64,000 nucleotides of DNA from Terricaulis sp. (GTDB taxonomy: Bacteria > Pseudomonadota > Alphaproteobacteria > Caulobacterales > Aquidulcibacteraceae): the NCBI RefSeq assembly GCF_044224985.1, contig NZ_JBGAJJ010000006.1; one strand, 5' to 3'. The notes below the pieces were generated by a model. The model was not told where the DNA came from. It worked only from the letters and a program-made list of their open reading frames with translations, and did no database searches. This document shows, piece by piece, positions 1-64,000 of the stretch. The position numbers and the translations under genes were made by a program. Positions within the stretch are counted from its first letter, which is position 1. Each line of letters starts with the position of its first letter.

Positions 1-283
1 CCGATTGTGCAGCCGCGGAATAGGGACCGAGTGCATCGAAGAAGGCGTGCGCAAGCTCGCCGCTGCAATGGAAGCGCAGCAGGTCTTGCTCCCGGTCGTA
101 CGAGCTGCTTTGCGTGGCTTGGCTGATGCAGCCGGCATAGAATCGCGCTTGCGGCGGCGCGGGCTGGCCGGGTGTGATCGCGAGCGATGGCGGCCCGGCG
201 GGCGCGAGGGGCGCATCTGGCCTTGAGGCGCAGGCGGCGACGAAAAGCGACGCGCAAAGCGCCAGCATTGAGACCAATTTCAT
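1..283 (-). CDS. lipoprotein, N-terminal part only (gene continues past window start)
   Basis: Absent from the ORF track because there is no stop in the window. Reverse-strand translation from ATG (281-283): MKLVSMLALCASLFVAACASRPDAPLAPAGPP..., i.e. a signal peptide plus lipobox (FVAAC), with GC-rich third positions. Confidence 0.5.
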   Translation of the reverse strand, partial: MKLVSMLALCASLFVAACASRPDAPLAPAGPPSLAITPGQPAPPQARFYAGCISQATQSSSYDREQDLLRFHCSGELAHAFFDALGPYSAAAQS

Positions 284-398
284 CATTGTGGACCGCTCCA
301 ATCGCCCGTCTGAATGCGTCCCCCCGTCGCATAAGTAAAGGCCGCCCGCTCCGGTCCGACGAACTTGCGGGTCTTGGCTTGATCGGCCGCGCTGAAAC

Positions 399-1619
399 GT
401 GTCTCTGGCGCTCATGCTTGAGACTCTCGAACTCAAACGCACGCCCTTCCACGAGCGCACCTCGCGCTTGAGCGTGGCGCAGAACTGGCGGCGGTGGGCC
501 GGCTACATGGTGGTCGGCTCATACGACCTTTCGCTCGACCACGAATATTGGGCCATCCGCGACCGCGCGGCGCTGATCGATGTTTCGCCGCTGATGAAAT
601 ACATGATCGAGGGTCCGGACGCGGCGCGGCTCCTGCACAAAGTCACGCCGCGCGACATATTGAAGATGAAGTCGGGCATCGTCTCCTACACCGGCTGGTG
701 CGACGAAGACGGCAAGTTGCTCGACGACGGCACCATCGCGCGCCTGGGCCAAAACCTCTTCCGCATGACGTCGGCCGAGCCCTCGCTGCGCTGGCTGGCG
801 ATGAACGCCGTTGGCATGGACGTGAAGGTCACGGAGGTGACCGACCAGATGGCGGCGCTGAGCCTGCAGGGGCCGAAGTCGCGCGCCGTGCTGAATCGCG
901 TCTGCCGCGATCCGGTCGATCCGCTGAAATATTTCCGCGTCGCCGACAATGCGATCGGAAACGTCGCCGTTAGCATTTCGCGCACCGGCTATACCGGCGA
1001 TCTCGGCTACGAGATTTGGATCCCGGCCGAGCACGCGCTCACGGTGTGGGATGCGCTCATGAAGGCTGGTGACGATTACGGCATCACGCCGTGCGGCATC
1101 CTGGCGATGGATATGGCGCGCGTGGAAGCCGGGTTGTTCATGGTCGATGTCGACTACAACGCCTCGACGCATACCTGGATCGAAGGTCAGAAATCGTCGC
1201 CGTTGGAGATGGGCTTGGATTGGGCCGTGAACCTCGACAAGAAGGGCTATTATAACGGCCGCCGCGCGCTCGAACGCGAGAAACGCGAGGGCTCAGCTTG
1301 GAAGCTCGTGGGGCTCGACATCGATTGGGTGGGTTTGGAGAAGCTTTACGGCGAAGTCGGCTTGCCGCCGCAGATCCCAAGCATGGCCGTGCGCGGTAGC
1401 TTGCCGGTGATGATCGAGGGCAGACAGATCGGCTATGCCTCGACCAGCACCTGGTCGCCGGTGCTAAAGAAATACATCGCGCTCGCGCATGTGCAGCGGC
1501 CGTATTTCGAGCCGCGCACTGAGCTGACGATCGAAATCACCGTCGAGCATCATCGCAAGCAAACGCCGGCGACGGTCGTAAAGCTGCCGTTCTACGATCC
1601 CGCCTGGAAGAAGAAGTAG
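399..1619 (+). CDS. aminomethyltransferase-family (GcvT-like, folate-binding) protein
   Basis: 406-aa ORF with GcvT-family signatures (WAIRDRAALIDVSPLMKYMIEGPDA, ISRTGYTGDLGYEIWIP, SPLEMGL). The true start may be ATG 414 (MLETLELKRTPFHE). Confidence 0.8.
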   Translation: MSLALMLETLELKRTPFHERTSRLSVAQNWRRWAGYMVVGSYDLSLDHEYWAIRDRAALIDVSPLMKYMIEGPDAARLLHKVTPRDILKMKSGIVSYTGWCDEDGKLLDDGTIARLGQNLFRMTSAEPSLRWLAMNAVGMDVKVTEVTDQMAALSLQGPKSRAVLNRVCRDPVDPLKYFRVADNAIGNVAVSISRTGYTGDLGYEIWIPAEHALTVWDALMKAGDDYGITPCGILAMDMARVEAGLFMVDVDYNASTHTWIEGQKSSPLEMGLDWAVNLDKKGYYNGRRALEREKREGSAWKLVGLDIDWVGLEKLYGEVGLPPQIPSMAVRGSLPVMIEGRQIGYASTSTWSPVLKKYIALAHVQRPYFEPRTELTIEITVEHHRKQTPATVVKLPFYDPAWKKK

Positions 1620-1625
1620 CGCGCA

Positions 1626-3209
1626 ATGTCGGTCAACACCTACGACGCGATCATCATCGGCGCGGGCCATAACGGCCTGATTGCGGGCGCGTACCTCGCG
1701 CGCGCGGGCAAGAAGGTCGTCGTCCTCGAACGTCGCGATGTCGTCGGCGGGGCGGCGGTGACGGAAGAAATCTTTCCCGGCTATCGGTTCACTGAGTTCA
1801 GCTACGTCGTCAGTCTGCTGCGCCCGGAGATCATCCGCGACCTCGAACTGCCGCGGCACGGCCTTAAAATCCTGCCGCTCCCGAGCACGGTGACGCCGAT
1901 GGACAATGGCGATTATCTCGCCGCCTGGCCGGATCACGAACCGACGCGCCGTGAACTCTATCGCCATTCGCCGAAGGATGCCGAAGCCGCCGATGAGTAC
2001 AGCCGCGTCATGGCGCGCGCCGCGAAGGCGATCAAACCGGTGCTGTCGCTGGTGCCGCCCGATCCGTCCTCGCTCTCGGTGCGCGACATGCTGGGACTGC
2101 TAAAGGTCGGCCAGTACGCCCAGAGCCTGAGCGAGAAGGAACTCTACCGGATCGCCAAGCTGGTCACGCAATCCTCCGCCGACCTGCTGGACGAGTGGTT
2201 CGAATTCGATCCGCTCAAGGGCACAAAATCTGCGAGCGGCATCATCGGCACTTTCCTCGGTCCGCATTCGCCCGGCACCGCCTACGTGCTGCTCCACCAC
2301 TATATGGGCGAGATCGACGGGGCCTTCCGCGCCTGGGGCTTCGCCAAGAACGGCACCGGCGGCGTCACCGCCGCGATCGCCGCCTCTGCGCGTGCGATCG
2401 GCGCGGAAATCCGCACCGGCGCGTCCGTGGCGAACGTGATCGTGAAGGGCGGCCGCGCCGCGGGCGTGGCGCTCGATAATGGCGACGAGTTGCATGCGAG
2501 GGTCGTGATGTCCGCCGCCGATCCAAAGCGCAGCTTCCTCTCCTTCGTGGAAGCCAAGCATTTTCCCGACGAGTTCGTGCAGCAGATCAAGAATTTCCGC
2601 GTCCGCGGCTCGTCCGGCAAGGTAAACATCGCGCTCAGCGGGTTGCCGGAGTTTACCTGCATCAAGGGCGAGAGCCCGCTGCACAAAGGCGCCATCTCGA
2701 TCAGCCCGTCGATCGACTACATCGAGCGCGCCTACGACGAGGCCAAGTACGGCCAGTTCTCGAAGAATCCGTACATCGACATGATCATCCCTTCGATGAT
2801 CGATCGCGACATGGCCCCACCTGGGCATCACGTCATGTCCTGCTTCGTGCAATATGCTCCTTATGACATTGAAGGCGGCTGGGACGACGCCAAACGCGAG
2901 GCCTTCGGCGAGACCGTGATCAACACGATCGAACGCTACGCACCGAATATCCGCAAGCTCATCGTCGGCAAGCAAGTCATCACGCCGAAAGACATCGAGC
3001 GCATTGCCGGCATCACCGGCGGCAACATCTTTCACGGCGAGCTCCTGTTGCACCAGCTCTTCTTCCTCAGGCCCGCGCCGCAATGGGCCGACTTCCGTAC
3101 GCCGTTGCCCGGCTACTATTTCGGCGCCTCCGGCGCGCACCCCGGCGGCGGCGTCATGGGCGCGGCCGGCAAGATGGCCGCGCTTGAAGTGCTGAAGGAT
3201 TGGCGCTGA
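1626..3209 (+). CDS. FAD/NAD(P)-dependent oxidoreductase, phytoene-desaturase (CrtI) family
   Basis: 527 aa. N-terminal dinucleotide fold YDAIIIGAGHNGLIAGAYLARAGKKVVVLE and C-terminal GASGAHPGGGVMGAAG motif typical of CrtI-like amine-oxidase-fold enzymes. Confidence 0.8.
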   Translation: MSVNTYDAIIIGAGHNGLIAGAYLARAGKKVVVLERRDVVGGAAVTEEIFPGYRFTEFSYVVSLLRPEIIRDLELPRHGLKILPLPSTVTPMDNGDYLAAWPDHEPTRRELYRHSPKDAEAADEYSRVMARAAKAIKPVLSLVPPDPSSLSVRDMLGLLKVGQYAQSLSEKELYRIAKLVTQSSADLLDEWFEFDPLKGTKSASGIIGTFLGPHSPGTAYVLLHHYMGEIDGAFRAWGFAKNGTGGVTAAIAASARAIGAEIRTGASVANVIVKGGRAAGVALDNGDELHARVVMSAADPKRSFLSFVEAKHFPDEFVQQIKNFRVRGSSGKVNIALSGLPEFTCIKGESPLHKGAISISPSIDYIERAYDEAKYGQFSKNPYIDMIIPSMIDRDMAPPGHHVMSCFVQYAPYDIEGGWDDAKREAFGETVINTIERYAPNIRKLIVGKQVITPKDIERIAGITGGNIFHGELLLHQLFFLRPAPQWADFRTPLPGYYFGASGAHPGGGVMGAAGKMAALEVLKDWR

Positions 3210-4705
3210 TGGCCGACGTCATCGTCATCGGCGCCGGCCTCAACGGGCTAGTGGCGGCGAACTATCTCGCCAAGGCGGGCAAGCGCGTGCTCGTGCTGGA
3301 GCGCCGCGCTATTGCGGGCGGGCAGGCGGCGACGGAGTCGTTCGGCGCCGGCTTCATGGCGGATGCGCTGCATGCCGGCGGACAGTTGCGGCCGGATATC
3401 GTCGGCGATCTCGATCTTGCGCGGCATGGCTTGCCGGAGTCGAAGAGCGAGCCGCTGATCTCGCTCTTGCCAGACGGACGCCAGGTGCGCCTGTCGGCTG
3501 ACTCCGATGACGCGACGCTTGCGTCGATCCGTGCACTTTCGGCCAAGGACGCGGAACGGTGGCCGGACTTCGTCGCCTTCATGCGGCAAGCGACGACATT
3601 CCTCGACGCGGCCTATCGCACGCCGATGCCCCGGCTGCCGCATGTGTCGATCTCCGAAGGTCTGCCGCTGGCGCAGCTTGGCTTGAAGCTACGCGGCCTC
3701 GGCCCGCGCGATATGTTCCGCGTCATTCGGATGCTGCCGATGTCGGCGCTCGAGCTGACAGAGGAATGGTTCGAGGCCGACGCCATGCGCGCCGCCATCG
3801 GTGCTGTCGCCGTGCACGGTTCGACACTCGGACCGATGTCCGCCGGCAGCGGCTATACGCTGATGCACAATTGGCTGAACCGCGGCGGGCCGGGGCACAA
3901 GCGCGTGGAAGGCGGCGTAGGGCGCATTGCCGAGGCGCTGGTCGCGGCTTTGAAAGCGCGCGGCGGCGAGCTGCGCACCTCCGCGGAGGTGAAGACGATC
4001 TTACAGGACGACCAGGTGGTGCGGGGCGTGACGCTGGCGAGTGGCGAGGAGATCGCCGCGTCCATCGTCATCTCCGGCGCCGATCCGAAGCATACCTTAC
4101 TCGATCTCGTCGGCGCGCCCGAACTGCCGCCGGAATTCGTCTGGCACACGCAGTCGATTAAGATGCGGGGCTCGGTGGCGAAGGTGCATCTGCTGACCGA
4201 TGGCGATCACGGCCTGCCAAACGGAACGGTCGTCATCGCGCCCGCCATCCGTTACGTCGAACGCGCCTATGACGCGGCCAAGTACGGCCAGATCTCGCAA
4301 GCCCCTTATCTCGAACTCACCGCCAGCGGCAAAGTCGTGTCGATCCATTTTCAGTTCGCGCCCTACAAGCTGCGCGACAGCGAATGGAGCCAGGAGCGCG
4401 CCGTGCTCGAACGCATTGCCCTCGACACAGCCGCTGAGGCTTTGCCGCAACTCAGGGCCTCGATCCGCGAAACCAAATCGCTGACGCCGCTCGATCTCGA
4501 ACAGACTTACGGCTTGACCGAAGGCGACCTCAATCACGGCCAGCTCATCCTCGACCAGATGTTCTTCATGCGCCCGATGCCCGGCTGGTCGACGCACAAC
4601 ACCCCGATCGACAACCTCTATCTCTGCGGCGCCGGCGTCCACGGCGGCGGCGGCCTGAGCGGCGCCGCCGGGCGCAACGCCGCGGCGGCGGTGTTGAAGG
4701 CCTAA
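3209..4705 (+). CDS. FAD/NAD(P)-dependent oxidoreductase, CrtI family (paralogue of the upstream gene)
   Basis: ATG 3209 overlaps the upstream TGA (TGATG). DVIVIGAGLNGLVAANYLAKAGKRVLVLE and CGAGVHGGGGLSGAAG motifs; collinear similarity to the 1626-3209 product. Confidence 0.8.
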   Translation: MADVIVIGAGLNGLVAANYLAKAGKRVLVLERRAIAGGQAATESFGAGFMADALHAGGQLRPDIVGDLDLARHGLPESKSEPLISLLPDGRQVRLSADSDDATLASIRALSAKDAERWPDFVAFMRQATTFLDAAYRTPMPRLPHVSISEGLPLAQLGLKLRGLGPRDMFRVIRMLPMSALELTEEWFEADAMRAAIGAVAVHGSTLGPMSAGSGYTLMHNWLNRGGPGHKRVEGGVGRIAEALVAALKARGGELRTSAEVKTILQDDQVVRGVTLASGEEIAASIVISGADPKHTLLDLVGAPELPPEFVWHTQSIKMRGSVAKVHLLTDGDHGLPNGTVVIAPAIRYVERAYDAAKYGQISQAPYLELTASGKVVSIHFQFAPYKLRDSEWSQERAVLERIALDTAAEALPQLRASIRETKSLTPLDLEQTYGLTEGDLNHGQLILDQMFFMRPMPGWSTHNTPIDNLYLCGAGVHGGGGLSGAAGRNAAAAVLKA

Positions 4706-4714
4706 GGAGCGCGC

Positions 4715-5149
4715 ATGTCTCTTCCGAACCTCAATTCGAACGTCGCCGCGTCGCTAGAGAAGTGGCACGCCATGGTCGCGAGCAAAGACCTTGGCGGGCT
4801 CAATGCGATCATTCATCCGGACGCCACTTTCCGTTCGCCGATGGCGTTCAAGCCATACAAGTCGGCGCAAGCGGTGGCGCTGCTGCTGCGCACGGTGCTG
4901 ACCGTGTTCGAAGACTTCGCCTACCACCGCCAACTCGTCTCGGCGGACGGCCTGAGCGTGGTGCTCGAGTTCAGCGCCCGCGTCGGCGACAAGAGCCTGA
5001 AGGGCATCGACCTCATCCAGTTCGACGCCGACGGGCTCATCACCGATTTCGAGGTGATGGTGCGTCCGTTCAATGGGCTGCAAGCGCTGGGCGCCGAGAT
5101 GGGCGCGAAGCTCGGGCATTTGCTGCCGGCCTATAAGGCGGGCGCCTGA
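4715..5149 (+). CDS. small NTF2/SnoaL-like fold protein (weak call)
   Basis: 144-aa ORF 10 nt after the upstream stop, with coding-like GC3. Family assignment rests only on size and pattern. Confidence 0.45.
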   Translation: MSLPNLNSNVAASLEKWHAMVASKDLGGLNAIIHPDATFRSPMAFKPYKSAQAVALLLRTVLTVFEDFAYHRQLVSADGLSVVLEFSARVGDKSLKGIDLIQFDADGLITDFEVMVRPFNGLQALGAEMGAKLGHLLPAYKAGA

Positions 5150-5166
5150 ACGCCCACAAAAACAAA

Positions 5167-5190
5167 GCCCGCGGGCGTGAGCCTGCGGGC
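5167..5190 (+). terminator. GC-rich hairpin after the operon (possible terminator, no T-run)
   Basis: gcccgcgggc-gtga-gcctgcgggc gives a 10-bp stem with one mismatch, 18 nt after the stop at 5149. Confidence 0.3.
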
Positions 5191-5223
5191 GAGAACTTCC
5201 AACCTGAAAACTGAAGAAAGGAG

Positions 5224-5270
5224 AATGGCTCCCCGGGTAGGATTCGAACCTACGACCAACCGGTTAACAG
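5224..5270 (-). repeat. 47-bp direct repeat equal to the 3' part of tRNA-Asn (distal att-like site)
   Basis: aatggctccccgggtaggattcgaacctacgaccaaccggttaacag is identical to 47414-47460. It covers tRNA-Asn from anticodon loop (CTGTTAA) to CCA plus 2 nt. Identity breaks at the 5' anticodon stem. Confidence 0.9.
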
Positions 5271-5450
5271 AGGGTTGTGAGCGAAATTCCGCGCGACGCC
5301 ACGAGACACGTTGAGCGGCCTAAGTACCTACAGAATAACGATTTCCACAGATCATAATATTCCGCCGCGTTGCGCGTCGTAGCGATGCAGCGCAGCGTTC
5401 CCCGTAGATTCTTCCGTAGATTTTGCGAACCGGTTGGCCGGGGTGCGCGC

Positions 5451-6797
5451 ATGCCGCAAGTCGAGTTGAGTGATAAATTCTGCCGCGCCGCGAAGGCGAG
5501 CGGCGGTGCCAAGACGGACTATTTCGACACCACCGTGAAGGGGCTCTGCCTGCGCGTCAGCGCCGCCGGGATGAAGACTTGGCATGCGGTCTATTCGAAG
5601 CCTGATGGCAAGCGCGCTTGGCTCAAGCTGGGGCGCTACCCAGACGTGCCCCTGGGAGGCAACACCGGGGCCCGCCAGCGGGCCCGGGATGCGCGCGCCA
5701 AGGTCAGCGAGGGTGGTGACCCCGTCGCTGAGAAGAAGGCTCAGGCGTCAGCGCAAACCGTTCGTGACCTTGTGGAGAACTACCTCTCCCGGCGCATCAC
5801 AGGCCGGCGCTCCTATGCTGAGGTCGCCCGCCGCCTCCGCAAGAACGTGTCCGGATGCGATCTCGACGGCAACACCATCGAGGGCCGCTCGGTCGGGTGC
5901 ATTGGAAACCTTAAGCTCGCCGACCTTCACCGGCGCGACATCACGAAGGCGATCGATGCCGTGAAGGACCGCGGCGCCGGCACCGAGGCCAACCGCGTTT
6001 TCGAGGACGTGCGGGCCATGGTGCGCTGGGCGCGCGGGCGCGGCGATTTGGACGATAACATCGTGGAAGGGATGTCAAAGCCAACCGCAACGAAAGACCG
6101 CGAGCGCGTGCTCTTGGCTGACGAGATCGCGGCCATGTGGGCCGCGCTGCCCCACACCGACATGCGCGAAGCTACGCGACGCGTCCTTCGTCTTTGTCTG
6201 GTGACGGCTCAGCGGGTCGGCGAGGTCGCTGGCATGACGCGGGCCGAACTGGACCTACAGCGGGCGCTGTGGACCATACCGGCCGCGCGCGCAAAAAACG
6301 GGCGCGAGCATGTCGTGCCGCTGTCCGACATGGCGCTAAGAATCCTGCGCGAGCAGATTGCCGACGTGGATGCGCTGAGCGCGCGCAAGCGTCGTGACGT
6401 GCCCGGCTTTGTCTTCCCCGCGCCGGGCGCTCGCGCGCCGGTCACCGGCGCGTCTGTGGCGAAAGCGGTCAAGCGTGAGGAGAAGCCTGTCACGGTGTCT
6501 GTCACAGAGCCTGTTACATTGTCTGTCGCGACGATGGGGGTTGCGCCTTGGACCCCTCACGATCTTAGGCGTACCGCCGCGACCTGCATGGAGGAGCTGG
6601 GGGTCTCGCCCTTTGTCGTGGGCCATGTACTCAATCACGTTTCAGCAACGAAGGCGACAGTCACCAGCCGCGTCTACGCCCGATACGACTACGCCAAGGA
6701 GAAGCGCGAAGCGCTTGAACTTTGGGAGGCGCGGTTGATGTCGTTGGTTGTCGACGGAGGCGCAAAGGTCGTGCCTCTGCGGGCGGTGTCGTCGTGA
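5451..6797 (+). CDS. int: tyrosine recombinase, P4-type integrase
   Basis: Start taken at MPQVELSDKF. N-terminal arm-type domain (TDYFDTTVKGLCLRVSAAGMKTWHAVY). Catalytic-core motifs LVTAQRVGEV, HDLRRTAAT, GHVLNH and RVYARYDY. An AT-richer promoter-like stretch lies just upstream (5320-5370). Confidence 0.9.
   Translation: MPQVELSDKFCRAAKASGGAKTDYFDTTVKGLCLRVSAAGMKTWHAVYSKPDGKRAWLKLGRYPDVPLGGNTGARQRARDARAKVSEGGDPVAEKKAQASAQTVRDLVENYLSRRITGRRSYAEVARRLRKNVSGCDLDGNTIEGRSVGCIGNLKLADLHRRDITKAIDAVKDRGAGTEANRVFEDVRAMVRWARGRGDLDDNIVEGMSKPTATKDRERVLLADEIAAMWAALPHTDMREATRRVLRLCLVTAQRVGEVAGMTRAELDLQRALWTIPAARAKNGREHVVPLSDMALRILREQIADVDALSARKRRDVPGFVFPAPGARAPVTGASVAKAVKREEKPVTVSVTEPVTLSVATMGVAPWTPHDLRRTAATCMEELGVSPFVVGHVLNHVSATKATVTSRVYARYDYAKEKREALELWEARLMSLVVDGGAKVVPLRAVSS
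6486..6533 (+). repeat. 4 x degenerate 12-bp tandem repeat inside int
   Basis: cctgtcacggtg / tctgtcacagag / cctgttacattg / tctgtcgcgacg, encoding PVTVSVTEPVTLSVAT, inserted just before the HDLRRT motif. Confidence 0.7.
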
Positions 6798-7282
6798 GTG
6801 TCTCAAGGCCGAAGAGGGTTAAGGGTGTTCTTTCCGGGCAGCCGAAGAGCGAGTTTGTAACATGGCGGTATGATCAACCGCTCAAGACACCTGATCCAGA
6901 GAATGACGACGTCCGCGCGTTCTCTTTGCCAACGCGGTTACGCGAGGCTGGCTACGAAGAACTGGCGCAGGCGTTTGAGGAATTGTGGGGCCGGGACGTT
7001 GGCAAGACCGCAACGCAAGCGGCGCTTTTGATCGCAGGCCACATGGGAGGGCCGTCGCTGCGATTCGCCGGCAGGCCTGCGCGCAGCTCGCCGCCCAGCG
7101 ACTTCGTCGCGCTCTTGCAGCGCGCCCGCACGCTTATAGCGGAGGGCAAGGATCGCCGCGTAGTCGTCGCCGAATTGATCAACCCCTTGTACAAAGACCG
7201 AAGGACCCCTGGCGTCGGCTGGCCGGGAACGGTCAAAGCAGCGCGCGAGAAACTCCATGCGGCGCTCAAAAGAGCGCCTTAA
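6794..7282 (+). CDS. hypothetical protein (island-borne)
   Basis: GTG 6794 overlaps the int stop (GTGA). 162 aa with no recognisable motif. Coding assignment is by position and frame only. Confidence 0.4.
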   Translation: MSVSRPKRVKGVLSGQPKSEFVTWRYDQPLKTPDPENDDVRAFSLPTRLREAGYEELAQAFEELWGRDVGKTATQAALLIAGHMGGPSLRFAGRPARSSPPSDFVALLQRARTLIAEGKDRRVVVAELINPLYKDRRTPGVGWPGTVKAAREKLHAALKRAP

Positions 7283-7365
7283 ATTGGCGGGGAATTTATG
7301 ACGCGCGACGCAACGCGCGGTCGCGATATCTGATGTGTTCCTCTGACAACGGAGGACACACAAAA

Positions 7366-7584
7366 ATGCAATCCGAAACAATCGACCTTGTAGGCGAAGC
7401 CGCGGCGCGTGCGATCATCGGTGGCGCCGAGACGCCAATCAGTCGCGCCACGCTCTGGCGCGGGGTTAAGGCCGGGCGCTATCCGCGTCCCCTCAAAGTC
7501 GGCCTGTCCAGCAATCGCTGGAAGCGGGGAGAACTTCTGGCGGTGCTCGAAAAGGCGGCTGCCGCGCGCGAGGTCGCGGCATGA
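7366..7584 (+). CDS. AlpA-family phage/island transcriptional regulator or excisionase-like HTH protein
   Basis: 72 aa. RBS GGAGGA at 7351-7356. The sequence ISRATLWRGVKAGRYPRPLKVGLSSNRWKRGELLAVLE matches the AlpA-type HTH pattern usually found next to P4-type integrases. Confidence 0.75.
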   Translation: MQSETIDLVGEAAARAIIGGAETPISRATLWRGVKAGRYPRPLKVGLSSNRWKRGELLAVLEKAAAAREVAA

Positions 7585-7776
7585 CCCAGAAGATCGTCCA
7601 ACTGAGCTGCGTAAACTCGTTTTCGAAGCCTTGGTTCACCGCTGAGGGCATTCGGCTGAGCATGAGGTCGATTAGCGTCGCTCGTCCCGTGGGTGGCCAA
7701 TGAGCCGTTTGTGCCCCAAGCGCCGTGGTTGGCCTCTCGAAGCGCCGCCACGGCACACGACCTAGGCCGCGCATCC

Positions 7777-8427
7777 ATGGGCTGGAAAATCTCAGCGTTG
7801 GCAATGCAGCGTCGGCTCGGAAGCTCTGCAGCGAAAGCAGTCATGCTCGCGCTCGCCTATTACGCTGACGACAAAACCGGGCGCAAGATATTTGCGAGTA
7901 TCGACACGCTCGCCGAGCACGCCGATTGTTCGGCTCGCACGGTGCACACCCATCTTCGCAACTTCGAAAAGGCAGGCCTGATCGTTCGCGTGGGCCACCG
8001 CCGCTCCGGCGTCGTGGAGTGGCAGATAAACATTGCAGTGGTTGATGCCCTGCCGCCCGTCCGGACTGCCGCAGAAAGGCGGCGCGATTGCACGAAGACC
8101 CAGTCCTACACCACAGACCCTGTCACAGACGCGGTTGACCTGCAGGGTGTCGCGCGCGACATGCATTCTCTGTCTGCACCTGGGGCAGACGCACCTCTGA
8201 ACGTGGCGCAGACTCCCTCTGCACGTGGTGCAGACAATCCTTCCAACTATCCTTCCAACTATCCTTCCAACTATCCTTCCAGCGTACCGACGCACAAAAC
8301 TGGTTGCCTCATCCGAAGCGCCGCCTCTCAGCTCAAGAGCCACAGCGCGCTGGGGCGACCCAAGCACGGCATGAGCGTGGAGGACTGGCGAGCCGATCAG
8401 CTGCGGAGGATGTCGGAGCAAGGGTGA
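7777..8427 (+). CDS. helix-turn-helix protein, replication-initiator-like (island/phage type)
   Basis: The segment AKAVMLALAYYADDKTGRKIFASIDTLAEHADCSARTVHTHLRNFEKAGLIVRV is a winged-helix pattern. The C-terminus is low-complexity with (NYPS)x3. The start could also be 7693. Confidence 0.6.
   Translation: MGWKISALAMQRRLGSSAAKAVMLALAYYADDKTGRKIFASIDTLAEHADCSARTVHTHLRNFEKAGLIVRVGHRRSGVVEWQINIAVVDALPPVRTAAERRRDCTKTQSYTTDPVTDAVDLQGVARDMHSLSAPGADAPLNVAQTPSARGADNPSNYPSNYPSNYPSSVPTHKTGCLIRSAASQLKSHSALGRPKHGMSVEDWRADQLRRMSEQG
8239..8280 (+). repeat. 3.5 x perfect 12-bp tandem repeat (ccttccaactat)
   Basis: Copies at 8239-8250, 8251-8262 and 8263-8274, plus a half copy at 8275-8280. Encodes PSNYPSNYPSNYPS within the rep-like ORF. 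Confidence 0.9.
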
Positions 8428-9189
8428 GCGAGCGTCCATTCGAAGACCGGGTCCGCAATCGCGCACGATGCCCGCCTAGGCCAAGCGACCGCCCCACCCC
8501 GTCGACCCCTAGGCCGAGCGCCAAACGCTCGCCAGCGAGGACGCCAGGGGGGGCTATGCAAGACCTAGAGCCTTTCGATCACGGACCGGCGTGGCTGCTC
8601 ACGCGCAAGCCGCCGCAGGTTTTGAGGGCCGAGGGGGTCTAGATGCGAAGTCAGCAGAGCCCCCGGCGCAATCGCAGCCAGGGACCGTGCACCGGGCACG
8701 CATTCCAGCCCTACCGCACCTACCGCAACTGCGACCCGAGATCGTTTCACCGCACACGGGCACGCTAGGGGGCTAGCGAGTGTTTAACAGTCCCGGCGAG
8801 AGGACCGGCGGGGCTGTCTTCCGAGAAGCTTCTGTGAAATTCTCAAGGAAAAACGACATCCTTCAAATCCCGGAAACGAACCATGCAATCGAGACGACCG
8901 GGCTAGCGTCCGCTACGGGGCAGAAGCAGGCATTCAGTGCACCGTCTTAATCGTACAAAGCGGACCTTGGACAGACGCGCGACCTGGATCACAGTTTGAC
9001 GCCTGCGGGGGGCGCCAACAGACGCGCGCGCGGCTGGTGCGGTAAGGCGGTTTAGGCCTCAAAATCTTCACCCCGTTCCGAGCCGTCCCGACCAAGCCTA
9101 TATAACGGTCGAGGGCGGGTCTGCGGGCGCGACTCACCACAAATAGCATCGACGCCGATTTTGCTTCGGCCAATCGCGAGTATAAGGCC

Positions 9190-10767
9190 GTGGCGAAGCC
9201 AACACTGTACCTCTTCCCGGACACCAACATCTTCATCCAGTGCAAGTCGCTGCACGAAGTGGATTGGAGATTGTTGGGCGATTTCGATGAGTTCGTGCTG
9301 CTGATCTGTCGGTCGGTCCAAGACGAGATCGATCAGCAAAAGGGCCGGGGCGCCGGCCGCGTCACCGACCGGGCACGCGCCACCTCGGGCGTGTTTCGCG
9401 GCATGCTGAAATCAGGCGCCGACAAGATCGAGCGCGATGCCGCGCCGCGGGTGCAATTGCGTATGGCGCTGAGGCTGAAGCCGACGCCTAATCTCGGCGA
9501 TCTCGACTACAGCGATGCCGATGACGCGTTGGTCGGCTGCGCCCATGCTTATGCGGCGCAGAACCCCAGCGCCGACGTGCGAGTGTTGACCGACGATGGC
9601 GGTCCGATGGGCTCGGCGGTCTCGATTGGCTTTCCGGTGATCGATGTGCCGGAGCAATGGCTGTTGCCGCCCGAGGCGAGCCCAACGGAGAAGAAACTGG
9701 CGCAGGCGCAGGCCGAGAACGCACGCCTGCGTCAGACCGAACCTGAGATCGCCATTGCCTGCTACGACGCCACGGGCGCCGCGATCACGGCGCTCGCGTT
9801 GAAGCATCAATTGTTTGCGCCGCTGACGGACGCACAGATCGCCGCCTTGATGCAGAAGCTCAAGGATATACACCCGCTTGAAACGGATTTCGGGCCGGAG
9901 GAGCCGCCCGCGCGGACCGCGCCGACGCCGACAGGTCCGCTGTTTACGGAGACGTGGCGTCCAGCAAAAACCGAGGAGGTCGAGGCCTATCGCAACAAGC
10001 GTTATCCGGAATGGCTGACCAAGTGCGAATACGAGCTACGCCATCTGCACTTCAAACTTGAAGCCCGCCAGACGCCGCCGCTGATCCTGTTCGAAGCGGT
10101 GAACACCGGCTCGCGTCCGGCAAGCCAAGTGCGCGTCGACGTCACCGCGCAAGGGGGTGTCGCGGTGCGGCCGCCAGCCTACAAAGATGACGAGGATGAT
10201 GCGGACGGCCAGGTCGCGACCGCCGCCGAGATGACGTTGCCACGTCCGCCGGCAGCGCCCTACGGGCGATGGGAGCGCACGCCGGTGCGTGTCAGTTCGG
10301 CCCTCAGCGCGCTCGATCTTGCCGACAGTTTACGCCGTCAGCTCGACCCGTTCGGCGCTCGCGGCTTCAATCCGGACGGCATGTTCGCCCGCGCGAGCGC
10401 GTTCGCGGAACCGATGATCCCGCCGATCCCGCACTTCGTCCCGCCCCGCCACGACCCCGAGGGGTTTTACTACAAGGGCGGGCGCCCATCAGAACCGAGC
10501 CAAGCATTCGCGCTCACCTGCGATCTCTGGCGTCACGCGCGCGAGCCGCGTGGCTTTGGCGTTGAGTTGTACGCACTCGGCGCCGCGCCCGGCGACGCGA
10601 ACGGCATCGTCACGCTGACGGTGCATGCCGATAATCTCGGCGCACCCGCGGACCTGCCGGTGCCGATGAAGATCAGCATCGCCAACGCCGATGTTTACGC
10701 GGAAGCGGACCAACTGGTTGAAGCGCTGCGCCCCAAATTCAATCTGAAGGCGCTGCGGGGCGGTTAG
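9190..10767 (+). CDS. PIN-like nuclease domain protein with ~370-aa uncharacterised C-terminal region
   Basis: GTG start, 525 aa. PIN-type acidic residues in the expected contexts: LYLFPDTNIFI (D11), VQDEIDQQ (D45/E46/D48), VRVLTDDGGP (D135/D136). The rest has a short coiled-coil-like stretch (EKKLAQAQAENARLRQ) and no motif I can name. Confidence 0.65.
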   Translation: MAKPTLYLFPDTNIFIQCKSLHEVDWRLLGDFDEFVLLICRSVQDEIDQQKGRGAGRVTDRARATSGVFRGMLKSGADKIERDAAPRVQLRMALRLKPTPNLGDLDYSDADDALVGCAHAYAAQNPSADVRVLTDDGGPMGSAVSIGFPVIDVPEQWLLPPEASPTEKKLAQAQAENARLRQTEPEIAIACYDATGAAITALALKHQLFAPLTDAQIAALMQKLKDIHPLETDFGPEEPPARTAPTPTGPLFTETWRPAKTEEVEAYRNKRYPEWLTKCEYELRHLHFKLEARQTPPLILFEAVNTGSRPASQVRVDVTAQGGVAVRPPAYKDDEDDADGQVATAAEMTLPRPPAAPYGRWERTPVRVSSALSALDLADSLRRQLDPFGARGFNPDGMFARASAFAEPMIPPIPHFVPPRHDPEGFYYKGGRPSEPSQAFALTCDLWRHAREPRGFGVELYALGAAPGDANGIVTLTVHADNLGAPADLPVPMKISIANADVYAEADQLVEALRPKFNLKALRGG

Positions 10768-10842
10768 CGCTGCGGCGTCGGCGCCTGCAAGACGCGCTCG
10801 GCCGTCGCCGCTTCGGACCGCGGCCGAGTGGACGACGAGCAG

Positions 10843-10871
10843 TTGTAAAAGTTCGTCATTTGTTCTATAAT
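10843..10871 (+). promoter_or_regulatory. sigma70-like promoter (TTGTAA-17 nt-TATAAT) for the giant NTPase gene
   Basis: -35 TTGTAA at 10843-10848, 17-nt spacer, perfect -10 TATAAT at 10866-10871, inside a local AT-rich patch in otherwise GC-rich DNA. Confidence 0.45.
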
Positions 10872-11000
10872 TGGATATACGAATCGGCGCAGTTTTGCAC
10901 CGGGCGCGAGTGCTACCGCACACGCAAAGAAGCGGGCAGGCGAGCCCCGTTATCGCGTTTGTTTTCCAACCTCGATTTGAACCGACGTCAGAGAGTACCC

Positions 11001-14000
11001 GTGACCAAGTCCGTCACCCCACCGTCCACCGCCGGCGCCGCCGGGCCTTTGTTCGAAGCCCAGGTCGGCGCGAATTATCTGCTTGCGATGTTGCGTGGCG
11101 CTGAGCCGCGCGGACTTCCCGGCTTTGTGTCCGATCGCATCAAACTGCAGCGCGCCGCAGAAGGCCATCCGCTGGATGACGTCATCATCGATGCGCATGA
11201 CGCATCTGGCCTCAAAGCCGTGCTTGAGGTGCAGGTCAAACGGTCGATGACGTTCGCGCCGTCGGATGTAGAATTCAAAGCCGTGGTCCGCCAGATCGCG
11301 GCAGTTCTGCAAAAGCCCGAATTCACCACGCTGCGCTACGAATTGGCGGTCGCCACCGAGCATACCAAGCGCGCCGTGACCGGCGCTTATCAGGAAGTGC
11401 TGAGCTGGGCGCGCAAAATGCAGTCGCCAGCGGAATTCTTCGACAGGATCAAGCGGCCTGGCTCCGGCAATAAGGAGATGCGCGATTTCGTCGAAACGCT
11501 TCGCGCCAATCTGGCCGAGGCGGGCGCCGCCAATGACGAGGCCACGACATGGACCGTTCTTCGTCGCCTGCAAATTCATGTCTACGACTTCAACGCACCA
11601 GGCTCAGCGTGCGAAACCTACGCGCGTGATCGCGCCGCCGACGTCCTGCATATCGAGGACAAGGCGAAGTCAGGATCGCTTTGGGACGTTCTGATAACGA
11701 AGGCCTCGACATTTGCGGCGGGGGGCGGTGATTTCACGCGCGAGAGCCTGCGCGGCGAACTCAGCGAATTCCGCTTTGATGGCGATCGCCGCTACACGCA
11801 CATCCGTAAAGCAATTGAAGAGGCAGCGCAATTCGCACTCGTGGCGATGGCGGACACGATCGACGACGTCGTGCTGGGCCGAACAAAGCGCGCGGCGATG
11901 ATCCGCGCCGCTGCCGATGTCGGCCGTTATGTCGAGGTGCGCGGCGAAGCGGGCGTCGGCAAATCGGGTTTGCTCCGTCATCTTGCCGAAGAAGTGGCGC
12001 GCGAGGGACGCATCCTCGTCGCCGCGCCGCTCCGCATCGCCAAGGGCGGCTGGTCCGCTCTGAAGGGCCAGCTCGGCTTTGAGGGCACGGCGCGGGAATT
12101 GATGAGCGATCTCGCCGCCGACGGCGGCGGCTGGCTGTTCATCGACAACGTCGACTTCTTCGCTGACGACGAGCGCGCAACCGTCGAAGATCTGATGCGC
12201 GCGGCCTCGCACGTGCCGGGAATCGTCGTAGTGGTGAGCGCCCGCCAAAGCTTCGGCGTCGAAGAGCCGAGTTGGCTACCCGCCGACGCCATCGCGCGGC
12301 TCCGGGCAAGTGAGCCCGTCGATATTGGCGAACTCGACGCTGACGAGATCAAGGAGTTGAGGGAGGGCGCCCCGCGCCTTGACGCCTTGCTTGCGCCCGA
12401 CCATCCAGCAAAAGCCGTCACGCGAAATCTTTTCCGCCTGTCGCGCTTGGCCCGCGCCCCGGCTGATGAGCCGCCGCCGCGAACGGAGATCGACCTCGCC
12501 GCGATGTGGTGGCGTACCGCCGACGGCGCTGATGACGCCACTAAACGCGAGCGAGCGCGTATTCTCCGAAAACTCGGCGCCTTGTCGCTTGCGGGCGATC
12601 AGGTGTTCGATGTCAGCGACCTCAACGACACCGCAGCCATTGATGCGCTCGTGCGCAGCGAGACACTCCGCGAGCTGCGCCCTGATCAGATGGTTTTTCG
12701 CCATGACGTGCTGCGTGAGTGGGCGATCGCAAACACTCTCGCCGACGACGTCGCCAATCTTGAGAACCTGCCCCTTGCCGGTGCGGGTTCGCCCGCACAG
12801 GTCCGCGGGCTGCAACTCGCGGCGCGCTTCCAACTCGACAAGGGCGGCGATCCTTCCGCCTGGCGCGCACTGCTCGACGCTGTCAGCGGAGCAGGGCGGC
12901 ACCCGTCGTGGCGACGCGCCGCGATCCTCGCGCCATCGCGGTCAGAGATCTTTGAGGACTTGATGCCGGTTATCGCTGAGCCGCTGCTCGCCAACGATGC
13001 GGCGCTGCTGCGTGAAACCATCCGGCTCGTGTTAGCGGTCGACGTGCAGCCGCTTCGATCGCTCTATGCGGTGGTCGGGCTCGACGCGTCAAAGATACCC
13101 GAAGAAATCACCGTGCCCACGGGCGGCGCGTGGTGGCGCCTAGTCGATTGGCTGATGCAATTGGACGAGGCCTTCCCGCTGAAGGCGTTGCCCGAAATCG
13201 TCGATCTGTTCGCAGGCTGGGCCAAGATCAACCTTGTCTATCCCGACCCCTACACGCCAACCATCATTCACAAATTCGTCGAATGGCTCATCGCGATCGA
13301 TCAGTCCCGCGAGATCAAAGGATGGCACGAACGGAAAGTCGCGTTCGGCGGGGTCGTCAAAGACAAGGAGCTGAACCGGCTCGAAGAGGAGATGCGTCTG
13401 ACGATGGCGCTTTTTGCGACGCGCGCGCCCGATGACGTCAAGGCGTATCTGAAGACGCTGCCGGCGCTCGAACGCAATGATGCGATCTACGAAAAGCTGT
13501 TCGCATTCGACGGCAAGTTCGCTGCTGCGGCGCCTGAGGAATTGGCGGCCATCACGCTCGACGCGCTCGTCAAACCACCCGAAGAGCGCAGGCCACAGCG
13601 TGAGCGGCCTCTCGATGGTGCGCTCAAATTCATCGATCACCGGTTCTTGCCGGAATCGCCCGCCCAGGGCCCGTTCTTCGACTTGCTCACCGAAGCGCCG
13701 GCCGTCGGTCTCAAGCTGATCCGTGATCTGATTGACGCGGCCGTGGCGTACCATGTCAAAGACACCAAGCCGGCGGGATACAACGTCTTCATCGTCGAAC
13801 TGCCCGGCGGCCCGCGGCGCTTCTTATGGCACTTCACCTACGGCTGGGCGCGATCCTCGCGCTATCACAGCATCACGTCCGCTTTGATGGCGCTTGAAGC
13901 GTGGGCGCATGCGCGGATTGAAGCGGGCGCGTCCATCGAGTCTATGATCAGCGAGATCATCGGTCCGCCGGAGACGCCGGCGGCATATCTGCTGATCGTC

Positions 14001-16121
14001 ATTGACCTTCTGCTGTCGCATTGGCCGGACTCGCATGCGGCCGCGGTGCCGTTTGTTGGATGCCCCGAACTTCTGGCGACCGATCTCGGGCGGCCAGTTC
14101 AAGAGAACTTTGAGTTTCCCGACTTCTTCGGGTTGAAGGCGCTGCAGAAAGAGCCGGTCGGACCGAAGCTCGACGAGCTTAAGAGTCGGCCGTCGCGCCG
14201 TTACAGCCTCGACGCGCTGCTCTTCTATTATGCGCGAAATGGCGAGTTTGCCGAAGACCGCGCGGCAATCGTGGCGCGGCTGACAAACGCGAGCGATCGC
14301 CTCGGACCTTACGACGCCGGCGATTCCCTCAGCCAGCCGCGCTTGATGGCGGTTCACGCGCTCAATCGTCTCGATCCCGCTAATTACAAGGCAGTCGACA
14401 TCGCGCGCCGGGACGGCACCACAGTTCCGGGTCTTAAGTATGCACCGCCGCAAGAGGAAGCGGACCACTTCGCGCCGCTGCAAAAGGGCGCAGCGCAGCG
14501 CTCGGATGACGCCGCCTTCGCCACGTTCATCAACAGTATTTTGGATCGTCCAGAGCGTTCGAGCGCAGAGATCGCGGAGCGGGTTTTAGCGTGGGTTAAG
14601 CAGGAGCGTGTCGCCGCCGAGGACGAAGACGCCGCGATGGTGGTCGGTCAGGCGCTGACGGGCGCGGCGCTGATCGCCATGCGCGACGCGACGCCGGCGG
14701 TTCGTGCCGCCAATGCCGCTTGGGCCGAGGAGCGTTTCGCGGCGGCGCTGAAAGAGGAGCCTGACGTCGCGCGCCAGATGCGCGAGGGTTTGCAGTACAA
14801 TCCTGTTGCGATGGCTTTCGCGGGACGCGTCTTCGCTCTGAAGGACGCCACGCCGACGCGAGAGGATTTCAAACGAATACTCGACATGGCCGCCGGCGAC
14901 GCTGCCGCCTCACGCGGCGCGGGTGCGGCGGCGGAGGCGCTTCGCGCGCTCAACCCGCTTTTGCCTCGCGCGGTGATGCGCATCGCTTTCGCGGCATGCG
15001 TCGGCGTGCGCCACGATTGGGACACGCCGCCGGAGGTCAAAGCAGCGAGCAAGGCCGACGCGCGAAAACAACTCGAGCAGCGCATCGAAGCGGAGCTGGG
15101 CTGGTTGTTCGACGGTGGAGCCGAGCCAGATTGGCCGAACTTTCCGTCCGAAAGCATAGGCCGGCGTCGGCGGCACTACATCCGACTTGGACCGGCGCGT
15201 GACGAGGATGAGGCGCCGATGCCCGAGCCCGCGCGAATCGACACATACGTCAATCACCAGAGTGCCGCCGTGTGGCTCCGTGCCTTGTGGCGGCCCGCGA
15301 ATGATCGCTTCTGGCTGCGCGACTTCGTTTCGGCCTACATGGGCTGGACACTCGCCGCGAACGGCGCGGGTCTGGAAGAACGGGAGGAGGTGACCGATCC
15401 ACCGCGCGAGTGGAATCGCATTTTCTTTGTCGTGATGGCCGAGAGCCTGAAGGGTGTCGACGGCGCAGCGATGGAAGCCGCACTGCGCCCCATCACCGAA
15501 TTGCCCGAACGGAATTTCTTCGACGTGATCGCGGAATTGGTCCGCGCGCTGGACGTGATGTTTTTCAACGACGCAGGTGTCGAACCAGATGTCGCCCTGG
15601 CGGGGCGTCGGATGCTCGCCGACCGTCTCGGACAATTGTACGCGTGGCGCGGTCTACGTGGCACGAAGTCCGACGGTGTCGAGATGCATCTCGGTCCCGC
15701 GGGCTCCGTGCTGTTCTTCAATGAGCACGAATTCGGCCAGACGCCGCGCTCGTATCTGCCAGCGGTCATGGTCGAACGGTCATTGGTGTTCTTGTCGGTG
15801 CTACACAAGTTGGCCGTTGCCGCCCCATCGCCTTTCGTCGCGATCATCACTCTGAACTATCTCGACGTAGCGCCGCGCGCTGAACAGCTGCCGCTGCTTC
15901 TGGCGTTCACCGATGCGGCGATCGAGGCGTATCCCGCCGACCGCTCATTCTGGATCGACCATGGCATCGGTCCCCGTGTCTGCCGCTGGCTAGAGACGCT
16001 TTTCGACGCGCGGCCCGCAGCGATCTCGGCCGAGCGAGCCACGATCGATCTCATACTGGCAAAACTGGTCGCGATCGGCGTGACCGAGGCCCATGCCTTG
16101 GAAAGGAAATTCGGCAGCTGA
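11001..16121 (+). CDS. giant (~1706 aa) nuclease-NTPase: Cap4/DUF4297-like PD-(D/E)xK N-domain + P-loop (STAND/AAA-like) NTPase + ~1300-aa helical C-terminal region
   Basis: GTG 11001 is chosen because the longest ORF start (TTG 10860) lies inside the predicted promoter. N-terminus: GPLFEAQVGANYLLAML ... HPLDDVIIDAHD ... LEVQVKRS (a D...QxK nuclease-like pattern). Walker A VRGEAGVGKSGLL at nt 11943-11966. Walker B GWLFIDNVDFF at nt 12132-12155. The long Leu/Ala/Arg-rich C-terminus has no recognisable catalytic motif. Confidence 0.7.
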   Translation: MTKSVTPPSTAGAAGPLFEAQVGANYLLAMLRGAEPRGLPGFVSDRIKLQRAAEGHPLDDVIIDAHDASGLKAVLEVQVKRSMTFAPSDVEFKAVVRQIAAVLQKPEFTTLRYELAVATEHTKRAVTGAYQEVLSWARKMQSPAEFFDRIKRPGSGNKEMRDFVETLRANLAEAGAANDEATTWTVLRRLQIHVYDFNAPGSACETYARDRAADVLHIEDKAKSGSLWDVLITKASTFAAGGGDFTRESLRGELSEFRFDGDRRYTHIRKAIEEAAQFALVAMADTIDDVVLGRTKRAAMIRAAADVGRYVEVRGEAGVGKSGLLRHLAEEVAREGRILVAAPLRIAKGGWSALKGQLGFEGTARELMSDLAADGGGWLFIDNVDFFADDERATVEDLMRAASHVPGIVVVVSARQSFGVEEPSWLPADAIARLRASEPVDIGELDADEIKELREGAPRLDALLAPDHPAKAVTRNLFRLSRLARAPADEPPPRTEIDLAAMWWRTADGADDATKRERARILRKLGALSLAGDQVFDVSDLNDTAAIDALVRSETLRELRPDQMVFRHDVLREWAIANTLADDVANLENLPLAGAGSPAQVRGLQLAARFQLDKGGDPSAWRALLDAVSGAGRHPSWRRAAILAPSRSEIFEDLMPVIAEPLLANDAALLRETIRLVLAVDVQPLRSLYAVVGLDASKIPEEITVPTGGAWWRLVDWLMQLDEAFPLKALPEIVDLFAGWAKINLVYPDPYTPTIIHKFVEWLIAIDQSREIKGWHERKVAFGGVVKDKELNRLEEEMRLTMALFATRAPDDVKAYLKTLPALERNDAIYEKLFAFDGKFAAAAPEELAAITLDALVKPPEERRPQRERPLDGALKFIDHRFLPESPAQGPFFDLLTEAPAVGLKLIRDLIDAAVAYHVKDTKPAGYNVFIVELPGGPRRFLWHFTYGWARSSRYHSITSALMALEAWAHARIEAGASIESMISEIIGPPETPAAYLLIVIDLLLSHWPDSHAAAVPFVGCPELLATDLGRPVQENFEFPDFFGLKALQKEPVGPKLDELKSRPSRRYSLDALLFYYARNGEFAEDRAAIVARLTNASDRLGPYDAGDSLSQPRLMAVHALNRLDPANYKAVDIARRDGTTVPGLKYAPPQEEADHFAPLQKGAAQRSDDAAFATFINSILDRPERSSAEIAERVLAWVKQERVAAEDEDAAMVVGQALTGAALIAMRDATPAVRAANAAWAEERFAAALKEEPDVARQMREGLQYNPVAMAFAGRVFALKDATPTREDFKRILDMAAGDAAASRGAGAAAEALRALNPLLPRAVMRIAFAACVGVRHDWDTPPEVKAASKADARKQLEQRIEAELGWLFDGGAEPDWPNFPSESIGRRRRHYIRLGPARDEDEAPMPEPARIDTYVNHQSAAVWLRALWRPANDRFWLRDFVSAYMGWTLAANGAGLEEREEVTDPPREWNRIFFVVMAESLKGVDGAAMEAALRPITELPERNFFDVIAELVRALDVMFFNDAGVEPDVALAGRRMLADRLGQLYAWRGLRGTKSDGVEMHLGPAGSVLFFNEHEFGQTPRSYLPAVMVERSLVFLSVLHKLAVAAPSPFVAIITLNYLDVAPRAEQLPLLLAFTDAAIEAYPADRSFWIDHGIGPRVCRWLETLFDARPAAISAERATIDLILAKLVAIGVTEAHALERKFGS

Positions 16122-16154
16122 CGTGCGCGCTGGCCTAGAGAGGCTGCTTTCGGC

Positions 16155-16181
16155 GAAGGCCCGACCTCGGGCTTCCGTTTT
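16155..16181 (+). terminator. rho-independent terminator after the giant gene
   Basis: Stem GAAGGCCCG / CGGGCTTC (8 bp, one bulged G), loop ACCT, followed by CGTTTTGTG. Lies 34 nt after the stop at 16121. Confidence 0.5.
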
Positions 16182-16363
16182 GTGCTGCGAGGCTGCTAGC
16201 TTCCGAAAATGGGATAAACCGTCGTCCAAGGTCGCACCGTTCGACTTGAGAGTGGACTCGATTCCTCCCGCCGATGGGTAGGCCCTCGAAATCGGATGCA
16301 GGCCGCAGTTCGCTCCTCTAAGCTCTGTCTTGTGGTCTGGCCGTTGGGGAGGGCGATCGGACG

Positions 16364-17323
16364 ATGTCATTATCCGGCCCTTTCGGTTGGTTGCTCGCCG
16401 CCTCTTGGGGCCTTGTCATCGTGGGGATACTGGCCGCCATTTGGGTCGGCTATGTTCTTCCGCGGATAAAACGCACGCTCAAACGAATTGGCAGAGCGCT
16501 TCGTAGGCGCAACGCGTTCAAAGCGCACGGGTTCGGCCAAGGCGCTGGAAGGCATCGCCCGCCTCCTACTCAAGAGAGCGTGGCGCTGCGCGAACAACGC
16601 CCGGCTGGATCGAACGTGTTTTCCAGCCGCTCCTATTTCGCCTTCATTAGTTACGCCCACGCCAACAAGCGCTACGCGCGTTCGCTGCAACGCCGACTCG
16701 AGGCGTTCAAGGTGCACAAGCCCGTCGAAGGCAACAGCGCTCTGATAGGCGAGGGCAGATTAGGGCTTATTTTTCAGGACGAAGCTGAGCTGGGCGCCGC
16801 TGCCGATCTGGGTGAGGTTCTGCGAAGCGCCCTGGAGGCTTCCCAGAACCTCATAGTGATCTGTTCGCCCGCTTCCGCGAAGTCGCACTGGGTGAACGAA
16901 GAAATCCTGCATTTCAGGCGTGCCTGGATCGAACGGCGCTACGCCGGCACGGCGGGGGGCGAGAACACTGCGGGCGGGCGCATTCTCGCTGTTGTTCTCA
17001 ACGGAGGCCCGGCTTCCTCCGAAAGCGAGGTGGCGGAGGCCGTGTTGCCCGCGGCCATGCGCGAAGGGAATTCGATGGAAGGACCCGAGACAATCGTGAT
17101 GGCCGGCAGCAAGCCCTCCGACACCGATTTCGTGACCCGTCTGGTCGCGCACATGTTGGATGTGCCGTTCGCCGCGCTCGCGAAGGATCGGACGAACCGG
17201 AGGACCGAGATCACAAAGATTTTGGCCGTTGGCGCTCTTTGTCTAGCGCTCTTCGTGGCGTTTTCCGAACCACTCGGCCGCTGGTATTTGGAGTTCGCCA
17301 TGAACCTTCCCTGGATGCGTTGA
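16364..17323 (+). CDS. membrane-anchored TIR-domain protein (TM-TIR-TM)
   Basis: 319 aa. RBS GGGGAGGG upstream. N-terminal TM (GWLLAASWGLVIVGILAAIWVGYVL) followed by a basic cluster. TIR motifs YFAFISYAHANKRYA, LIFQDEAEL and NLIVICSPASAKSHWVNEEILHF (an SxW..E motif with candidate catalytic Glu E180, nt 16901-16903). C-terminal TM (ILAVGALCLALFVAF). Confidence 0.75.
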   Translation: MSLSGPFGWLLAASWGLVIVGILAAIWVGYVLPRIKRTLKRIGRALRRRNAFKAHGFGQGAGRHRPPPTQESVALREQRPAGSNVFSSRSYFAFISYAHANKRYARSLQRRLEAFKVHKPVEGNSALIGEGRLGLIFQDEAELGAAADLGEVLRSALEASQNLIVICSPASAKSHWVNEEILHFRRAWIERRYAGTAGGENTAGGRILAVVLNGGPASSESEVAEAVLPAAMREGNSMEGPETIVMAGSKPSDTDFVTRLVAHMLDVPFAALAKDRTNRRTEITKILAVGALCLALFVAFSEPLGRWYLEFAMNLPWMR

Positions 17324-18405
17324 TGCCCGCCCTCGCCGAAGAATCCGTCGCTTCGCGCTTCTTCTTCAAGGCGTGCGTGCTTCATCTGGCTGCCGATCGA
17401 GCCGATGCCGGCTGGATATTCAAAGGCTTGGACAACTTCTTCGTGGACAAAGCGTCAATCGATTCAGGCTACCCGCAAGTGTACGCGGAGGCCGAGCCGC
17501 TGGGCTGGATCGCAAGCTTATGCCTGGTGCCCGGCGAGGCGCCGGACCTCAGCGTGGATGAGCAGCATATATTGGACAGTTCGGAAGTGTTGGTCGTCGT
17601 TTGCTCACACAAGACAATGGCGTCCGCGAAGGCCGACCGAGCGTTGAGGTATTTCAAGTCGAAAGGGCAGGCGCGCAAGGTTTTGGCCGCCATATCGGCA
17701 GAGGCGGCGGCGATGACCGGTGCGGCGCTGCCGCCGCTACCGCCTGCGCTGCGATACGAAGTTGACGACGACGGAGCTCTTTCGGAACGACCCCAAGAAG
17801 TGCTGGCTGTGCATCTGCGGGGCGAACCGCGCGCGCGTGCTTTGGCGAGGATCGCCTCCGGCGTGATGGACGTTCCTTTCGATGCAATTTGGGACCGCGG
17901 GGCGAAGACCGAAATCGGCCGTCTTTGGTGGGCGCTTCCGCTCGCATTGAGCGGCGTCCTCTTGGTGGGTGTGGCCGCTATGGTTATGGCGCGCCCTGTC
18001 GTTCGGGACTACGTCGCCGAGCTGACGCCCGCATTGTTGAATGCGTCGGCAGAGGCGCTCGCGGATGGCGACACGCAGAAGTCGGCTCGCCTTGCTTTGG
18101 TCTCGATCTATGCAGCGCGGTTTCCCTTCTATGAGCAGGATGCAGACGCATCGGAATCCCGGCTGCGCGCGGCGCTGGCTGCGGACCTGGAGAACCGCGC
18201 GCAGGCGGAGAGCGTGCGCCGCGCGCCGCCGATTGCGACGCTCGGCGGAAAAGAGCTTGTCAAGCGGGCTTGCGCAACGACCCTCGCCGATGGCCGCGGG
18301 CGGATGTCGGACGAAGAGGTCGAAATGCTCCGCTACGACCCTGCCGGACCTTATCGCGACCTCTGCCGCTATCCGCTCTGGCTCGTCTCGGACCGGGCGA
18401 GCTGA
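17323..18405 (+). CDS. degenerate TIR-like paralogue + TM + ~137-aa C-terminal (probably periplasmic) domain
   Basis: ATG 17323 overlaps the upstream TGA (TGATG). Collinear with the upstream protein: RFFFKACVLH vs YFAFISYAH; VLVVVCSHKTMASAKADRALRYF vs LIVICSPASAKSHWVNEEILHF (W and E replaced by K and A); GVMDVPFDAIWDRG vs HMLDVPFAALAKDR. TM is LWWALPLALSGVLLVGVAAMVMA. The C-terminal tail has 2 Cys. Confidence 0.65.
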   Translation: MPALAEESVASRFFFKACVLHLAADRADAGWIFKGLDNFFVDKASIDSGYPQVYAEAEPLGWIASLCLVPGEAPDLSVDEQHILDSSEVLVVVCSHKTMASAKADRALRYFKSKGQARKVLAAISAEAAAMTGAALPPLPPALRYEVDDDGALSERPQEVLAVHLRGEPRARALARIASGVMDVPFDAIWDRGAKTEIGRLWWALPLALSGVLLVGVAAMVMARPVVRDYVAELTPALLNASAEALADGDTQKSARLALVSIYAARFPFYEQDADASESRLRAALAADLENRAQAESVRRAPPIATLGGKELVKRACATTLADGRGRMSDEEVEMLRYDPAGPYRDLCRYPLWLVSDRAS

Positions 18406-18752
18406 TGTTCGTTCGACCCACTGGTCGCATCGAAGCTGTTCGTCTGCTTTGCGGTCGAGACGGCCCAATGTCTGCTTTTGGGATTTTTGCGACCTTACTG
18501 ATGACCGGAATGGCCCTCCATTCCTGTCGCTCGTAACTTTGTGTCGGCAGGGGAGGGATTGGCCCTTTCCGGTCGCTAGCTCTTGCTCGCGAAGTGTCCG
18601 ATTCGCACCCGAATCCGGACTTTGCCTATCGACCGTCGCGTTTCTGAGACGGGGCAAATTCGGAAGCGATGCGTCCTGCCCAAGAGGCGCGACAACGGAC
18701 GTTGGTAGAGCGCGCTTGCCAAGGCAGGATTGAGCGGTCGAGTAGTGGTTTC

Positions 18753-20144
18753 CTAGGCTGCGGACGGGTGGCGCGCGCCGCCTTGATACGCGTCGAAGGC
18801 CTGCGCGACGAGGGGGCAGAAGGGACGCATTGCCTCGGGTATAACGAGCTGATCATCGTTGATCACTACCAAGCCGTCCGCCGCGAGAGGCGAGAGGAGG
18901 TCCAGTTCGTGCATAAAGGCGCCCCGGCCGCCAAGTGGTTGCAGATTCACGGCGAAATCGCACATTAGACGTTCGATCAACCAGCGGCGCCGCTCGTCCT
19001 CGGCGGTCAGTGCGTGGCCACGCGCCGAGGCCAGGCGTTCTGCTCCAATCGCGCGCCGCCAAGCCCCGACGCCGCTCAGGTTCTGAACATAGCCTTGCGG
19101 CGTTGTCGAAATGGCGGACGGGCCAAAGCCGATGATCGCGCCTGGCGCTGAGGCAGCGTAGCCCTGAAGGCTCCGGTGGAGCGCGCCACCGGCGGTCGCC
19201 AAAGCCAACGGGTCGTCGGGCTTGGCGAAGTGATCCATGCCGATGGCGACGTAGCCGCGCTTGAGTAGGGCGCGGCGTGCGGCAAGCGCATGATCGTAAC
19301 GATCGCGCGCGTTGGGCAGCGTTGTCTCGTCAATGACCCGTTGGCGGCGCTTGAGCCACGGCACATGTGAGTATTCGAAGAGCGCAATGCGATCGGGTTT
19401 CAACCTCACCGCCAGTTCTATTGTTTCCAGTACATCGAGCAGTGATTGACCGGGCAATCCGTACATCAGGTCGAAGCTGATGTGGGAAACGCCGACGCTG
19501 CGAAGCAAGGAAACTGCGTGGGCGACTTGATCGAATGGCTGATCACGTCCGATGACATGCTGCACATGCGACGCGAACGTCTGCACGCCAAGGGATGCGC
19601 GATTGACTCCGCATGCCGCGTAAGTCGTGGCCAGATCCTCGCTCAGCGAGCGCGGGTCAATTTCCACGCTGTGCGCCAGCGGCTGCGCGAGGTCGAACCA
19701 GAAGTCGAGGTGATGGAGGATTTGCTTGAATTGCCGAGCACTGAGGATGTTCGGCGTGCCGCCGCCCCAGTGTATTTCGTCAACGCAGTGGCTGCCGGCG
19801 GCGGCGGCGACTAGATCAATCTCTTTCAGCACCGTTTCCGTGAAATCGGCGGTGTCGCCGGGATGGGCCGCGTTGGTGTTGCATCCGCAATACCAGCAGA
19901 TGCGCTTGCAGTAAGGAACGTAGATGTAAAGCGAGAGCGATGCATCAGCCGGGAGCGCTCGGAGCCACGTCCGATGAACAGCGGCATCTACCTCCGGCCC
20001 AAAGTAGGACGCGCTGGGGTAGCTCGTGTAACGCGGTGCTTGACGCTCCGCATAGGGCAGAAGGCGCGGCTCCATGCCTGCACCGTCTCGCTTGCGAGCT
20101 CCGAAGAGTTTGACATCCGTCAAGCGCCGGTGCGGCGCAAGCAC
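18753..20144 (-). CDS. hemN: oxygen-independent coproporphyrinogen III oxidase (radical SAM)
   Basis: PRYTSYPSA and YIYVPYCKRICWYCGCN (CxxxCxxC radical-SAM cluster) plus HWGGGTP. The start may be the internal MEPRLLPY (~20075). Confidence 0.85.
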   Translation of the reverse strand: MLAPHRRLTDVKLFGARKRDGAGMEPRLLPYAERQAPRYTSYPSASYFGPEVDAAVHRTWLRALPADASLSLYIYVPYCKRICWYCGCNTNAAHPGDTADFTETVLKEIDLVAAAAGSHCVDEIHWGGGTPNILSARQFKQILHHLDFWFDLAQPLAHSVEIDPRSLSEDLATTYAACGVNRASLGVQTFASHVQHVIGRDQPFDQVAHAVSLLRSVGVSHISFDLMYGLPGQSLLDVLETIELAVRLKPDRIALFEYSHVPWLKRRQRVIDETTLPNARDRYDHALAARRALLKRGYVAIGMDHFAKPDDPLALATAGGALHRSLQGYAASAPGAIIGFGPSAISTTPQGYVQNLSGVGAWRRAIGAERLASARGHALTAEDERRRWLIERLMCDFAVNLQPLGGRGAFMHELDLLSPLAADGLVVINDDQLVIPEAMRPFCPLVAQAFDAYQGGARHPSAA

Positions 20145-20147
20145 GCA

Positions 20148-21329
20148 CTAAAAGTCGAGTACCTTGACGATATCGCCGGCCCCTGCGGCCGGCGCGTTGG
20201 CCGCACGCATCATCAACGCGTTCGAGGCGGCGAACACAGAGAGCAGGGAGGAATCCTGATTGGCAGGGCAGGTCGCCCAGGTTTGCCCGAACTCATCGGA
20301 CTGAAGGCGGGCGCGAAGATAGGTCTCCCGTGGCCCGTTCGCAGGAAGCGCCGCGGCGGTCCGCGCGGCGCGCAGGCTGAGCTGTGTGTCGCGGCCCAGT
20401 ATCCGCTCGACGAGCGGTCGCAAGAAGAGCTGTGCACACACCAGCGCAGAGGCGGGATTTCCGGGCAGTCCCAGCACGAGCTTGCCCTCGCAGCGGGCGA
20501 ACCAGGTAGGTTTGCCGGGGCGCAGGGAGACTTTCTCGAACAAGAACTCGCCGCCAAGGCGTCGCACTGCAGCGCGGGCGTGATCGTGATCGCCTACGGA
20601 GGCGCCGCCGATGACGACGACAATGTCGGCGCCGACAAGCGCGTCGCTAACTCGCCTCGATATGACTTCTGAATTGTCCGCGAAGGGCGCGCCGCGCGCA
20701 GCCTCTGCGCCCCATTGATCGACAAGTGCGCAAACGCCGTAGTTCACCGAGTCGAAGATTTGGTGTGGCCCAGGCGTCGCGCCCGGCGGCACGATTTCGT
20801 CGCCGCCCGACAGCACAGTCACGCGCGGCGCGCGTGTGACGCGCAATGTGGCGCGGCCAGCTGCGGCCGCGAGTGCGACGTGTACTGGGCGCAGGACCGC
20901 TCCGGGCGTCAGCAATACCGTGCCGGCGGCGAAGTCGACGCCGGCAGCGCGAATGTGCCGGCGCGATTCAACGGGCGGTGCGGACACTTCGTCGCCATTT
21001 CGCTCGGCGTCTTCCTGGATGAGCACGGCATCCGCGCCCGCCGGCAACGGCGCGCCGGTGAAAATGCGCGCGCATTCGCCCGCGCCGAGGGCATGGTCAT
21101 ATCCGTGCCCAGCGCCGGCCTCGCCGACGACACGCAGGCGGCCGGGCGTGTCGGCGCTGCGCAAGGCGTAGCCGTCCATCGCCGACGCGGCGAACGGAGG
21201 ATGCGCGCGACCCGCGACCACGGGCTCGCGCAAAGTGCGCCCAAGCGCGGTCTCCAGCTCGACGACTTCGTCCGGGAGCGGGCAGGCTTGGGCGATGATG
21301 ATCGCGCGCGCCTCGGCGACCGAAATCAT
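20148..21329 (-). CDS. moeA: molybdopterin molybdotransferase
   Basis: 393 aa. MoeA pattern ([49 protein letters not shown]). Confidence 0.85.
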
Positions 21330-21811
21330 GGCTCGCCTCGCTTGTAGTCGCCGGATGCGCCGCCGCTTTTGGTCATTAGCGCGATGTTGTCGATCACCAT
21401 GTTGCGGTCGATCGCTTTCAGCATGTCGTAAATCGCGAGGCAGGCGACGCTGACCGCGGTGAGCGCTTCCATTTCGACGCCGGTTTGGCCGACCGTCTTG
21501 GCGCGCGCCGTCACGACAAACGCGTGCGATGCGGTGTCGGTTGCGACTTCCACCTTGAGACTTGAAAGCGGCAGCGGATGGCAGAGCGGGATGAGATCGG
21601 CCGTGCGCTTGCCGGCCATTACGCCCGCGATCTCGGCGACAGCACGCACGTCACCCTTCGGCGATCCCGCTTCAAGCACGCGCGCGAACGTTTCCGGCGC
21701 CATCCGGACGCGGCCGCTTGCCATTGCCTCGCGCGCGGTCACGGGCTTGTCGGCGACATCGACCATGCGCGCGCGCCCAGCGTCGTCGAGGTGGGTGAGA
21801 CGTTGGTTCAT
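21326..21811 (-). CDS. moaC: cyclic pyranopterin monophosphate synthase accessory protein
   Basis: 161 aa from [19 protein letters not shown]. Contains [29 protein letters not shown] and [13 protein letters not shown]. The longer ORF-track version (to 22150) is an N-terminal artefact. Confidence 0.85.
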
Positions 21812-21813
21812 CC

Positions 21814-22362
21814 CTAGCGCTCCGTGAGACGCGGCATGATCTCGACCAGATTGCAGGGCATGTGGCGGCTGTCCAACTGCCAGCGGATAATCTTTTCCCA
21901 ACCGTCTTTGCAGGCGCCGTTCGAGCCGGGCAGTGCAAAGATGAATTTGCCGCGCGTGACGCCGGCGCAGGCGCGCGACTGCAACGTGGAGAGACCGACG
22001 CTCTGATAACTCAGCATGTGCCAGACCACCGCAAACCCTTCGATCTCCTTCTCGAAGATGGGCTTCAGCGCTTCCGGCGTAACGTCGCGGCCCGTCAACC
22101 CCGTGCCGCCGGTGCTGATGATGACGTCGATCTGGGGATCGGCGATCCAATCGTTCACTTGTGCGCGAATGGCGCCGGCGTCGTCGCGCACGACCGCGCG
22201 GGCCGCCACGACGTGACCGTCGCGTTTGGCGCGATCGGCCAACAGCGCGCCGGATGTGTCGGTTTCCTCATCGCGCGTATCCGAGACTGTGAGCACGGCG
22301 ATGCGCACGGGCTTGAACGGCAGCGTCTCGTCGATGCGGCAGGTCTGAGAAAGCTCGGTCAT
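21814..22362 (-). CDS. moaB: molybdenum cofactor biosynthesis protein B (MoaB/Mog family)
   Basis: Start MTELSQ. Contains [10 protein letters not shown] and [24 protein letters not shown] overlap with the moaE stop. Confidence 0.8.
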
Positions 22363-22817
22363 TTCAGGTGCTCCGCGCGGCGCGCGTAGTCGGCCGCGTT
22401 GGGTTCGATCCATCGTGCGCCATGGGGTCCCGCTTCGCGCTTCCAAAACGGCGCGTCCGTCTTGAGATAGTCCATCATCTCAGCCACCGCCGCGAACGCG
22501 GCGGTGCGATGGCTGCTGAGCGTGGCGACGAGGACAATCGGATCGTGCGCAGGTATCGCGCCCACGCGGTGAATGACGAGGAGAGCAAGAAGGGCGTGGC
22601 GCGCCGCCACGCGTTCTGCGAGGCGTGTCACTTCAGCTTCGGTGAAGCCCGGATAGTGGTCGAGTTCGAGATGACTGACGGCGCCATCGGCGGACGCGTC
22701 GCGGCAATAGCCGACGAAGCTGGCCATGGCCCCCGCCTGGCCGCCGCGGGCGTGCGCGAACGCGCGCAACTCGTCGTCTGGCAAGAATGGCTCAGAGGTG
22801 ATGATTACGCGGATCAT
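22359..22817 (-). CDS. moaE: molybdopterin synthase catalytic subunit
   Basis: 152 aa. Contains GAMASFVGYCRD, HLELDHYPGFTE and HRTAAFAAVAEMMDYLKTDAPFWKRE. Confidence 0.8.
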   Translation of the reverse strand: MIRVIITSEPFLPDDELRAFAHARGGQAGAMASFVGYCRDASADGAVSHLELDHYPGFTEAEVTRLAERVAARHALLALLVIHRVGAIPAHDPIVLVATLSSHRTAAFAAVAEMMDYLKTDAPFWKREAGPHGARWIEPNAADYARRAEHLK

Positions 22818-23548
22818 GTTGCGATCGCCAGGGCGGCGAGCCCGAGTACAATGCCGAGCACGCGCAACACGCCGCGCTTATCCAGCCCCCTGAGACTCCA
22901 GGTCGTGCCGATCAGCGCGCCGGCGACGGCGGCGACAATGAGCCAGGGGAGGTAGGACGGCAGCAGCGCCAGCGATACCGTTCGTCCAGCGAGGCCGGCC
23001 ACAGAGTTTGCGACGATGAAGCACGCGGCGATGCCGATTGCGCGTTGCGGATCGCTCCATCCCGTGAAGACGAGCAATGGCGAGAGATAGACGCCGCCGC
23101 CAATGCCGGTCAGACCCGCTAGCGCGCCAAGTCCGAGACCGGCCGGGAGCGCCACCAGTTTCGACGGCCTGACGCTGGGTTTGATCGCGTCGATTTGCGG
23201 CCACACCAGATAGCGCACTGCGGCGGCCGCGAGCGCCAACGCCAGAAGCGGGCGGTAGACTTCCTCCGGCACATCGACCCGCCCCGCAATGTAGGCGGCG
23301 GGGATCGCCGTCACCGCAAACGGCCAAAAGACATGCCAGTCGAAGCGGCCTGCGCGCACCAGGCGCAGCGCGCCAAGCCCAGCGACGACGATATTGAGAA
23401 TGAGCGCTGCGGGCCGGATTTCCTCGGGCGCCAGGCCGGCGAGGGCCATGAGGGCGATGTATGCCGAGGCGCCGCCGTGCCCGACGGACGAATAGAGAGC
23501 GGCCGCCGCGGTTACCGTGAGGGCAAGGAGGATGATGGGTTCATTCAC
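22814..23548 (-). CDS. TauE/SafE-family (sulfite-exporter-like) integral membrane anion transporter
   Basis: GTG 23548 with RBS GGAGG 6 nt upstream. Polytopic hydrophobic protein with the family-typical duplicated G-rich helices (SSVGHGGASAYIALM, GLTGIGGGVYLSPLL). Embedded between moaD and moaE. Confidence 0.7.
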   Translation of the reverse strand: MNEPIILLALTVTAAAALYSSVGHGGASAYIALMALAGLAPEEIRPAALILNIVVAGLGALRLVRAGRFDWHVFWPFAVTAIPAAYIAGRVDVPEEVYRPLLALALAAAAVRYLVWPQIDAIKPSVRPSKLVALPAGLGLGALAGLTGIGGGVYLSPLLVFTGWSDPQRAIGIAACFIVANSVAGLAGRTVSLALLPSYLPWLIVAAVAGALIGTTWSLRGLDKRGVLRVLGIVLGLAALAIAT

Positions 23549-23550
23549 GA

Positions 23551-23805
23551 TCAGCCTCCGCTCAGGGGCGACATGAAGGCGATCTCGGCCGCGCCACCCG
23601 CGCACTGGTCATCGCGTGTGCAAAAGCTGCGGTCGACGGCAACACGAACGCCCGGCGCGTGCAGGGCTTTGCCCAAGACCGGATCGCGCGCCGCCAGCCA
23701 AGCGCGGACGTCGGCGACGCTCGACACCTGTTGCGGCAGGTCGCAGAGCATTTCGCTGCAGCCTGCGACATCCCGGAGTCGTCCGAAAAAGAGGATCGTG
23801 GTCAT
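23551..23805 (-). CDS. moaD: molybdopterin synthase sulfur-carrier subunit
   Basis: 84 aa, ubiquitin-like size, C-terminal ...MSPLSGG (Gly-Gly terminus). Overlaps the moaA stop. Confidence 0.8.
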
Positions 23806-24794
23806 CCGCCGGTCACCGACATGTGCCGCGTCGTGGCCGGTTGGGAGAGACGCTCGATGTGAAAGTCATGCCCCTTCGGGCGCAACGCGATCGCTGCCTC
23901 GATGGCGTCCTGCAGCAGGGCATCATCTTGGCTCGCACGCAGCGGTGCACGAAGGTCGACAGAGGTCTCGTGCCCGAGGCAGAGATAGAGTCTGCCGGTG
24001 CAGGTGAGGCGCACGCGCGAGCATCCCTCGCAAAAATTGTGCGTCAGCGGGGTGATGAAGCCCAGCCGGCCGCCGGTTTCCTCCACCCGGACGTAGCGGG
24101 CGGGTCCGCCGGTGCGGTCCGGCAGATCGTGGAGCGTCCAATAACTGCGCATGTCCTCGTGCACGCGCGCGAGCGAGAGAAACTGGTCGGTGCGGTCCTC
24201 ATCGATCTCACCCAGCGGCATCGTCTCGATCAGGGTGATGTCGTGGCCGCGCGCGTGCGCCCATTTCACCAGATCTGGTATTTCGTGCGCGTTGTCGTGC
24301 TTGAGCGCAACGGTGTTGATCTTGACCTTCAATCCGGCCGCGACCGCCGCATCGATACCCGCGAGCACTTGTGGCAGCCTGTCGCGCCTGGCGATGCGCG
24401 CGAACGTCTCGCGGTCGAGTGAATCGACAGAGACGTTGACGCGCCGGATGCCGGCTTCGAAGAGGTCTTGCGCGAAATCCGCGAGTTGCACGCCGTTGGT
24501 CGTAAGCGTGATTTCGTCCAGGCCGGCGCCGAGATGGCGACGCATGCTACGCACGAGTTCGAGGAAGCCTTTGCGGACCAGAGGTTCGCCGCCGGTGAAG
24601 CGGAGACGGCGCACCCCGCGCCCTACGAAGGCGGTGCAAAGACGCTCAAGCTCTTCCAACGTGAGCAATTCGTCCCGCGGCAGGAAGCGCATGCGCTCAC
24701 GCATGCAATAGATGCATCGCAGATCGCAGCGATCGGTCACGGAAACCCGCAGGTAAGTGACGGCGCGGCCGAATGGGTCGACGAGCGGCTTCAT
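23802..24794 (-). CDS. moaA: GTP 3',8-cyclase (radical SAM)
   Basis: [18 protein letters not shown] (CxxxCxxC), TGGEPL and a C-terminal [14 protein letters not shown] cluster. Confidence 0.9.
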
Positions 24795-25396
24795 GCCTGG
24801 TGCTCCAGCGCAGCGAGGGCCGCAGGCGTATTGGCGTTAGCGAACGCTGCGTCGTCACTGAAGCGGACATCGGCGGCGCCGATATCGCGGAGCAGGTGGT
24901 GAACGGGCGGATGGCCACCGCTTCGAAGCTGAGCTTCCAGTTGCGATCGCAGATCGACACGCCAAACCGCGCAGAGCGGATGGGGCCCTTGCTCCGTCAC
25001 AGCGTACGCAGCGCAGGCGCCGCCGATGCCCCGAAGCAACACGGCAAACAGGTTGCGAGGAAGAAGCGGTGCGTCGCACGGCGCCGTCGCCACGTAACCG
25101 AAACTCTGGCGCTGAGCCCAAGACATGGCTGCGGCCACGCCCGCCAGAGGGCCGGCGGCGAAGCCAGGATTGTCGGGAAGAATCTCAAGACCAAGCTCGG
25201 CCGCACGCCGGGCCGCGGCCGAACCGCAGCGCGCGCTCACGGCGAAGCCGGCGAGTGGTGCGAAGCATTCGGCTACGACGTCCATCATGGGGCGGCCATT
25301 CAAGACGGCGACGCTTTTCTCGCTGCCAAAGCGGGACGAGCGGCCGCCGGCAAGCAACACGCCGCCGACGTCCGAGAGCCTCGCCGCATCAGCCAT
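24791..25396 (-). CDS. mobA: molybdenum cofactor guanylyltransferase
   Basis: 201 aa. Contains [17 protein letters not shown] and [10 protein letters not shown]. Confidence 0.8.
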
Positions 25397-26276
25397 GACG
25401 CTTGCCCGTGCTCGTCACCGCATCCGGGGAACTGGCGCGATAGCGTTCCGAAGACCAAATCTCGGCGTCGGCGTCGGCAATGATCTCGCCGCTTCGCGGC
25501 GCGTGGTTATCGATCAATGGATCGGGCTTCGCCAAGGCTTCAAGCGCCGCGACATTGCGTAGCGTCACTACCGCGCCGTTGACGCTGACGCCGTGCTGCT
25601 GCAGCGCCGCGAACGCGCGTGAGAGGTTCTCCGGCGTCATACCGAGCAATGACGCTAACACGCGCTTTTCGTGGTGGAGCCGCACCACGCCGTCCGAATT
25701 GTCCGAGGCGCGCAGCGCGAGCAGGTAGTTCGCAAGACGCTCCGTGCTGTTGCGCAATTTGTGGTTCTTGATCGTGCGGACGAGGCCGCGGTAGCAGCCC
25801 GCCAGATCGCGTGATACCGCCATGGCGAAACGCGCGTCGAGCCGCATCGCCGTGCGGATAGCGTCGCCCGGGATCATGAGGATCTCGCAACGCTCAAGCG
25901 TACGGGCCGACATCAGAGCCTCGGCGTCGAGCACGGCCGCGGCCAGAATGAAAGTCGAGACCGGGCGGAGGATCGCCATGACGGTTTCTCGATCGTTCCA
26001 GGTGCCGTGCAGCTCAACCTGGCCGTCCAAGAGGACGTAGAGAAAGTCGACCGGGTCGCCTTCAAGCAGGAGAACCGTGCCGGCGGGGAAGCGCTGCAGA
26101 TGGGCGCCTGCGGTCGCAACACGAAAAGTGTCTGGCGCGACATCGGCAAAGAAGGGCAGCGCCTTCACCCGCTCCAGGTCGCTTGCGCGCAACGCCGCCT
26201 CCATCAATCGCGACCCTTGTGGCGCCATTTCCCGCCACTGGAATTGATGCAGATCAAGCGGAGGACGATCCTGCAT
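25389..26276 (-). CDS. Crp/Fnr-family transcriptional regulator lacking an N-terminal Cys cluster (NarR-like)
   Basis: cNMP-binding-like beta-roll (FPAGTVLLLEGDPVDFLYVLLDGQVEL) plus C-terminal HTH (RVLASLLGMTPENLSRAFAALQQHGV). No FNR-type cysteines. Divergent from narK, as in Paracoccus narR. Confidence 0.75.
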   Translation of the reverse strand: MQDRPPLDLHQFQWREMAPQGSRLMEAALRASDLERVKALPFFADVAPDTFRVATAGAHLQRFPAGTVLLLEGDPVDFLYVLLDGQVELHGTWNDRETVMAILRPVSTFILAAAVLDAEALMSARTLERCEILMIPGDAIRTAMRLDARFAMAVSRDLAGCYRGLVRTIKNHKLRNSTERLANYLLALRASDNSDGVVRLHHEKRVLASLLGMTPENLSRAFAALQQHGVSVNGAVVTLRNVAALEALAKPDPLIDNHAPRSGEIIADADAEIWSSERYRASSPDAVTSTGKRHG

Positions 26277-26387
26277 GATCGGTGTGAGCTCGTTTGATGT
26301 TTGTCAGTTTCGTGGTCCCACAAAGGTCAATTGTGCGGCGCAAAACCTGAAGTTCGGCGCAAAAAGTCGTGCGTTGTCGCCACTAGC

Positions 26388-26401
26388 TTGATTTGCATCA
26401 A
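26388..26401. promoter_or_regulatory. perfect FNR/FixK-type box TTGAT-TTGC-ATCAA
   Basis: Perfect match to consensus TTGAT-N4-ATCAA in the narR-like/narK divergent intergenic region, ~81 nt upstream of the narK ATG. Confidence 0.65.
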
Positions 26402-26475
26402 ACGCCCCGGGCGCGATCTGCGTCTCGGTGACAAGCGCAGGCAGAGGTTCTGCTTGCGATCCTTGGGGCGTACTC

Positions 26476-29220
26476 ATGGCGATGAGAGATGATGCAGTTC
26501 AGCGCAGCGGCGCCAACAGCGCGCTCTGGTTCAGCACCCTTGCATTCACCGCGAGCTTTGCGGTGTGGACCATCTTCTCGATCATCGGTGTGCAGATCGA
26601 GGCGAATCTCGGCCTCAACGAGACTCAATTCGGTCTGCTGATCGGCACACCTATTCTTACCGGGTCGTTGATCCGGTTGTTTCTCGGCATCTGGACCGAC
26701 CAGTACGGCGGCCGCGTTATCTTTCCGCTGGTCATGCTTGCGGCGGCGGTGGCGACATTCTTGCTGTCGTACGCCGAGACCTATTCGCAGTTTCTGATCG
26801 CCGCGTTGGGCGTCGGCATCGCCGGCGGCACCTTCGCCGTGGGCGTGACGTACGTCTCGAAGTTTTACGCTCCCGGCAGCCAAGGCACGGCGCTCGGCGT
26901 ATTCGGCGCCGGCAATATCGGCGCGGCGGTGACCAAATTCATTGCGCCGTTCGTGCTGATCGCCATGGGTTGGCAGGCGGTGGCGCAGATCTGGGCGGTT
27001 GGTCTCGTCGCGATCGCTGTCCTGTTCTTCCTCTTCACAAAAGACGACCCAGAACTGGCCGAGCGGCGCGCGAAAGGGACGAAACCCCGCAGCATGATTG
27101 AGCAGTTCGCGCCGCTTAAGAACATCCAGGTCTGGCGCTTCTCGCTCTACTATTTCTTCGTCTTCGGCGCATTCGTCGCGCTGGCGCTTTGGCTGCCACG
27201 CTATCTGATCGGCGTCTATCATCTGGACTTGAAGACCGCGGGCATGCTGGCAGCCGCGTTCTCGGTGCCGGCTTCGCTCTTCCGCGTCTATGGCGGCCAT
27301 CTCTCCGACAAGGTCGGTGCGCGGCAGGTCATGTATTGGACCTTCCTTGTCGCCGCGGCGGTGACGTTCCTGCTCTCATATCCGCCCACCAGCTATGTGA
27401 TCGACGGCATCCACGGGCCGATCGCATTCCGGCTGGAGACGGGGCTCGCGACGTTCACGGTGCTTGTGTTCGTGCTCGGCTTTTTCATGAGCTTGGGCAA
27501 GGCCGCGGTCTACAAGCACATCCCCGTCTACTACCCGAAGGATGTCGGCGCCGTCGGCGGCCTCGTCGGCATGATCGGCGGCTTGGGCGGCTTCGTACTG
27601 CCGATCGTGTTCGGTGTTCTCAACGATCTCACCGGCATCTGGACCAGCTGCTTCATGCTGCTGTTCGTGATCGTGTCCGGCGCACTGGTTTGGATGCACT
27701 TCGCCATCCGGCAGATGGAGCGCGAGGCGATCGGTAAGGAACTGGAAGCGCTGCCGCAATTCCCGGAAATGCAGCCGATCCACGAGCCTGCCAGGCACAA
27801 GCCGCCGCTCGCGGGCCTGGTGGCCGATTGGCGCCCGGAAGACCCGGTGTTCTGGAACGAGAAGGGCAAGAAGACCGCCGCGCGCAACCTCTGGATTTCG
27901 ATTCCGGCGCTCTTCCTCTCGTTCGCCGTGTGGATGGTGTGGTCGGTGGTGGTCGCAAAGCTGCCGAAGATCGGTTTCGACTACACGACCGATCAGCTGT
28001 TCTGGCTCGCCGCGTTGCCGGGCCTCTCGGGCGCGACGCTGCGCATCTTCTATTCCTTCATGGTCCCGGTGTTCGGCGGACGGTTGTGGACGACGCTAAC
28101 GACTTGGTCGTTGCTTGCGCCGGCGCTGGGCATCGGTTTCGCCGTACAGAACCCGGAGACGCCTTACTGGATCATGCTTGGGCTGGCGCTGCTGTGCGGC
28201 CTGGGTGGAGGCAACTTCGCGTCCTCGATGTCGAATATCGGCTTCTTCTTCCCGCGCGCAGAGAAGGGCAATGCGCTCGCTCTGAACGCGGGGCTCGGTA
28301 ATCTCGGCGTCAGCGCCATGCAATTTCTGGTGCCGATCGTCATCACCGTCGCCGTGTTCGGCGCCTTCGGCGGCCATGGCCAGACAACACAGGGCGGCGA
28401 GACGCTGTTCATGCAGAACGCCGGCTTCATCTGGGTCCCGTTCATTGTCATTTCGGCGTTCATGGCCTGGTTCGGCATGAACGATCTTTCCACCGCGAAG
28501 GCATCCTTTACTGAGCAGTCGGTGATCTTCGGACGCACGCACAATTGGATCATGTGCTGGCTCTATACCGGCACGTTCGGTTCGTTCATCGGCTTCTCGG
28601 CGGCGTTCCCGCTGCTGACCAGCACACAGTTTCCGGACGTGAACGTGCTGCAGATCGCGTTTCTCGGACCGTTGGTCGGTGCGCTGTCGCGATCGCTGAC
28701 CGGTTGGGTCGCCGACCGCTTCGGCGGGGCGCGCGTCACGCTCGGTGTCTTCGCGCTGATGATGCTGGGCACGATGGGTGTCATCTACTTCCTTACCAAC
28801 AAGGATGCGCCGGGCGCCTTCTGGGGCTTTTTCGCATGTTTCATCGTGCTCTTCTTTGCGAGCGGTGTCGGCAACGCCTCCACGTTCCAGATGATCCCGG
28901 CGATCATGCGCAAGGAAGTAGCGCGGCTCATGCCCTCGCTCGCGGCCCCGGATCAGTTGAAGCAAGCGGAGAAGGAAGCGGCCGCCATCACCGGATTCAC
29001 GTCGGCGATCGCCGCTTTCGGCGCCTTCTTTATTCCGAAGAGCTTCGGCCTCTCCATTGAGGCGACGGGCGCTGCGACCGCCGCCTTGATCGGCTTCCTG
29101 GTCTTCTACGTGTCATGCCTGGCGATCACCTGGTTCGTGTATGCGCGCCCGGGCGGATTGCTGTTCGACGTTGAAAATAAGCGCCGGACGCCGGCGGACG
29201 CCGCCAAAGCGACGAGCTGA
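26476..29220 (+). CDS. narK: fused two-domain NarK nitrate/nitrite MFS transporter (NarK1-NarK2 type)
   Basis: ~914 aa, made of two tandem 12-TM MFS halves. Each half has NarK-like G-rich motifs (GTALGVFGAGNIGAAV / NALALNAGLGNLGVSA). Lies immediately upstream of narG. Confidence 0.85.
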   Translation: MAMRDDAVQRSGANSALWFSTLAFTASFAVWTIFSIIGVQIEANLGLNETQFGLLIGTPILTGSLIRLFLGIWTDQYGGRVIFPLVMLAAAVATFLLSYAETYSQFLIAALGVGIAGGTFAVGVTYVSKFYAPGSQGTALGVFGAGNIGAAVTKFIAPFVLIAMGWQAVAQIWAVGLVAIAVLFFLFTKDDPELAERRAKGTKPRSMIEQFAPLKNIQVWRFSLYYFFVFGAFVALALWLPRYLIGVYHLDLKTAGMLAAAFSVPASLFRVYGGHLSDKVGARQVMYWTFLVAAAVTFLLSYPPTSYVIDGIHGPIAFRLETGLATFTVLVFVLGFFMSLGKAAVYKHIPVYYPKDVGAVGGLVGMIGGLGGFVLPIVFGVLNDLTGIWTSCFMLLFVIVSGALVWMHFAIRQMEREAIGKELEALPQFPEMQPIHEPARHKPPLAGLVADWRPEDPVFWNEKGKKTAARNLWISIPALFLSFAVWMVWSVVVAKLPKIGFDYTTDQLFWLAALPGLSGATLRIFYSFMVPVFGGRLWTTLTTWSLLAPALGIGFAVQNPETPYWIMLGLALLCGLGGGNFASSMSNIGFFFPRAEKGNALALNAGLGNLGVSAMQFLVPIVITVAVFGAFGGHGQTTQGGETLFMQNAGFIWVPFIVISAFMAWFGMNDLSTAKASFTEQSVIFGRTHNWIMCWLYTGTFGSFIGFSAAFPLLTSTQFPDVNVLQIAFLGPLVGALSRSLTGWVADRFGGARVTLGVFALMMLGTMGVIYFLTNKDAPGAFWGFFACFIVLFFASGVGNASTFQMIPAIMRKEVARLMPSLAAPDQLKQAEKEAAAITGFTSAIAAFGAFFIPKSFGLSIEATGAATAALIGFLVFYVSCLAITWFVYARPGGLLFDVENKRRTPADAAKATS

Positions 29221-29230
29221 AGGACGCAAG

Positions 29231-32200
29231 ATGAGCCACACTCTCGACCGCCTCGCGTTCTTCACGCGTAAGACCGAGCTCTATTCGAACGGCCACGGCG
29301 TGATGAACGACGAGGACCGCTCATGGGAAGAGGCATACCGCCGCCGCTGGCAGCACGACAAGATCGTGCGTTCGACGCACGGCGTGAATTGCACAGGCTC
29401 GTGCTCGTGGAAGATTTACGTCAAAGGCGGCATCGTCACCTGGGAGACCCAGCAGACCGACTATCCGCGCACGCGGCCGGACTTGCCCAATCATGAGCCG
29501 CGCGGCTGCGCGCGTGGCGCGAGCTATTCCTGGTACCTCTATTCCGGCAATCGCGTGAAATACCCGCTTGTGCGCGGTCGTCTCATCAAGCTCTGGCGCG
29601 AAGCGCGCAAGACGCACACGCCCGTGCAAGCGTGGGCTTCGATCGTCGAAGATGCAACGAAGCGCAAGTCTTACACGTCGATACGCGGCGGCGGCGGCTT
29701 GGTGCGTTCCACTTGGGATGAAGTCACGGAGCTGATCGGGGCAGCCAATGCCTACACCGTCAAGCGCCATGGCCCCGACCGTGTCTTCGGTTTCTCGCCG
29801 ATCCCGGCGATGTCGATGATCTCCTACGCCGCGGGCGCGCGCTATCTGCAGCTGCTCGGGGGCGTCTGCGGGTCGTTCTATGATTGGTACTGCGACTTGC
29901 CGCCGGCGAGCCCGCAAACCTGGGGCGAGCAGACCGACGTTCCGGAATCCGCGGACTGGTACAATTCCGGCTTCATTCTGGTTTGGGGCTCGAACGTTCC
30001 GCAGACGCGCACGCCAGATGCGCATTTTTACACCGAGGTCCGCTACAAGGGCGCGAAGTCGGTCGTCATCTGCCCCGATTATTCGGAAGCCTCGAAATTC
30101 GCCGACCTTTGGATTTCGGTGAAGCAGGGAACGGATGCGGCCTTGGCGATGGCGATGGGCCACGTCATTCTCACGGAATTCCACCGCGATCGCGAGGTGC
30201 CGTACTTCAAGGACTATGTTCGCCGCTACACCGACATGCCGCTTTTGGTGCGGTTGGCGAAGCAGGGCGATCGCTATGTTCCCGATCGCCTCGTCCGCGC
30301 CGCCGATTTCGAAGACGGCCTGGGTCAAGCCAACAATCCGGATTGGAAGACGGTTGGCATCGACGAGAGCACTGGTGGTCCGGTCGTGCCGACGGGTTCG
30401 ATCGGCTTCCGCTGGGGCGAGCAGGGCAAGTGGAATCTGGAAGAGAAAGACGCCGGCGGCGCGGACGTGAAATTGCGGGTCGGTCTCAAAGGCGCTCACG
30501 ACGACGTCGTCGAGGTGCTGTTTCCATATTTCGCCAATGCAGCCTCAAACGGGTTTGCCTCAACCGAACATCCCGACACGCTGATGCGGCGCATCCCTGC
30601 GAAGCGCTTGCAGATGAAAGATGGCGAAGCGCTGGTCGCTTCGGTTTATGACCTTTTCCTCGCCAATTACGGCGTCGATCAAGGCCTCGGCGGCGAGCAC
30701 ATGCCCTCGTCGTACGACGACGTGGAGCCCTATACGCCGGCCTGGGCGGAGAAGGTCAGCACCGTACCACGCGAACAAATTATAGCGGTTGCGCGTGGCT
30801 TCGCGTCCAACGCCGAGAAGACCAACGGCAAGTCGATGGTGATCATCGGCGCGGCGATGAACCATTGGTATCACATGGACATGAATTATCGTGGGGTGAT
30901 CAATCTCCTCGCGATGTGCGGTTGCGTCGGTCAATCGGGCGGCGGCTGGTCGCACTACGTTGGCCAGGAGAAGTTGCGTCCGCAGACTGGATGGGCGCCG
31001 CTTGCTTTCGCACTCGATTGGATACGCCCGCCGCGTCAGCAAAATTCGACGAGCTTCTTCTACGCCCACACCGATCAGTGGCGCTATGAGACGCTGGACG
31101 TGAAGGAAATCCTCTCGCCGACGGCGCCGGAAGGCGACTGGGGCAAGACCTTCATCGACTACAACGCGAAAGCGGAGCGCATGGGCTGGCTGCCGTCGGC
31201 GCCGGCGCTGAAAATGAACCCGCTTGAGGTCGCGAAGGCGGCGGCGAAGGCGGGCCTCGATGCGCGCGACTACGCGGCGCGCGAGATCGGCGCCAAGCGG
31301 CTCGAGATGAGCTGCATGGATCCTGATCATCCCGACAACTGGCCGCGCAACATGTTCGTGTGGCGCTCCAACCTGCTCGGCTCCTCAGGGAAAGGGCACG
31401 AGTACTTTCTGAAGCACTTGCTTGGAACCTCCAACGGCGTGCTCGGCAAGGATTTGGGCACGACCGGGCGGCGCAAGCCTGTGGACGTGACTTGGCGCGA
31501 CGAGGCGCCGGAAGGCAAACTCGACCTGCTCGTCACCATCGACTTCCGCATGTCGACGACAGCCGTCTACAGCGACATCGTTCTGCCGAGCGCCACTTGG
31601 TACGAAAAGAACGATCTCAATACCTCCGACATGCACCCCTTCATCCACCCGCTCACCGCAGCGGTTGATCCTGTTTGGGAATGCAAGTCGGACTGGGAGA
31701 TTTTCAAGTCGATCGCGAAGGCGTTCTCCGCCGTGTGCCCGGAGGTGCTCGGCGTCGAGAAGGATGTCGTGCTGACGCCTATCCAGCACGACAGCCCAGG
31801 CGAGATGGCGCAGCCCTACGAGGTGAAGGATTGGTGGAAGGGCGAGTGCGATTTCGTTCCCGGCAAGACTGCACCGCAGATCACGATCGTGGAGCGCGAC
31901 TATCCCAACCTTTATCGCCGTTTCACCTCGCTCGGGCCGCTGATGACGAAGGTGGGCAATGGCGGCAAGGGCCTCGGCTGGAACACCGAACATGAGGTGG
32001 AGCAGCTGAAGCAACTCAATGGCGAAGTGCTTGATGGCCCCACCAAGGGTCTGCCCAAGATTGAGACCGAAATCGACGCCTGCGAGACCATTCTGATGCT
32101 GGCGCCGGAAACGAACGGCGAAGTCGCCGTCAAATCTTGGGAGTCCTTGTCAAAACAGACCGGTCGCGAGCATGCGCACCTCGCGCTGCCCAAGGAAGAC

Positions 32201-32962
32201 GAGAAAATACGCTTCCGCGACATCGTTGCGCAGCCGCGCAAGATCATCTCCTCGCCAATCTGGTCCGGCATCGAAAGCGAGAAAGTCTGCTACAACGCCG
32301 GCTACACCAACGTGCACGAATTGATCCCATGGCGGACGCTGACGGGCCGCCAGCAGCTGTACCAGGATCACCTTTGGATGCGGGCGTTCGGCGAGGCGCT
32401 GTGCGTCTACAAGCCGCCGGTCGACTTGAAGACGATCGCCCCGCTCCATAACCGGCGGCCAAACGGCGAAACCGAGATCGTTCTCAACTTCATCACGCCG
32501 CACCAGAAGTGGGGAATCCACTCCACCTACTCCGATAACCTGCTGATGCTCACGCTTAATCGTGGCGGCCCGGTGGTGTGGGTTTCCGAGAAGGACGCCA
32601 AGCGCGCCGGCATCGTCGACAACGACTGGATCGAGGTATTCAACGCCAACGGCGCGCTGACGGCGCGCGCGGTCGTCTCCCAGCGCGTGCGTGAAGGCAT
32701 GACGCTCATGTATCACGCGCAGGAGAAGATCGTGAATACGCCCGGCTCGGAGCTGACCGGCCAGCGCGGCGGCATCCACAATTCCGTGACGCGCACCGTG
32801 TTGAAACCGACGCACATGATCGGCGGTTACGCGCAACAGGCTTACGGCTTCAACTATTACGGCACGGTCGGCTCGAACCGTGATGAGTTCGTGATCGTTC
32901 GCAAGATGAAGACTGTCGATTGGCTCGAAGAGCCGCTCGCCAAAGCGGAGGACCGCCAATGA
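29231..32962 (+). CDS. narG: respiratory nitrate reductase alpha subunit
   Basis: 1243 aa from MSHTLDRLAFF (RBS GAAGGA). Contains HGVNCTGSCSWKIYVK (the FS0 His/Cys cluster) and a Mo-bisMGD dehydrogenase body. Confidence 0.95.
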   Translation: MSHTLDRLAFFTRKTELYSNGHGVMNDEDRSWEEAYRRRWQHDKIVRSTHGVNCTGSCSWKIYVKGGIVTWETQQTDYPRTRPDLPNHEPRGCARGASYSWYLYSGNRVKYPLVRGRLIKLWREARKTHTPVQAWASIVEDATKRKSYTSIRGGGGLVRSTWDEVTELIGAANAYTVKRHGPDRVFGFSPIPAMSMISYAAGARYLQLLGGVCGSFYDWYCDLPPASPQTWGEQTDVPESADWYNSGFILVWGSNVPQTRTPDAHFYTEVRYKGAKSVVICPDYSEASKFADLWISVKQGTDAALAMAMGHVILTEFHRDREVPYFKDYVRRYTDMPLLVRLAKQGDRYVPDRLVRAADFEDGLGQANNPDWKTVGIDESTGGPVVPTGSIGFRWGEQGKWNLEEKDAGGADVKLRVGLKGAHDDVVEVLFPYFANAASNGFASTEHPDTLMRRIPAKRLQMKDGEALVASVYDLFLANYGVDQGLGGEHMPSSYDDVEPYTPAWAEKVSTVPREQIIAVARGFASNAEKTNGKSMVIIGAAMNHWYHMDMNYRGVINLLAMCGCVGQSGGGWSHYVGQEKLRPQTGWAPLAFALDWIRPPRQQNSTSFFYAHTDQWRYETLDVKEILSPTAPEGDWGKTFIDYNAKAERMGWLPSAPALKMNPLEVAKAAAKAGLDARDYAAREIGAKRLEMSCMDPDHPDNWPRNMFVWRSNLLGSSGKGHEYFLKHLLGTSNGVLGKDLGTTGRRKPVDVTWRDEAPEGKLDLLVTIDFRMSTTAVYSDIVLPSATWYEKNDLNTSDMHPFIHPLTAAVDPVWECKSDWEIFKSIAKAFSAVCPEVLGVEKDVVLTPIQHDSPGEMAQPYEVKDWWKGECDFVPGKTAPQITIVERDYPNLYRRFTSLGPLMTKVGNGGKGLGWNTEHEVEQLKQLNGEVLDGPTKGLPKIETEIDACETILMLAPETNGEVAVKSWESLSKQTGREHAHLALPKEDEKIRFRDIVAQPRKIISSPIWSGIESEKVCYNAGYTNVHELIPWRTLTGRQQLYQDHLWMRAFGEALCVYKPPVDLKTIAPLHNRRPNGETEIVLNFITPHQKWGIHSTYSDNLLMLTLNRGGPVVWVSEKDAKRAGIVDNDWIEVFNANGALTARAVVSQRVREGMTLMYHAQEKIVNTPGSELTGQRGGIHNSVTRTVLKPTHMIGGYAQQAYGFNYYGTVGSNRDEFVIVRKMKTVDWLEEPLAKAEDRQ

Positions 32963-34479
32963 AGGTCCGCGCGCAAATCGGCATGGTCCTCAACTTGGAC
33001 AAGTGCATCGGCTGCCATACGTGCTCAGTGACCTGCAAGAATGTTTGGACCAGCCGCGAAGGGGTCGAATACGCCTGGTTCAACAACGTAGAGACCAAGC
33101 CCGGCGTCGGTTATCCGCGCGAGTGGGAAAACCAGAAGCGCTGGAACGGCGGCTGGGAGCGGACCAAGAGCGGCAAGCTGCAGCCGCGCATGGGTCCGAA
33201 GTGGCGCATCCTGGCGAAGATCTTCGCCAATCCGGATTTGCCCGAGATCGACGATTACTACGAGCCGTTCGACTTCGACTACGCGCACCTCCAGACGGCG
33301 CCGGAGTTGCGAGCGTTCCCCACGGCGCGTCCGCGCTCGCGCATCAGCGGCGAGCGCATGGAGAAGATCGAGTGGGGTCCGAACTGGGAGGAGATCCTGG
33401 GCGGCGAGTTCGAAAAGCGCTCGAAGGACGCCAATTTCGACAACGTTCAGAAGGAGATTTACGGCCAGTTCGAAAATACCTTCATGATGTACCTGCCGCG
33501 GCTGTGTGAGCACTGCCTCAACCCGACTTGCGTTGCGGCTTGTCCGTCGGGCGCCATCTACAAGCGCGAGGAGGACGGCATCGTTCTCATCGATCAGGAC
33601 AAGTGTCGTGGTTGGCGCATGTGCGTCTCGGCATGCCCGTACAAAAAGATCTATTACAATTGGTCGAGCGGGAAATCCGAGAAGTGCACGTTCTGCTATC
33701 CGCGCATCGAAGTGGGGCAGCCAACCGTGTGCTCGGAGACGTGCGTCGGGCGCATCCGTTATCTTGGCGTCATTCTCTACGATGCCGATCGCATCGAAGC
33801 GGCGGCAGGCGCTGACGAGACGGATCTCTACGACGCCCAGCTGGGTGTCTTTCTCGATCCCAACGATCCCGCCGTGATCACGCAAGCACGCGCCGACGGC
33901 GTTCCTGAAGCTTGGATCGAAGCCGCCCGCCGTAGTCCCGTCTACAAGATGGCGATGGAATGGAAGGTCGCGTTTCCGCTTCACCCGGAGTACCGCACGC
34001 TGCCGATGGTTTGGTACGTGCCGCCGCTGTCGCCGATCCAATCTGCCGCCGCGATGGGGGCCATCGAGCATGACGGCGTGATGCCGGACGTCCGCTCGCT
34101 GCGCATTCCGGTGAAGTACCTCGCTAACATGCTGACTGCGGGCGAGGAGCAGCCGGTCGTGCAGGCGCTCGAGCGGATGCTGGCGATGCGCTCGTACATG
34201 CGGGCAAAGACCATCGACGGCGTCATCGATCACGGCGTGGCGGAGCGCGTCGGACTGACTGCCGCAGCGATCGAAGAGATGTACCGCATCATGGCGATCG
34301 CCAACTACGAAGACCGCTTCGTGATCCCGACATCGCACCGCGAGGGGGCCGAGGACGCCTACCACGTGCGCGGCGAGTGCGGTTTCAGCTTCGGCAATCA
34401 GGCGTCTGGCGGTCGCACGGAGCTCGGCCTGTTCGGACCGAACAGGCGACGCCCCGCAAAGAACCCAATGGAGACGTGA
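32959..34479 (+). CDS. narH: respiratory nitrate reductase beta subunit
   Basis: MKVRAQIGMVLNLDKCIGCHTCSVTCK, with further ferredoxin-type Cys clusters (CEHCLNPTCVAACPSGA, CRGWRMCVSACPY, CTFCYPR). ATGA overlap with narG. Confidence 0.95.
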   Translation: MKVRAQIGMVLNLDKCIGCHTCSVTCKNVWTSREGVEYAWFNNVETKPGVGYPREWENQKRWNGGWERTKSGKLQPRMGPKWRILAKIFANPDLPEIDDYYEPFDFDYAHLQTAPELRAFPTARPRSRISGERMEKIEWGPNWEEILGGEFEKRSKDANFDNVQKEIYGQFENTFMMYLPRLCEHCLNPTCVAACPSGAIYKREEDGIVLIDQDKCRGWRMCVSACPYKKIYYNWSSGKSEKCTFCYPRIEVGQPTVCSETCVGRIRYLGVILYDADRIEAAAGADETDLYDAQLGVFLDPNDPAVITQARADGVPEAWIEAARRSPVYKMAMEWKVAFPLHPEYRTLPMVWYVPPLSPIQSAAAMGAIEHDGVMPDVRSLRIPVKYLANMLTAGEEQPVVQALERMLAMRSYMRAKTIDGVIDHGVAERVGLTAAAIEEMYRIMAIANYEDRFVIPTSHREGAEDAYHVRGECGFSFGNQASGGRTELGLFGPNRRRPAKNPMET

Positions 34480-34482
34480 GCG

Positions 34483-35160
34483 ATGGCGAACACCTACCGC
34501 GCTCTTGCCTTGCTACTGAGCTACCCGACAGCAGAAACCGTCGCGCTCATGCCGGCGGTGCGGGAAACGCTTGAACAAGAGCGTCTCGCTCCGGCCGGCG
34601 CCGTGCGCGGGCTCGCCGCGCTTTCGGCAGAGTTGTCCGAGGCCGACCTCTACGATCTGCAGTCGCGCTATGTCGATCTCTTCGACCGCACACGTTCGCT
34701 ATCGCTGCAGCTTTACGAGCACGTACACGGAGAGAGCCGCGATCGCGGCCAGGCCATGGTCGAGCTGCTGCGACTCTATTCCTCCCGTGGATTGGAGCTC
34801 ACGGCGAAGGAGCTGCCCGATCATCTGCCGGTGTTTCTGGAGTTCTTATCGCTGCAACCGGCAGACGAAGCCGCAGCGCTGCTCGGAGAGGCAGCACATG
34901 TGCTGGAAGCCTTGCGCGAGCGCTTGAGGAAGCGGGAGTCCGGTTACGCTTGCGTGTTCGATGCGCTGCTCGCACTGGCGAAAGCTGACACGGACGCGGC
35001 CGCCCTGCAGGCGCTGATGCGCGAGCCGGATGACGATCCAAACGATCTCGAGGCGCTCGATAAGGCGTGGGCGGAAGAACAGGTCACCTTCGGGCCGGAC
35101 AAAGTGGGTTGCCCGAAGGCGGAGGCGATAATCGCCCAGATGAAGGGGACAGTGGCATGA
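34483..35160 (+). CDS. narJ: nitrate reductase molybdenum cofactor assembly chaperone
   Basis: 225 aa in the position after narH. Contains LLSYPT...LQSRYVDLFD...LYEHVHGESRDRGQAMVEL...ELPDHLPVFLEFL. Confidence 0.85.
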   Translation: MANTYRALALLLSYPTAETVALMPAVRETLEQERLAPAGAVRGLAALSAELSEADLYDLQSRYVDLFDRTRSLSLQLYEHVHGESRDRGQAMVELLRLYSSRGLELTAKELPDHLPVFLEFLSLQPADEAAALLGEAAHVLEALRERLRKRESGYACVFDALLALAKADTDAAALQALMREPDDDPNDLEALDKAWAEEQVTFGPDKVGCPKAEAIIAQMKGTVA

Positions 35161-36368
35161 GTCAGTTCGATATCCGTCAATCGGCGCTCGCTCTCGGCGC
35201 GGTCGGCGTCATACTCTGCGCTCCCTTGGCTGCGGCGCAAACGCCGGCGAACCAAGGCGATTGGATCGTCGATGCCCGGCTTCGCTATGAGGGCGTGAGC
35301 CAGGACGGTCTTGAGGACGCGCAAGCGGTCACGCTCCGCGCGCGCCTCGGCTACGAGACGCCGTCGTGGCATGGTTGGCGCGCGTTGGCCGAACTCGAAG
35401 GCGTCGCGCATCTCAGCGAAGACTTCAATGACACCGTGAACGGGGAAACGGCATTCGCCGTCGTCCCCGATCCGGAAGCGTTTGAGCTCAATCGGCTGCA
35501 AGTGTCTTGGAGCGGAGCGGAGGGGCGCCGCGCCGTCATCGGGCGGCAGCGGATCGTGCTTGGCAATGCGCGCTTCGTCGGCAATGTCGGCTTTCGTCAG
35601 AACGAACAGACTTTCGACGCTCTGAACCTGTCGTTCCGGCCATTCTCGCAGACGACGGTCACCTACATCTACCTGGAGCGGGTGCGCCGCATTTTTGGCG
35701 ACGATAGTCCGCAGGGCGAGTGGGACAGCGACAGTCATGTGATCCAGGCCGAAGCAAGTCTGCCGTTCGGACGGCTGACTGGCTACGGATTGTTGCTGGA
35801 CTTCCAAAACGCACCGGCGCAATCGAGTCAGACCTACGGCGTGCGCTGGCAGAATGAGTGGAATGTTGGCGGATACAGGCCGCGTTTCGTACTCGAAGCC
35901 GCACAACAGAGCGACTACCGCGGCAACACCGCGCCCTTCGATCTTGGCTACCAGCTTGTTGAAGCCGGCGTGCGTCGCGGGCAGTGGGCTGCCACCATCG
36001 GCGGCGAGCGGCTTGAAGGCAACGGGACACGCGGCTTCGCCACGCCGTTGGCGACGCTACACGCGTTTCAAGGCTGGGCGGATGTCTTCCTCACGACACC
36101 GCCCGATGGCGTTCGCGATCTCTACGCCGGGGCGTCTTATACCACTGCGCCATGGCCGGCCGAACAACCGGCGACCGTGTCGGTGGTCTACCACGACTTC
36201 ACCGACGATGGCGGCAGCGCCGATTTTGGCGACGAGTGGGACGCATCCGTGCGCTTCTCGCTCAGCGAACACGTCGCGCTTGAGGCGAAGGCGGCCGTCT
36301 TCGACGGCGATGATCCCCGTTTCGCCGATCGAAACAAGTTCTGGCTCGCTGTCGAATATCGGCTCTGA
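35157..36368 (+). CDS. outer-membrane beta-barrel porin, alginate-export (AlgE-like) family
   Basis: ATGA overlap with the narJ stop. Signal peptide (ALALGAVGVILCAPLAAAQTP). Contains DARLRYE, GRQRIVLGNARFVGNVGFRQNEQTFDAL, alternating beta-strand patterns, and C-terminal FWLAVEYRL. Confidence 0.7.
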   Translation: MSQFDIRQSALALGAVGVILCAPLAAAQTPANQGDWIVDARLRYEGVSQDGLEDAQAVTLRARLGYETPSWHGWRALAELEGVAHLSEDFNDTVNGETAFAVVPDPEAFELNRLQVSWSGAEGRRAVIGRQRIVLGNARFVGNVGFRQNEQTFDALNLSFRPFSQTTVTYIYLERVRRIFGDDSPQGEWDSDSHVIQAEASLPFGRLTGYGLLLDFQNAPAQSSQTYGVRWQNEWNVGGYRPRFVLEAAQQSDYRGNTAPFDLGYQLVEAGVRRGQWAATIGGERLEGNGTRGFATPLATLHAFQGWADVFLTTPPDGVRDLYAGASYTTAPWPAEQPATVSVVYHDFTDDGGSADFGDEWDASVRFSLSEHVALEAKAAVFDGDDPRFADRNKFWLAVEYRL

Positions 36369-36378
36369 GGACGTAATC

Positions 36379-37086
36379 ATGGAATGGCTAGATCAGGCGT
36401 TGTTCGGCTTCTATCCTTATGTGGCGCTTGCGGTCTTGGCGCTTGGCTCGGTGCTGCGCTTCGATCGCGAGCAATATACTTGGCGCACGGGATCCTCGCA
36501 GTTGTTGCGGCGTAGGCAGCTCGTACTCGGCTCGATTCTATTCCATGTCGGCGTGCTGATGATTTTTGCCGGCCACTTCGTCGGCTTGTTGACGCCTATC
36601 GCGGTTTGGGACGCGCTTGGAGTGAGCCACGGCGCCAAGCAAATGCTGGCGATCGTCGCCGGCGGCGTGGCCGGCGTTCTTTGCTTGGCTGGTGGTCTAT
36701 TGTTGCTGCACCGGCGTTTGTTCGATCCGCGCATTCGCGCGACGTCGAGTTTCGGCGACGTCGCCATCCTGGTGCTGTTGCTCGCACAGCTCAGCTTGGG
36801 CCTGGGCACGATCCCCATCTCTCTTCAGCATCGCGACGGTACAGAGATGATCAAGTTCATGTACTGGGCGCAGAGCATCTTCACGTTCCAACCGGGCGCC
36901 GCCGACTACGTCACGGAGGCGCACTGGGTTTTCAAAGCGCACCTCACGCTTGGTCTCACGATCCTGCTCGTATTTCCATTCACACGCTTGGTGCACATGT
37001 TGTCTGCGCCGATCTGGTATCTGAACCGGCGCGGTTGGCAGATCGTGCGATCCAAGAATCTCGCCGCCGGGCGGAGCACGCGATGA
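36379..37086 (+). CDS. narI: respiratory nitrate reductase gamma subunit (cytochrome b)
   Basis: 235 aa. Contains MEWLDQALFGFYPYVAL, LRFDREQYTWRTGSSQLL, ILFHVGVL..AGHFVGLL (haem-ligand His) and FTRLVHMLSAPIWY. Confidence 0.9.
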   Translation: MEWLDQALFGFYPYVALAVLALGSVLRFDREQYTWRTGSSQLLRRRQLVLGSILFHVGVLMIFAGHFVGLLTPIAVWDALGVSHGAKQMLAIVAGGVAGVLCLAGGLLLLHRRLFDPRIRATSSFGDVAILVLLLAQLSLGLGTIPISLQHRDGTEMIKFMYWAQSIFTFQPGAADYVTEAHWVFKAHLTLGLTILLVFPFTRLVHMLSAPIWYLNRRGWQIVRSKNLAAGRSTR

Positions 37087-37967
37087 AACACACACTCATC
37101 CGCACCGTTTCAGAGGACTCGCCGGCAGCGTCTTTCTCCGGCTGCAGCCATGGTCCGATGCCGGCGGCGCGCCGCGCCGCGAACGCGCCGCCCATCTTTG
37201 TGAATGGGGAGTCTATTCCTGAAACCGCGATCGCCCAGGAGGCGCAGAACCACAAGGCCGCGTCGGGTGCGGAAGCGCGGGCGGCGGCGGCGCGAGCATT
37301 GGTCATCCGTGAGCTTCTGGTGCGGCGCGCCCAGACGCTCGGTTTGGAGCCGGCGCCGTTGCGCGACGAGGCCGGGCGCGAGGAGACCGCCGAGGAATCT
37401 CTGGTCCGGCAAGTTCTGGAGCGCGAAGCGCCAGCGCAAGAACCGACTGAAGAAGAGTGTCGACGTGTGTACGCGGCCAATCCCCGGCGTTTCGCCATTC
37501 CGGAGGTCTACGAGGCGGCGCACATCCTTGTCGCGCCAGACGACGGCAGTGACGCTGAGTGGAGCGCCGCATACGAGCGCGCGCAGGAGTTGATCAGCCG
37601 TTTGAGCGCGCAGCAAGATTTTGCCGACCTGGCGCGCGTGTTTTCACATTGCCCGTCGGGCGCGGACGGCGGCGCGTTGGGCCAACTGCAACGAGGCGAC
37701 TTGGCGCCCGAATTGGAGGAGGTGCTCTTGGCGCTGGCGCCTGGCGCGGTCTCCCCCGCGCCGGTGCGGACACGCTATGGCTGGCACGTGGTGCGGTTGG
37801 ATCGGCGGAGATCGTCGCATACTGCGCCGTTTGAAGCGGTGCGCACTGACATTCGCGAAGTGCTGCGCACGCGCGCCTCCGTTGCGGCGGCGGCGAGTTA
37901 TGTGAGCGAACTGGCGGCCGCAGCGAACATCGAAGGTCTGACATTTGGATTTGGGGCAGCGCCATGA
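37083..37967 (+). CDS. parvulin-type peptidyl-prolyl cis-trans isomerase (PpiC/NifM-like)
   Basis: ATGA overlap with the narI stop. Contains AAHILV, DFADLARVFSHCPSGADGGALGQLQRGDL and TRYGWHVVRLD. Confidence 0.75.
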   Translation: MKHTLIRTVSEDSPAASFSGCSHGPMPAARRAANAPPIFVNGESIPETAIAQEAQNHKAASGAEARAAAARALVIRELLVRRAQTLGLEPAPLRDEAGREETAEESLVRQVLEREAPAQEPTEEECRRVYAANPRRFAIPEVYEAAHILVAPDDGSDAEWSAAYERAQELISRLSAQQDFADLARVFSHCPSGADGGALGQLQRGDLAPELEEVLLALAPGAVSPAPVRTRYGWHVVRLDRRRSSHTAPFEAVRTDIREVLRTRASVAAAASYVSELAAAANIEGLTFGFGAAP

Positions 37968-38263
37968 CTCAGGAGGTTATCTTGGGTGATCTTCTTGCGT
38001 TCGGCCGTCAGTCGAGCGCCACCCTCGGCGCTTGGCTGGAACGGCAGGATGCCGAGTTCATTGGCCAGTTGCGCAGGGAGGCTGGGTTGCGAGGGGAAAG
38101 CATTGCCGAATTCCTGCGGGTCGCCACCGCGGATTTTCTCGCGGAGGCGGATGCGGAAGACTGGGCAAGCTTGGTGTCGGCGTTGCGCGAGACAGATGAC
38201 CCTGGCGCCGTCTGTGTAGCGCGGGTGACGGCGTTTCGATTGCGGCTGGAGCGTAGCGCATGA
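37964..38263 (+). CDS. hypothetical protein (translationally coupled in the nar tail)
   Basis: 99 aa. ATGA overlaps at both ends. No recognisable motif. Confidence 0.5.
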   Translation: MTQEVILGDLLAFGRQSSATLGAWLERQDAEFIGQLRREAGLRGESIAEFLRVATADFLAEADAEDWASLVSALRETDDPGAVCVARVTAFRLRLERSA

Positions 38264-38808
38264 ACGCGAAATTGGATCGGGACGATATCGTGCGGCGGCC
38301 CACGCCGCACGACCCGATCGATTTCATACTTGCCGAGCATCTCAATCATCGGCGCATGTGCCGCGCACTGGAAGCCCTGGCGGGGACGGACGATTTCGAC
38401 GCCGCGCGCATCACGGCGCTGTTGGATTTCATCCGTTTCGATCTCACCTTGCACGTGATCGACGAAGAGGAGGATGTTTTCCCGCTCCTGCGCAAGCGTT
38501 GTTCGCCGGAGGATGAAATCGACGCCGCGCTTGATCGCCTGACGGATGAGCATGCTGAAGACAAGGCGCTGTCGGTCAAGGTTCGCGACGTGCTCAATGC
38601 TTGCCTCATCGTGCGCAAGCCGCCGCACGCAATTGAGGGCGGGGCGGAGGCTCTCGTGACGTTCGCACGCCACGAGCTGCACCACCTGACGCTGGAGAAC
38701 GCAGTCATCGTCCCACTGGCGCGCCGGCGTTTCGATGCGGCGGATCTGCGCTATCTTGCCGAGCGGCTGATCGCCCGGCGCCGCCGTGTGACGGCGCCGG
38801 GCGAATAA
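38260..38808 (+). CDS. hemerythrin-like (HHE cation-binding) domain protein
   Basis: 182 aa. His/Glu pattern: ILAEHLNHRRMC, LHVIDEEEDVFPLL, DEHAED, RHELHHLTLEN. Confidence 0.7.
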   Translation: MNAKLDRDDIVRRPTPHDPIDFILAEHLNHRRMCRALEALAGTDDFDAARITALLDFIRFDLTLHVIDEEEDVFPLLRKRCSPEDEIDAALDRLTDEHAEDKALSVKVRDVLNACLIVRKPPHAIEGGAEALVTFARHELHHLTLENAVIVPLARRRFDAADLRYLAERLIARRRRVTAPGE

Positions 38809-38812
38809 GCGC

Positions 38813-41035
38813 TTACGAGCACTTCGAGTAGCCGCATTCCAGACACTTGTCGCAGCCTTCAGCGCGGATCAGAGCTGCCGCGCCACATTTGGGACAACCG
38901 CGCGGCTTGGTCCCGTTAGGCCCGACCTCGGCCGTGAACGACGGCCGGATCGCGTCACCATCGAGATGCTTTTGGATTACGTCGCCGATTGCCGCGAGCA
39001 GCGAAGGGACATACCGGCCGCCCATCCAAGCCCCGCCGCGCGGATCGAACACCGCTTTCAATTCCTCGGCGACGAACGAGACATCGCCGCCGCGCCGGAA
39101 CACCGCCGAGATCATGCGGGTTAGCGCGAGCGTCCAGGCGTAATGCTCCATATTCTTGGAGTTGATGAAGATTTCGAACGGGCGCCGGCGCCCATCTTCT
39201 TCAATGTCATTGATTGTCACGTAGAGTGCGTGCTCGCTCTCGGGCCATTTCACTTTGTAGGTAGAGCCAATGAGTTTCTCGGGACGCGCCGTAAGCGTGG
39301 GTATGACGCATGGCTCTTTCTTCTGCGGCTCCGGGTTGACCGAGAGTACGGAGCCCGTGACCGCGTTGGGGCGATAGGTCGTGCAGCCCTTGCAGCCCAG
39401 ATCGTAGGCGCGGCCGTAGACACCGGCGAAATCCTCGAAGGCGATGTCTTCGGGGCAATTGATGGTTTTGGAAATTGAGCTGTCGATGTAGTGCTGCGCA
39501 ACAGCCTGCATTGCCAGGTGGTCGGCGGGCGTCAGCGTCTGCGCGCTGACGAAGCTGTGTTCCGGCGGCGTCGCTTCACCGTGCATGCGCTTCCAGACCG
39601 TGAGCGCGTAATCCTGCACCGGTTCTTCGATATAGCTGTTATCCTGCTGGCGCACCCGCCGCTGATAACTGAATGCAAACACCGGCTCGATGCCTGAGGA
39701 GACGTTGCCGGCCAGAAGTGAGATCGTGCCTGTCGGGGCGATCGTCGTCAGGCAACCATTGCGCAAACCGTGCTCGGCGATCAGCGCGCGCGTCTCTGCG
39801 TCGAGCGAAGCCGGCGTTGGCTGATCAAGCAGGCGCTTGTCGTAGACGGGGAAGGCGCCTTTCTCGCGCGCCAGGTCTGCTGAGGCGCGATAGGTCGCGG
39901 CACGGATGGTGTCGAGCCATTGACGCGTCAGGGCGATGCCATCGGCTTCGCCGTAGCGCGCGTTGCAGAAGATCAGAGCGTCGGCGAGGCCGGTTATGCC
40001 AAGGCCGATCCGCCGCTTCGCTTTGGCTTCTTGCTCTTGTTCGCGCAGCGGATAGCGCGAAACGTCGATCACATCGTCGAGGAAGCGCACGGCCGTCCCC
40101 GTGAGGTCCGCCAACCGCTCGGGATCTATGCCGGCGTCGGCGCTGAACGGGCGCTCGACAAGCCGCGCCAGGTTGATCGAACCGAGCAGGCAGGCGCCGT
40201 AGGGCGGCAGCGGCTGCTCGCCGCACGGATTGGTGGCGGCGATGGTTTCGCAATAGGCGAGATTGTTGTTGGCGTTGACGCGGTCAACGAAGATCACGCC
40301 CGGTTCTGCGACGTCGTAGGTGGCGCGCATCAGCCGCGCCCAAAGATCGCGCGCGCGCACGGTCCGGTAAATTTGTCCGTCGAACTGCAGAGGCCAATCC
40401 TGGTCTGCCGAGAGGGCCGCCATGAAGGCGTCGGTAACGAGCGCCGAGACATTGAAATTGCGCAGCCGCGCGGGATCCCGCTTGGCGTCGATGAAATCCT
40501 CGATGTCGGGATGGTCGATGCGGAGGCACGCCATCATCGCCCCGCGCCGCTGACCCGCTGACATCACCGTGCGACACATGGCGTCCCAGGCGTCCATGAA
40601 CGATAGCGGGCCGGACGCTTTCGCTCCGACGCCGCGGACGGGCGCGCCGGAGGGGCGGATGGTGGAAAAATCCATCCCCACGCCGCCGCCTTGCTGCATC
40701 GTCAGCGCCGCTTCTCGCAGGTGTTCGAAGATGCCGTCGAGATTGTCGGGAATCTTGCCCATGACGAAGCAGTTGAAAAGCGTCACGGCGCGTCCCGTTC
40801 CCGCGCCCGCCAGAATGCGGCCGGCTGGGAGGAACTTGAAGTCGGTCAGCGCCTCTTCGAACTTCTCGCGCCAACGGCGGCGTCCGCGCGCGGGCTCGGC
40901 CTCCGCCACCGCCGCTGCGACGCGCGACCAAGTCGCGTTGATATCAGCATCGCTACCGTCGCCATTAAGGAAGCGGTATTTGGTGTTCCAGATTTCCGCC
41001 GAGATTGTCGCGTCGAAAGGCATCGCTCTCTCCAT
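38813..41035 (-). CDS. nrdJ: adenosylcobalamin-dependent (class II) ribonucleotide reductase
   Basis: 740 aa. Contains GGGVGMDFSTIRP, NPCGEQPLPPYGACLLGS, SISKTINCP, TTYRPN, and a C-terminal Zn-ribbon CPKCG...CDKCLECGYSKC. The start may be MPFDAT (41023). Confidence 0.9.
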   Translation of the reverse strand: MERAMPFDATISAEIWNTKYRFLNGDGSDADINATWSRVAAAVAEAEPARGRRRWREKFEEALTDFKFLPAGRILAGAGTGRAVTLFNCFVMGKIPDNLDGIFEHLREAALTMQQGGGVGMDFSTIRPSGAPVRGVGAKASGPLSFMDAWDAMCRTVMSAGQRRGAMMACLRIDHPDIEDFIDAKRDPARLRNFNVSALVTDAFMAALSADQDWPLQFDGQIYRTVRARDLWARLMRATYDVAEPGVIFVDRVNANNNLAYCETIAATNPCGEQPLPPYGACLLGSINLARLVERPFSADAGIDPERLADLTGTAVRFLDDVIDVSRYPLREQEQEAKAKRRIGLGITGLADALIFCNARYGEADGIALTRQWLDTIRAATYRASADLAREKGAFPVYDKRLLDQPTPASLDAETRALIAEHGLRNGCLTTIAPTGTISLLAGNVSSGIEPVFAFSYQRRVRQQDNSYIEEPVQDYALTVWKRMHGEATPPEHSFVSAQTLTPADHLAMQAVAQHYIDSSISKTINCPEDIAFEDFAGVYGRAYDLGCKGCTTYRPNAVTGSVLSVNPEPQKKEPCVIPTLTARPEKLIGSTYKVKWPESEHALYVTINDIEEDGRRRPFEIFINSKNMEHYAWTLALTRMISAVFRRGGDVSFVAEELKAVFDPRGGAWMGGRYVPSLLAAIGDVIQKHLDGDAIRPSFTAEVGPNGTKPRGCPKCGAAALIRAEGCDKCLECGYSKCS

Positions 41036-41148
41036 ATGGGATGCGCTGGGATCGACGACGAGTGTCCGTGAGTCTCAAGTAAGGCGGAGGTAAATTGCCG
41101 CCTGTAGCGACAACAGAGCGCGCTTCTTGCGCCCCATCAACGCCGGGA

Positions 41149-41162
41149 TTGATGGAGGTCAA
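41149..41162. promoter_or_regulatory. FNR/FixK-type box TTGAT-GGAG-GTCAA (9/10)
   Basis: Lies in the 154-nt nrdJ leader/promoter region, ~114 nt upstream of the nrdJ start. Confidence 0.45.
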
Positions 41163-41189
41163 TCGGGCAGCGCGGCGGCAGGAGGGTGA

Positions 41190-42566
41190 TTAGCGGAAAA
41201 TCTTCTCTGGGTTCATGAGACCGAGCGGATCGAGCGCGCCCTTGATCGATCTCATCAGCGCCACGCCGGCGCCCAGCTCCGCGACAAGCGCCTCGCGCTT
41301 GCCGAGGCCCACACCGTGTTCGCCGGTGCAGGTGCCATCCATGTCGATGGCGCGGGCGACCAGGGCATCGTTGAAGCGCTCGGCCGCCGCCAGTTCCTGA
41401 GGCGCCTTGGGGTCGAGCATGAGCACAACGTGAAAGTTGCCGTCGCCGATATGACCCAGCACCGCGGCGGGGAAGGGCGCGCGCGCCAAGTCCGCTTTGG
41501 TCTGCACGATGCATTCAGCGAGCCGGCTGATTGGCACACAGACATCGGTGGACCAAGGCACGGCGCCTGGGCGCGACGCAGCGATCGCGAAGCCGGCGTG
41601 ATGGCGCGCACGCCACAGTGCGCTGCGCGCTTCCGCATCAATCGCCCACTCGAACTCTCCGCCGCCGTTGCCCAGCGCGATGGCCTTGAAGCGATCAGCG
41701 CATCGGGAGACTTCCTCAGGCGCGCCGTGAAACTCCAGGAACAAGGTGTCGCCCGCTTCGCGATTCATCTTGAACGCCGTATTGACTGCGGCCATTGCCG
41801 CGCCGTCCAGATACTCGGCGCGCGCCAGCGGCAAACCTTGCTGAATGGCCTCGACCACCGAGGTCGTAGCCGCGCTGGCGGACGGAAACGCACACACCGC
41901 CGCGCCAATCGCTTCCGGCACGCCGAAGAGACGAAGAGTCACCTCGGCGATGACGCCAAGCGTGCCCTCCGCACCGACGAAGAGATGCGTGAGATCATAG
42001 CCCGCCGCACTCTTGCGGGCGCGGCGGGCAGTGCGCACCACCTCCCCAGTGGGAGTGACGACCGTGAGGCCGAGGACGTTTTCGCGCATGCCGCCATAAC
42101 GCACCGTGGTGGTGCCGGAGGCGCGGGTGGAGGCCATGCCCCCGATCGTGGCGTCAGCGCCGGGATCGACCGGGAAGAACAGCCCGGTGTGGCGCAAGTG
42201 CTGGTTCAAGGCCGTGCGCGTCATGCCGGCCTCGACGGTGCAGTCCAAATCTTCTTCGTTGACGGAAATCAGCTTCTGCATGCCGCTCAGGTCGAGGCAG
42301 ACGCCGCCGCGTGCGGCGCCGACATGACACTCCAGCGAGGTGCCGGCGCCGTACGGGATGATCGCGATGGCGGAGGCGTTGCAGGCCTGCACGAGGGCGG
42401 CGATTTCATCGATGCTATGGACGAAGGCGACGGCCTGCGGCGGGAGCGGGCGCAGGTGCATGCCGGCCCCGGCGTGCTGATCGCAGACCGCGCCGGCCGT
42501 GGTGAACCGCTCGCCAAGCAAAGCGCGCGCCTTGTCGATGAGCGCCGGAGGCAACGGGGCCGTCAC
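41190..42566 (-). CDS. FAD-linked oxidase (GlcD / D-lactate dehydrogenase family)
   Basis: 458 aa. FAD-binding PCMH pattern (IIPYGAGTSLEGH-like: IIPYGAGTSLECHV) and C-terminal GTCTGEHGVGLGKRE...DPLGLMNPEKIF. Confidence 0.8.
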   Translation of the reverse strand: MTAPLPPALIDKARALLGERFTTAGAVCDQHAGAGMHLRPLPPQAVAFVHSIDEIAALVQACNASAIAIIPYGAGTSLECHVGAARGGVCLDLSGMQKLISVNEEDLDCTVEAGMTRTALNQHLRHTGLFFPVDPGADATIGGMASTRASGTTTVRYGGMRENVLGLTVVTPTGEVVRTARRARKSAAGYDLTHLFVGAEGTLGVIAEVTLRLFGVPEAIGAAVCAFPSASAATTSVVEAIQQGLPLARAEYLDGAAMAAVNTAFKMNREAGDTLFLEFHGAPEEVSRCADRFKAIALGNGGGEFEWAIDAEARSALWRARHHAGFAIAASRPGAVPWSTDVCVPISRLAECIVQTKADLARAPFPAAVLGHIGDGNFHVVLMLDPKAPQELAAAERFNDALVARAIDMDGTCTGEHGVGLGKREALVAELGAGVALMRSIKGALDPLGLMNPEKIFR

Positions 42567-44104
42567 TTGAACATCGCCTCGATGAGGGAAGGCCCTGGCG
42601 TGGCGAAGCTGCGCCGGAGCGCCGCCGAGAGCTCGTCCACTGTCGTCACACGCTGTGCTGGAACGCCGAAGCCTTGTGCGATCTCAGTGAAGTCGATGCT
42701 TGGGCGCTGCAGATCGAACAGCGCCGCCGCCGCCTCGGTTTGCGCATTGATGCCGGCGCGCATCATTTCGAGCTTGAGGATTGCATAAGCGCCGTTGTTC
42801 AGGATGACATTGGTGACGTTCAAACCTTCGCGCGCTTGCGACCACAGCGCTTGGATTGTGTAGAGGGCGCTGCCGTCGGCTTGCAGCGCGACGACGCGGC
42901 GGTTCGGACACGCAACAGCGGCGCCGGTCGCCAGCGGAAGACCTTGGCCGATGGCGCCGCCGGTCAACGTCAGCCAATCATGCGGCGGCGCGCCGGCTGC
43001 TGCATCGAAGGCGTAAAGCCCCAACGTGTTGGACTCATCGGAAACAATGGCGCCTTCGGGCAGCGTGGCGGCGAGCGCAGCGCTGAGGCCGCTTGCATCC
43101 AGAGGCGCATTGGAATCCACGGCGCCTGCGGTGGTCGCAGCCGTCAGGATGTGGCGCGAGCCAGCGCCGACGGCCTCCGCGAGTGCTTCGAGAACTTCGG
43201 TTGGGTCGCCGAATGGCGGAAACAGCTCGATCAGCGCTGCCTCTGGCGGCGCCAGCTCAGTTGGGCGCCCGGGCAGCGCAAAGAAGGCGACGGGCTTCGT
43301 CGCGCCAGCAAGGATGATTGTCTCGGCATTGGCGAGGAGGCCGCTAGCCATCTCTGAGAGGTAGGGCAGCCGGCGCAGGGGCGCGCCTCCGCCGCCGCGC
43401 TCAATGCGCGTCGGGAAGGTTTCGACATATACCTGCGCGCCCGTCTTCTCTGCGATCCGCTGCGCCGCCGCGCATGCGCGGGCTGATAAGCGCCGGCCGC
43501 CCAGCAACACAACTGTGCGGGCGCCGAGCGCCTGGGCGGCGCTATCGATTTTTGAGTGCCTGTCAGGCGCAGGCGAATGGTCTGCCGATGCGCCAGGGGT
43601 ATCCGGTTCGATGTCGGACCATGCGATGTCGGCCGGCAGGATAAGAGACGCAGGACCGTCGCGGCGTGCCGCGCGCAAGCCAAGCGCGGCGTCCGAGACG
43701 ATGGCCTCAGCCCGAGTCGTCGTCTTCAGCCAAGCCGAGACGGGCCGCGCCAACGCCTCGATGTCGGTCGCAAGCGGGGGGTTGTTGTCGCGATGGAAAG
43801 TGGCGTGTTCGCCGATCAATGAGAGTATGGGCGTACGCGCGCGATAGGCGTTGTGCAGATTGGCCAAGCCATTGGCGAGCCCAGGGCCGAGGTGCAGCAA
43901 TGTGAGCGCCGGGTTTGCCGCCATGCGTCCGAAGCCATCCGCTGCACCCGTGGCGACACCTTCGAATAGGCAGAGGATCGGACGAATTTGCGGAACAGCG
44001 TCCAGCGCGGCGACGAGATGCATCTCCGAAGTGCCCGGGTTTGCAAAGCAAGCGGTCACACCCTCTTGCGCCGCGTACTCAAGCAGTCTCTGCGCAGCTC
44101 TCAC
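42563..44104 (-). CDS. thiamine-pyrophosphate-dependent enzyme (acetolactate-synthase-like large subunit family)
   Basis: 513 aa. N-terminal GVTACFANPGTSEMHL and C-terminal TPP motif GGAIGQGLPLATGAAVA...ALQADGSALYT...LNNGAY. Confidence 0.8.
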   Translation of the reverse strand: MRAAQRLLEYAAQEGVTACFANPGTSEMHLVAALDAVPQIRPILCLFEGVATGAADGFGRMAANPALTLLHLGPGLANGLANLHNAYRARTPILSLIGEHATFHRDNNPPLATDIEALARPVSAWLKTTTRAEAIVSDAALGLRAARRDGPASLILPADIAWSDIEPDTPGASADHSPAPDRHSKIDSAAQALGARTVVLLGGRRLSARACAAAQRIAEKTGAQVYVETFPTRIERGGGGAPLRRLPYLSEMASGLLANAETIILAGATKPVAFFALPGRPTELAPPEAALIELFPPFGDPTEVLEALAEAVGAGSRHILTAATTAGAVDSNAPLDASGLSAALAATLPEGAIVSDESNTLGLYAFDAAAGAPPHDWLTLTGGAIGQGLPLATGAAVACPNRRVVALQADGSALYTIQALWSQAREGLNVTNVILNNGAYAILKLEMMRAGINAQTEAAAALFDLQRPSIDFTEIAQGFGVPAQRVTTVDELSAALRRSFATPGPSLIEAMFK

Positions 44105-44153
44105 GGTCCAAGTCTCCCACGGCGCACGCTAGCGCGGATGCCGGCCGCGTCGA

Positions 44154-44167
44154 TTGAGGAGCCTCAA
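44154..44167. promoter_or_regulatory. FixK-like palindrome TTGAG-GAGC-CTCAA (TTGA-N6-TCAA)
   Basis: Part of the perfect palindrome ATTGAGG-AG-CCTCAAT, ~50 nt upstream of the TPP-enzyme start (44104) in a divergent intergenic region. Confidence 0.35.
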
Positions 44168-44461
44168 TCGCTCAATGCCCGATCAGGGCGATGGGAGATT
44201 GGTAGAGGGGCACGGCCTCGACACGTTGCGATTGGCGGTTGCCCAGCGGGCGCGAGAGATGGCCCCTCGCGTTGATCGCGATGGATGCGGGCGACGGCTT
44301 TCGGCGCATCACGTCGGTGCAGCAGGCGCCAAGCTCCTGACTGGATTGGATCGACTACGCCGCTCGCGATGCGCGGGGCCGCCGGACAGAGCGCCAGATG
44401 ATTGACGCCGCGCAAAGCAAGCGCCGCCGAACCTCGCATACTTCGCTCTCGGGAGTGGGAC

Positions 44462-44647
44462 ATGGAGTCTCAGAGCGACGCGAAGTGCGCGCATTGCGGT
44501 GCCGCATACAAGGTGATCTGGGTGCGCTCGGCGTGGCCTTCCAAGGGTGTTGCCGAGTGCGTTGAGTGCGGCGGCGAGATGGATCGCTGGGACGCAACAA
44601 CATGGCCCAGCTACAGACGCGTCCCGTTCGACGATGGCAGCGCTTGA
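44462..44647 (+). CDS. small zinc-ribbon protein
   Basis: 61 aa from MESQSD (RBS GGGAG 44451-44455). CxxC...CxxC pattern: CAHCG...CVECG. Confidence 0.45.
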   Translation: MESQSDAKCAHCGAAYKVIWVRSAWPSKGVAECVECGGEMDRWDATTWPSYRRVPFDDGSA

Positions 44648-44688
44648 AGCCCCCGCTTGGCCCAGTCGAATCATACTGGAGGCGCCTA

Positions 44689-45069
44689 ATGTTCCGATCG
44701 ACGCAGCGAAGAATGCTTGTTGGATTGGCCTTTCTGGTGAGCGCGTGCGTGGGGACGCCGGTCCAAACGCCCGGCGCAACGTCGCCGCCAGACATGGCCG
44801 CGGAAGCTTCGCCCGCGCGCGGGCTGGTGTATGCGCAAAGTGTGTGTGCATCCTGCCATGCCGTCGAAACGGGGCAGACGAGTTCGCCCAATCCTCAGGC
44901 GCCGCCTTTTGAAGTCATCGCCAACCTGCCGGGCATGACCCCCGCCGCGCTCAATGTTTGGCTGCACTCGCCGCACCCGAGCATGCCCAACATGATTGTC
45001 GCTCCGGACGACCGGGACGACGTCGCCGCTTATCTCAATTCGTTGAAGCACGGCGCCGGGCGCGGTTGA
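44689..45069 (+). CDS. c-type cytochrome, lipoprotein-anchored
   Basis: 126 aa. RBS GGAGG at 44678-44682. Signal peptide with lipobox LVSAC. Haem motif CASCHAV. Distal Met region HPSMPNM. Confidence 0.75.
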   Translation: MFRSTQRRMLVGLAFLVSACVGTPVQTPGATSPPDMAAEASPARGLVYAQSVCASCHAVETGQTSSPNPQAPPFEVIANLPGMTPAALNVWLHSPHPSMPNMIVAPDDRDDVAAYLNSLKHGAGRG

Positions 45070-45432
45070 TGCTTGCGAATGGCTGGTTTCGGCGACAACG
45101 CGTCATTGCTGCGAGCGCTAAGCCACTGTCCACAATCGAGAGAGTCGGCCGGTCGCGAAAATCGGTGCGATGACCACGCTGGCCCGGAGCAGACGCTCTC
45201 TATTGGATGCCGAAATCGATCACGAGTTGGGCGGCGGCGCCGGACGTGTCAGTGCCGAGAAAGGCGCAATAGGTCCCATTGGACCAACCTGATCGGCAAA
45301 CAACGAAGTTGGACCCGTCCGCAAGTGGAACATTGGCAAAATCGCGAGTCTTCTCGCCGTCCATCACGTACTGCGCCAACCAATCGTCGAATGCATTCTT
45401 GACGCCTTGCGCGGCGGATAACGCGCGTTCAC

Positions 45433-47307
45433 GTGTGTCGGTGTCAAAGAACGCTATCGCACCGAATTCCGCGGAGAATTCTAGATCCAGAAACGGTCAG
45501 GCCAAAAATCCAAGGCGTCGATTTTCTCTTCGTGCAGACGCACCTAGCAGCCGAATACTTTGCTCAAGCCTTTCCGGATTTGGTCGACCGCGCGCATATA
45601 TTTCCGCGCATCTTCTTCCCCGGTTTTCATCCCGACAACGCAACCGTGCGCTCTGAGGCAGGCCCGATCAACGGCCAGCCGTTCGGGCCGTATCATTCCA
45701 AAATCATCGTTTCGGCGTTCGTGCGCGGGCTGCCCGTGGAACGCGCCGTCTCATTGTTCAATCGGGGCACCTACGAACGTCTTGGCTATCTCGACGCCTA
45801 TGATGAGGCATGGACGCAATTACGCGAGGACTGCCAGCGCATTGACGTAGACATGAAGCAGGCTTTTGGCCGGTGGCAGCGAGCGGGATGCTTCATGTAC
45901 ACCGTCAACCATCCGCATCTGCATATTCTCTCTGACGTGGCGCACGCGATGTTGCGCTCAATTTGCGTTGACCCTCGCACCGACAGAGCGGAGCGCCACG
46001 CGCATGACGACCTGCGAAGGTCTTTCGTCCTGCCGGTTTTTCCGGAATTGGCCGAGCGCATTGGGGGCGCGGGAGATTATGTTTTCAAGCTTCCTCACCA
46101 GTGGGGGCACGATGCGCAGACTCTTACTCTCGAGGAATTTGCAGAGCGGTCGTATGCGGCGTATGCGCCGCTCGGCGAGCTAAGCGCCGATCGGTTTGAC
46201 GTGAACACGTTTCTTGACAATGCGTTGGGCGAGCGCGGGCACGGCATCAAAAGTGCGCGCGTTCCAACGCCGCATGAACCGGATCGAGAAAATCCTTACA
46301 GCGCGCTTCCGCCGGAACAGGTTTGGCGGCTCGCGGTGGCGGACGTTGCACACGGCGACGTTGACCCCGTGGCGGCTGTTAAGTTCACGCTCGCGCGCGG
46401 CGACAAGGTGGCGACGTTCGGAAGCTGCTTCGCTCAGCACATTTCGCAGCGACTCCAGCGCGCGGGGCTTGGCTACTACGTCACAGAGCAAGCGCCCGCA
46501 GACCTGGCGCCAGCCGATGCGCTCGCCCGATCGTTTGGCGTGTTCTCGGCGCGATATGGAAACCTCTACACGGCGCGCCAGTTCGCCCAGCTTATCGAGC
46601 GTGCTTACGATCCGAGCGCCCACACAGAGCCCGGCTGGACTCGCCCGGATGGCCGCGTTGCAGACCCTTTCCGCCCGATGATTGAGCCGGACGGATTCGC
46701 CAGCGAAGCGGACATGCAAGCGAGCCGCGCCGCGCATCTCGCCAGCGTGCGCGAGCTTGTCGAAGGGATGGACGTGCTGGTTTTCACGCTGGGGCTAACC
46801 GAGGCGTGGCGCTCGCGCGCAACGGGCGCGGTCTTTCCCGTCGCGCCAGGCGTTGCAGCCGGCGCTTGGGACCGCGAGCGTTTCGAGTTCGTGAACTTCA
46901 CGGCGCGCGAGGTTGTCGCTGACACTATGGCCGCTCTGGAGCGCGTGCGCAGCGTGAACCCAAGGGCGCGCACCATTCTCACCGTCTCGCCCGTTCCCCT
47001 GGTTGCGACCTATGAGCCCCGCCACGTTCTCGTTAGCACGACCGCAAGCAAGTCGATTTTGCGCACGGCGGCCGATGAGATAGCCCGCGCGCACGAATGG
47101 GCGCTCTATTTTCCGTCCTACGAAATTGTCTCAGCGCCCTACACGCGCGGCGCCTACTTTGAGCCGAACCTGCGCAGCGTCACTGCGGCGGGCGTGGATC
47201 ACGTTATGCGGCTGTTTCTGCGCCACCTCTATGACATCGAGAGTGCCGCGGCGGGGCTCATGTCTGGGTATGACGTGGTGTGCGATGAGGAAGCGCTAGG
47301 CCGTTAA
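45433..47307 (+). CDS. WcbI-like / GSCFA-domain protein (start uncertain, N-terminus possibly truncated)
   Basis: The C-terminal half carries GSCFAQHISQRL (GSCFA family). The N-terminal half resembles capsule-associated WcbI-type domains but seems to lack their usual N-terminal beginning. Alternative GTG start near 45530. Confidence 0.6.
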   Translation: MCRCQRTLSHRIPRRILDPETVRPKIQGVDFLFVQTHLAAEYFAQAFPDLVDRAHIFPRIFFPGFHPDNATVRSEAGPINGQPFGPYHSKIIVSAFVRGLPVERAVSLFNRGTYERLGYLDAYDEAWTQLREDCQRIDVDMKQAFGRWQRAGCFMYTVNHPHLHILSDVAHAMLRSICVDPRTDRAERHAHDDLRRSFVLPVFPELAERIGGAGDYVFKLPHQWGHDAQTLTLEEFAERSYAAYAPLGELSADRFDVNTFLDNALGERGHGIKSARVPTPHEPDRENPYSALPPEQVWRLAVADVAHGDVDPVAAVKFTLARGDKVATFGSCFAQHISQRLQRAGLGYYVTEQAPADLAPADALARSFGVFSARYGNLYTARQFAQLIERAYDPSAHTEPGWTRPDGRVADPFRPMIEPDGFASEADMQASRAAHLASVRELVEGMDVLVFTLGLTEAWRSRATGAVFPVAPGVAAGAWDRERFEFVNFTAREVVADTMAALERVRSVNPRARTILTVSPVPLVATYEPRHVLVSTTASKSILRTAADEIARAHEWALYFPSYEIVSAPYTRGAYFEPNLRSVTAAGVDHVMRLFLRHLYDIESAAAGLMSGYDVVCDEEALGR

Positions 47308-47415
47308 CGAACGTCTAGGCGCGAGCCTTGCTTAGATCACCGGCGTTTGCGTAGACGGTCCGTAGATTTCCATCAAAGCACGGGCCGAAGCGCAAGCCTA
47401 AGTAGCTGAAAGAAA

Positions 47416-47490
47416 TGGCTCCCCGGGTAGGATTCGAACCTACGACCAACCGGTTAACAGCCGGTTGCTCTACCACTGAGCTACCGAGGA
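47416..47490 (-). tRNA. tRNA-Asn (anticodon GTT)
   Basis: Reverse complement TCCTCGGTAGCTCAGTGGTAGAGCAACCGGCTGTTAACCGGTTGGTCGTAGGTTCGAATCCTACCCGGGGAGCCA folds as a cloverleaf: 7-bp acceptor stem (one G-U), anticodon loop CTGTTAA, T-loop TTCGAAT, encoded CCA. Confidence 0.9.
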
Positions 47491-47589
47491 ACATTTCTCG
47501 CCCGCGCTCGCGCGCGGAGCGGGGTCTCTATCAAGTTCGGCGCCAGGGGGAAAGTCCCTGTTGCCGCACACTTTTGGGAAATCGCGTCT

Positions 47590-47625
47590 CCCAAAGGAAA
47601 ACGAGGCCCCCTTTCGGGGGCCTCG
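47590..47625 (-). terminator. rho-independent terminator downstream of tRNA-Cys
   Basis: Perfect 10-bp stem CGAGGCCCCC / GGGGGCCTCG with a 4-nt loop (47602-47625), followed on the minus strand by TTTTCCTTTGGG. Confidence 0.65.
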
Positions 47626-47759
47626 AAGGCGTTGGGTATGGTGGGGTGTCTCCAAGGGAAGACAACGCCACTATCGCGCCGGTCGGTAAAGAAGCCGTTA
47701 ATGGCAAACGCGGGGCTAACGAAGCCTACCGAAGTGTTTGCCATAACGCGGAAATTTGT

Positions 47760-47833
47760 TGGAGGCCTCGCCCGGAATCGAACCGGGGTGCAAGGATTTG
47801 CAGTCCTCTGCGTAACCACTCCGCCACGAGGCC
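47760..47833 (-). tRNA. tRNA-Cys (anticodon GCA)
   Basis: Reverse complement GGCCTCGTGGCGGAGTGGTTACGCAGAGGACTGCAAATCCTTGCACCCCGGTTCGATTCCGGGCGAGGCCTCCA. Perfect 7-bp acceptor stem, anticodon loop CTGCAAA, T-loop TTCGATT, encoded CCA. Confidence 0.9.
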
Positions 47834-47900
47834 ATCCGCCCAGCCGCCATATGGGTACGCCGGGGCGCTTCTCCTATGCGGCTTCAAGCCCGGGAGCAAG

Positions 47901-48665
47901 GTGTGCGGGCCCGGCTTGCGCCTGGAGCAGCGCCCGGTCACCAAGCGGCGGGTGTTGCTCGGCCTGATTCCGAACCCGGCCAAGGGCGTGGGCCTGGAGC
48001 GCGCGCGGCTGATCGCGGCGGGCGCGCTGGCGGTCGTCGCGATGCTCGCGTTTGGGCTGATCATGACCTTGCCGGAGCGGGTGGACGTTTCGCCGACGGC
48101 GCTCAGCGTCGCGCGGCTGGACGAGTTTGCGGCGGATGCGCCCGCCTGCCGCGCCGCGCTGGCGGCCAACGGCTTTGAGACCGCCGCCGTGCCGGATGTC
48201 GATGGCGCGGGGCGCTGTGGGTACACGGGGGCGGTGGAACTCACCCGCGCCGCGCATTCCTTCTCCGAACCGATGGTGTCGAGTTGCGCGCTGGCGGCAG
48301 GGCTTGCGCTCTGGGAGCGCGACGTCGTGGACGCGGCCGCCGCACGGCACCTGCACCAGCGCGTCGCCAGGATCGAGCTCGCGGGTGAGACCTACACTTG
48401 CCGCCCGGTCGCAGGCCGCCGCGACCGCCGGCTTTCAGAGCACGCTTTCGCCAACGCTGTGGACATCCGCGGCTTCACGCTGGAGGACGGGCGCGTGATC
48501 ACGGTGGCGCAAGGCTGGCGGGGGCGGCGCGAGGACCGGGCTTTTCTCAGGGCGGTGCGGGACGGGGCCTGCCGGCATTTCCAGGCGGTCTTGTCGCCCG
48601 ACTACAACCGCGCCCACCGCGATCACCTGCACTTCGACCTCGGGCGCGACAAGATGTGCCGGTAG
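47901..48665 (+). CDS. extensin-like C-terminal domain protein (start uncertain)
   Basis: N-terminal TM (AAGALAVVAMLAFGLIM). C-terminal motif block EHAFANAVDIRGFTLEDGRVITV...FLRAVRDGACRHFQAVLSPDYNRAHRDHLHFDL. The ORF-track start at 47415 reads through two tRNA genes and is an artefact. Confidence 0.65.
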   Translation: MCGPGLRLEQRPVTKRRVLLGLIPNPAKGVGLERARLIAAGALAVVAMLAFGLIMTLPERVDVSPTALSVARLDEFAADAPACRAALAANGFETAAVPDVDGAGRCGYTGAVELTRAAHSFSEPMVSSCALAAGLALWERDVVDAAAARHLHQRVARIELAGETYTCRPVAGRRDRRLSEHAFANAVDIRGFTLEDGRVITVAQGWRGRREDRAFLRAVRDGACRHFQAVLSPDYNRAHRDHLHFDLGRDKMCR

Positions 48666-48724
48666 GCGGCTTGCGGGCCGGGCCGGGGCGGCTTAACCCC
48701 CGCTCAAGCATTGGAGCAGGGCGC

Positions 48725-49375
48725 ATGGATTTCGCGCGGGCGCGGGAAATGATGGTGGAGAGCCAGGTGCGGCCCTCCGACGTGACGGACCTGCGCATCC
48801 TGCACGCCATGCGCACGCTGCCGCGCGAGCGGTTCGCGCCGGCGCAGCGGAAGGCGCAGGCCTATGGCGACCTCGATCTCGAAGTGGCGCCTGGACGGGT
48901 GCTGCTGCGGCCGCGCGACCTGGCCAAGCTGATCCAGGCGCTGGCGCCGCAGGGTCACGAGCGGGCGCTTGAGATTGCAGGCGCTACGGGGTACGGCGCC
49001 GCGGTGCTCGCGGCGTGCTGCAAGAGCGTCATTTCACTCGATCCCGACCCGAATCTCTCTTTCGCCGCACAGGCGGCGCTCGAAGCGTCGGGCGTGACCA
49101 ATGTGAAAACTGCCTCCACGGCTGCCGCGCAGGGCTGGCCCGATGAGGCGCCCTACGATGTGATCATGTTGAACGGTGCGGCCGAGATCGTGCCGGATGC
49201 TTGGGTCGCGCAACTGGCGCCCGGCGGACGCCTGGGCGTGATCGTGCGCAACGGCGCTGCAGGCACGGCGCGCATCTACACCAAGAGCGAAGGCGCGGCC
49301 GCTTATCGTTCTGCCTTCGACGCGGCGCCGCCGATGGTGGCTGGATTGGAACAGCCGCCGCGCTTCCGCTTCTAG
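48725..49375 (+). CDS. pcm: protein-L-isoaspartate O-methyltransferase
   Basis: 216 aa from MDFARAREMMVESQVRPSDV. Contains LPRERF and the SAM-binding motif ALEIAGATGYGAAVLA. Confidence 0.75.
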   Translation: MDFARAREMMVESQVRPSDVTDLRILHAMRTLPRERFAPAQRKAQAYGDLDLEVAPGRVLLRPRDLAKLIQALAPQGHERALEIAGATGYGAAVLAACCKSVISLDPDPNLSFAAQAALEASGVTNVKTASTAAAQGWPDEAPYDVIMLNGAAEIVPDAWVAQLAPGGRLGVIVRNGAAGTARIYTKSEGAAAYRSAFDAAPPMVAGLEQPPRFRF

Positions 49376-49584
49376 TCGTTGGCGACGCGGAACGTCGCCG
49401 CGCATGGCGCGCTGTTAACGTTCCCTTATACGAGTTCGTGGACATGCTCTGCGCACAGCGCGGTGTGATTCCGTTCACGCTGCCGCGCGCATGCACAGCA
49501 TGGGCGCTGCACTGAACGGGGAATCGCCGCAAACCGTAACCGTTCCCCGAGTCGCCAGACTCGTTTGAATTTCGAGGGCTCGAC

Positions 49585-50088
49585 ATGGCGCTCCAAGACC
49601 CGCAAGCCGAACCTTCCATGGAAGAGATCCTGGCGTCGATCCGCCGGATCATCTCCGAGGAAGAGCAGGCGCCAACCGCGTCCGAACCTGTGCTTGATCT
49701 GACCCAGGCGGCGGAGCCGGCGAAGGCCTCTGCGCCCGAAGACGACATCGTTTTCGAAGCGGTCGAAGAGGTTGTCGCGGCGCCTGCGCCCACGCCGGTG
49801 CGCGCGCCCGAGCCGGTCCACACGCCTGCGGCTGTGGCGCATGCGCCGGTCGTCGACATGGGTGGCGACACCATCATCTCAACGCCGACCGCCTCGGCGG
49901 CCGCTGGCGCGCTGTCGCGTCTCGCCGGCACGCTGAAGATCGCCGACACCCCCGGTCAGACGGTTGAAGGCGTTGTGCGCGAACTGTTGAAGCCGATGTT
50001 GAAAGAATGGCTGGATCGCAACCTGCCGTCGATCGTCGAAGCGCGCGTCGAAGCCGAACTCGAACGGATTGCGCGCTTGGCGCGCTAA
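49585..50088 (+). CDS. popZ: pole-organizing protein PopZ (DUF2497 family)
   Basis: N-terminal PSMEEILASIRRIISEE, a Pro/Ala/Glu-rich linker, and C-terminal LLKPMLKEWLDRNLPSIVEARVEAELERI. Located upstream of valS, as in Caulobacter. Confidence 0.8.
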   Translation: MALQDPQAEPSMEEILASIRRIISEEEQAPTASEPVLDLTQAAEPAKASAPEDDIVFEAVEEVVAAPAPTPVRAPEPVHTPAAVAHAPVVDMGGDTIISTPTASAAAGALSRLAGTLKIADTPGQTVEGVVRELLKPMLKEWLDRNLPSIVEARVEAELERIARLAR

Positions 50089-50111
50089 CCTTCGCGACAG
50101 CTAGAAATTTC

Positions 50112-50150
50112 AAATCGGCGCTCCGGCAACGGGGCGCCGATTTCTGTTTT
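50112..50150 (+). terminator. rho-independent terminator after popZ
   Basis: Perfect 10-bp stem AAATCGGCGC / GCGCCGATTT (50112-50121 / 50134-50143) running into TTTCTGTTTT. Confidence 0.6.
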
Positions 50151-50153
50151 GGT

Positions 50154-50240
50154 ATGGAGCGCCGGCGTCCTCGCCGGCATTTTCCGGCAAGGCTGGGGTG
50201 CTGATCATCGAACCCGCCGGCGCGGACGCCGGCGCTCCAT
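50154..50240. repeat. 87-nt element with perfect 17-bp terminal inverted repeats
   Basis: ATGGAGCGCCGGCGTCC (50154-50170) and GGACGCCGGCGCTCCAT (50224-50240), with an inner hairpin GCCGG-cattttc-CCGGC. Lies between two convergent genes. Confidence 0.8.
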
Positions 50241-50242
50241 GG

Positions 50243-50722
50243 TTATGATGTGTCGGCCGATAGTGGCGTCACGAAGCCGGCGCTGAGCAGCGGCGTCTCC
50301 CCTGCGCAGGCGTGCTCGGGCGCGCGGCGCGAGAGGCCGTGGCGGAGGCGGCGCAGGAGTTGCGCGACCCAGCGGTCGAGATTGGCGAGCGCAGTGCTGA
50401 GTGCGGCAAGGCGCGCGTCCATGTCGCGCCCGCGCAGGGCGCGGCGCAGCGCCGAGCCGACGGCGGCGCGGCGCCAGGCGTCGGGACGCGCAGGCAACCA
50501 GGGACGCGGACGCCGGCGCATGCGCCAGCGTTTCAGCACGCGGATGAGGATGATGCTTTCGACGGCGCGCGCGATCCGGCGCAGTTGTGTCTCGATGAAG
50601 CTCTTGCCGGGGCCTTCGTCGAAGGCGACCCACGCCAAAATCTGCGCCAGCCACAGCAGCGCCCACAGCGTAAGCCGGGTCAGGGTCCGATCGGAAACAG
50701 CGGTGGCGGGCGCAGGGCGCAT
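50243..50722 (-). CDS. hypothetical membrane-associated protein
   Basis: 159 aa with a strongly GC-rich third codon position in this frame. One TM-like segment (LTLWALLWLAQILAWVAF). Arg-rich. Confidence 0.55.
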   Translation of the reverse strand: MRPAPATAVSDRTLTRLTLWALLWLAQILAWVAFDEGPGKSFIETQLRRIARAVESIILIRVLKRWRMRRRPRPWLPARPDAWRRAAVGSALRRALRGRDMDARLAALSTALANLDRWVAQLLRRLRHGLSRRAPEHACAGETPLLSAGFVTPLSADTS

Positions 50723-50924
50723 CCGGACACTATGCGGCCGCTGCTGGAGGGGGCGGACAGATTTTGTTGCGGGCGTTGATGGGCAAGGGAATTCGGGTGC
50801 TGGGGTGTGGGATAGGGTCGTTTAAGCCGGCCGGCGCCCTCGATCTCGCTGGCAGGGCGCCGTGCGGTCATGGGACGGGCGCCCCTCTCGCAATGCAGCA
50901 TGGCCGCCTGCTATAGGCTTTGGG

Positions 50925-53654
50925 ATGATCGAGACGACCTTCAATCCGAAAGAAGTAGAGCCGCGCTGGAGCGAGGCTTGGGAGAGTAGCGGCGCGTTCA
51001 AGCCGAAGGCGGACCCGAAGGCCGACCCGTTCGCCATCGTCATCCCGCCGCCCAATGTCACCGGGTCGCTTCATATCGGCCATGCGCTCAACAATACGCT
51101 GCAGGACGTGCTCGTCCGCTTCGAGCGGCTGCGCGGCAAGAGCGTGCTGTGGCAGCCGGGCACCGACCACGCCGGCATCGCGACGCAATTGGTCGTCGAG
51201 CGCCAGCTCGCCGAAGACGGCAACAACATGGATCGCAAGACGCTCGGGCGTGAAGAATTCCTGAAGCGCGTGTGGGCGTGGAAGGAAGTCTCGGGCGGCA
51301 CGATCACGACGCAGCTTCGGCGTTTGGGCGCCTCGTGCGATTGGTCGCGCGAACGCTTCACCATGGATGAAGGCCTTTCGGCCGCCGTGCGCAAAGTGTT
51401 CGTTCAGCTGTTCAAGGAAGGGCTCATCTACAAGGACACGCGCCTTGTGAACTGGGACCCGCATTTCGAAACCGCGATCTCCGATCTTGAAGTGCAGAAC
51501 AAGGAAGTGAACGGCCACTTCTGGCACTTCAAATATCCGCTCGAGAACGGCGAGACCTATAAATTTCCGATCGCCTACGACACCGCCGGCAATCCGACCG
51601 AGTGGGAAGAGCGCAATTACATCGCCATCGCTACGACGCGTCCGGAGACGATGCTGGGCGACGGCGCGGTGGCGGTGCATCCGGAAGACGCGCGCTATGC
51701 GGGCATCGTCGGCAAGCGCGTGCTGCTGCCGCTGGCGGACCGCTACATTCCGATCATCGCCGACGACTATCCGGATCCGACCTTTGGCTCGGGTGCGGTG
51801 AAGATCACCGGCGCGCACGACTTCAACGACTACAAGGTTGCGCGCAAACACAATTTGCCGCTCTACGTGCTCATGGACACCAAGGGCCGCATGGCCAATG
51901 CGGAGCACGTGCCGCCGAAATATCGCGGCCTAGACCGCTTCGAGGCGCGCAAGCAGGTGGTGGCCGACATCGAAGCGCTGGGGCTTCTGGATCGGGTCGA
52001 GGACAAGAAAGTCAGCCAGCCGTTCGGCGATCGCTCCAATGTCGTCATCGAACCGATGCTGACCGAACAATGGTACGCCAACGCCGCCGAACTGGCGAAG
52101 CCCGCCATCGCCGCGGTTGAGAGCGGCAAGACCAAGTTCACGCCGGAGAGCTGGTCGAAGACCTATTTCCAATGGATGCGCAACATCGAGCCCTGGTGCA
52201 TCTCGCGCCAGCTCTGGTGGGGCCATCGCATTCCGGCCTGGTACGGGCCGGACGGAAAAGTGTTCGTCGAGGAGAGTGCAACCGCGGCGAAATCGGCTGC
52301 GCGCAAGCATTACGGCAACGACGTCGAGCTGCGCCAGGACGAGGACGTGCTCGACACCTGGTTCTCGTCGGCGCTCTGGCCCTTCTCCACCATGGGCTGG
52401 CCCGACAAGACGCCGGAGCTGAAGCGCTTTTACCCCGGCGCAATCCTGGTGACCGCGCACGACATCATCTTCTTCTGGGTCGCACGGATGATGATGATGG
52501 GGCTGCACTTCATGAAGGAAGTGCCGTTCCACGAAGTCTACATCCACGCGCTGGTGCGCGACGCCTCCGGCGCCAAGATGTCGAAGTCGAAGGGCAACGT
52601 GATGGACCCGCTGGTCCTCATCGACCAGTACGGCGCCGATGCGTTGCGCTTCACGCTGGCGGCGATGGCGGCGCAGGGGCGCGACATCAAGCTCAGCGAA
52701 CAGCGCATCGAAGGCTATCGCAATTTCGGCACCAAGCTTTGGAACGCCGCCCGCTTCGCGCAAATGAACGAATGCGCGGTCTGGGACAGATACGATCCGC
52801 GCGATGTAAAACAAACCGTCAACCGCTGGATCATCGGCGAAGCGGCGAAGGCCGTGGCGCTGGTGACGGAAGAGCTGGAAGCGCGCCGTTTCAATGAGGC
52901 GGCGTCGGCGCTCTATCGTTTCGTTTGGAACGTCTATTGCGATTGGTATCTCGAATTCATCAAGCCGCTGCTCAATGGTGAGGACGAAGACGCCAAGCTG
53001 GAGACGCGGCGCACGACGGCGTGGATATTGGATCAGATCCTGATCCTGCTGCATCCGTTCATGCCCTTCATCACCGAAGAGCTCTGGGCGCGCACCGGCG
53101 AATACGGGCAGAAGCGCGACGGCATGCTGATCAATGCGCAATGGCCCGATTTGCCGCTCGATCTGCTGGACAAGGAAGCCGAGTCCGAGATCGAGTGGAC
53201 CGTCAATCTGATCGCGGAAACGCGCTCGACCCGCTCCGAACTCAATGTGCCTGCAGGCGCGAAGATTCCGCTGCTGCTGATCGGCGTCGGCAAGGACGTA
53301 GAAGCGCGCCTGGAGCGCTACCAGGGTCTCATCGACCGCATGGCGCGGCTCGAATACTCGACGACTGCCGATGCGGCGCCCGCGGGTTCGGTGACGTTCG
53401 TGCTCGATGGCGCCACCGTGGCGCTGCCGCTGGCGGGCGTGGTGGATCTGCCGGCGGAAGCAGCGCGGCTGGCCAAGGAGATCGGCAAGCTCGACGGCGA
53501 AATCTCCAAGATGGACGCCAAGCTCGGCAACGCTTCCTTCGTCGAGAAGGCGCCGGAAGAGGTTGTCGAAGAATTGCGCGAGCGGCGCGAGGACGCAGCG
53601 GCGTCGTCGGTGAAGCTGAAACATGCGCTGAAGCAGATCAAGGGCGAGGCCTGA
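50925..53654 (+). CDS. valS: valine--tRNA ligase
   Basis: 909 aa from MIETTFNPKEVEPRW. Contains PPPNVTGSLHIGHAL (HIGH) and KMSKSKGN (KMSKS), with a C-terminal coiled coil. Confidence 0.95.
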   Translation: MIETTFNPKEVEPRWSEAWESSGAFKPKADPKADPFAIVIPPPNVTGSLHIGHALNNTLQDVLVRFERLRGKSVLWQPGTDHAGIATQLVVERQLAEDGNNMDRKTLGREEFLKRVWAWKEVSGGTITTQLRRLGASCDWSRERFTMDEGLSAAVRKVFVQLFKEGLIYKDTRLVNWDPHFETAISDLEVQNKEVNGHFWHFKYPLENGETYKFPIAYDTAGNPTEWEERNYIAIATTRPETMLGDGAVAVHPEDARYAGIVGKRVLLPLADRYIPIIADDYPDPTFGSGAVKITGAHDFNDYKVARKHNLPLYVLMDTKGRMANAEHVPPKYRGLDRFEARKQVVADIEALGLLDRVEDKKVSQPFGDRSNVVIEPMLTEQWYANAAELAKPAIAAVESGKTKFTPESWSKTYFQWMRNIEPWCISRQLWWGHRIPAWYGPDGKVFVEESATAAKSAARKHYGNDVELRQDEDVLDTWFSSALWPFSTMGWPDKTPELKRFYPGAILVTAHDIIFFWVARMMMMGLHFMKEVPFHEVYIHALVRDASGAKMSKSKGNVMDPLVLIDQYGADALRFTLAAMAAQGRDIKLSEQRIEGYRNFGTKLWNAARFAQMNECAVWDRYDPRDVKQTVNRWIIGEAAKAVALVTEELEARRFNEAASALYRFVWNVYCDWYLEFIKPLLNGEDEDAKLETRRTTAWILDQILILLHPFMPFITEELWARTGEYGQKRDGMLINAQWPDLPLDLLDKEAESEIEWTVNLIAETRSTRSELNVPAGAKIPLLLIGVGKDVEARLERYQGLIDRMARLEYSTTADAAPAGSVTFVLDGATVALPLAGVVDLPAEAARLAKEIGKLDGEISKMDAKLGNASFVEKAPEEVVEELRERREDAAASSVKLKHALKQIKGEA

Positions 53655-54643
53655 TGCGCATCTTCATCACCGGCGCGTCGGGTTTCGTGGGCGGCGCGGC
53701 GGCGAAGCATTTCGTGGCGCAAGGCCACGACGTCCGCGCCATGTCGCGCTCGGAGAAGTCCGACGCCGTGATCGGGTCGCTTGGCGCAACACCGGTCCGC
53801 TGCGATCTGGAGAACGTGACCGCTGCGCACATCGGCGACGCCGAGGCGATCGTCCATTCGGCGGCGTTCGTCGAGCAGTGGGGTCCGAAGGACGCCTGGT
53901 TCAGGTTCAATGTGCTTGGTACGCGCGCGATGCTGGAAGCGGCGTCGCAAGCGGGCGCCAAGCGCTTCGTTCACATCAGCACCGAAAGCGTGCTCTGGCG
54001 CGGGCAGAGCCTCAATGGCGCCGACGAGACCTATCCGCTCGCGCCCAACTCGCCCTATCCGTATGCGGCCACCAAGGCGCAAGCGGAAATGATCGTGAAG
54101 GCCGCCAACAGCGAGACGCTGAAGACGATCATCCTGCGGCCGCGCTTTATTTGGGGGCCGGGCGACACCACGCTGGTCCCGGCGATCGAAGCGATGGCCA
54201 AGTCCGGCCAGTGGATGTGGATCAATCACGGCCGCGCCATGACCTCGACCACACACGTCGCCAATTTGATCCACGCGATCGAGCTGGCGCTCACCAAGGG
54301 CGATCCAGGCGAGGCCTATTTCGTACTCGATGACGGCGTGCGCTCGATGCACGAGATGATCTCCGGCATTGCCGCGTCGCGCGGCATCACGCTGCCGGAG
54401 AAATCCATCCCAGCCTGGCTCGCCGATGCGATCGGCGGCGCGTGCGAGGCCGCTTGGGGGACGTTTGGCCTCAAGAGCGACCCGCCGCTCACGCGCTTTT
54501 CGGCCATGATCATGTCGCGCGACAGCGTTCTATCGGATGATAAGATTCGCACCGAGATGGGCTACAGGCCGGTGATCTCCGTCGAAGACGGTCTCGCCGC
54601 GCTGCCGCGACCTTTGGCGCCAGGAACCGCCATTCCCACATGA
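53654..54643 (+). CDS. NAD-dependent epimerase/dehydratase (3-beta-HSD-like SDR)
   Basis: ATG overlaps the valS stop (TGATG). Contains MRIFITGASGFVGGAAAKHF and YPYAATKAQAE (YxxxK). Confidence 0.8.
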   Translation: MRIFITGASGFVGGAAAKHFVAQGHDVRAMSRSEKSDAVIGSLGATPVRCDLENVTAAHIGDAEAIVHSAAFVEQWGPKDAWFRFNVLGTRAMLEAASQAGAKRFVHISTESVLWRGQSLNGADETYPLAPNSPYPYAATKAQAEMIVKAANSETLKTIILRPRFIWGPGDTTLVPAIEAMAKSGQWMWINHGRAMTSTTHVANLIHAIELALTKGDPGEAYFVLDDGVRSMHEMISGIAASRGITLPEKSIPAWLADAIGGACEAAWGTFGLKSDPPLTRFSAMIMSRDSVLSDDKIRTEMGYRPVISVEDGLAALPRPLAPGTAIPT

Positions 54644-54678
54644 AGGTTTAGCGTAAGGCGGGGGCTGCGAGTTGAGGC

Positions 54679-55890
54679 ATGCTCCAAGCTCTGATCGATC
54701 GAGCCTTCAAGGGTGAGAAGTTTTTGGTGCGGCTGCCGGATCGGCGGCTCATCGGCCCAAACGGCGTCGCCTATGACGACGCCCCGCTCATCGTTCATAT
54801 CCACAGCGATCGCGCCGTGCGGCGCATCGCCGGCAATCCGGGGCTCGCGGTGGGTGAAGCCTATATGGACGGCGAATTCACGCTTGAGCGCGGGACGCTC
54901 TACGATTTTCTCGCCATGGCGACGCGGCATCTGAAAACGCTCAAGCGTCCCCGCTGGTTCGGCCGGGCGCCTGTGAACCGCCGCCGCGCGTCGCGCCGCA
55001 ACGTGGCGCATCATTACGATCTCTCCGGCGAACTCTACCGGCTCTTCCTCGACGACGACCGGCAATATTCCTGCGCCTATTTTCGCGCACCCGGCATGAG
55101 CCTGGAAGAGGCGCAGGCCGCCAAGAAGCGCCACCTCGCGGCCAAGCTGCTGCTGAAGCCCGGCCAGCGCGTGCTCGACATCGGCTCGGGCTGGGGCGGC
55201 CTGGCGCTGACGCTCGCCGAAGAGCATGGCGCCGAGGTCGAGGGCGTCACGCTTTCTGAAGAGCAATATGCGGAATCGGTGCAGCGCGCGGCGCAGCGAG
55301 GGCTGCACGACCGCGTGCGCTTCAATCTGCGCGACTACCGCGACGTCGAAGGCAGCTTCGACCGCATCGTGTCGGTGGGCATGTTCGAACACGTCGGGCC
55401 GGCGCATTACGGCGCGTTCTTCGAGGCGCTCGGACGCCTGCTCAAGGACGACGGCGTCGCCGTCCTCCACACGATCGGGCGCAGCGACGAAGCGCGGCGT
55501 GTCAATGGCTGGACCGAAAAGTACATCTTTCCGGGCGGCGCGCTGCCCAGCCTGTCGCAAATTGCGGCGGCCGCCGAACGCGCCGATCTGATGATCACCG
55601 ACGTGGAGGTGCTGCGGCTGCACTACGCGGAGACGCTGCGCGCGTGGCGCGCGCGCTTCGAGGCGCATCGCAGCCGGATCGCCGCGCTCTATGACGAACG
55701 CTTCTGCCGCATGTGGGAATTCTACCTGACCGGGTCGGAGGCCGGATTCCGGGTGGGCGAACTCGTGGTGTTTCAGGTGCAGCTGGCGAAGAGCCGCACC
55801 GCGGTCCCGCAGACGCGCGACTACATCTCCGACTTCGACCGCGCCGCCGCGCGCGAGGCCGCGCCAGGATTTCGAATCGCGGCCGAGTAG
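54679..55890 (+). CDS. cfa: cyclopropane-fatty-acyl-phospholipid synthase family methyltransferase
   Basis: 403 aa. Contains HHYDLSGELYRLFLDDDRQYSCAYF, VLDIGSGWGGLAL and FPGGALPSL. Confidence 0.85.
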   Translation: MLQALIDRAFKGEKFLVRLPDRRLIGPNGVAYDDAPLIVHIHSDRAVRRIAGNPGLAVGEAYMDGEFTLERGTLYDFLAMATRHLKTLKRPRWFGRAPVNRRRASRRNVAHHYDLSGELYRLFLDDDRQYSCAYFRAPGMSLEEAQAAKKRHLAAKLLLKPGQRVLDIGSGWGGLALTLAEEHGAEVEGVTLSEEQYAESVQRAAQRGLHDRVRFNLRDYRDVEGSFDRIVSVGMFEHVGPAHYGAFFEALGRLLKDDGVAVLHTIGRSDEARRVNGWTEKYIFPGGALPSLSQIAAAAERADLMITDVEVLRLHYAETLRAWRARFEAHRSRIAALYDERFCRMWEFYLTGSEAGFRVGELVVFQVQLAKSRTAVPQTRDYISDFDRAAAREAAPGFRIAAE

Positions 55891-55929
55891 GCGTTGCCAA
55901 GCGCGCGACCGGGCCGCAAGGTCCGGCGC

Positions 55930-56889
55930 ATGACTGCCGAGTCGCCGAACGTGGATTTCGCCAATCTCGACGACGCAACCTTCGCGCGCCTCTACGCGGA
56001 GCGCATCGAGCCGTGTTTCCACGACAACGAGGATGAGCGCATCGCCGCGGTGGCGAGCTACAAGCAGCGGCTGATGATCGGCATTCCGGCGGTGCTCGCG
56101 GTCGCCGCGGTGGCGTGGTTCTGGTCACGCGAGTTCTGGTTCGCCTTTTTCGCCATCGTGTTTCTGGGCGTGATCGCCTTCGCCATCGCCTACGCCCCGC
56201 TCGCCGCCGTCGGCAAGAAGGTGAAGCAGGCTTATTGTGCGGCGATCGCCGAGGCGATGGGCGCGTCGTTCACGATGGGCGGATTTTCACCGCCGGCGCT
56301 GGAGCGGATGAAGCATCTGCGGTTGCTGCCGGGGTACTCGCGGTCGAGTTTCGAGGATCTGTTCAGCGGTTCCTACCGGGAGTGCCCGTTCGATCTTTAC
56401 GAAGCCCACCTCGAACAGCGTCACACCGACAGCAAGGGCCGCACGCGCTACAGCACGGTGTTCCGCGGCCAGCTGGTGCGCATGCACTTTCCGCGCAAGT
56501 TTCTGGGCATTACCGTGGTGCGGCGGGATGCGGGCGTGTTCAACGTGTTCGGCGGCGGATTGGGATTGAAGCGGGTTGGCTTGGAAGATCCGCTGTTCGA
56601 GAAGGCCTTCGAAGTCTGGGGCAACGATCAGGTGGAGGCGCGTTACATTCTCCATCCCGTCCTGATGCAGCGCCTGCTCGATCTGGAGACGCGGCTCAAA
56701 GGCAAGCGGCTGCGCTGCGCCTTCGAGGACGGCGAGCTGCTGGTCGCGGTCGAGGGCGGCAATCTGTTCGAGCCGGGCGATCTGTTCAAACCGCTGGTCG
56801 ATCAGACGCGCGCGCGGCGCATCGTGGATGAGATTGCGAGCGTGGTGCGGGTGATGGAGCAGGTCATCACGGCGCAGGCGCGGCGCTAG
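55930..56889 (+). CDS. DUF3137-like membrane protein
   Basis: Start MTAESPN. Two central TM segments. Family call from overall pattern (weak). Confidence 0.5.
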   Translation: MTAESPNVDFANLDDATFARLYAERIEPCFHDNEDERIAAVASYKQRLMIGIPAVLAVAAVAWFWSREFWFAFFAIVFLGVIAFAIAYAPLAAVGKKVKQAYCAAIAEAMGASFTMGGFSPPALERMKHLRLLPGYSRSSFEDLFSGSYRECPFDLYEAHLEQRHTDSKGRTRYSTVFRGQLVRMHFPRKFLGITVVRRDAGVFNVFGGGLGLKRVGLEDPLFEKAFEVWGNDQVEARYILHPVLMQRLLDLETRLKGKRLRCAFEDGELLVAVEGGNLFEPGDLFKPLVDQTRARRIVDEIASVVRVMEQVITAQARR

Positions 56890-57890
56890 ATTTGGATGAT
56901 CGCGCCGCGGCCCGCTTCATCGCCCAGCGCCAGCAGGTTGCCGACGCCGTTCCAGGCCAGCGCCGTCACTGCGCCTTCGCCGGCTTCGTCCATGTCCATG
57001 ACGGCCTCGTCCGAAAGCCGCGCCAGCACGCAGACGCCGTCGCTGTAGCCGATGGCGAGGACGTCCTCGCTCGGATGAAACGCCACCGCCGTCACCAAGG
57101 CCTCGCGCTGGCCCAGCAGCATGGGCTGCTTGCCCTGCGGCCCGAGCTTGCCGACGAAGGGCCAGAGCACGGCGCGGTCGGCGCCTGAGGTGGCCAGCCA
57201 GCGGCCGCGTTTGTCCCAGGAGAAGCTGCGCGTCTTGGCGGCGTAGCCGCTCATGCGGAGATCGATCTTGTCCGGCAGGCGCCAGCCATGCAGTTCGTTT
57301 TCCTGCATCGCGGTGACCAGATAATCGCCCTCCGGCGACAGCGTCACGTTCAGGTGCGAGCCGGCCCAGTTGAGCGACGTGCCTTTGTCGTCGGCGGCGA
57401 GCACCAGGCGCAGCGTCGCGCCGCCATAGTGCGTTGTCGCGAGGCGGCGGCCCTTGGCGTCGAGCGCGAGGCCGCCGACGCTGGTCGCATGCGTGAAGCG
57501 ATGCGCTTCGGCGCCGTTGCGAAAGACGATGGCCTCCTTGCCGACGCCGGCGACGATGACGCCGGAATTGGCGTTGGCGGCGACGTGGTCGATCCATTTG
57601 CCGCGCGTTTTCAGCAGCGTTTCCGCCTCACCGGTTTCGCTGACAGCTTTGAGCGCGCCGTCGTCGCCGCCGGTGAGGAGACGCTTGCCGTCCGGGTGTG
57701 GCGCCGCGCAGAGGATGGCGCCGTCGTGCAGTTCGTGGCGCGCGCCGGCGCCCTCGGCGCTCGCCAGCTTCAGCGCGCCGTCGCCCAGTGCGAAGTACGC
57801 CGCATCGCCAAGCCAGTGCACGCTGGTGGCGCCCGCGCCCAGCGCCAGGCGCTTGCCGTGTTCGTAAACGCGCGCCGTCACGCCGCGCAC
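56886..57890 (-). CDS. WD40/beta-propeller repeat protein
   Basis: 334 aa with repeated ~40-aa units ending in ...GGDDGALK, ...TTHYGGATLRL, ...TSGADRAVLW and the like. Adjacent to the CobW-type GTPase. Confidence 0.65.
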   Translation of the reverse strand: MRGVTARVYEHGKRLALGAGATSVHWLGDAAYFALGDGALKLASAEGAGARHELHDGAILCAAPHPDGKRLLTGGDDGALKAVSETGEAETLLKTRGKWIDHVAANANSGVIVAGVGKEAIVFRNGAEAHRFTHATSVGGLALDAKGRRLATTHYGGATLRLVLAADDKGTSLNWAGSHLNVTLSPEGDYLVTAMQENELHGWRLPDKIDLRMSGYAAKTRSFSWDKRGRWLATSGADRAVLWPFVGKLGPQGKQPMLLGQREALVTAVAFHPSEDVLAIGYSDGVCVLARLSDEAVMDMDEAGEGAVTALAWNGVGNLLALGDEAGRGAIIQI

Positions 57891-58918
57891 GCCTGAAAGG
57901 CGGCTTCAAGTTCGCTGCGGTCGAGGTTCTTGCCGATGAAGACGAGCCGCGAGACCCGCTTTTCGTCGGGCTTCCAGTCGCGCTGCACGTCCCCTTCCAG
58001 GATCATGTGCACGCCTTGCACGACGAAGCGCTTGGGCTCGTCGGGGAATGCGAGGATGCCCTTGAGCCGCAGGATGTCGGGGCCGCGCGTCTGGGTGATC
58101 TCGTTCAGCCAGGGCAGCAGCTTTTCCGGGTTCATCGGTTTTTCGCTCGAGAGCGAAATGGAGGCGATGCCGGCGGCGGCGACGTGATCGTCGTGGTGGT
58201 GGTGATCGTGGCCGTGATGGTCGTGCCCATGATCATGATCGTGGTGATGGTCGCAGGCCTCGTCGCAATCGTGGTCGGGCAAAAAGTGCGGATCGATCTC
58301 GGTGACGCGGTCCAGATCGAAGGCGTAGAGACCGAGGATTTTGTCGAGCGCAATGTCGCCGCGGGTCATGCGATGCAGCCGGGCGGTGGCGTTGATGGTT
58401 CTAAGCTGTCGCTCGATCGCCGCGAGTTCGTCCTTCGAGACGAGGTCGGTCTTGTTGAGCAGGATGACATCGGCGAAGGCGACCTGTTCGACGGCTTCTT
58501 CCTGGTGCTTCAGCTGCGCGGCGGCGTGTTTCGCATCGACCACGGTGACGATGGCGTCGAGCTTGGTCTTCGCCCGCACGTCGGCGTCGGCGAAGAAGGT
58601 CTGCGCAACCGGAGCGGGTTTCGCGAGGCCGGTGGTTTCGACCAGGATGGCGTCGAAGCGGCCTTTTCGCTTCATCAGCCCTTCGATGATGCGGATGAGA
58701 TCGCCGCGCACCGTGCAGCACACGCAGCCATTGTTCATTTCGAAGACTTCTTCGTCAGCGTCGACGATCAGGTCGTTGTCGATGCCGATCTCGCCGAATT
58801 CGTTGACGATGACGGCGTATTTCTTGCCGTGCTGCTCGGTCAAAATCCGGTTCAAAAGCGTGGTCTTGCCCGCGCCAAGGAAGCCTGTGAGCACGGTGAC
58901 GGGGACGGGCTGGGTCAT
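57878..58918 (-). CDS. CobW/G3E-family metallochaperone GTPase with His-rich insert
   Basis: Contains VTVLTGFLGAGKTTLLN (P-loop), NGCVCCTVRGDL (CxCC), and the His/Asp-rich stretch DHDCDEACDHHHDHDHGHDHHGHDHHHHDDH. Confidence 0.85.
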   Translation of the reverse strand: MTQPVPVTVLTGFLGAGKTTLLNRILTEQHGKKYAVIVNEFGEIGIDNDLIVDADEEVFEMNNGCVCCTVRGDLIRIIEGLMKRKGRFDAILVETTGLAKPAPVAQTFFADADVRAKTKLDAIVTVVDAKHAAAQLKHQEEAVEQVAFADVILLNKTDLVSKDELAAIERQLRTINATARLHRMTRGDIALDKILGLYAFDLDRVTEIDPHFLPDHDCDEACDHHHDHDHGHDHHGHDHHHHDDHVAAAGIASISLSSEKPMNPEKLLPWLNEITQTRGPDILRLKGILAFPDEPKRFVVQGVHMILEGDVQRDWKPDEKRVSRLVFIGKNLDRSELEAAFQACAA

Positions 58919-59043
58919 GGCCCCCTTAGATAGCTATTCCGGGGCCGGGCGCCAGCCGCTGCGGCGCGCCCAAGGCCCGCGGCCGGTTTCCTCCAGGCCC
59001 GAAGGCGGGCTAGGGTGCCGCGCGTCAGGTGGGGAGACCGGCC

Positions 59044-60990
59044 ATGAAAAGCCCGTGGGTGCGCTTTGTCGTAATCCTGTTCGCGACCGTCATCAGCGTG
59101 GCGCTGATCGGCGCTGGCGTCCTCGCCTACCTCGTCTCCCGCGTCGACGTGCGCGCCGAGATCGAGCGCGCCGTTGAGAGCGGGACCGGCCGCGACCTCA
59201 CTATTCGCGGCCCCGTGGGCGTGAGCTTCTGGCCGGTGCTGGGACTGCGCGCCCAGGACGCCTCGCTCGCCAACGTCGCGGGCGGACGCGCGCCCGCTTT
59301 CGCCTCGATCGGCGAGATTCATGTCGGCGTGGAAATCCGGCCGCTGTTCGATCGTCAGGTCGTCGTGCGCCAGCTTGTGCTGCAGCGTCCGGTGATTGCA
59401 CTCGAGATTGATCGGCAGGGCCGTCCGAACTGGATCCTGCGTCCCGCCGCGCCGCCGCCCGGAACGGCGCCGCCGCCGCGGCCGCAGCAGCCGTCGAACC
59501 CGTCCACGCAGGTGCGTCAGTTCTCGCTGCGCGAGGTGCGGATCAGCGATGGCGAGATCAGCATGTTCGATGCGCGCCGCGGCACGGGCTGGAGCGTCGG
59601 CGACGTGAACATCAAGACGGCGCTCACCGCCTTGAACGAACCGATGAAAATCGAAGGCGACATTCGCTACGCCGATCAGAAGGTCACGCTCGATCTCGAA
59701 ATCGGCGAACCCGGCGCAGCCATCGCCGGCCGGCTCACGACACTGAAGGCCGAGATCACGAGCGATCTGGTCAATGCGACCTTCGATGGCCGCACCACGG
59801 CGGCGTCGGGCGAGATCGCCGGCGCCATCAACGCCACCGGTCCGAGCCTGCGCCGCCTTTCCGGCTGGGCCGGATCGCCCATCCCCGAGGGCGCGAACCT
59901 CGAAGCGTTCCAGGTTTCCGGCAACGTCGCCATCGGCGGCGGGCTCTTCTCCTTCACCAATGCAGGTTTTCAGGTCGATCTGGTGCGTGGCCGCGGCGAC
60001 TTCGAACTCTCGCAATTGCGCGGCAAACCTTATCTCAGCGGCCGGCTCGAACTCTTCGATTTCGACCTGAACCCCTACCTCTCCGGCCAGGCCGCGCCCA
60101 CCGCGGAAGCGGCGGGGCCGCCGCCGGTGCAAGGCGCGCCGAGCGCGGAGATCGCTGCGGTGGAAACGCCGGCGCGGGCGCTTGACGTGCAGGCCGCGCC
60201 CAACGAGACGCCGATCAATCTTGCGGGCCTCCGGGCGATCAATTGCGATCTCGAACTGGTGACCGCAGCGGTGCTGATCCAGCACATGCGCTGGGAGCGC
60301 TCGCGGCTCAATCTGGTGATCAATGACGGCTATCTCGCCGCCACGCTGCACAACATCACGCTCTATAACGGCTCAGGACGCGGGCGCTTCGAGATCGACG
60401 CGCGTGCGCCCAGCGTGCGCATCGTCGAGGACATGATTTTCGAGGGCGTCGACACGCAGCGTTTCCTCAACGACGCGGTCAATTTTTCCAATATCGAGGG
60501 ACGCGGCGAAGTCTCGATCAATCTCGTCATGCAGGGCACGACGCCCAGTCAGTTGGTGAACGCCGCGGACGGGCGCATCCACGTCGAAGTGGTGTCGGGC
60601 AAATTGCACGGCGTCGATCTCGGCGGCGTCGCGCGCACCATCCGCAATGCGCTCCGCGGCGAACTCATCGCCCCGGAAGCGGTGACGCCGTTCACCGGAT
60701 TTTCGGCGACGTTCGACATGGCCGACGGCGTGCTCGCGTCCGACGATCTCTCGTTCAACACGCCGGACCTGCGCATTCCGGGCCTCGCGGTGATCGACCT
60801 GCCGCAGCGCCGGCTCGATCTGCGCATGGCGCCCCGGGCGCAGCGCCAGGTTTTCGTCTATCCGTTCGCCGCGCGGGGCCCGTTCGACCACCTGGCCTAC
60901 GAAAGCGACCTGCGCGACCGCGCGCTCCGTGAAATCACAGCGCGGGTGCGGGAGGTGAAGGCGGCGTCGCGGGCGGCGCGGGCCCAATAG
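59044..60990 (+). CDS. asmA: AsmA-family outer-membrane biogenesis protein
   Basis: Start MKSPWVRF with an N-terminal TM anchor. Long beta-rich body. C-terminal motifs GKLHGVDLGG and DGVLASDDLSFNTPDLRIPGLAVIDLPQRRLD. Confidence 0.75.
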   Translation: MKSPWVRFVVILFATVISVALIGAGVLAYLVSRVDVRAEIERAVESGTGRDLTIRGPVGVSFWPVLGLRAQDASLANVAGGRAPAFASIGEIHVGVEIRPLFDRQVVVRQLVLQRPVIALEIDRQGRPNWILRPAAPPPGTAPPPRPQQPSNPSTQVRQFSLREVRISDGEISMFDARRGTGWSVGDVNIKTALTALNEPMKIEGDIRYADQKVTLDLEIGEPGAAIAGRLTTLKAEITSDLVNATFDGRTTAASGEIAGAINATGPSLRRLSGWAGSPIPEGANLEAFQVSGNVAIGGGLFSFTNAGFQVDLVRGRGDFELSQLRGKPYLSGRLELFDFDLNPYLSGQAAPTAEAAGPPPVQGAPSAEIAAVETPARALDVQAAPNETPINLAGLRAINCDLELVTAAVLIQHMRWERSRLNLVINDGYLAATLHNITLYNGSGRGRFEIDARAPSVRIVEDMIFEGVDTQRFLNDAVNFSNIEGRGEVSINLVMQGTTPSQLVNAADGRIHVEVVSGKLHGVDLGGVARTIRNALRGELIAPEAVTPFTGFSATFDMADGVLASDDLSFNTPDLRIPGLAVIDLPQRRLDLRMAPRAQRQVFVYPFAARGPFDHLAYESDLRDRALREITARVREVKAASRAARAQ

Positions 60991-61004
60991 GCCGGAGGGC
61001 GACG

Positions 61005-61223
61005 TTGATCGTCGGTTTGGTGGCCATTGCCGTGGGAATTTGGGGCGTCGCCTTTCGAAAGCGCCACGCCCGCAGCTACGTCGAATTTCAGCACACGGTG
61101 TTCGGTCGCAGGGCGGACAAGGAAACCGACGTCCGGGCGTCTGAACTCGTTGCGCTAATTGCTGGCACGGTTTTGGCCGTTGCGGGAATTGCGAGCGTCG
61201 CTGCTGCGCTACTGGCGAAGTGA
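61005..61223 (+). CDS. small two-TM membrane protein (hypothetical)
   Basis: 72 aa with two hydrophobic helices (IVGLVAIAVGIWGVAF; LVALIAGTVLAVAGIASVAAALLA). Confidence 0.4.
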   Translation: MIVGLVAIAVGIWGVAFRKRHARSYVEFQHTVFGRRADKETDVRASELVALIAGTVLAVAGIASVAAALLAK

Positions 61224-61462
61224 GACCCGAAGACAGGAGTGGTGCCTGGGGCCGGAATCCCGTTGATGGAAGTTGCTAGAAAATTGCCTTGTGAATCACG
61301 GCATTCGTGTTGATGCCAACAGGTGCCAACTACCAACACAAATACCAACACCGCCCGATTCACACTCGGTTCGGTGACATCCTCCACAATATATCGGCGA
61401 TTCGAAGCGTGAAAGATGCTTCGCGTTTTGGCTGGGCAGAGCCCGTCATTTGGGAGTCGATT

Positions 61463-61654
61463 ATGCAGAATGAGTATGTGAACGGCGACGCCATGATCCG
61501 CGAAGAGATCGAGAAACTCGAACGGTGGATCGAGGACGCTAAGGTCGGCGGACCTGTTGTGGGCGACCTGGAAGACGGACCCAAAGTTGACCGAGCCAAA
61601 TACATTGCGTCGCTAGAGGCGCGTATCGCCGATTTGCGAAGGCAGCTTTCTTGA
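61463..61654 (+). CDS. small hypothetical protein (coiled-coil-like)
   Basis: 63 aa from MQNEYVNG. RBS GGGAG at 61452-61456. Lies in the lower-GC junction region. Confidence 0.45.
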   Translation: MQNEYVNGDAMIREEIEKLERWIEDAKVGGPVVGDLEDGPKVDRAKYIASLEARIADLRRQLS

Positions 61655-61925
61655 GGCTCGCGAGCGCTAGAGCCGACGCCCGATTGGTGCCGTAGCGGCT
61701 AACCCGCAAACGCCCGACTTCTGAGTCAGAAATCCAAAACCCGACTCCCCGCGACCCTTGGAAAGCAAGGCTTGCGGCGGGATTGATACAACTGAAATCT
61801 GTATCAGTATTCGTGATCGTATTACTTAAGCGGCCTAGACCTGACTTGTATTTACCTTGGTCTGGATTCGACTCGCTAGGTATTCGCATGTAAAACAGCC
61901 CTAACGACACGTTAGGAGACTGTTC

Positions 61926-62459
61926 GTGGACAAGGTAAACACCGCAGACGCGGCGACCACGCTTGCCGGGCCGGGCCGGACGCCCTTTCAGGCCAAGGGG
62001 CGGCTGCAACGCTGGGCCAACGCCGGAATCCTGCCTTCGCTGGGCAAGGTTGGCGGCTCCCGTTCGTCTTGGGAGTTCGACCGGCACACCGTCGCGTGCG
62101 CGGCCATCCTGTTTGAGCTTTACGACCGCGCGGGCGTGACCGACCCGGCGCAGTTGAAGGCCGTTTATGCGCACCTAGCCGAACCGTGCGAACCGGGCCG
62201 ACCGCCGTTGATCGAAGAGATTCTGGCCGACGCCGTGGACGGCGCGCCCGTGCTCGTTCTCACGCAATGGATTGGACCGCGCGGCGAACCGACCATGACG
62301 ATTTGCGTGCGTCTGGACGCAGAGCACGCGCATCCGATCATGGCGCCGAGCGACGATCATAAGCCCGTGCTCGAAGGCGTGCTTTCGCTCGCGCCCGTCT
62401 TGGATCGCATCATCGAGTCCAAGGTCATTCCGTTTCCGACTAACCGGGCTGCAATCTAA
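61926..62459 (+). CDS. hypothetical phage-associated protein, possible N-terminal HTH
   Basis: GTG start with RBS AGGAGA at 61914-61919. Its stop overlaps the portal ATG (TAATG). The N-terminus VNTADAATTLAG...LQRWANAGILP resembles MerR/excisionase-type HTH proteins. Confidence 0.5.
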   Translation: MDKVNTADAATTLAGPGRTPFQAKGRLQRWANAGILPSLGKVGGSRSSWEFDRHTVACAAILFELYDRAGVTDPAQLKAVYAHLAEPCEPGRPPLIEEILADAVDGAPVLVLTQWIGPRGEPTMTICVRLDAEHAHPIMAPSDDHKPVLEGVLSLAPVLDRIIESKVIPFPTNRAAI

Positions 62460-63823
62460 TGGCGCGCCCGCTGACTCTTCGTGCGCGCATCGCGCAATGG
62501 CTCGCCCCCGAACTTCGCACGCGCGGCTTCGATGCTGCGGGCTGGAAGCGTTTTCCACGGGAAGCGCGCATGGGTCGCACGGCAACCGAGACGATTGCAG
62601 CGTCGCCGCAGATTCGCACCAAGGCGCGCTACTACGCGAATTCCGATCCTTACGCGCGCGCCGGTCTCGATGCGCTCGTGACTTACGCTGTCGGCGCCGG
62701 GCCGATGCCCGCGCACGCGGACTCCGAAGCCTTCCTAGAATGGTGGGATGAGTGCGACGCGGACAACCGAACCGACTTTGGCGGCATCGTCGCGCAAGCC
62801 GTTCGCGGCATGGCGACCGATGGCGAGTCGTTCGTTCAACTGTTGCAGCGACCGGAAGGCTTGCGGTTGCGGCTCTTGCCCGCTGAAAGCGTGGACGAGT
62901 CCAAGAGCGCCGAACTTGCGGGCGGTGGCTACATCGCCGCTGGTATCGAGTTCAACGCTGCTGGCGACCGCGTGGCGTATTGGATTCGCCCTTACATCCC
63001 GACGCAGCAATTCGAGACCTACGCGCCTCCCGTGCGCGTGGACGCCGCCGACATCTTGCACCTGTTTAAGCCCATCGGCGCCGGGCAAGTGCGTGGCGTG
63101 TCGTGGCTCTCGCCCGTGCTGTTGAAGCTGGCGGATTTGGGTTTGCTCTCCGACGCACTGTTGAAGGGCTTCCAAGTCGCCGCGCTTCACGCTGGATTCC
63201 TCGAAGATCAAAACGGCGTTGGTGGCTTGCCGTTCGACGGCGAACAGAATGGCGACACGCTCGAAGATGTGAGCCTTGAGCCTGGAGTCGTTCGTCGCCT
63301 CCCGCCGGGCTACAAGATCAACTTCAATAACCCGCAGGCCGCGCAACAGTCTGTGGAGTTTATGACTTCGCAAGTCGAAGCGGTCGCGGCGGGCCTTGGC
63401 GTTCCGGCGTTCATGGTCAGCGGCAATGTGAACCGCGCGAACTATTCGAGTCTCCGCGCCGCACTGATTACGTTCAAGGCTTCGCTAGAGGCTTTGCAGT
63501 TTGGCGTGATCGTTCCGCAGTTGCTCGCGCCGATCTGGAAGCGCTGGACGCTTACGCGCCAGCTTCGCGGCGAAGGCGACACGGCGAAGGCCGCAGAATG
63601 GCGTTTCCCGGCGCTCCCGGAAGCGGACCCCTTGAAGCAGATTCAAGCGGTCAAGGTCGCGCTCGAAACCAAGATCATGTCCCGCGCCGAAGCTATCGCC
63701 GCGCGCGGTGAGTCAATCGAGCGCGTCGACTCGGACATCGCAGCCGATCCGCACGCGCAAACCGCTGACCCGGAAAACGACAACCAAGACGACGAACAGG
63801 AGCCCGACTCTAATGCGGCATAA
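62459..63823 (+). CDS. phage portal protein, lambda (gpB) family
   Basis: 454 aa. Contains ARYYANSDPYARAGLDALVTYAVGAG, GIEFNAAGDRVAYWI, GQVRGVSWLSPV, and an acidic C-terminus. Confidence 0.8.
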   Translation: MARPLTLRARIAQWLAPELRTRGFDAAGWKRFPREARMGRTATETIAASPQIRTKARYYANSDPYARAGLDALVTYAVGAGPMPAHADSEAFLEWWDECDADNRTDFGGIVAQAVRGMATDGESFVQLLQRPEGLRLRLLPAESVDESKSAELAGGGYIAAGIEFNAAGDRVAYWIRPYIPTQQFETYAPPVRVDAADILHLFKPIGAGQVRGVSWLSPVLLKLADLGLLSDALLKGFQVAALHAGFLEDQNGVGGLPFDGEQNGDTLEDVSLEPGVVRRLPPGYKINFNNPQAAQQSVEFMTSQVEAVAAGLGVPAFMVSGNVNRANYSSLRAALITFKASLEALQFGVIVPQLLAPIWKRWTLTRQLRGEGDTAKAAEWRFPALPEADPLKQIQAVKVALETKIMSRAEAIAARGESIERVDSDIAADPHAQTADPENDNQDDEQEPDSNAA

Positions 63824-64000
63824 TCTTATCATTCGCGCGGCGACGCTCGCGCCGACCACGTTCGACGCCGAAGCCAACACTGTTGAAGTGGTCCTTTCCA
63901 CGGGCGCCGACGTTCAACGAGGCGGCTACATCGAACGCTTGTCTGTGAAGGCCGCCGATCTGGCGAACATCACGGGCGCGCCCGTTCTCGACGCACACAA
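63813..64000 (+). CDS. probable prohead (head-maturation) protease, N-terminal fragment (runs off window)
   Basis: Not in the ORF track (no stop). ATG 63813 overlaps the portal 3' end. Translation: MRHNLIIRAATLAPTTFDAEANTVEVVLSTGADVQRGGYIERLSV...APVLDAH. Called by position after the portal and N-terminal pattern only. Confidence 0.5.
   Translation, partial: MRHNLIIRAATLAPTTFDAEANTVEVVLSTGADVQRGGYIERLSVKAADLANITGAPVLDAH

Follow-up and report, generated by a model that had tools for sequence, protein, structure and literature searches.

Does a single long gene, carried on a window of 64,000 nucleotides from Terricaulis sp. (contig NZ_JBGAJJ010000006.1), encode a complete antiviral defence system, and does its product belong to a known clade of antiviral STAND (Avs) proteins or to a new lineage? 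A sequence-only reading of the window had proposed an Avs/STAND-like defence candidate with an effector, an NTPase and a sensor in one chain, and had left the choice of clade undecided. Our analysis indicates that the protein is probably a single-chain, Avs-type pattern-recognition nuclease, related to Avs4 by a deep branch. Its most likely role is that of a suicide nuclease that senses phage, in a large subfamily that annotation tools leave unnamed.

The extent of the gene was determined from its open reading frame and its homologues.

11001–16121, plus strand: coding sequence of the Cap4-nuclease / STAND NTPase / predicted Avs4-fold sensor protein; GTG start, TGA stop, 1706 aa.

The longest frame of the ORF runs from 10860 to 16121 on the plus strand and yields 1706 aa when counted from GTG 11001. 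A 1753-aa version beginning at TTG 10860 was ruled out because an identical 1706-aa record is present in the protein collection and the homologues all start at the position equivalent to GTG 11001; the 47 extra codons would also run into the −10 hexamer of a promoter-like site. The homologues are 1685–1740 aa long, with N-termini that match the GTG 11001 start, and more than 550 of those in the protein collection have the same length as the protein studied here. The claim of one uninterrupted ORF of ~1700 aa is thus confirmed, and the true start does not lie far downstream. The quoted N-terminal motifs GPLFEAQVGANYLLAML, HPLDDVIIDAHD and LEVQVKRS were all found in their expected places, as were Walker A (GEAGVGKS, residues 315–322, nt 11943–11966) and Walker B (WLFIDNVD, residues 378–385, nt 12132–12155). 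One residue number was wrong: the Walker A lysine named as K368 is K321 from GTG 11001, the former number having been counted from TTG 10860.

[quoted passage not shown]

11001–11870, plus strand: N-terminal effector domain, residues 1–290 (AF2 model, Foldseek and residue conservation).

The AF2 model of residues 1–300 (pLDDT 85.7) contains an alpha-beta-beta-beta-alpha-beta core. A Cap4-type PD-(D/E)xK nuclease core spans approximately residues 14–125 (E19, D59, D60, E76, Q78 and K80) and is followed by a helical extension. Cap4-type nucleases rank first in the Foldseek search, where the top PDB matches were LmuA (5.7e-7), AbCap4 (4e-6), the SeAvs3 N-domain (3.7e-5) and HamA (9e-5), and the matches to Cap4, LmuA, Avs3 and HamA all have a Foldseek probability of 1.0. 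Across 191 full-length relatives, D59, D60 and Q78 are each conserved in 190 and K80 in 188. Pfam returned no nuclease family for the 1706-aa protein at E 1 or better, and none, including Cap4_nuclease/DUF4297, at E 0.1 or better when 25 members were scanned one by one. Consequently, the proposed Cap4/DUF4297-type nuclease is borne out by its predicted fold and retained catalytic residues, but not by a Pfam match.

The central module carries the nucleotide-dependent switch.

11883–12791, plus strand: STAND NTPase module, residues ~295–597 (sub-threshold Pfam matches, conservation and alignment to EcAvs4).

It is composed of a nucleotide-binding domain, a helical domain and a winged helix, with Walker A at G315–S322 (K321), Walker B at D382/D385, a sensor-1 arginine (R415) and a winged-helix FRHD motif (H568). 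These residues are near-invariant in the same 191 relatives (K321 and D382 in 191, R415 in 182, H568 in 190), and the Pfam families nSTAND5, NACHT and AAA_16 recur in 15–21 of the 25 members, always below their gathering scores. Together, the conservation and the recurrent matches support an NTPase core. The module also aligns with the EcAvs4 NTPase and its THDIYEEWA motif. Scans of the whole protein with Pfam, NCBIfam and PADLOC gave sub-threshold matches only, without a family assignment.

The remaining two-thirds of the chain determine which Avs proteins are its closest relatives.

12798–16118, plus strand: C-terminal sensor, residues ~600–1706 (AF2, Foldseek and HMM/hhalign).

In the predicted model, these ~1100 residues form a solenoid of alpha-helices that includes a few beta-hairpins, and they adopt the fold of the EcAvs4 portal sensor. 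The model (residues 507–1706) is confident (pLDDT 90, pTM 0.80), and the earlier description of an all-helical C-terminus is accurate in the main, except that a few short hairpins are present. Foldseek aligned the sensor model with portal-bound EcAvs4 (8dgf) over ~1280 columns (E 2e-19, TMq 0.65, TMt 0.53), while all other PDB matches, generic solenoids included, had TM values of at most 0.21. Lee et al. 2026, with an NTPase tree of 589 clades and 684 structural clusters of sensors, assign sensors to one structural cluster at 80% coverage, E 1e-10 and TM 0.40 (PMC13581612); the match to 8dgf exceeds these thresholds, in a comparison between a predicted model and a solved structure.

Sequence profiles lead to the same relative. 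We aligned the family with canonical Avs4, represented by annotated avs4 genes on E. coli plasmids; these were used because a search of the same phylum gave only one partial match to canonical Avs4 in 400 genomes. The hhalign comparison had 98.9% probability (E 3.7e-17, 928 columns, 15% identity) and paired residues 287–1270 here with residues 203–1201 of Avs4. It produced no alignment between the N-terminal effector domains, and the last ~440 sensor residues resemble Avs4 in predicted structure only, not in sequence. Searched against the PDB with hmmsearch, the family profile matched EcAvs4 (8dgf) only, in three colinear stretches (E 2.7e-11). Curated models do not reach the protein: the NCBIfam Avs4 model NF041815 scored 14.4 bits against a cut-off of 1500 and found no match in the genome that carries the gene, and the PADLOC Avs4 model gave E 0.0075, far below threshold. 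The clade question can thus be answered in part: judged by sequence profile and predicted structure, homology to Avs4 covers both the NTPase and the sensor, the latter being modelled with the Avs4 fold, yet the protein lies outside what Avs4 HMMs capture.

These results support the proposed effector–NTPase–sensor order and the single-gene defence candidate. The three refuting checks that had been set were all run and none went against the idea: a nuclease fold and an NTPase core were both found, and the start codon retains the nuclease domain. By a broad definition of Avs, the protein is a three-part chain with a sensor of at least 400 aa (here ~1100 aa), carries Walker A, Walker B, the sensor-1 arginine and the winged-helix histidine, and combines a defence-type effector with a defence context observed in a small sample of loci.

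The mechanism is shown here at the domain level only, and its steps are taken from the characterised Avs3, Avs4 and Avs7. In an uninfected cell, the protein would be a closed, ADP-bound and autoinhibited monomer. During infection, the ~1100-residue sensor would wrap around a conserved phage protein as it is made, with the portal as the first candidate because the Avs4 sensor binds portal. Binding would open the NTPase (K321, D382, R415 and H568), and ATP would then drive oligomerisation, most likely into a tetramer. Oligomerisation would bring together the N-terminal Cap4-type domains (D59/D60, E76-x-Q78-x-K80) to create an active dsDNA endonuclease, which would degrade phage and host DNA indiscriminately and abort the infection. 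The Cap4-type nuclease domains of Avs3 and Avs7 are activated by tetramerisation (PMC13581612), and by analogy with Avs3, Avs4 and Avs7 we expect tetramerisation, ATP dependence and DNA cleavage to carry over.

The identity of the trigger is the step most open to an alternative. Judging only by the predicted sensor fold, we infer that the phage portal protein may be what the sensor recognises. There is a substantial, though not the larger, chance that the same machine, a Cap4 nuclease with a STAND switch, instead responds to another conserved phage protein, such as the capsid, terminase, a tail part or a protein of replication, or to a host factor that infection has altered. The protein shares only 13–15% identity with Avs4, so that the ligand may well differ from that of Avs4, and the C-terminal ~440 residues have no detectable sequence similarity to it. 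According to Lee et al. 2026 (PMC13581612), the targets of the various Avs families include at least 14 distinct phage proteins, and KpAvs2-type sensors can recognise several (PMC13581612; PMC11564622). Nevertheless, the whole sensor model superposes on portal-bound EcAvs4 with a TM of 0.65, a value that no other PDB entry approaches, and Avs sensors are reported to read folds rather than sequences and their structural clusters mostly track one target (PMC13581612). Tentatively, one could also suppose that this unnamed sister family of Avs4 has kept the sensor fold and retuned it, either to a different trigger or to portals from phage groups beyond the reach of canonical Avs4; the C-terminal ~440 residues would then form the new recognition surface. 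If this is true, the family and Avs4 show one sensor scaffold changing its specificity over deep time. If the trigger is not the portal, they become a natural pair for studying how giant helical sensors change specificity.

We examined whether the gene is equipped to be expressed as a unit of its own, as had been claimed from a promoter and a terminator at its two ends.

10843–10871, plus strand: candidate promoter of sigma-70 type (TTGTAA-17-TATAAT), within an AT-rich patch (consensus scan, 10/12 matches).
16157–16184, plus strand: weak intrinsic-terminator-like hairpin, then CCGTTTTGTG (scan).

The promoter candidate is the best of five sites found in a scanned 6-kb region, where shuffled sequences give 0.9, and it predicts a transcription start near 10878 with a leader of ~120 nt; the claim holds as far as a consensus match goes. 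The terminator fared less well: the scan does find a hairpin at 16157–16174, but it is weak and the region folds no better than shuffled sequence (z = +1.0). An independent transcription unit is plausible, with gaps of 233 nt upstream and 242 nt downstream of the gene and with six homologue loci elsewhere in which the adjoining genes differ and an intergenic gap flanks the gene on either side. It is very improbable that this genome's copy is a silent or non-functional remnant, with a promoter and a terminator that are chance matches. Such a reading could draw on the consensus-only promoter, the weak terminator and the 20 runs listed for the sequence, which are DNA metagenome runs with no RNA run among them. 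Yet the 5.1-kb frame is intact, every catalytic and nucleotide-binding residue is present, and a homologue from a different genome matches the protein at 83% identity from end to end.

The gene acts alone, without a partner gene. In this locus a PIN_4 protein gene lies upstream and a TIR protein gene downstream, and a two-gene system with either one was rejected when such neighbours were found in none of eight homologue loci; no conserved partner gene of any kind was found in those eight. Near one homologue we noted a 525-aa protein equal in length to the PIN_4 protein, and the two are unrelated.

The gene and these neighbours lie within a 42-kb island at a tRNA-Asn gene, bounded by 45-bp direct repeats.

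5226–5270, no strand assigned: left boundary of the island, where 45 bp duplicate the 3′ half of tRNA-Asn perfectly, beside the P4-type integrase gene (exact match).
5370–6797: P4-type integrase gene, identified by its integrase domains.
47416–47460, no strand assigned: right boundary of the island, where these 45 bp recur within the intact tRNA-Asn(GTT) gene (exact match).
47416–47490, minus strand: intact tRNA-Asn(GTT) gene.

The 45-bp repeat has two exact matches, compared to zero expected by chance. Close to the integrase, ARAGORN and Rfam detected neither a tRNA nor an att site, and searching 4.6–19 kb for repeats in general gave nothing convincing; the repeat emerged only when the integrase-proximal sequence was compared with the distant tRNA-Asn. 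A same-genus genome runs from the left flank through tRNA-Asn/tRNA-Cys into the sequence found at 48.3–52.2 kb of the window without any island, and in that genome a different 2.8-kb stretch separates the left flank from the tRNA.

The wider family shows the same attachment to mobile DNA. It comprises 933 clusters at 50% identity, and virtually every full-length member keeps the Cap4–STAND–sensor build, even where sensor identity falls to 26%. A search of 24 sampled genomes of same-genus species did not find the gene; one of them has no more than a distinct STAND gene of weak similarity (E 7e-6). Relatives occur on 29 plasmid records, 14 of them conjugative plasmids, and copies are present in cultured Rhizobium and Pseudomonas strains and on Sinorhizobium and Neorhizobium plasmids, among them WP_050786647.1 on plasmid pR132501 of R. 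leguminosarum WSM1325 and a copy on an S. meliloti megaplasmid; two of the plasmid orthologues are labelled "hypothetical protein" in RefSeq. Rhizobial megaplasmids and bacteria of wastewater and soil commonly carry it. We found no phage-borne copies, and a BFVD search returned no viral structural analogues. The neighbours at six homologue loci include integrases, transposases and toxin-antitoxin pairs, and others are a DruE-like helicase, a pAgo-associated-like protein, PDC-S36 and PDC-M54A. Three of these six loci, a small sample given without statistics, have defence or candidate-defence genes no more than 10 kb away, and three of the eight homologue loci are surrounded by ordinary metabolic genes and show nothing recognisable as defence close by. 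The gene travels as mobile-element cargo, in a tRNA-Asn island here and in integrase/transposase islands and rhizobial megaplasmids elsewhere.

Such a distribution raises an alternative in which the protein is not primarily antiviral and serves as a weapon of the mobile element (plasmid or island exclusion, addiction) or as a housekeeping STAND regulator. Its location is invariably mobile or accessory DNA (an island, a megaplasmid or a site beside transposases), other defence genes are missing near some loci, and non-defence STAND clades are interspersed among defence clades. We regard this alternative as unlikely, as a conserved and intact Cap4-type nuclease effector is a hallmark of defence, Avs4 is the sole relative of known function, and the distribution within the genus is patchy; a regulator is also disfavoured by domain scans of the protein and 25 members, in which no DNA-binding or regulatory output domain was found.

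With the antiviral reading preferred, ~900 sequence clusters labelled "hypothetical protein" or "ATP-binding protein" become readable as Avs4-related Cap4 nucleases. Because Avs4 HMMs miss the family, Avs is probably undercounted when defence systems are surveyed in Alphaproteobacteria, Nitrospirota and wastewater communities. What is gained in practice is annotation and a set of tractable hosts; conceptually little is added, as neither the domain logic nor the effector nor the sensor fold is new.

Among those known systems, the phage-defence candidate PDC-M54A (PADLOC, guilt-by-embedding) is similar in length (1621–1657 aa), has a colinear weak similarity over the N-domain and NTPase (E 2e-6, 376–400 residues) and can share an island with a family member. 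No similarity was detected between its C-terminus and the protein here. Membership was ruled out, as a genuine member scores E 2e-133 compared to 2e-6, indicating a distinct paralogous family.

The Cap4-type nucleases (CBASS Cap4, 6vm6 and 6wam; LmuA, 9hr5; SeAvs3, 8dgc; HamA, 8zue) have the same fold as residues 1–300, with the acidic residues and the catalytic QxK/ExK motif located on strands 2 and 3, at only 9–14% identity to the N-domain. Here this domain is fused to an Avs4-like sensor instead of SAVED, LmuB/C or an Avs3 sensor. SeAvs7 (Avs7) combines a Cap4 nuclease, a STAND module and a bilobed TPR sensor of the major capsid protein (PMC13581612). Compared by its published description only, Avs7 shares the effector type and overall logic (PMC13581612); the sensor here matches Avs4.

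Avs4 (AVAST type 4; portal-sensing EcAvs4, PDB 8dgf) is likewise a single polypeptide of ~1600–1700 aa with the same order of nuclease, STAND NTPase and giant helical sensor. The two are separated by 13–15% identity, by the failure of curated Avs4 HMMs on the protein here, and by range, the family described here being found mainly in Alphaproteobacteria, Nitrospirota and environmental metagenomes and not in enterobacteria. Their effectors also differ: the one here is Cap4-like and does not align to the EcAvs4 N-domain, 8dgf is absent from its best 50 Foldseek matches, and the EcAvs4 N-domain is reportedly Mrr-like, a finding ascribed to Gao et al. 2022. Nevertheless, sequence-profile homology covers the NTPase and winged helix (FRHDVLREW here against THDIYEEWA in Avs4) as well as the first ~670 sensor residues, the whole sensor shares the predicted fold (TM 0.65), and both genes stand alone on mobile DNA.

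The window holds one long plus-strand frame (10860..16121), which encodes a 1706-residue STAND protein when read from GTG 11001. An identical 1706-aa protein is present in the public protein collection (entry P0003), and the best 120 of more than 550 homologues are nearly all 1685–1740 aa long and alignable from their first residues. Therefore, the gene starts at 11001, in agreement with the 11001–16121 frame of the sequence-only reading. A start at TTG 10860, which would add 47 codons, was excluded because P0003 and the homologues begin at GTG 11001. All the motifs quoted in that reading were found in the protein, including Walker A (GEAGVGKS, residues 315–322) and Walker B (WLFIDNVD, residues 378–385), with one correction: its Walker A lysine, K368, had been numbered from 10860 and is K321 when counted from GTG 11001. 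The gene had also been credited with its own promoter and terminator. Both signals were detected, the promoter-like candidate being the top site in the region scanned (consensus match at 10/12 positions), but the hairpin is weak and its region has a local fold no better than that of shuffled sequence. Among the matches listed, the sequencing runs containing the sequence were DNA metagenomes only (bioreactor, wastewater and sludge).

Signals flanking the STAND gene
10843–10871, + strand, promoter-like candidate, TTGTAA-17-TATAAT
11001–16121, + strand, STAND gene, 1706 aa
16157–16174, + strand, terminator-like hairpin and T-run (scan; weak)

We characterized the NTPase by its residue conservation across 191 full-length relatives. 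Matches to Pfam nSTAND5, AAA_16, AAA_30 and NACHT were below gathering scores and recurred in 15–21 of 25 family members; the P-loop matches of the canonical Avs4 from E. coli (EcAvs4) are likewise all sub-threshold. In the predicted model, an FRHDVLREW motif follows a beta-hairpin and is aligned with THDIYEEWA of EcAvs4; its histidine corresponds to that of the STAND/NLR winged helix.

NTPase residues kept among 191 relatives
K321, Walker A, 191/191
S322, Walker A, 191/191
D382, Walker B, 191/191
R415, Sensor 1, 182/191
H568, winged-helix His, 190/191

HMM libraries assigned no nuclease family, whether to the STAND protein or to the 25 family members scanned singly. We predicted the structure of residues 1–300 from an alignment of 71 sequences, yielding a confident model (pLDDT 85.7, pTM 0.78) with a helix (16–32), three strands (42–49, 60–67 and 72–80), a second helix (90–103) and a fourth strand (112–120). 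This predicted alpha-beta-beta-beta-alpha-beta core is of the PD-(D/E)xK nuclease type and is followed by a helical extension. The expected catalytic positions occur at the expected places in the predicted fold, with P57-L58-D59-D60 where strand 2 begins, strand 3 carrying E76-x-Q78-x-K80, and they are nearly invariant among the full-length relatives (D59, D60 and Q78 each in 190/191, K80 in 188/191). A Cap4-type nuclease at the N-terminus, as first proposed, is therefore supported by the predicted fold and conserved residues, but not by a Pfam model.

Top Foldseek matches of the residues 1–300 model in the PDB (all probability 1.0)
Lamassu LmuA (9hr5), E 5.7e-7
Cap4 of A. baumannii and M. osloensis (6wam, 6wan, 6vm6, 6vm5), E 4e-6 to 5e-5
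SeAvs3 N-terminal domain (8dgc), E 3.7e-5
Hachiman HamA (8zue), E 9e-5

When a profile of 25 family members was searched against PDB sequences, the sole meaningful match was EcAvs4 (8dgf, E 2.7e-11), in three colinear stretches, one over the P-loop, one across the winged helix and early sensor, and one in a mid-sensor block pairing FLPASPAQGPFF with YYPESPYQTPIY and TSALMALEAWAH with SSIHMALEKFF. We gathered a canonical Avs4 set, taking an E. coli plasmid gene annotated as avs4 as the starting point, aligned 24 sequences and compared them to the family alignment with hhalign (probability 98.9%, E 3.7e-17, 928 columns, 15% identity). Residues 287–1270 of the STAND protein correspond to Avs4 203–1201; no hhalign alignment was obtained for the N-terminal effector domains or the last ~440 residues. 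The model of residues 507–1706 is confident (pLDDT 90.0, pTM 0.80), and Foldseek matched this predicted sensor to portal-bound EcAvs4 (E 2e-19, query-normalised TM 0.65, ~1280 columns), the remaining matches being generic alpha-solenoids (karyopherins, PA200, CAND1; TM at most 0.21). In a recent survey, Avs sensors were clustered by Foldseek with thresholds of 80% for coverage, 1e-10 for E and 0.40 for TM (Lee et al., Nature 2026, PMC13581612); these values would place the predicted sensor in the structural cluster of Avs4. The curated Avs4 models did not recover the protein (NCBIfam NF041815, 14.4 bits versus a cut-off of 1500; PADLOC, E 0.0075). The Avs/STAND-like order of nuclease, NTPase and sensor is thus supported by the predicted Cap4-type fold, the conserved NTPase residues and the Avs4-like predicted sensor, while the question of a known Avs clade or a new lineage receives a divided answer: both NTPase and sensor show homology to Avs4, but the Avs4 HMM thresholds were failed.

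The best weak PADLOC match was PDC-M54A (E 2e-6), itself a guilt-by-embedding candidate of PADLOC. We rejected membership, as PDC-M54A is a separate paralogous family with a genuine gene (E 2e-133) 6 kb away from one homologue. On that metagenomic island (L004:19605-21145, L004:14257-18903), this PDC-M54A gene and an unassigned 1548-aa ORF both occur within 7 kb of the homologue, making three consecutive giant genes. Two further giant proteins, of 1775 aa (L011:2029-7356, genome G025; 25–27% identity to the STAND protein over most of its length) and 1582 aa (L012:876-5624, same-genus genome G014; 27%, limited to residues 183–418), match PDC-M54A weakly (E 4e-12 and 1e-9, respectively) and point to a wider, poorly catalogued giant STAND superfamily related to PDC-M54A and Avs4. 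A further Avs4-like lineage lacking annotation is represented by a 1655-aa 'hypothetical protein' (L019:744-5711) of Haliscomenobacter hydrossis plasmid pHALHY01, which has 24% identity to Avs4 over the sensor, is also related to our family (hhalign 98.4%) and has an N-domain of ~270 aa, compared to 200 aa in EcAvs4.

A perfect 45-bp direct repeat occurs at 5226–5270 and 47416–47460, the latter copy being the 3′ half of tRNA-Asn(GTT), with the P4-type integrase gene at the island end opposite the intact tRNA. A same-genus genome (L014) has the left flank, a different 2.8-kb stretch, tRNA-Asn, tRNA-Cys and the sequence of window 48.3–52.2 kb, and nothing of the 42 kb at this site. Therefore, the STAND gene is cargo of a 42-kb island at tRNA-Asn. 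The island (5226..47460) also carries hemN/moa/nar anaerobic-respiration genes besides defence-like genes. A search of 24 sampled species genomes from the same genus did not find the STAND gene; the nearest thing, in a single genome, was another STAND gene of weak similarity (E 7e-6).

Neighbours of the STAND gene
5370–6797, upstream, P4-type integrase gene
Upstream, HTH_36 protein gene
9190–10767, + strand, directly upstream, PIN_4 protein gene, 525 aa (N-terminal PIN_4, E 4e-5; C-terminal 370 aa unassigned)
16364–17323, + strand, directly downstream, TIR-domain gene (TIR_2 / ThsB_TIR, 319 aa)
16364–18405 (TIR gene and ORF together), + strand, directly downstream, 388-aa ORF overlapping the TIR gene

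A repeat scan located a 12-bp in-frame tandem repeat, CCTTCCAACTAT (~3.5 units, 8234–8281), within the HTH_36 rep-like gene. PADLOC had no match for the PIN_4 protein, TIR protein or 388-aa ORF, and none of their genes is conserved beside STAND-gene homologues. Six homologue loci on long contigs have wholly different neighbours, including integrases, transposases, a relaxase, HigB, RES-Xre and PIN-Phd toxin-antitoxin pairs, a DruE-like helicase, a pAgo-associated-like protein, PDC-S36 and PDC-M54A. No adjacent gene is conserved among the six, and intergenic gaps flank the homologue on both sides in 6/6 loci, which makes the earlier proposal of an independent unit plausible. The gene fits a self-contained single-gene unit, and its context is mobile, accessory and partly defence-rich.

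Using the sensor alone as query (residues 600–1706), an exhaustive search returned 933 clusters at 50% identity (E ≤1e-3) and 270 at E ≤1e-30. The sensor starts at about residue 600 in full-length proteins, and all but two full-length representatives have this N-domain and NTPase as well; the domain order thus stays fixed even where sensor identity drops to ~26%. No part of the chain stands out strongly in conservation, with mean pairwise identities of 0.64 (nuclease core), 0.58 (nucleotide-binding domain) and 0.42–0.51 (sensor). Named members belong to Hyphomonadaceae (83% identity), Allomesorhizobium (57%), Nitrospirota, Actinomycetota and other Pseudomonadota. A relative occurs in 29 plasmid records, 9 of which match at least 80% of the protein and 14 of which are typed as conjugative; carriers include Sinorhizobium, Rhizobium and Neorhizobium megaplasmids and a Pseudomonas mandelii plasmid. 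RefSeq labels both plasmid copies examined 'hypothetical protein'. No relative was found in the phage records searched, and no resemblance to the sensor in the viral predicted structures searched.

For the mechanism, we drew on characterised Avs proteins as described in PMC13581612 and, reportedly, by Gao et al. in 2022. By analogy with Avs3, Avs4 and Avs7, the STAND protein would begin as an autoinhibited monomer with ADP bound, its sensor would capture a conserved phage protein, ATP-dependent tetramerisation would follow, and the Cap4 domains would assemble into an active dsDNA nuclease, leading to abortive infection. We consider this general Avs-type mechanism likely for the STAND protein. 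Among possible triggers the portal protein comes first, because the sensor's only structural relative is the portal-bound Avs4 sensor; we give it an even chance or somewhat less, since identity is 13–15% and the C-terminal third resembles Avs4 in predicted shape only.

Proteins of the Cap4-STAND-helical-sensor design are well established. The 2026 survey reports 589 STAND clades and 684 sensor clusters (PMC13581612), and this family is very probably already counted there without name or test. The main value is improved annotation, together with the existence of orthologues that can be tested in laboratory strains of rhizobia and Pseudomonas. The NTPase and sensor are those of an Avs4 relative, and by analogy the protein may work like Avs4; in contrast, it scores below the curated Avs4 thresholds and its effector comes from another nuclease family, the Cap4-like one also found in Avs3 and Avs7. 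The family is most aptly regarded as a deep-branching sister of Avs4.

Follow-up and report, generated by a model that had tools for sequence, protein, structure and literature searches.

Two adjacent genes of Terricaulis sp., at positions 16364-18405 of the window (the whole 64,000-nucleotide stretch of DNA that was analysed), form a candidate defence pair. Gene 1 encodes a membrane-anchored protein whose TIR domain looks catalytically intact, including the glutamate of its WVNEE motif, and gene 2 encodes a TIR homologue that is degenerate, as family-invariant residues have been lost from its sequence. Both belong to one very large family of membrane TIR proteins, and a heteromer of the catalytic TIR of gene 1 with the pseudo-TIR of gene 2 is plausible.

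Gene 1 occupies 16364-17323 on the plus strand (319 aa from ATG), and gene 2 occupies 17323-18405 on the same strand (360 aa). They overlap in a TGATG at 17321-17325 (plus strand), where TGA (17321-17323) ends gene 1 and ATG (17323-17325) begins gene 2. Both open reading frames and the overlap were read in the sequence as the preliminary description gave them. Genes that are expressed together often show such a stop/start overlap of 1 nt, and translational coupling of the two genes is supported by it. Gene 2, translated from the ATG of the overlap, gives a 360-aa product that matches collection protein P0026 and is equal in length to a homologue, P0027. Codon statistics were expressed as log2 odds per codon and compared with 213 training windows of real genes; gene 1 scored +0.29 and gene 2 +0.27, both within the training range.

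The TIR domain of gene 1 (aa 91 to about 250 in the 319-aa numbering, plus strand) is supported by Pfam, AF2 and Foldseek. It exceeds the Pfam cut-offs for TIR_2 (PF13676; 36.5 bits against 28, E 7.9e-9) and ThsB_TIR (30.9 bits against 21.2, E 3.8e-7), and it has weak matches to the PADLOC ThsB models (E 0.01-0.06) and to SAVED_TIR (E 0.003, TIR core only). The AF2 model has a mean pLDDT of 80.7, and its top Foldseek matches are all TIR domains, namely those of AbTir (7uxu), RPP1, RUN1 and SARM1 (E 2e-4 to 1e-3, probability 1.00). The TIR fold first proposed for gene 1, which is of the flavodoxin-like type, is thus borne out by both profile and structure searches. In sequence searches of the PDB, TPR matches dominate when the whole gene 1 family alignment is used, and the TIR region alone gives a TIR-STING chain as its sole match (E 1.1).

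The motifs earlier noted in gene 1, FISYAH, IFQDEAEL and CSPASAKSHWVNEEI, are all present. The motif CSPASAKSHWVNEE lies at aa 167-180 (16862-16903, plus strand) and includes W176 (codon 16889-16891, plus strand) and E180 (codon 16901-16903, plus strand). Its columns in the 173-member alignment are strongly conserved (C in 163, S in 172, P in 160, W or Y in 158, V in 169), and the conserved glutamate that had been pointed out at E180 is Glu in 171 of 173 members. We take E180 to be the catalytic Glu of TIR NADases by its motif position (Trp+4, as in plant TIRs). E180, W176, F94, S96, Y97, F137 and D139 of gene 1 all agree with the family consensus, and the closest relatives of gene 1 are TIR-TM-TPR proteins with 31-40% identity.

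The core of gene 1, represented by a 235-aa version (16616-17323, plus strand), comprises the TIR domain, the juxtamembrane motif HMLDVPFAAL (within 16616-17323, plus strand) and a C-terminal TM helix with a hydrophobic peak at aa 280-305 (17201-17278, plus strand). The stop codon follows about 15 residues after this helix, and gene 1 is therefore without an outside domain. The preliminary description had added a second helix in front of the TIR, so that the domain would be clamped to the membrane at both ends. This arrangement needs a possible N-terminal extension of 84 codons (16364-16615, plus strand) that starts at the upstream ATG and contains a hydrophobic helix (aa 7-31, 16382-16456) with a basic cluster behind it. 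The ATG at 16364 has a GGAGG 11 nt upstream, codons 1-33 are coding-like (+0.26), and the Kyte-Doolittle 19-residue mean of the helix, 2.37, was matched in only 10 of 1149 six-frame 84-aa chunks. Against the clamp, codons 34-84, the linker half of the extension, have a non-coding score (-0.26), and the extension as a whole scores -0.05, under all 213 real-gene windows. The protein collection contains two annotated versions of gene 1, of 235 aa (GTG 16616) and 247 aa (GTG 16580), and both omit the N-terminal helix. A TM helix ahead of the TIR was absent from 173 family proteins and 86 metagenome ORFs. The TIR lies within about 30 residues of the N-terminus, as is expected of the family, when gene 1 starts at either GTG, as it also does in gene 2, and it does not when gene 1 starts at ATG 16364. 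The N-terminal helix is doubtful, as it depends entirely on the upstream ATG, and the double clamp is not upheld.

Gene 2 matched nothing in Pfam, PADLOC, NCBIfam or PHROG. Its degenerate TIR (aa 14 to 165 approximately, plus strand) is recognised by hhalign against the gene 1 family, with which gene 2 is collinear over residues 11-203 (99.4%, E 3e-21). This alignment recovers all three motif pairs from which the collinearity of the two products had been read. In the 173-member alignment gene 2 has K for W176 and A for E180, the two replacements already described, and further near-invariant residues are gone too: F94, S96, Y97, F137, D139 and P169 have been lost, with C, L, H, A and L in the first five of these columns. 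The AF2 model of gene 2 has a mean pLDDT of 78.6, and its top Foldseek matches are the TIR domains of RRS1 (first), BCAP, RUN1 and B. cereus TIRs (E about 0.05, probability 0.99). The proposed TIR fold agrees with these matches, which are not fully independent evidence since the input alignment of the model consists mostly of canonical TIRs.

Behind the TIR, gene 2 has the juxtamembrane motif SGVMDVPFDAIW (within 17323-18405, plus strand), one hydrophobic TM helix (aa 198-222, 17914-17988, plus strand), a helical outside stalk (aa 223-307, plus strand) and a Cys-pair tail (aa 308-360, plus strand) with C317 at 18271-18273 and C348 at 18364-18366. The single helix and two-Cys tail attributed to gene 2 were found again, with a helix at about 198-222 and some 138 residues after it. 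Basic residues stand on the TIR side of the TM helix in both proteins, in agreement with the proposal that the TIRs are cytoplasmic and both proteins membrane-anchored. An extracytoplasmic tail with a conserved Cys pair is supported as a prediction for gene 2.

The single close homologue of gene 2, P0027, is 50% identical, has 360 aa and keeps both C317 and C348 and the tail motif GRGRM...DLCRYP. Conservation between the two peaks in the remodelled N-terminal half of the TIR (63%) and in the juxtamembrane helix (66%), and it is lowest (34.5%) around the former active site. Gene 2 also aligns with P0028 at 34% identity, over a 237-aa stretch that takes in the TM helix and the next 85 aa. Codon statistics, the length of P0027 and the patterned conservation make gene 2 look like a functional protein, no relic.

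The parent family has a common plan, in which an N-terminal cytoplasmic TIR is followed by a conserved juxtamembrane helix, one TM helix and WD40, TPR or Sel1 repeats that are predicted to lie outside the membrane. An exhaustive search with the gene 2 profile gave 2,732 cluster-representative matches at E<=1e-3, with TIR_2-TM-WD40 proteins on top and TIR_2 present in all top matches; in 124 of the 149 top matches a TM segment lies some 190-220 residues downstream of where the TIR begins. In gene 1 and gene 2, too, the juxtamembrane motif precedes one TM helix, and the spacing from the TIR equals that of the family; the family motif is LKLIAGLLGVGFDxL, represented here by MLDVPFAAL in gene 1 and VMDVPFDAI in gene 2. 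Gene 2 also has the first 85 or so outside residues in common with the family. In contrast, the outside WD40/TPR/Sel1 repeat domain is absent from both proteins, and no repeat-domain match was found in the stalk or the 53-aa Cys tail of gene 2. Gene 1 and gene 2 are therefore truncated derivatives and not canonical members. Their losses are complementary, as the outside domain is gone in gene 1 and the catalytic residues are gone in gene 2. A TIR without the invariant residues occurs in just about 1-2% of the family; gene 2 and P0027 are two of four sequences without Glu at the E180 column, and the E180 motif is kept in 85 of 87 metagenome copies. Members of the family, such as P0004, P0014 and P0028, are annotated merely as 'TIR domain-containing protein'. 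The genes had been called orphans, a status that does not hold for proteins from a family with over 2,700 cluster representatives, and the statement that the architecture cannot be mapped to a described system was too strong for two truncated members of a very large recognisable family. Nothing specific on the TIR-TM-WD40/TPR family was found in the literature searched, which included few subscription-journal papers, so that this does not prove absence; nor did that literature show a function for the family.

The two genes are related at the family level and are not a recent duplication, so the claim that they are paralogues stands in the first sense only. Compared directly they show only a marginal match (BLASTP E 0.002, 42 aa), and in a ranking of 170 proteins by the gene 2 profile gene 1 comes 169th, on which ground recent tandem duplication was rejected. 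Within the family, the nearest relatives of gene 1 are TIR-membrane-TPR proteins, and those of gene 2 are TIR-membrane-WD40 proteins. As they are not mutual nearest relatives, co-evolution of the pair is not evident. The coupled arrangement differs from that of family relatives, which occur singly or as full-length copies in loose clusters.

Among about 15 billion proteins, gene 2 and P0027 are the two known members of the gene 2 clade, and when the gene 2 alignment was scanned against genome, metagenome and viral contigs the pair was not found elsewhere. The P0027 gene lies on a 1.8-kb contig (JGI 3300056388, 1768 bp) with a 140-aa gene upstream, at positions 5-427. A search with residues 181-319 of gene 1 (139 aa), by a method that needs shared 5-residue words, returned only gene 1 itself; by this search the 140-aa gene is not detectable as a close relative of gene 1. 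The neighbourhoods of relatives are mixed. Relatives lie in an island with restriction-modification, GmrSD and CAP12-TIR genes, and also in loci where several TIR genes are arrayed beside STAND genes of the NACHT and DUF4062 types. Three neighbourhoods of full-length relatives contain ordinary metabolic genes and no obvious defence genes.

The pair is located in a 42-kb island bounded by a 45-bp direct repeat of tRNA-Asn. One att-type copy (5226-5270), an exact copy of the 3' half of tRNA-Asn, lies beside the integrase (5370-6797, NCBIfam match), and the second copy (47416-47460) lies inside the tRNA-Asn gene. The integrase-bearing island of the preliminary description is thereby confirmed, and no third, internal att copy that would split it rose above the shuffled background. 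Upstream of the pair is a P-loop STAND-like NTPase of 1753 aa (10860-16121, plus strand), assigned from weak profile matches to nSTAND_NTPase5, AAA_16 and NACHT in Pfam, to PDC-M54A (1.5e-6) and Avs2/Avs4 in PADLOC, and to Avs4 again in a further profile search. A homologue of this NTPase, 82% identical, occurs in a Hyphomonadaceae MAG (locus L005), and within 10 kb of it there is no PIN, integrase, gene 1 or gene 2. It is probably an independent single-gene module, and STAND, PIN and TIR genes as one system were rejected because the STAND gene stands alone in L005. A terminator-like hairpin (16157-16174, plus strand), found in a consensus scan 36 nt after the STAND stop codon, suggests that the TIR pair is a separate transcription unit; as such matches are no commoner here than in shuffled sequence, only its position is suggestive. 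The gap between the STAND gene and gene 1 is 243-495 nt. No sigma-70-like promoter was found in 15900-18900, and a search of 16000-18800 against Rfam matched no RNA family in the lengthy stretch that precedes gene 1.

From this layout we tentatively propose, as a possibility held at less than even confidence, that the locus encodes an NADase of the inner membrane, a heteromer in which a pseudo-TIR serves as sensor or regulator, for abortive-infection-type defence. The cassette consists of two truncated members of one membrane TIR family that have diverged independently. Their products may hetero-oligomerise at the inner membrane, with contacts between the TIR, juxtamembrane and TM segments. 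Gene 1 would be the NAD+-cleaving executor, and gene 2 would be a non-catalytic sensor or regulator that either holds back gene 1 TIRs or nucleates their assembly. TIR NADases need TIR-TIR assembly to form the active site. A change sensed outside or within the membrane could thus trigger assembly of gene 1 TIRs, which would lead to NAD+ cleavage, growth arrest and abortive-infection-type defence of the island host. The more specific claim, that this is the first bacterial sensor/executor TIR pair, in which a pseudo-TIR with a disulfide-bonded tail responds to a cue from the membrane or the extracytoplasmic side and controls a partner NADase TIR on the cytoplasmic face, is doubtful. The setting of the pair is of the conflict type, with an att-bounded island, a STAND NTPase and PIN_4 around it and relatives in conflict islands, and RRS1 is among the best fold matches of gene 2; these observations are in line with a heteromer. 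Against it, canonical family members are single genes, and gene 1 may need no partner.

Among the alternatives, the one that survives best is that the genes have no joint function, and we consider it unlikely. They would then be adjacent remnants, with gene 1 acting alone or both decaying, or the family would be non-defensive and serve envelope or cell-cell signalling. If the pair does not interact, gene 1 would simply be a tail-anchored TIR, and gene 2 would be a relic that has been neofunctionalised. The truncation of both genes relative to the family norm, their origin from different subfamilies, the several relatives among ordinary metabolic genes and the family function unshown in the literature searched all fit this explanation. 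However, both frames are intact with gene-like codon usage, the 1-nt overlap is as in co-expressed partners, and a full-length homologue of gene 2 exists that is 50% identical and conserved in a patterned way. Other relatives lie within defence or conflict islands.

Rather improbable is a Thoeris-like system, in which gene 1 would be a ThsB-type maker of a cADPR-type signal and gene 2 an effector with a dead TIR as receiver and its TM helix and tail as the agent of membrane damage. Like Thoeris, the locus is a two-gene operon with a ThsB-like first TIR that keeps its Glu and scores above the ThsB_TIR Pfam cut-off, and its second gene encodes a TM protein with no known function; TIR-plus-effector two-gene operons are usual in Thoeris, and many of the newly predicted effectors are TM proteins whose fold is unknown (bioRxiv 10.64898/2025.12.03.692087). 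Gene 2, moreover, retains the TIR fold with a remodelled but conserved surface. The comparison covered Thoeris as a ThsB TIR plus effector, in types I-XI and further predicted types. Here, unlike Thoeris, the TIR protein is membrane-anchored and the partner is a TIR paralogue. None of the known or predicted receiver and effector domains of Thoeris (such as SIR2-SLOG, Macro-TM, caspase-like, DUF2270 and SLATT) was found in gene 2 or the neighbours by Pfam, PADLOC and NCBIfam. The same three sources gave no SLOG, SAVED, STING, Macro or SIR2 in gene 2 or its three neighbours (PIN_4, STAND and hemN), in accordance with the earlier remark that no known TIR-signal receiver is nearby, and gene 2 itself has no known receiver domain (SLOG, Macro, SAVED or STING in Pfam and PADLOC). 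We know of no TIR domain that acts as a signal receiver. A single TM helix would be a weak pore former, and the membrane anchor of gene 1 together with a juxtamembrane motif common to gene 2 fits direct contact better than a diffusible signal.

Quite unlikely to the same degree is a toxin-immunity pair that stabilises the island in the manner of type II TA, with gene 1 as a constitutive membrane NADase toxin and gene 2 as a pseudo-enzyme antidote that keeps it permanently blocked, and with no external sensing. The tight translational coupling, the gene order, in which the inactive paralogue follows the putative toxin, the position of the pair as mobile-island cargo, and the low conservation of the former active-site region of gene 2 beside conserved interaction-type surfaces agree with it. 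On the contrary, a simple cytoplasmic antidote would not need the conserved outside stalk and Cys-pair tail of gene 2. Canonical family members have an intact TIR without a partner gene, so their TIR is presumably self-restrained. It is very improbable that the TIR pair serves as effector arm in a larger system with the STAND NTPase and the PIN_4 protein: the four genes are adjacent on the same strand, and distant relatives have loci in which TIR genes are clustered with genes for STAND NTPases, but the 82%-identical STAND copy lacks the other three genes within 10 kb, and the gap and hairpin separate the STAND gene from gene 1.

Returning to the heteromeric NADase, the pair was compared with other TIR systems. 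No CD-NTase, cyclase, or SAVED- or STING-TIR fusion of CBASS or Pycsar turned up among the genes between 9190 and 20144, in agreement with the earlier view that the locus does not look like CBASS. In E. coli, TIR-I to TIR-IX are validated one- or two-gene defence systems, some with TM or TPR parts, whose defence requires the TIR catalytic residues; TLR-like features such as TM domains and repeats are apparently missing from some of these systems (Nat Commun 2024, PMC11350192). The plant pair RPS4/RRS1 is similar by analogy only, as adjacent genes of which one TIR has the catalytic Glu and the other does not. The RRS1 TIR acts as a partner of RPS4, in a combination of an executor and a non-catalytic sensor TIR. 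Gene 1 and gene 2 differ in being membrane-anchored and without NB-ARC/LRR, and the two pairs are related by convergence at most.

TIR domains are central to animal, plant and bacterial immunity, and to our knowledge the bacterial TIR systems studied so far are cytoplasmic. The parent family has the layout of a Toll-like receptor, with an NADase-type TIR behind one membrane helix and repeats predicted outside, and no paper describing this layout in bacteria was found in the literature searched. It resembles Toll-like/IL-1 receptors in its outside repeats, single TM helix and cytoplasmic TIR. It differs from them in its reversed chain order, with the TIR N-terminal, and in keeping the NADase-type residues, and gene 1 and gene 2 differ further by having no repeat ectodomain. 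IL-1R-type receptors are heterodimers of two TIR chains (PMC7075850). The Terricaulis pair represents a minimal split layout, in which one chain is catalytic but has no sensor and the other is on the sensor side but has no catalysis, and at only about 2 kb it is a convenient construct. With it, one can ask whether transmembrane signalling occurs, whether a dead TIR regulates a live TIR in bacteria, and what the trigger is. If the sensor/executor reading is true, the pair would work as a heteromeric receptor on the same principle as TLR/IL-1R or RPS4/RRS1, and it would give experimental entry to thousands of bacterial proteins with TLR-like topology.

Gene 1 and gene 2 overlap on the plus strand. 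Gene 1 extends from an ATG at 16364 to the TGA at 17321-17323 and encodes 319 aa in the window sequence, and the ATG of gene 2 at 17323 shares the TGATG of 17321-17325 with that stop codon. Gene 2 ends at 18405. Coding quality was assessed with a codon log-odds score trained on ten long genes of the window, with 213 real-gene windows as the reference (5th percentile 0.19, median 0.39). Residues 85-319 of gene 1 (+0.29 per codon) and gene 2 (+0.27 per codon) are inside the reference range. Both are real genes, arranged as in the preliminary description. Residues 94-186 of gene 1 match Pfam TIR_2 at 36.5 bits (cut-off 28), and the protein matches ThsB_TIR at 30.9 bits (cut-off 21.2). An AlphaFold2 model, built on a 20-sequence alignment, has a mean pLDDT of 80.7, and its closest structures are all TIR domains (AbTir 7uxu, RPP1, RUN1, TRIF, L7, TLR1, and SARM1; E 2e-4 to 4e-3, probability 1.00). 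Between 160 and 172 of 173 aligned relatives conserve each of the columns F94, S96, Y97, F137, D139, C167, S168, P169, V177, and E180. E180, four residues after W176, is Glu in 171 of these 173 and presumably occupies the place of the catalytic Glu in the plant SxWCLxEL motif, as a match of position only. Gene 1 encodes a TIR protein whose conserved core is intact.

The proposed clamping of gene 1 in the membrane at both ends is doubtful, as it depends on an N-terminal extension. The extension has an ATG start with GGAGG 11 nt upstream. Its residues 7-31, with a 19-residue Kyte-Doolittle mean of 2.37, form a strongly hydrophobic stretch with a basic cluster after it; this hydrophobicity is reached by 10 of the 1149 84-residue chunks from all six-frame open stretches of the window. 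Codons 1-33 score +0.26 and codons 34-84 score -0.26, which leaves the whole extension at -0.05, below all 213 real-gene windows. GC content by codon position is flat in the extension (0.64/0.57/0.62), compared with 0.62/0.48/0.74 downstream. The two protein-collection versions of gene 1, 235 aa (GTG 16616) and 247 aa (GTG 16580), both lack the N-terminal helix. A first-strand motif could be recognised in 165 relatives. In 155 of these, the first TIR strand starts no more than 30 residues from the N-terminus, and none of the 165 has a transmembrane (TM) helix ahead of it. When 86 metagenome copies were read from the stop codon to the motif, 17 had at least 70 open codons upstream, and a TM-like segment was present in none of these 17. 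The chances that the extension is real are roughly even, and it is not to be taken as an established part of the protein.

The 360-aa product of gene 2 is also the protein-collection version, and its only close homologue, P0027, has the same length. Gene 2 had no match in Pfam, PADLOC, NCBIfam, or PHROGs, and a direct BLASTP comparison with gene 1 gave E 0.002 over 42 residues only. A profile of gene 2 and P0027 aligned with the gene 1 family profile over residues 11-203 (probability 99.4%, E 3e-21) and yielded the three motif pairs from which the two proteins had been described as collinear. An exhaustive HMMER search from gene 2 against 1.84 billion representatives returned 2,732 hits at E<=1e-3 and 619 at E<=1e-10; a domain scan of ten of them found an N-terminal TIR_2 in all ten and WD40 repeats in eight. 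Both genes thus belong to a large membrane-TIR family, and the term orphan was an overstatement. The AF2 model of gene 2 has a mean pLDDT of 78.6, high across the TIR and TM regions and below 50 at residues 324-360. Its closest structures are also TIR domains (RRS1, the BCAP 'cryptic TIR', RUN1, the B. cereus TIR, and MyD88), with weaker matches than those of gene 1 (E~0.05, probability 0.99). Because this model was built on a TIR-rich alignment, the profile evidence for TIR identity is stronger than the model. The profile evidence places gene 2 in the family of gene 1, as a degenerate TIR.

The loss of the Trp and Glu, replaced by Lys and Ala (W176->K, E180->A), was correctly noted, and six further near-invariant family columns are changed (F94->C, S96->L, Y97->H, F137->A, D139->L, and P169->H). 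P0027 is as degenerate at these columns. The Glu is absent in only 4 of 176 aligned sequences, two of which are gene 2 and P0027, and the core TIR motif is kept in 85 of 87 further metagenome copies. With near-invariant columns lost and loss of the Glu so rare in the family, the prediction that gene 2 is catalytically degenerate is well supported at the sequence level. Gene 2 and P0027 are 50% identical overall. Identity is 63% in the remodelled first half of the TIR (residues 14-70), 34.5% in the former active-site region (residues 71-125), 66% in the juxtamembrane helix, 56% in the TM helix, and 51% in both the stalk and the tail. The tail motif TTLxDGRGRM...DLCRYPxW is nearly invariant between them, and both tail cysteines (C317 and C348) are kept. 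This is the pattern expected if catalysis was lost while other constrained surfaces were gained or kept, and not that of gene decay. The conserved Cys pair would fit an oxidising, extracytoplasmic location. A terminator-like hairpin with a 10-bp stem (18379-18404) overlaps the last codons and stop of gene 2, and hemN converges on it from the opposite strand, 348 nt away.

Relatives follow a fixed plan, with the TIR at the extreme N-terminus, a juxtamembrane helix (LKLIAGLLGVGFDxLxxR, then an Arg run), one hydrophobic helix, and a long C-terminal TPR, Sel1, or WD40 region. The hydrophobic helix lies about 190-220 residues in for 124 of 149 top hits. With the Arg run on the TIR side of this helix, the TIR is predicted to be cytoplasmic and the repeats extracytoplasmic. 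Both genes are truncated relative to this plan: gene 1 ends about 15 residues past the TM helix, and gene 2 retains the stalk followed by a 53-residue tail where relatives have repeats. The nearest relatives of gene 1 are of the TPR type (31-40% identity), and those of gene 2 are of the WD40 type; the TIR-TM-WD40 protein P0028 is 34% identical to gene 2 over 237 residues, in an alignment that takes in the juxtamembrane motif and the TM helix and extends 85 residues into the outside stalk. Gene 1 ranked 169th of 170 when scored against the gene 2 profile (23.8 bits versus 80-104 bits for typical members), and phmmer from gene 1 did not recover gene 2. The two are therefore family-level paralogues of different branches, and a recent tandem duplication is not their origin. 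The pair derives from a large uncharacterised membrane-TIR family and is a split and partly pseudo-enzymatic form of it. Possible split genes should be borne in mind for short 'TIR-only' members. At L008 (805-2876), the 199-aa TIR gene P0010 stops just short of where the TM helix would be expected and shares 13 nt with an overlapping 494-aa TPR gene; a frameshift or an assembly error has probably broken one family gene into these two.

Among about 15 billion proteins, two belong to the gene 2 clade, and scans of genome, metagenome, and viral contigs gave no others. P0027 lies on a 1,768-bp JGI contig, where a 140-aa same-strand gene ends 10 nt ahead of it. Residues 181-319 of gene 1, used as a query, matched gene 1 alone; the method needs shared 5-residue words, so a partner at 30-40% identity would escape it. 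Two or three family genes occur at 6 of 80 metagenome family loci, where all copies are full-length, have strong profile scores, and lie several hundred bases apart. By sequence, a short active-type copy coupled to a degenerate copy so far appears unique to the window. At L039, a rare copy (12809-13816) has an altered core motif, CSPQSAKSAWINERIE, in which Arg stands in place of E180, and a canonical full-length copy is 4.7 kb away; this is possibly a second case of a degenerate copy near an intact one.

The two proteins have complementary parts. Gene 1 has a catalytic-type TIR and no outside domain, and gene 2 has outside and membrane parts with a dead TIR; they share a juxtamembrane motif and are translationally coupled. 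TIR NADases are active only once TIR domains pack together, as known from structures of SARM1, AbTir, and plant TIRs. Hetero-oligomerisation at the inner membrane is therefore the simplest model, and the pseudo-TIR of gene 2 would either restrain the gene 1 TIRs or nucleate their assembly. A cue read by the stalk, the Cys tail, or the TM helix of gene 2 would switch the state, and NAD+ cleavage and growth arrest would follow. This gated mechanism is put forward tentatively; the heteromer idea of the preliminary description, which was largely right as a whole, is reasonable but unproven.

The absence of a joint function, or a non-defence role, is unlikely. Three full-length TPR-type relatives do lie among ordinary or unannotated genes, but other neighbourhoods are of the conflict type. 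P0016, a short TIR-plus-TM relative, is beside two EcoRI-type methylases, a GmrSD/HNH protein, and a CAP12-PCTIR TIR protein. For more distant relatives of the WD40 and Sel1 types, up to six TIR_2 genes stand in a row (L090/L091 1-17635, L092, and L089), and the members of these arrays include TIR alone, TIR-NPHP3_N-TPR, TIR-TIR, TIR-WD40, and TIR-FGE-sulfatase proteins. Downstream are a small RyR-domain protein and DUF4062, NACHT, or NB-ARC STAND genes (1,200-1,560 aa), and in separate loci the small RyR gene is directly 3' of the TIR-WD40 gene. These arrays resemble conflict systems of multicellular bacteria (Kaur et al., PMC7159879). A conflict or immunity role for the family is favoured, with mixed contexts among relatives. 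A Thoeris-like signal and receiver pair is distinctly improbable.

A toxin-antidote pair that stabilises the island has a similarly low probability. The island itself has a tyrosine integrase (5370-6797) adjoining a partial tRNA-Asn copy (5226-5270), which repeats the 3' half exactly over 45 bp in direct orientation. The second copy (47416-47460) is within the intact minus-strand tRNA-Asn (47416-47490), away from the integrase. The att-bounded segment is about 42 kb, no third, internal att copy was found between the repeats, and GC3 is 0.68-0.83 for genes between them versus 0.83-0.88 for most genes outside. Beside the integrase, a replication-initiator-like gene (7693-8427; HTH_36, PHROG replication-initiation families at 2e-14) has three tandem 12-nt units (8234-8281) that encode a PSNY repeat. 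The integrase-bearing island described earlier is thus present, but it is predominantly one of anaerobic respiration, and its few conflict-type genes are at the end with the integrase. Its cargo includes an anaerobic-respiration set (18753-36368) with narK-narGH (fused MFS transporter, narG, and narH Pfam-confirmed), a Pfam-confirmed ribonucleotide reductase (38813-41035), and others; the hemN-like, moeA/moaC/moaB/moaE/moaD/moaA/mobA-like, and Fnr/Crp-like regulator genes are candidates recognised from translation only. Since these genes lie inside the att-bounded island, nitrate respiration may be a mobile trait here.

Two further genes lie upstream on the strand of the pair. One encodes a 525-aa protein (9190-10767) with an N-terminal PIN_4 domain (E 4e-5), whose C-terminal region of ~370 aa had no match in Pfam, PADLOC, NCBIfam, or PHROGs; it ends 93 nt short of the first possible start codon of the next gene. 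That gene (10860-16121) encodes a 1753-aa STAND-like P-loop protein with weak matches to nSTAND_NTPase5, NACHT, PADLOC PDC-M54A (1.5e-6), and Avs2/Avs4. A larger system including both genes is very improbable, because an 82% identical STAND copy at 10001-15202 of L005, a Hyphomonadaceae MAG locus (JAHBYF010000004.1), has a wholly different neighbourhood with no PIN, integrase, gene 1, or gene 2 within 10 kb. This copy and a terminator-like hairpin after the STAND stop codon are the reasons why the TIR pair is treated as a separate unit. The STAND-like NTPase appears to be a mobile module consisting of a single gene, from an undescribed NLR-like family.

No literature on the TIR-TM-repeat family was found, within an incomplete coverage. 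A 2025 preprint expanded Thoeris to 29 predicted types, with standalone TIR proteins excluded from the survey; various TM effectors are given there, but a dead-TIR partner is not mentioned (10.64898/2025.12.03.692087). A 2024 survey of TIR systems in E. coli stated that TLR-like features (TM domains and repeats) are seemingly absent from some bacterial TIR systems (PMC11350192). The gene 2 clade is rare, with two known examples; the pair, which is small and open to testing, directs attention to a family with a TLR-like layout that merits study for its own sake. As stated in the preliminary description, the pair does not look like Thoeris or CBASS. It differs from Thoeris in the effector, as no recognised Thoeris effector was found, and from CBASS and Pycsar in the cyclase and sensor, as neither was detected. 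RPS4/RRS1 and the heterodimeric IL-1R/TLR receptors are the closest functional analogies, rather than systems to which the pair belongs.
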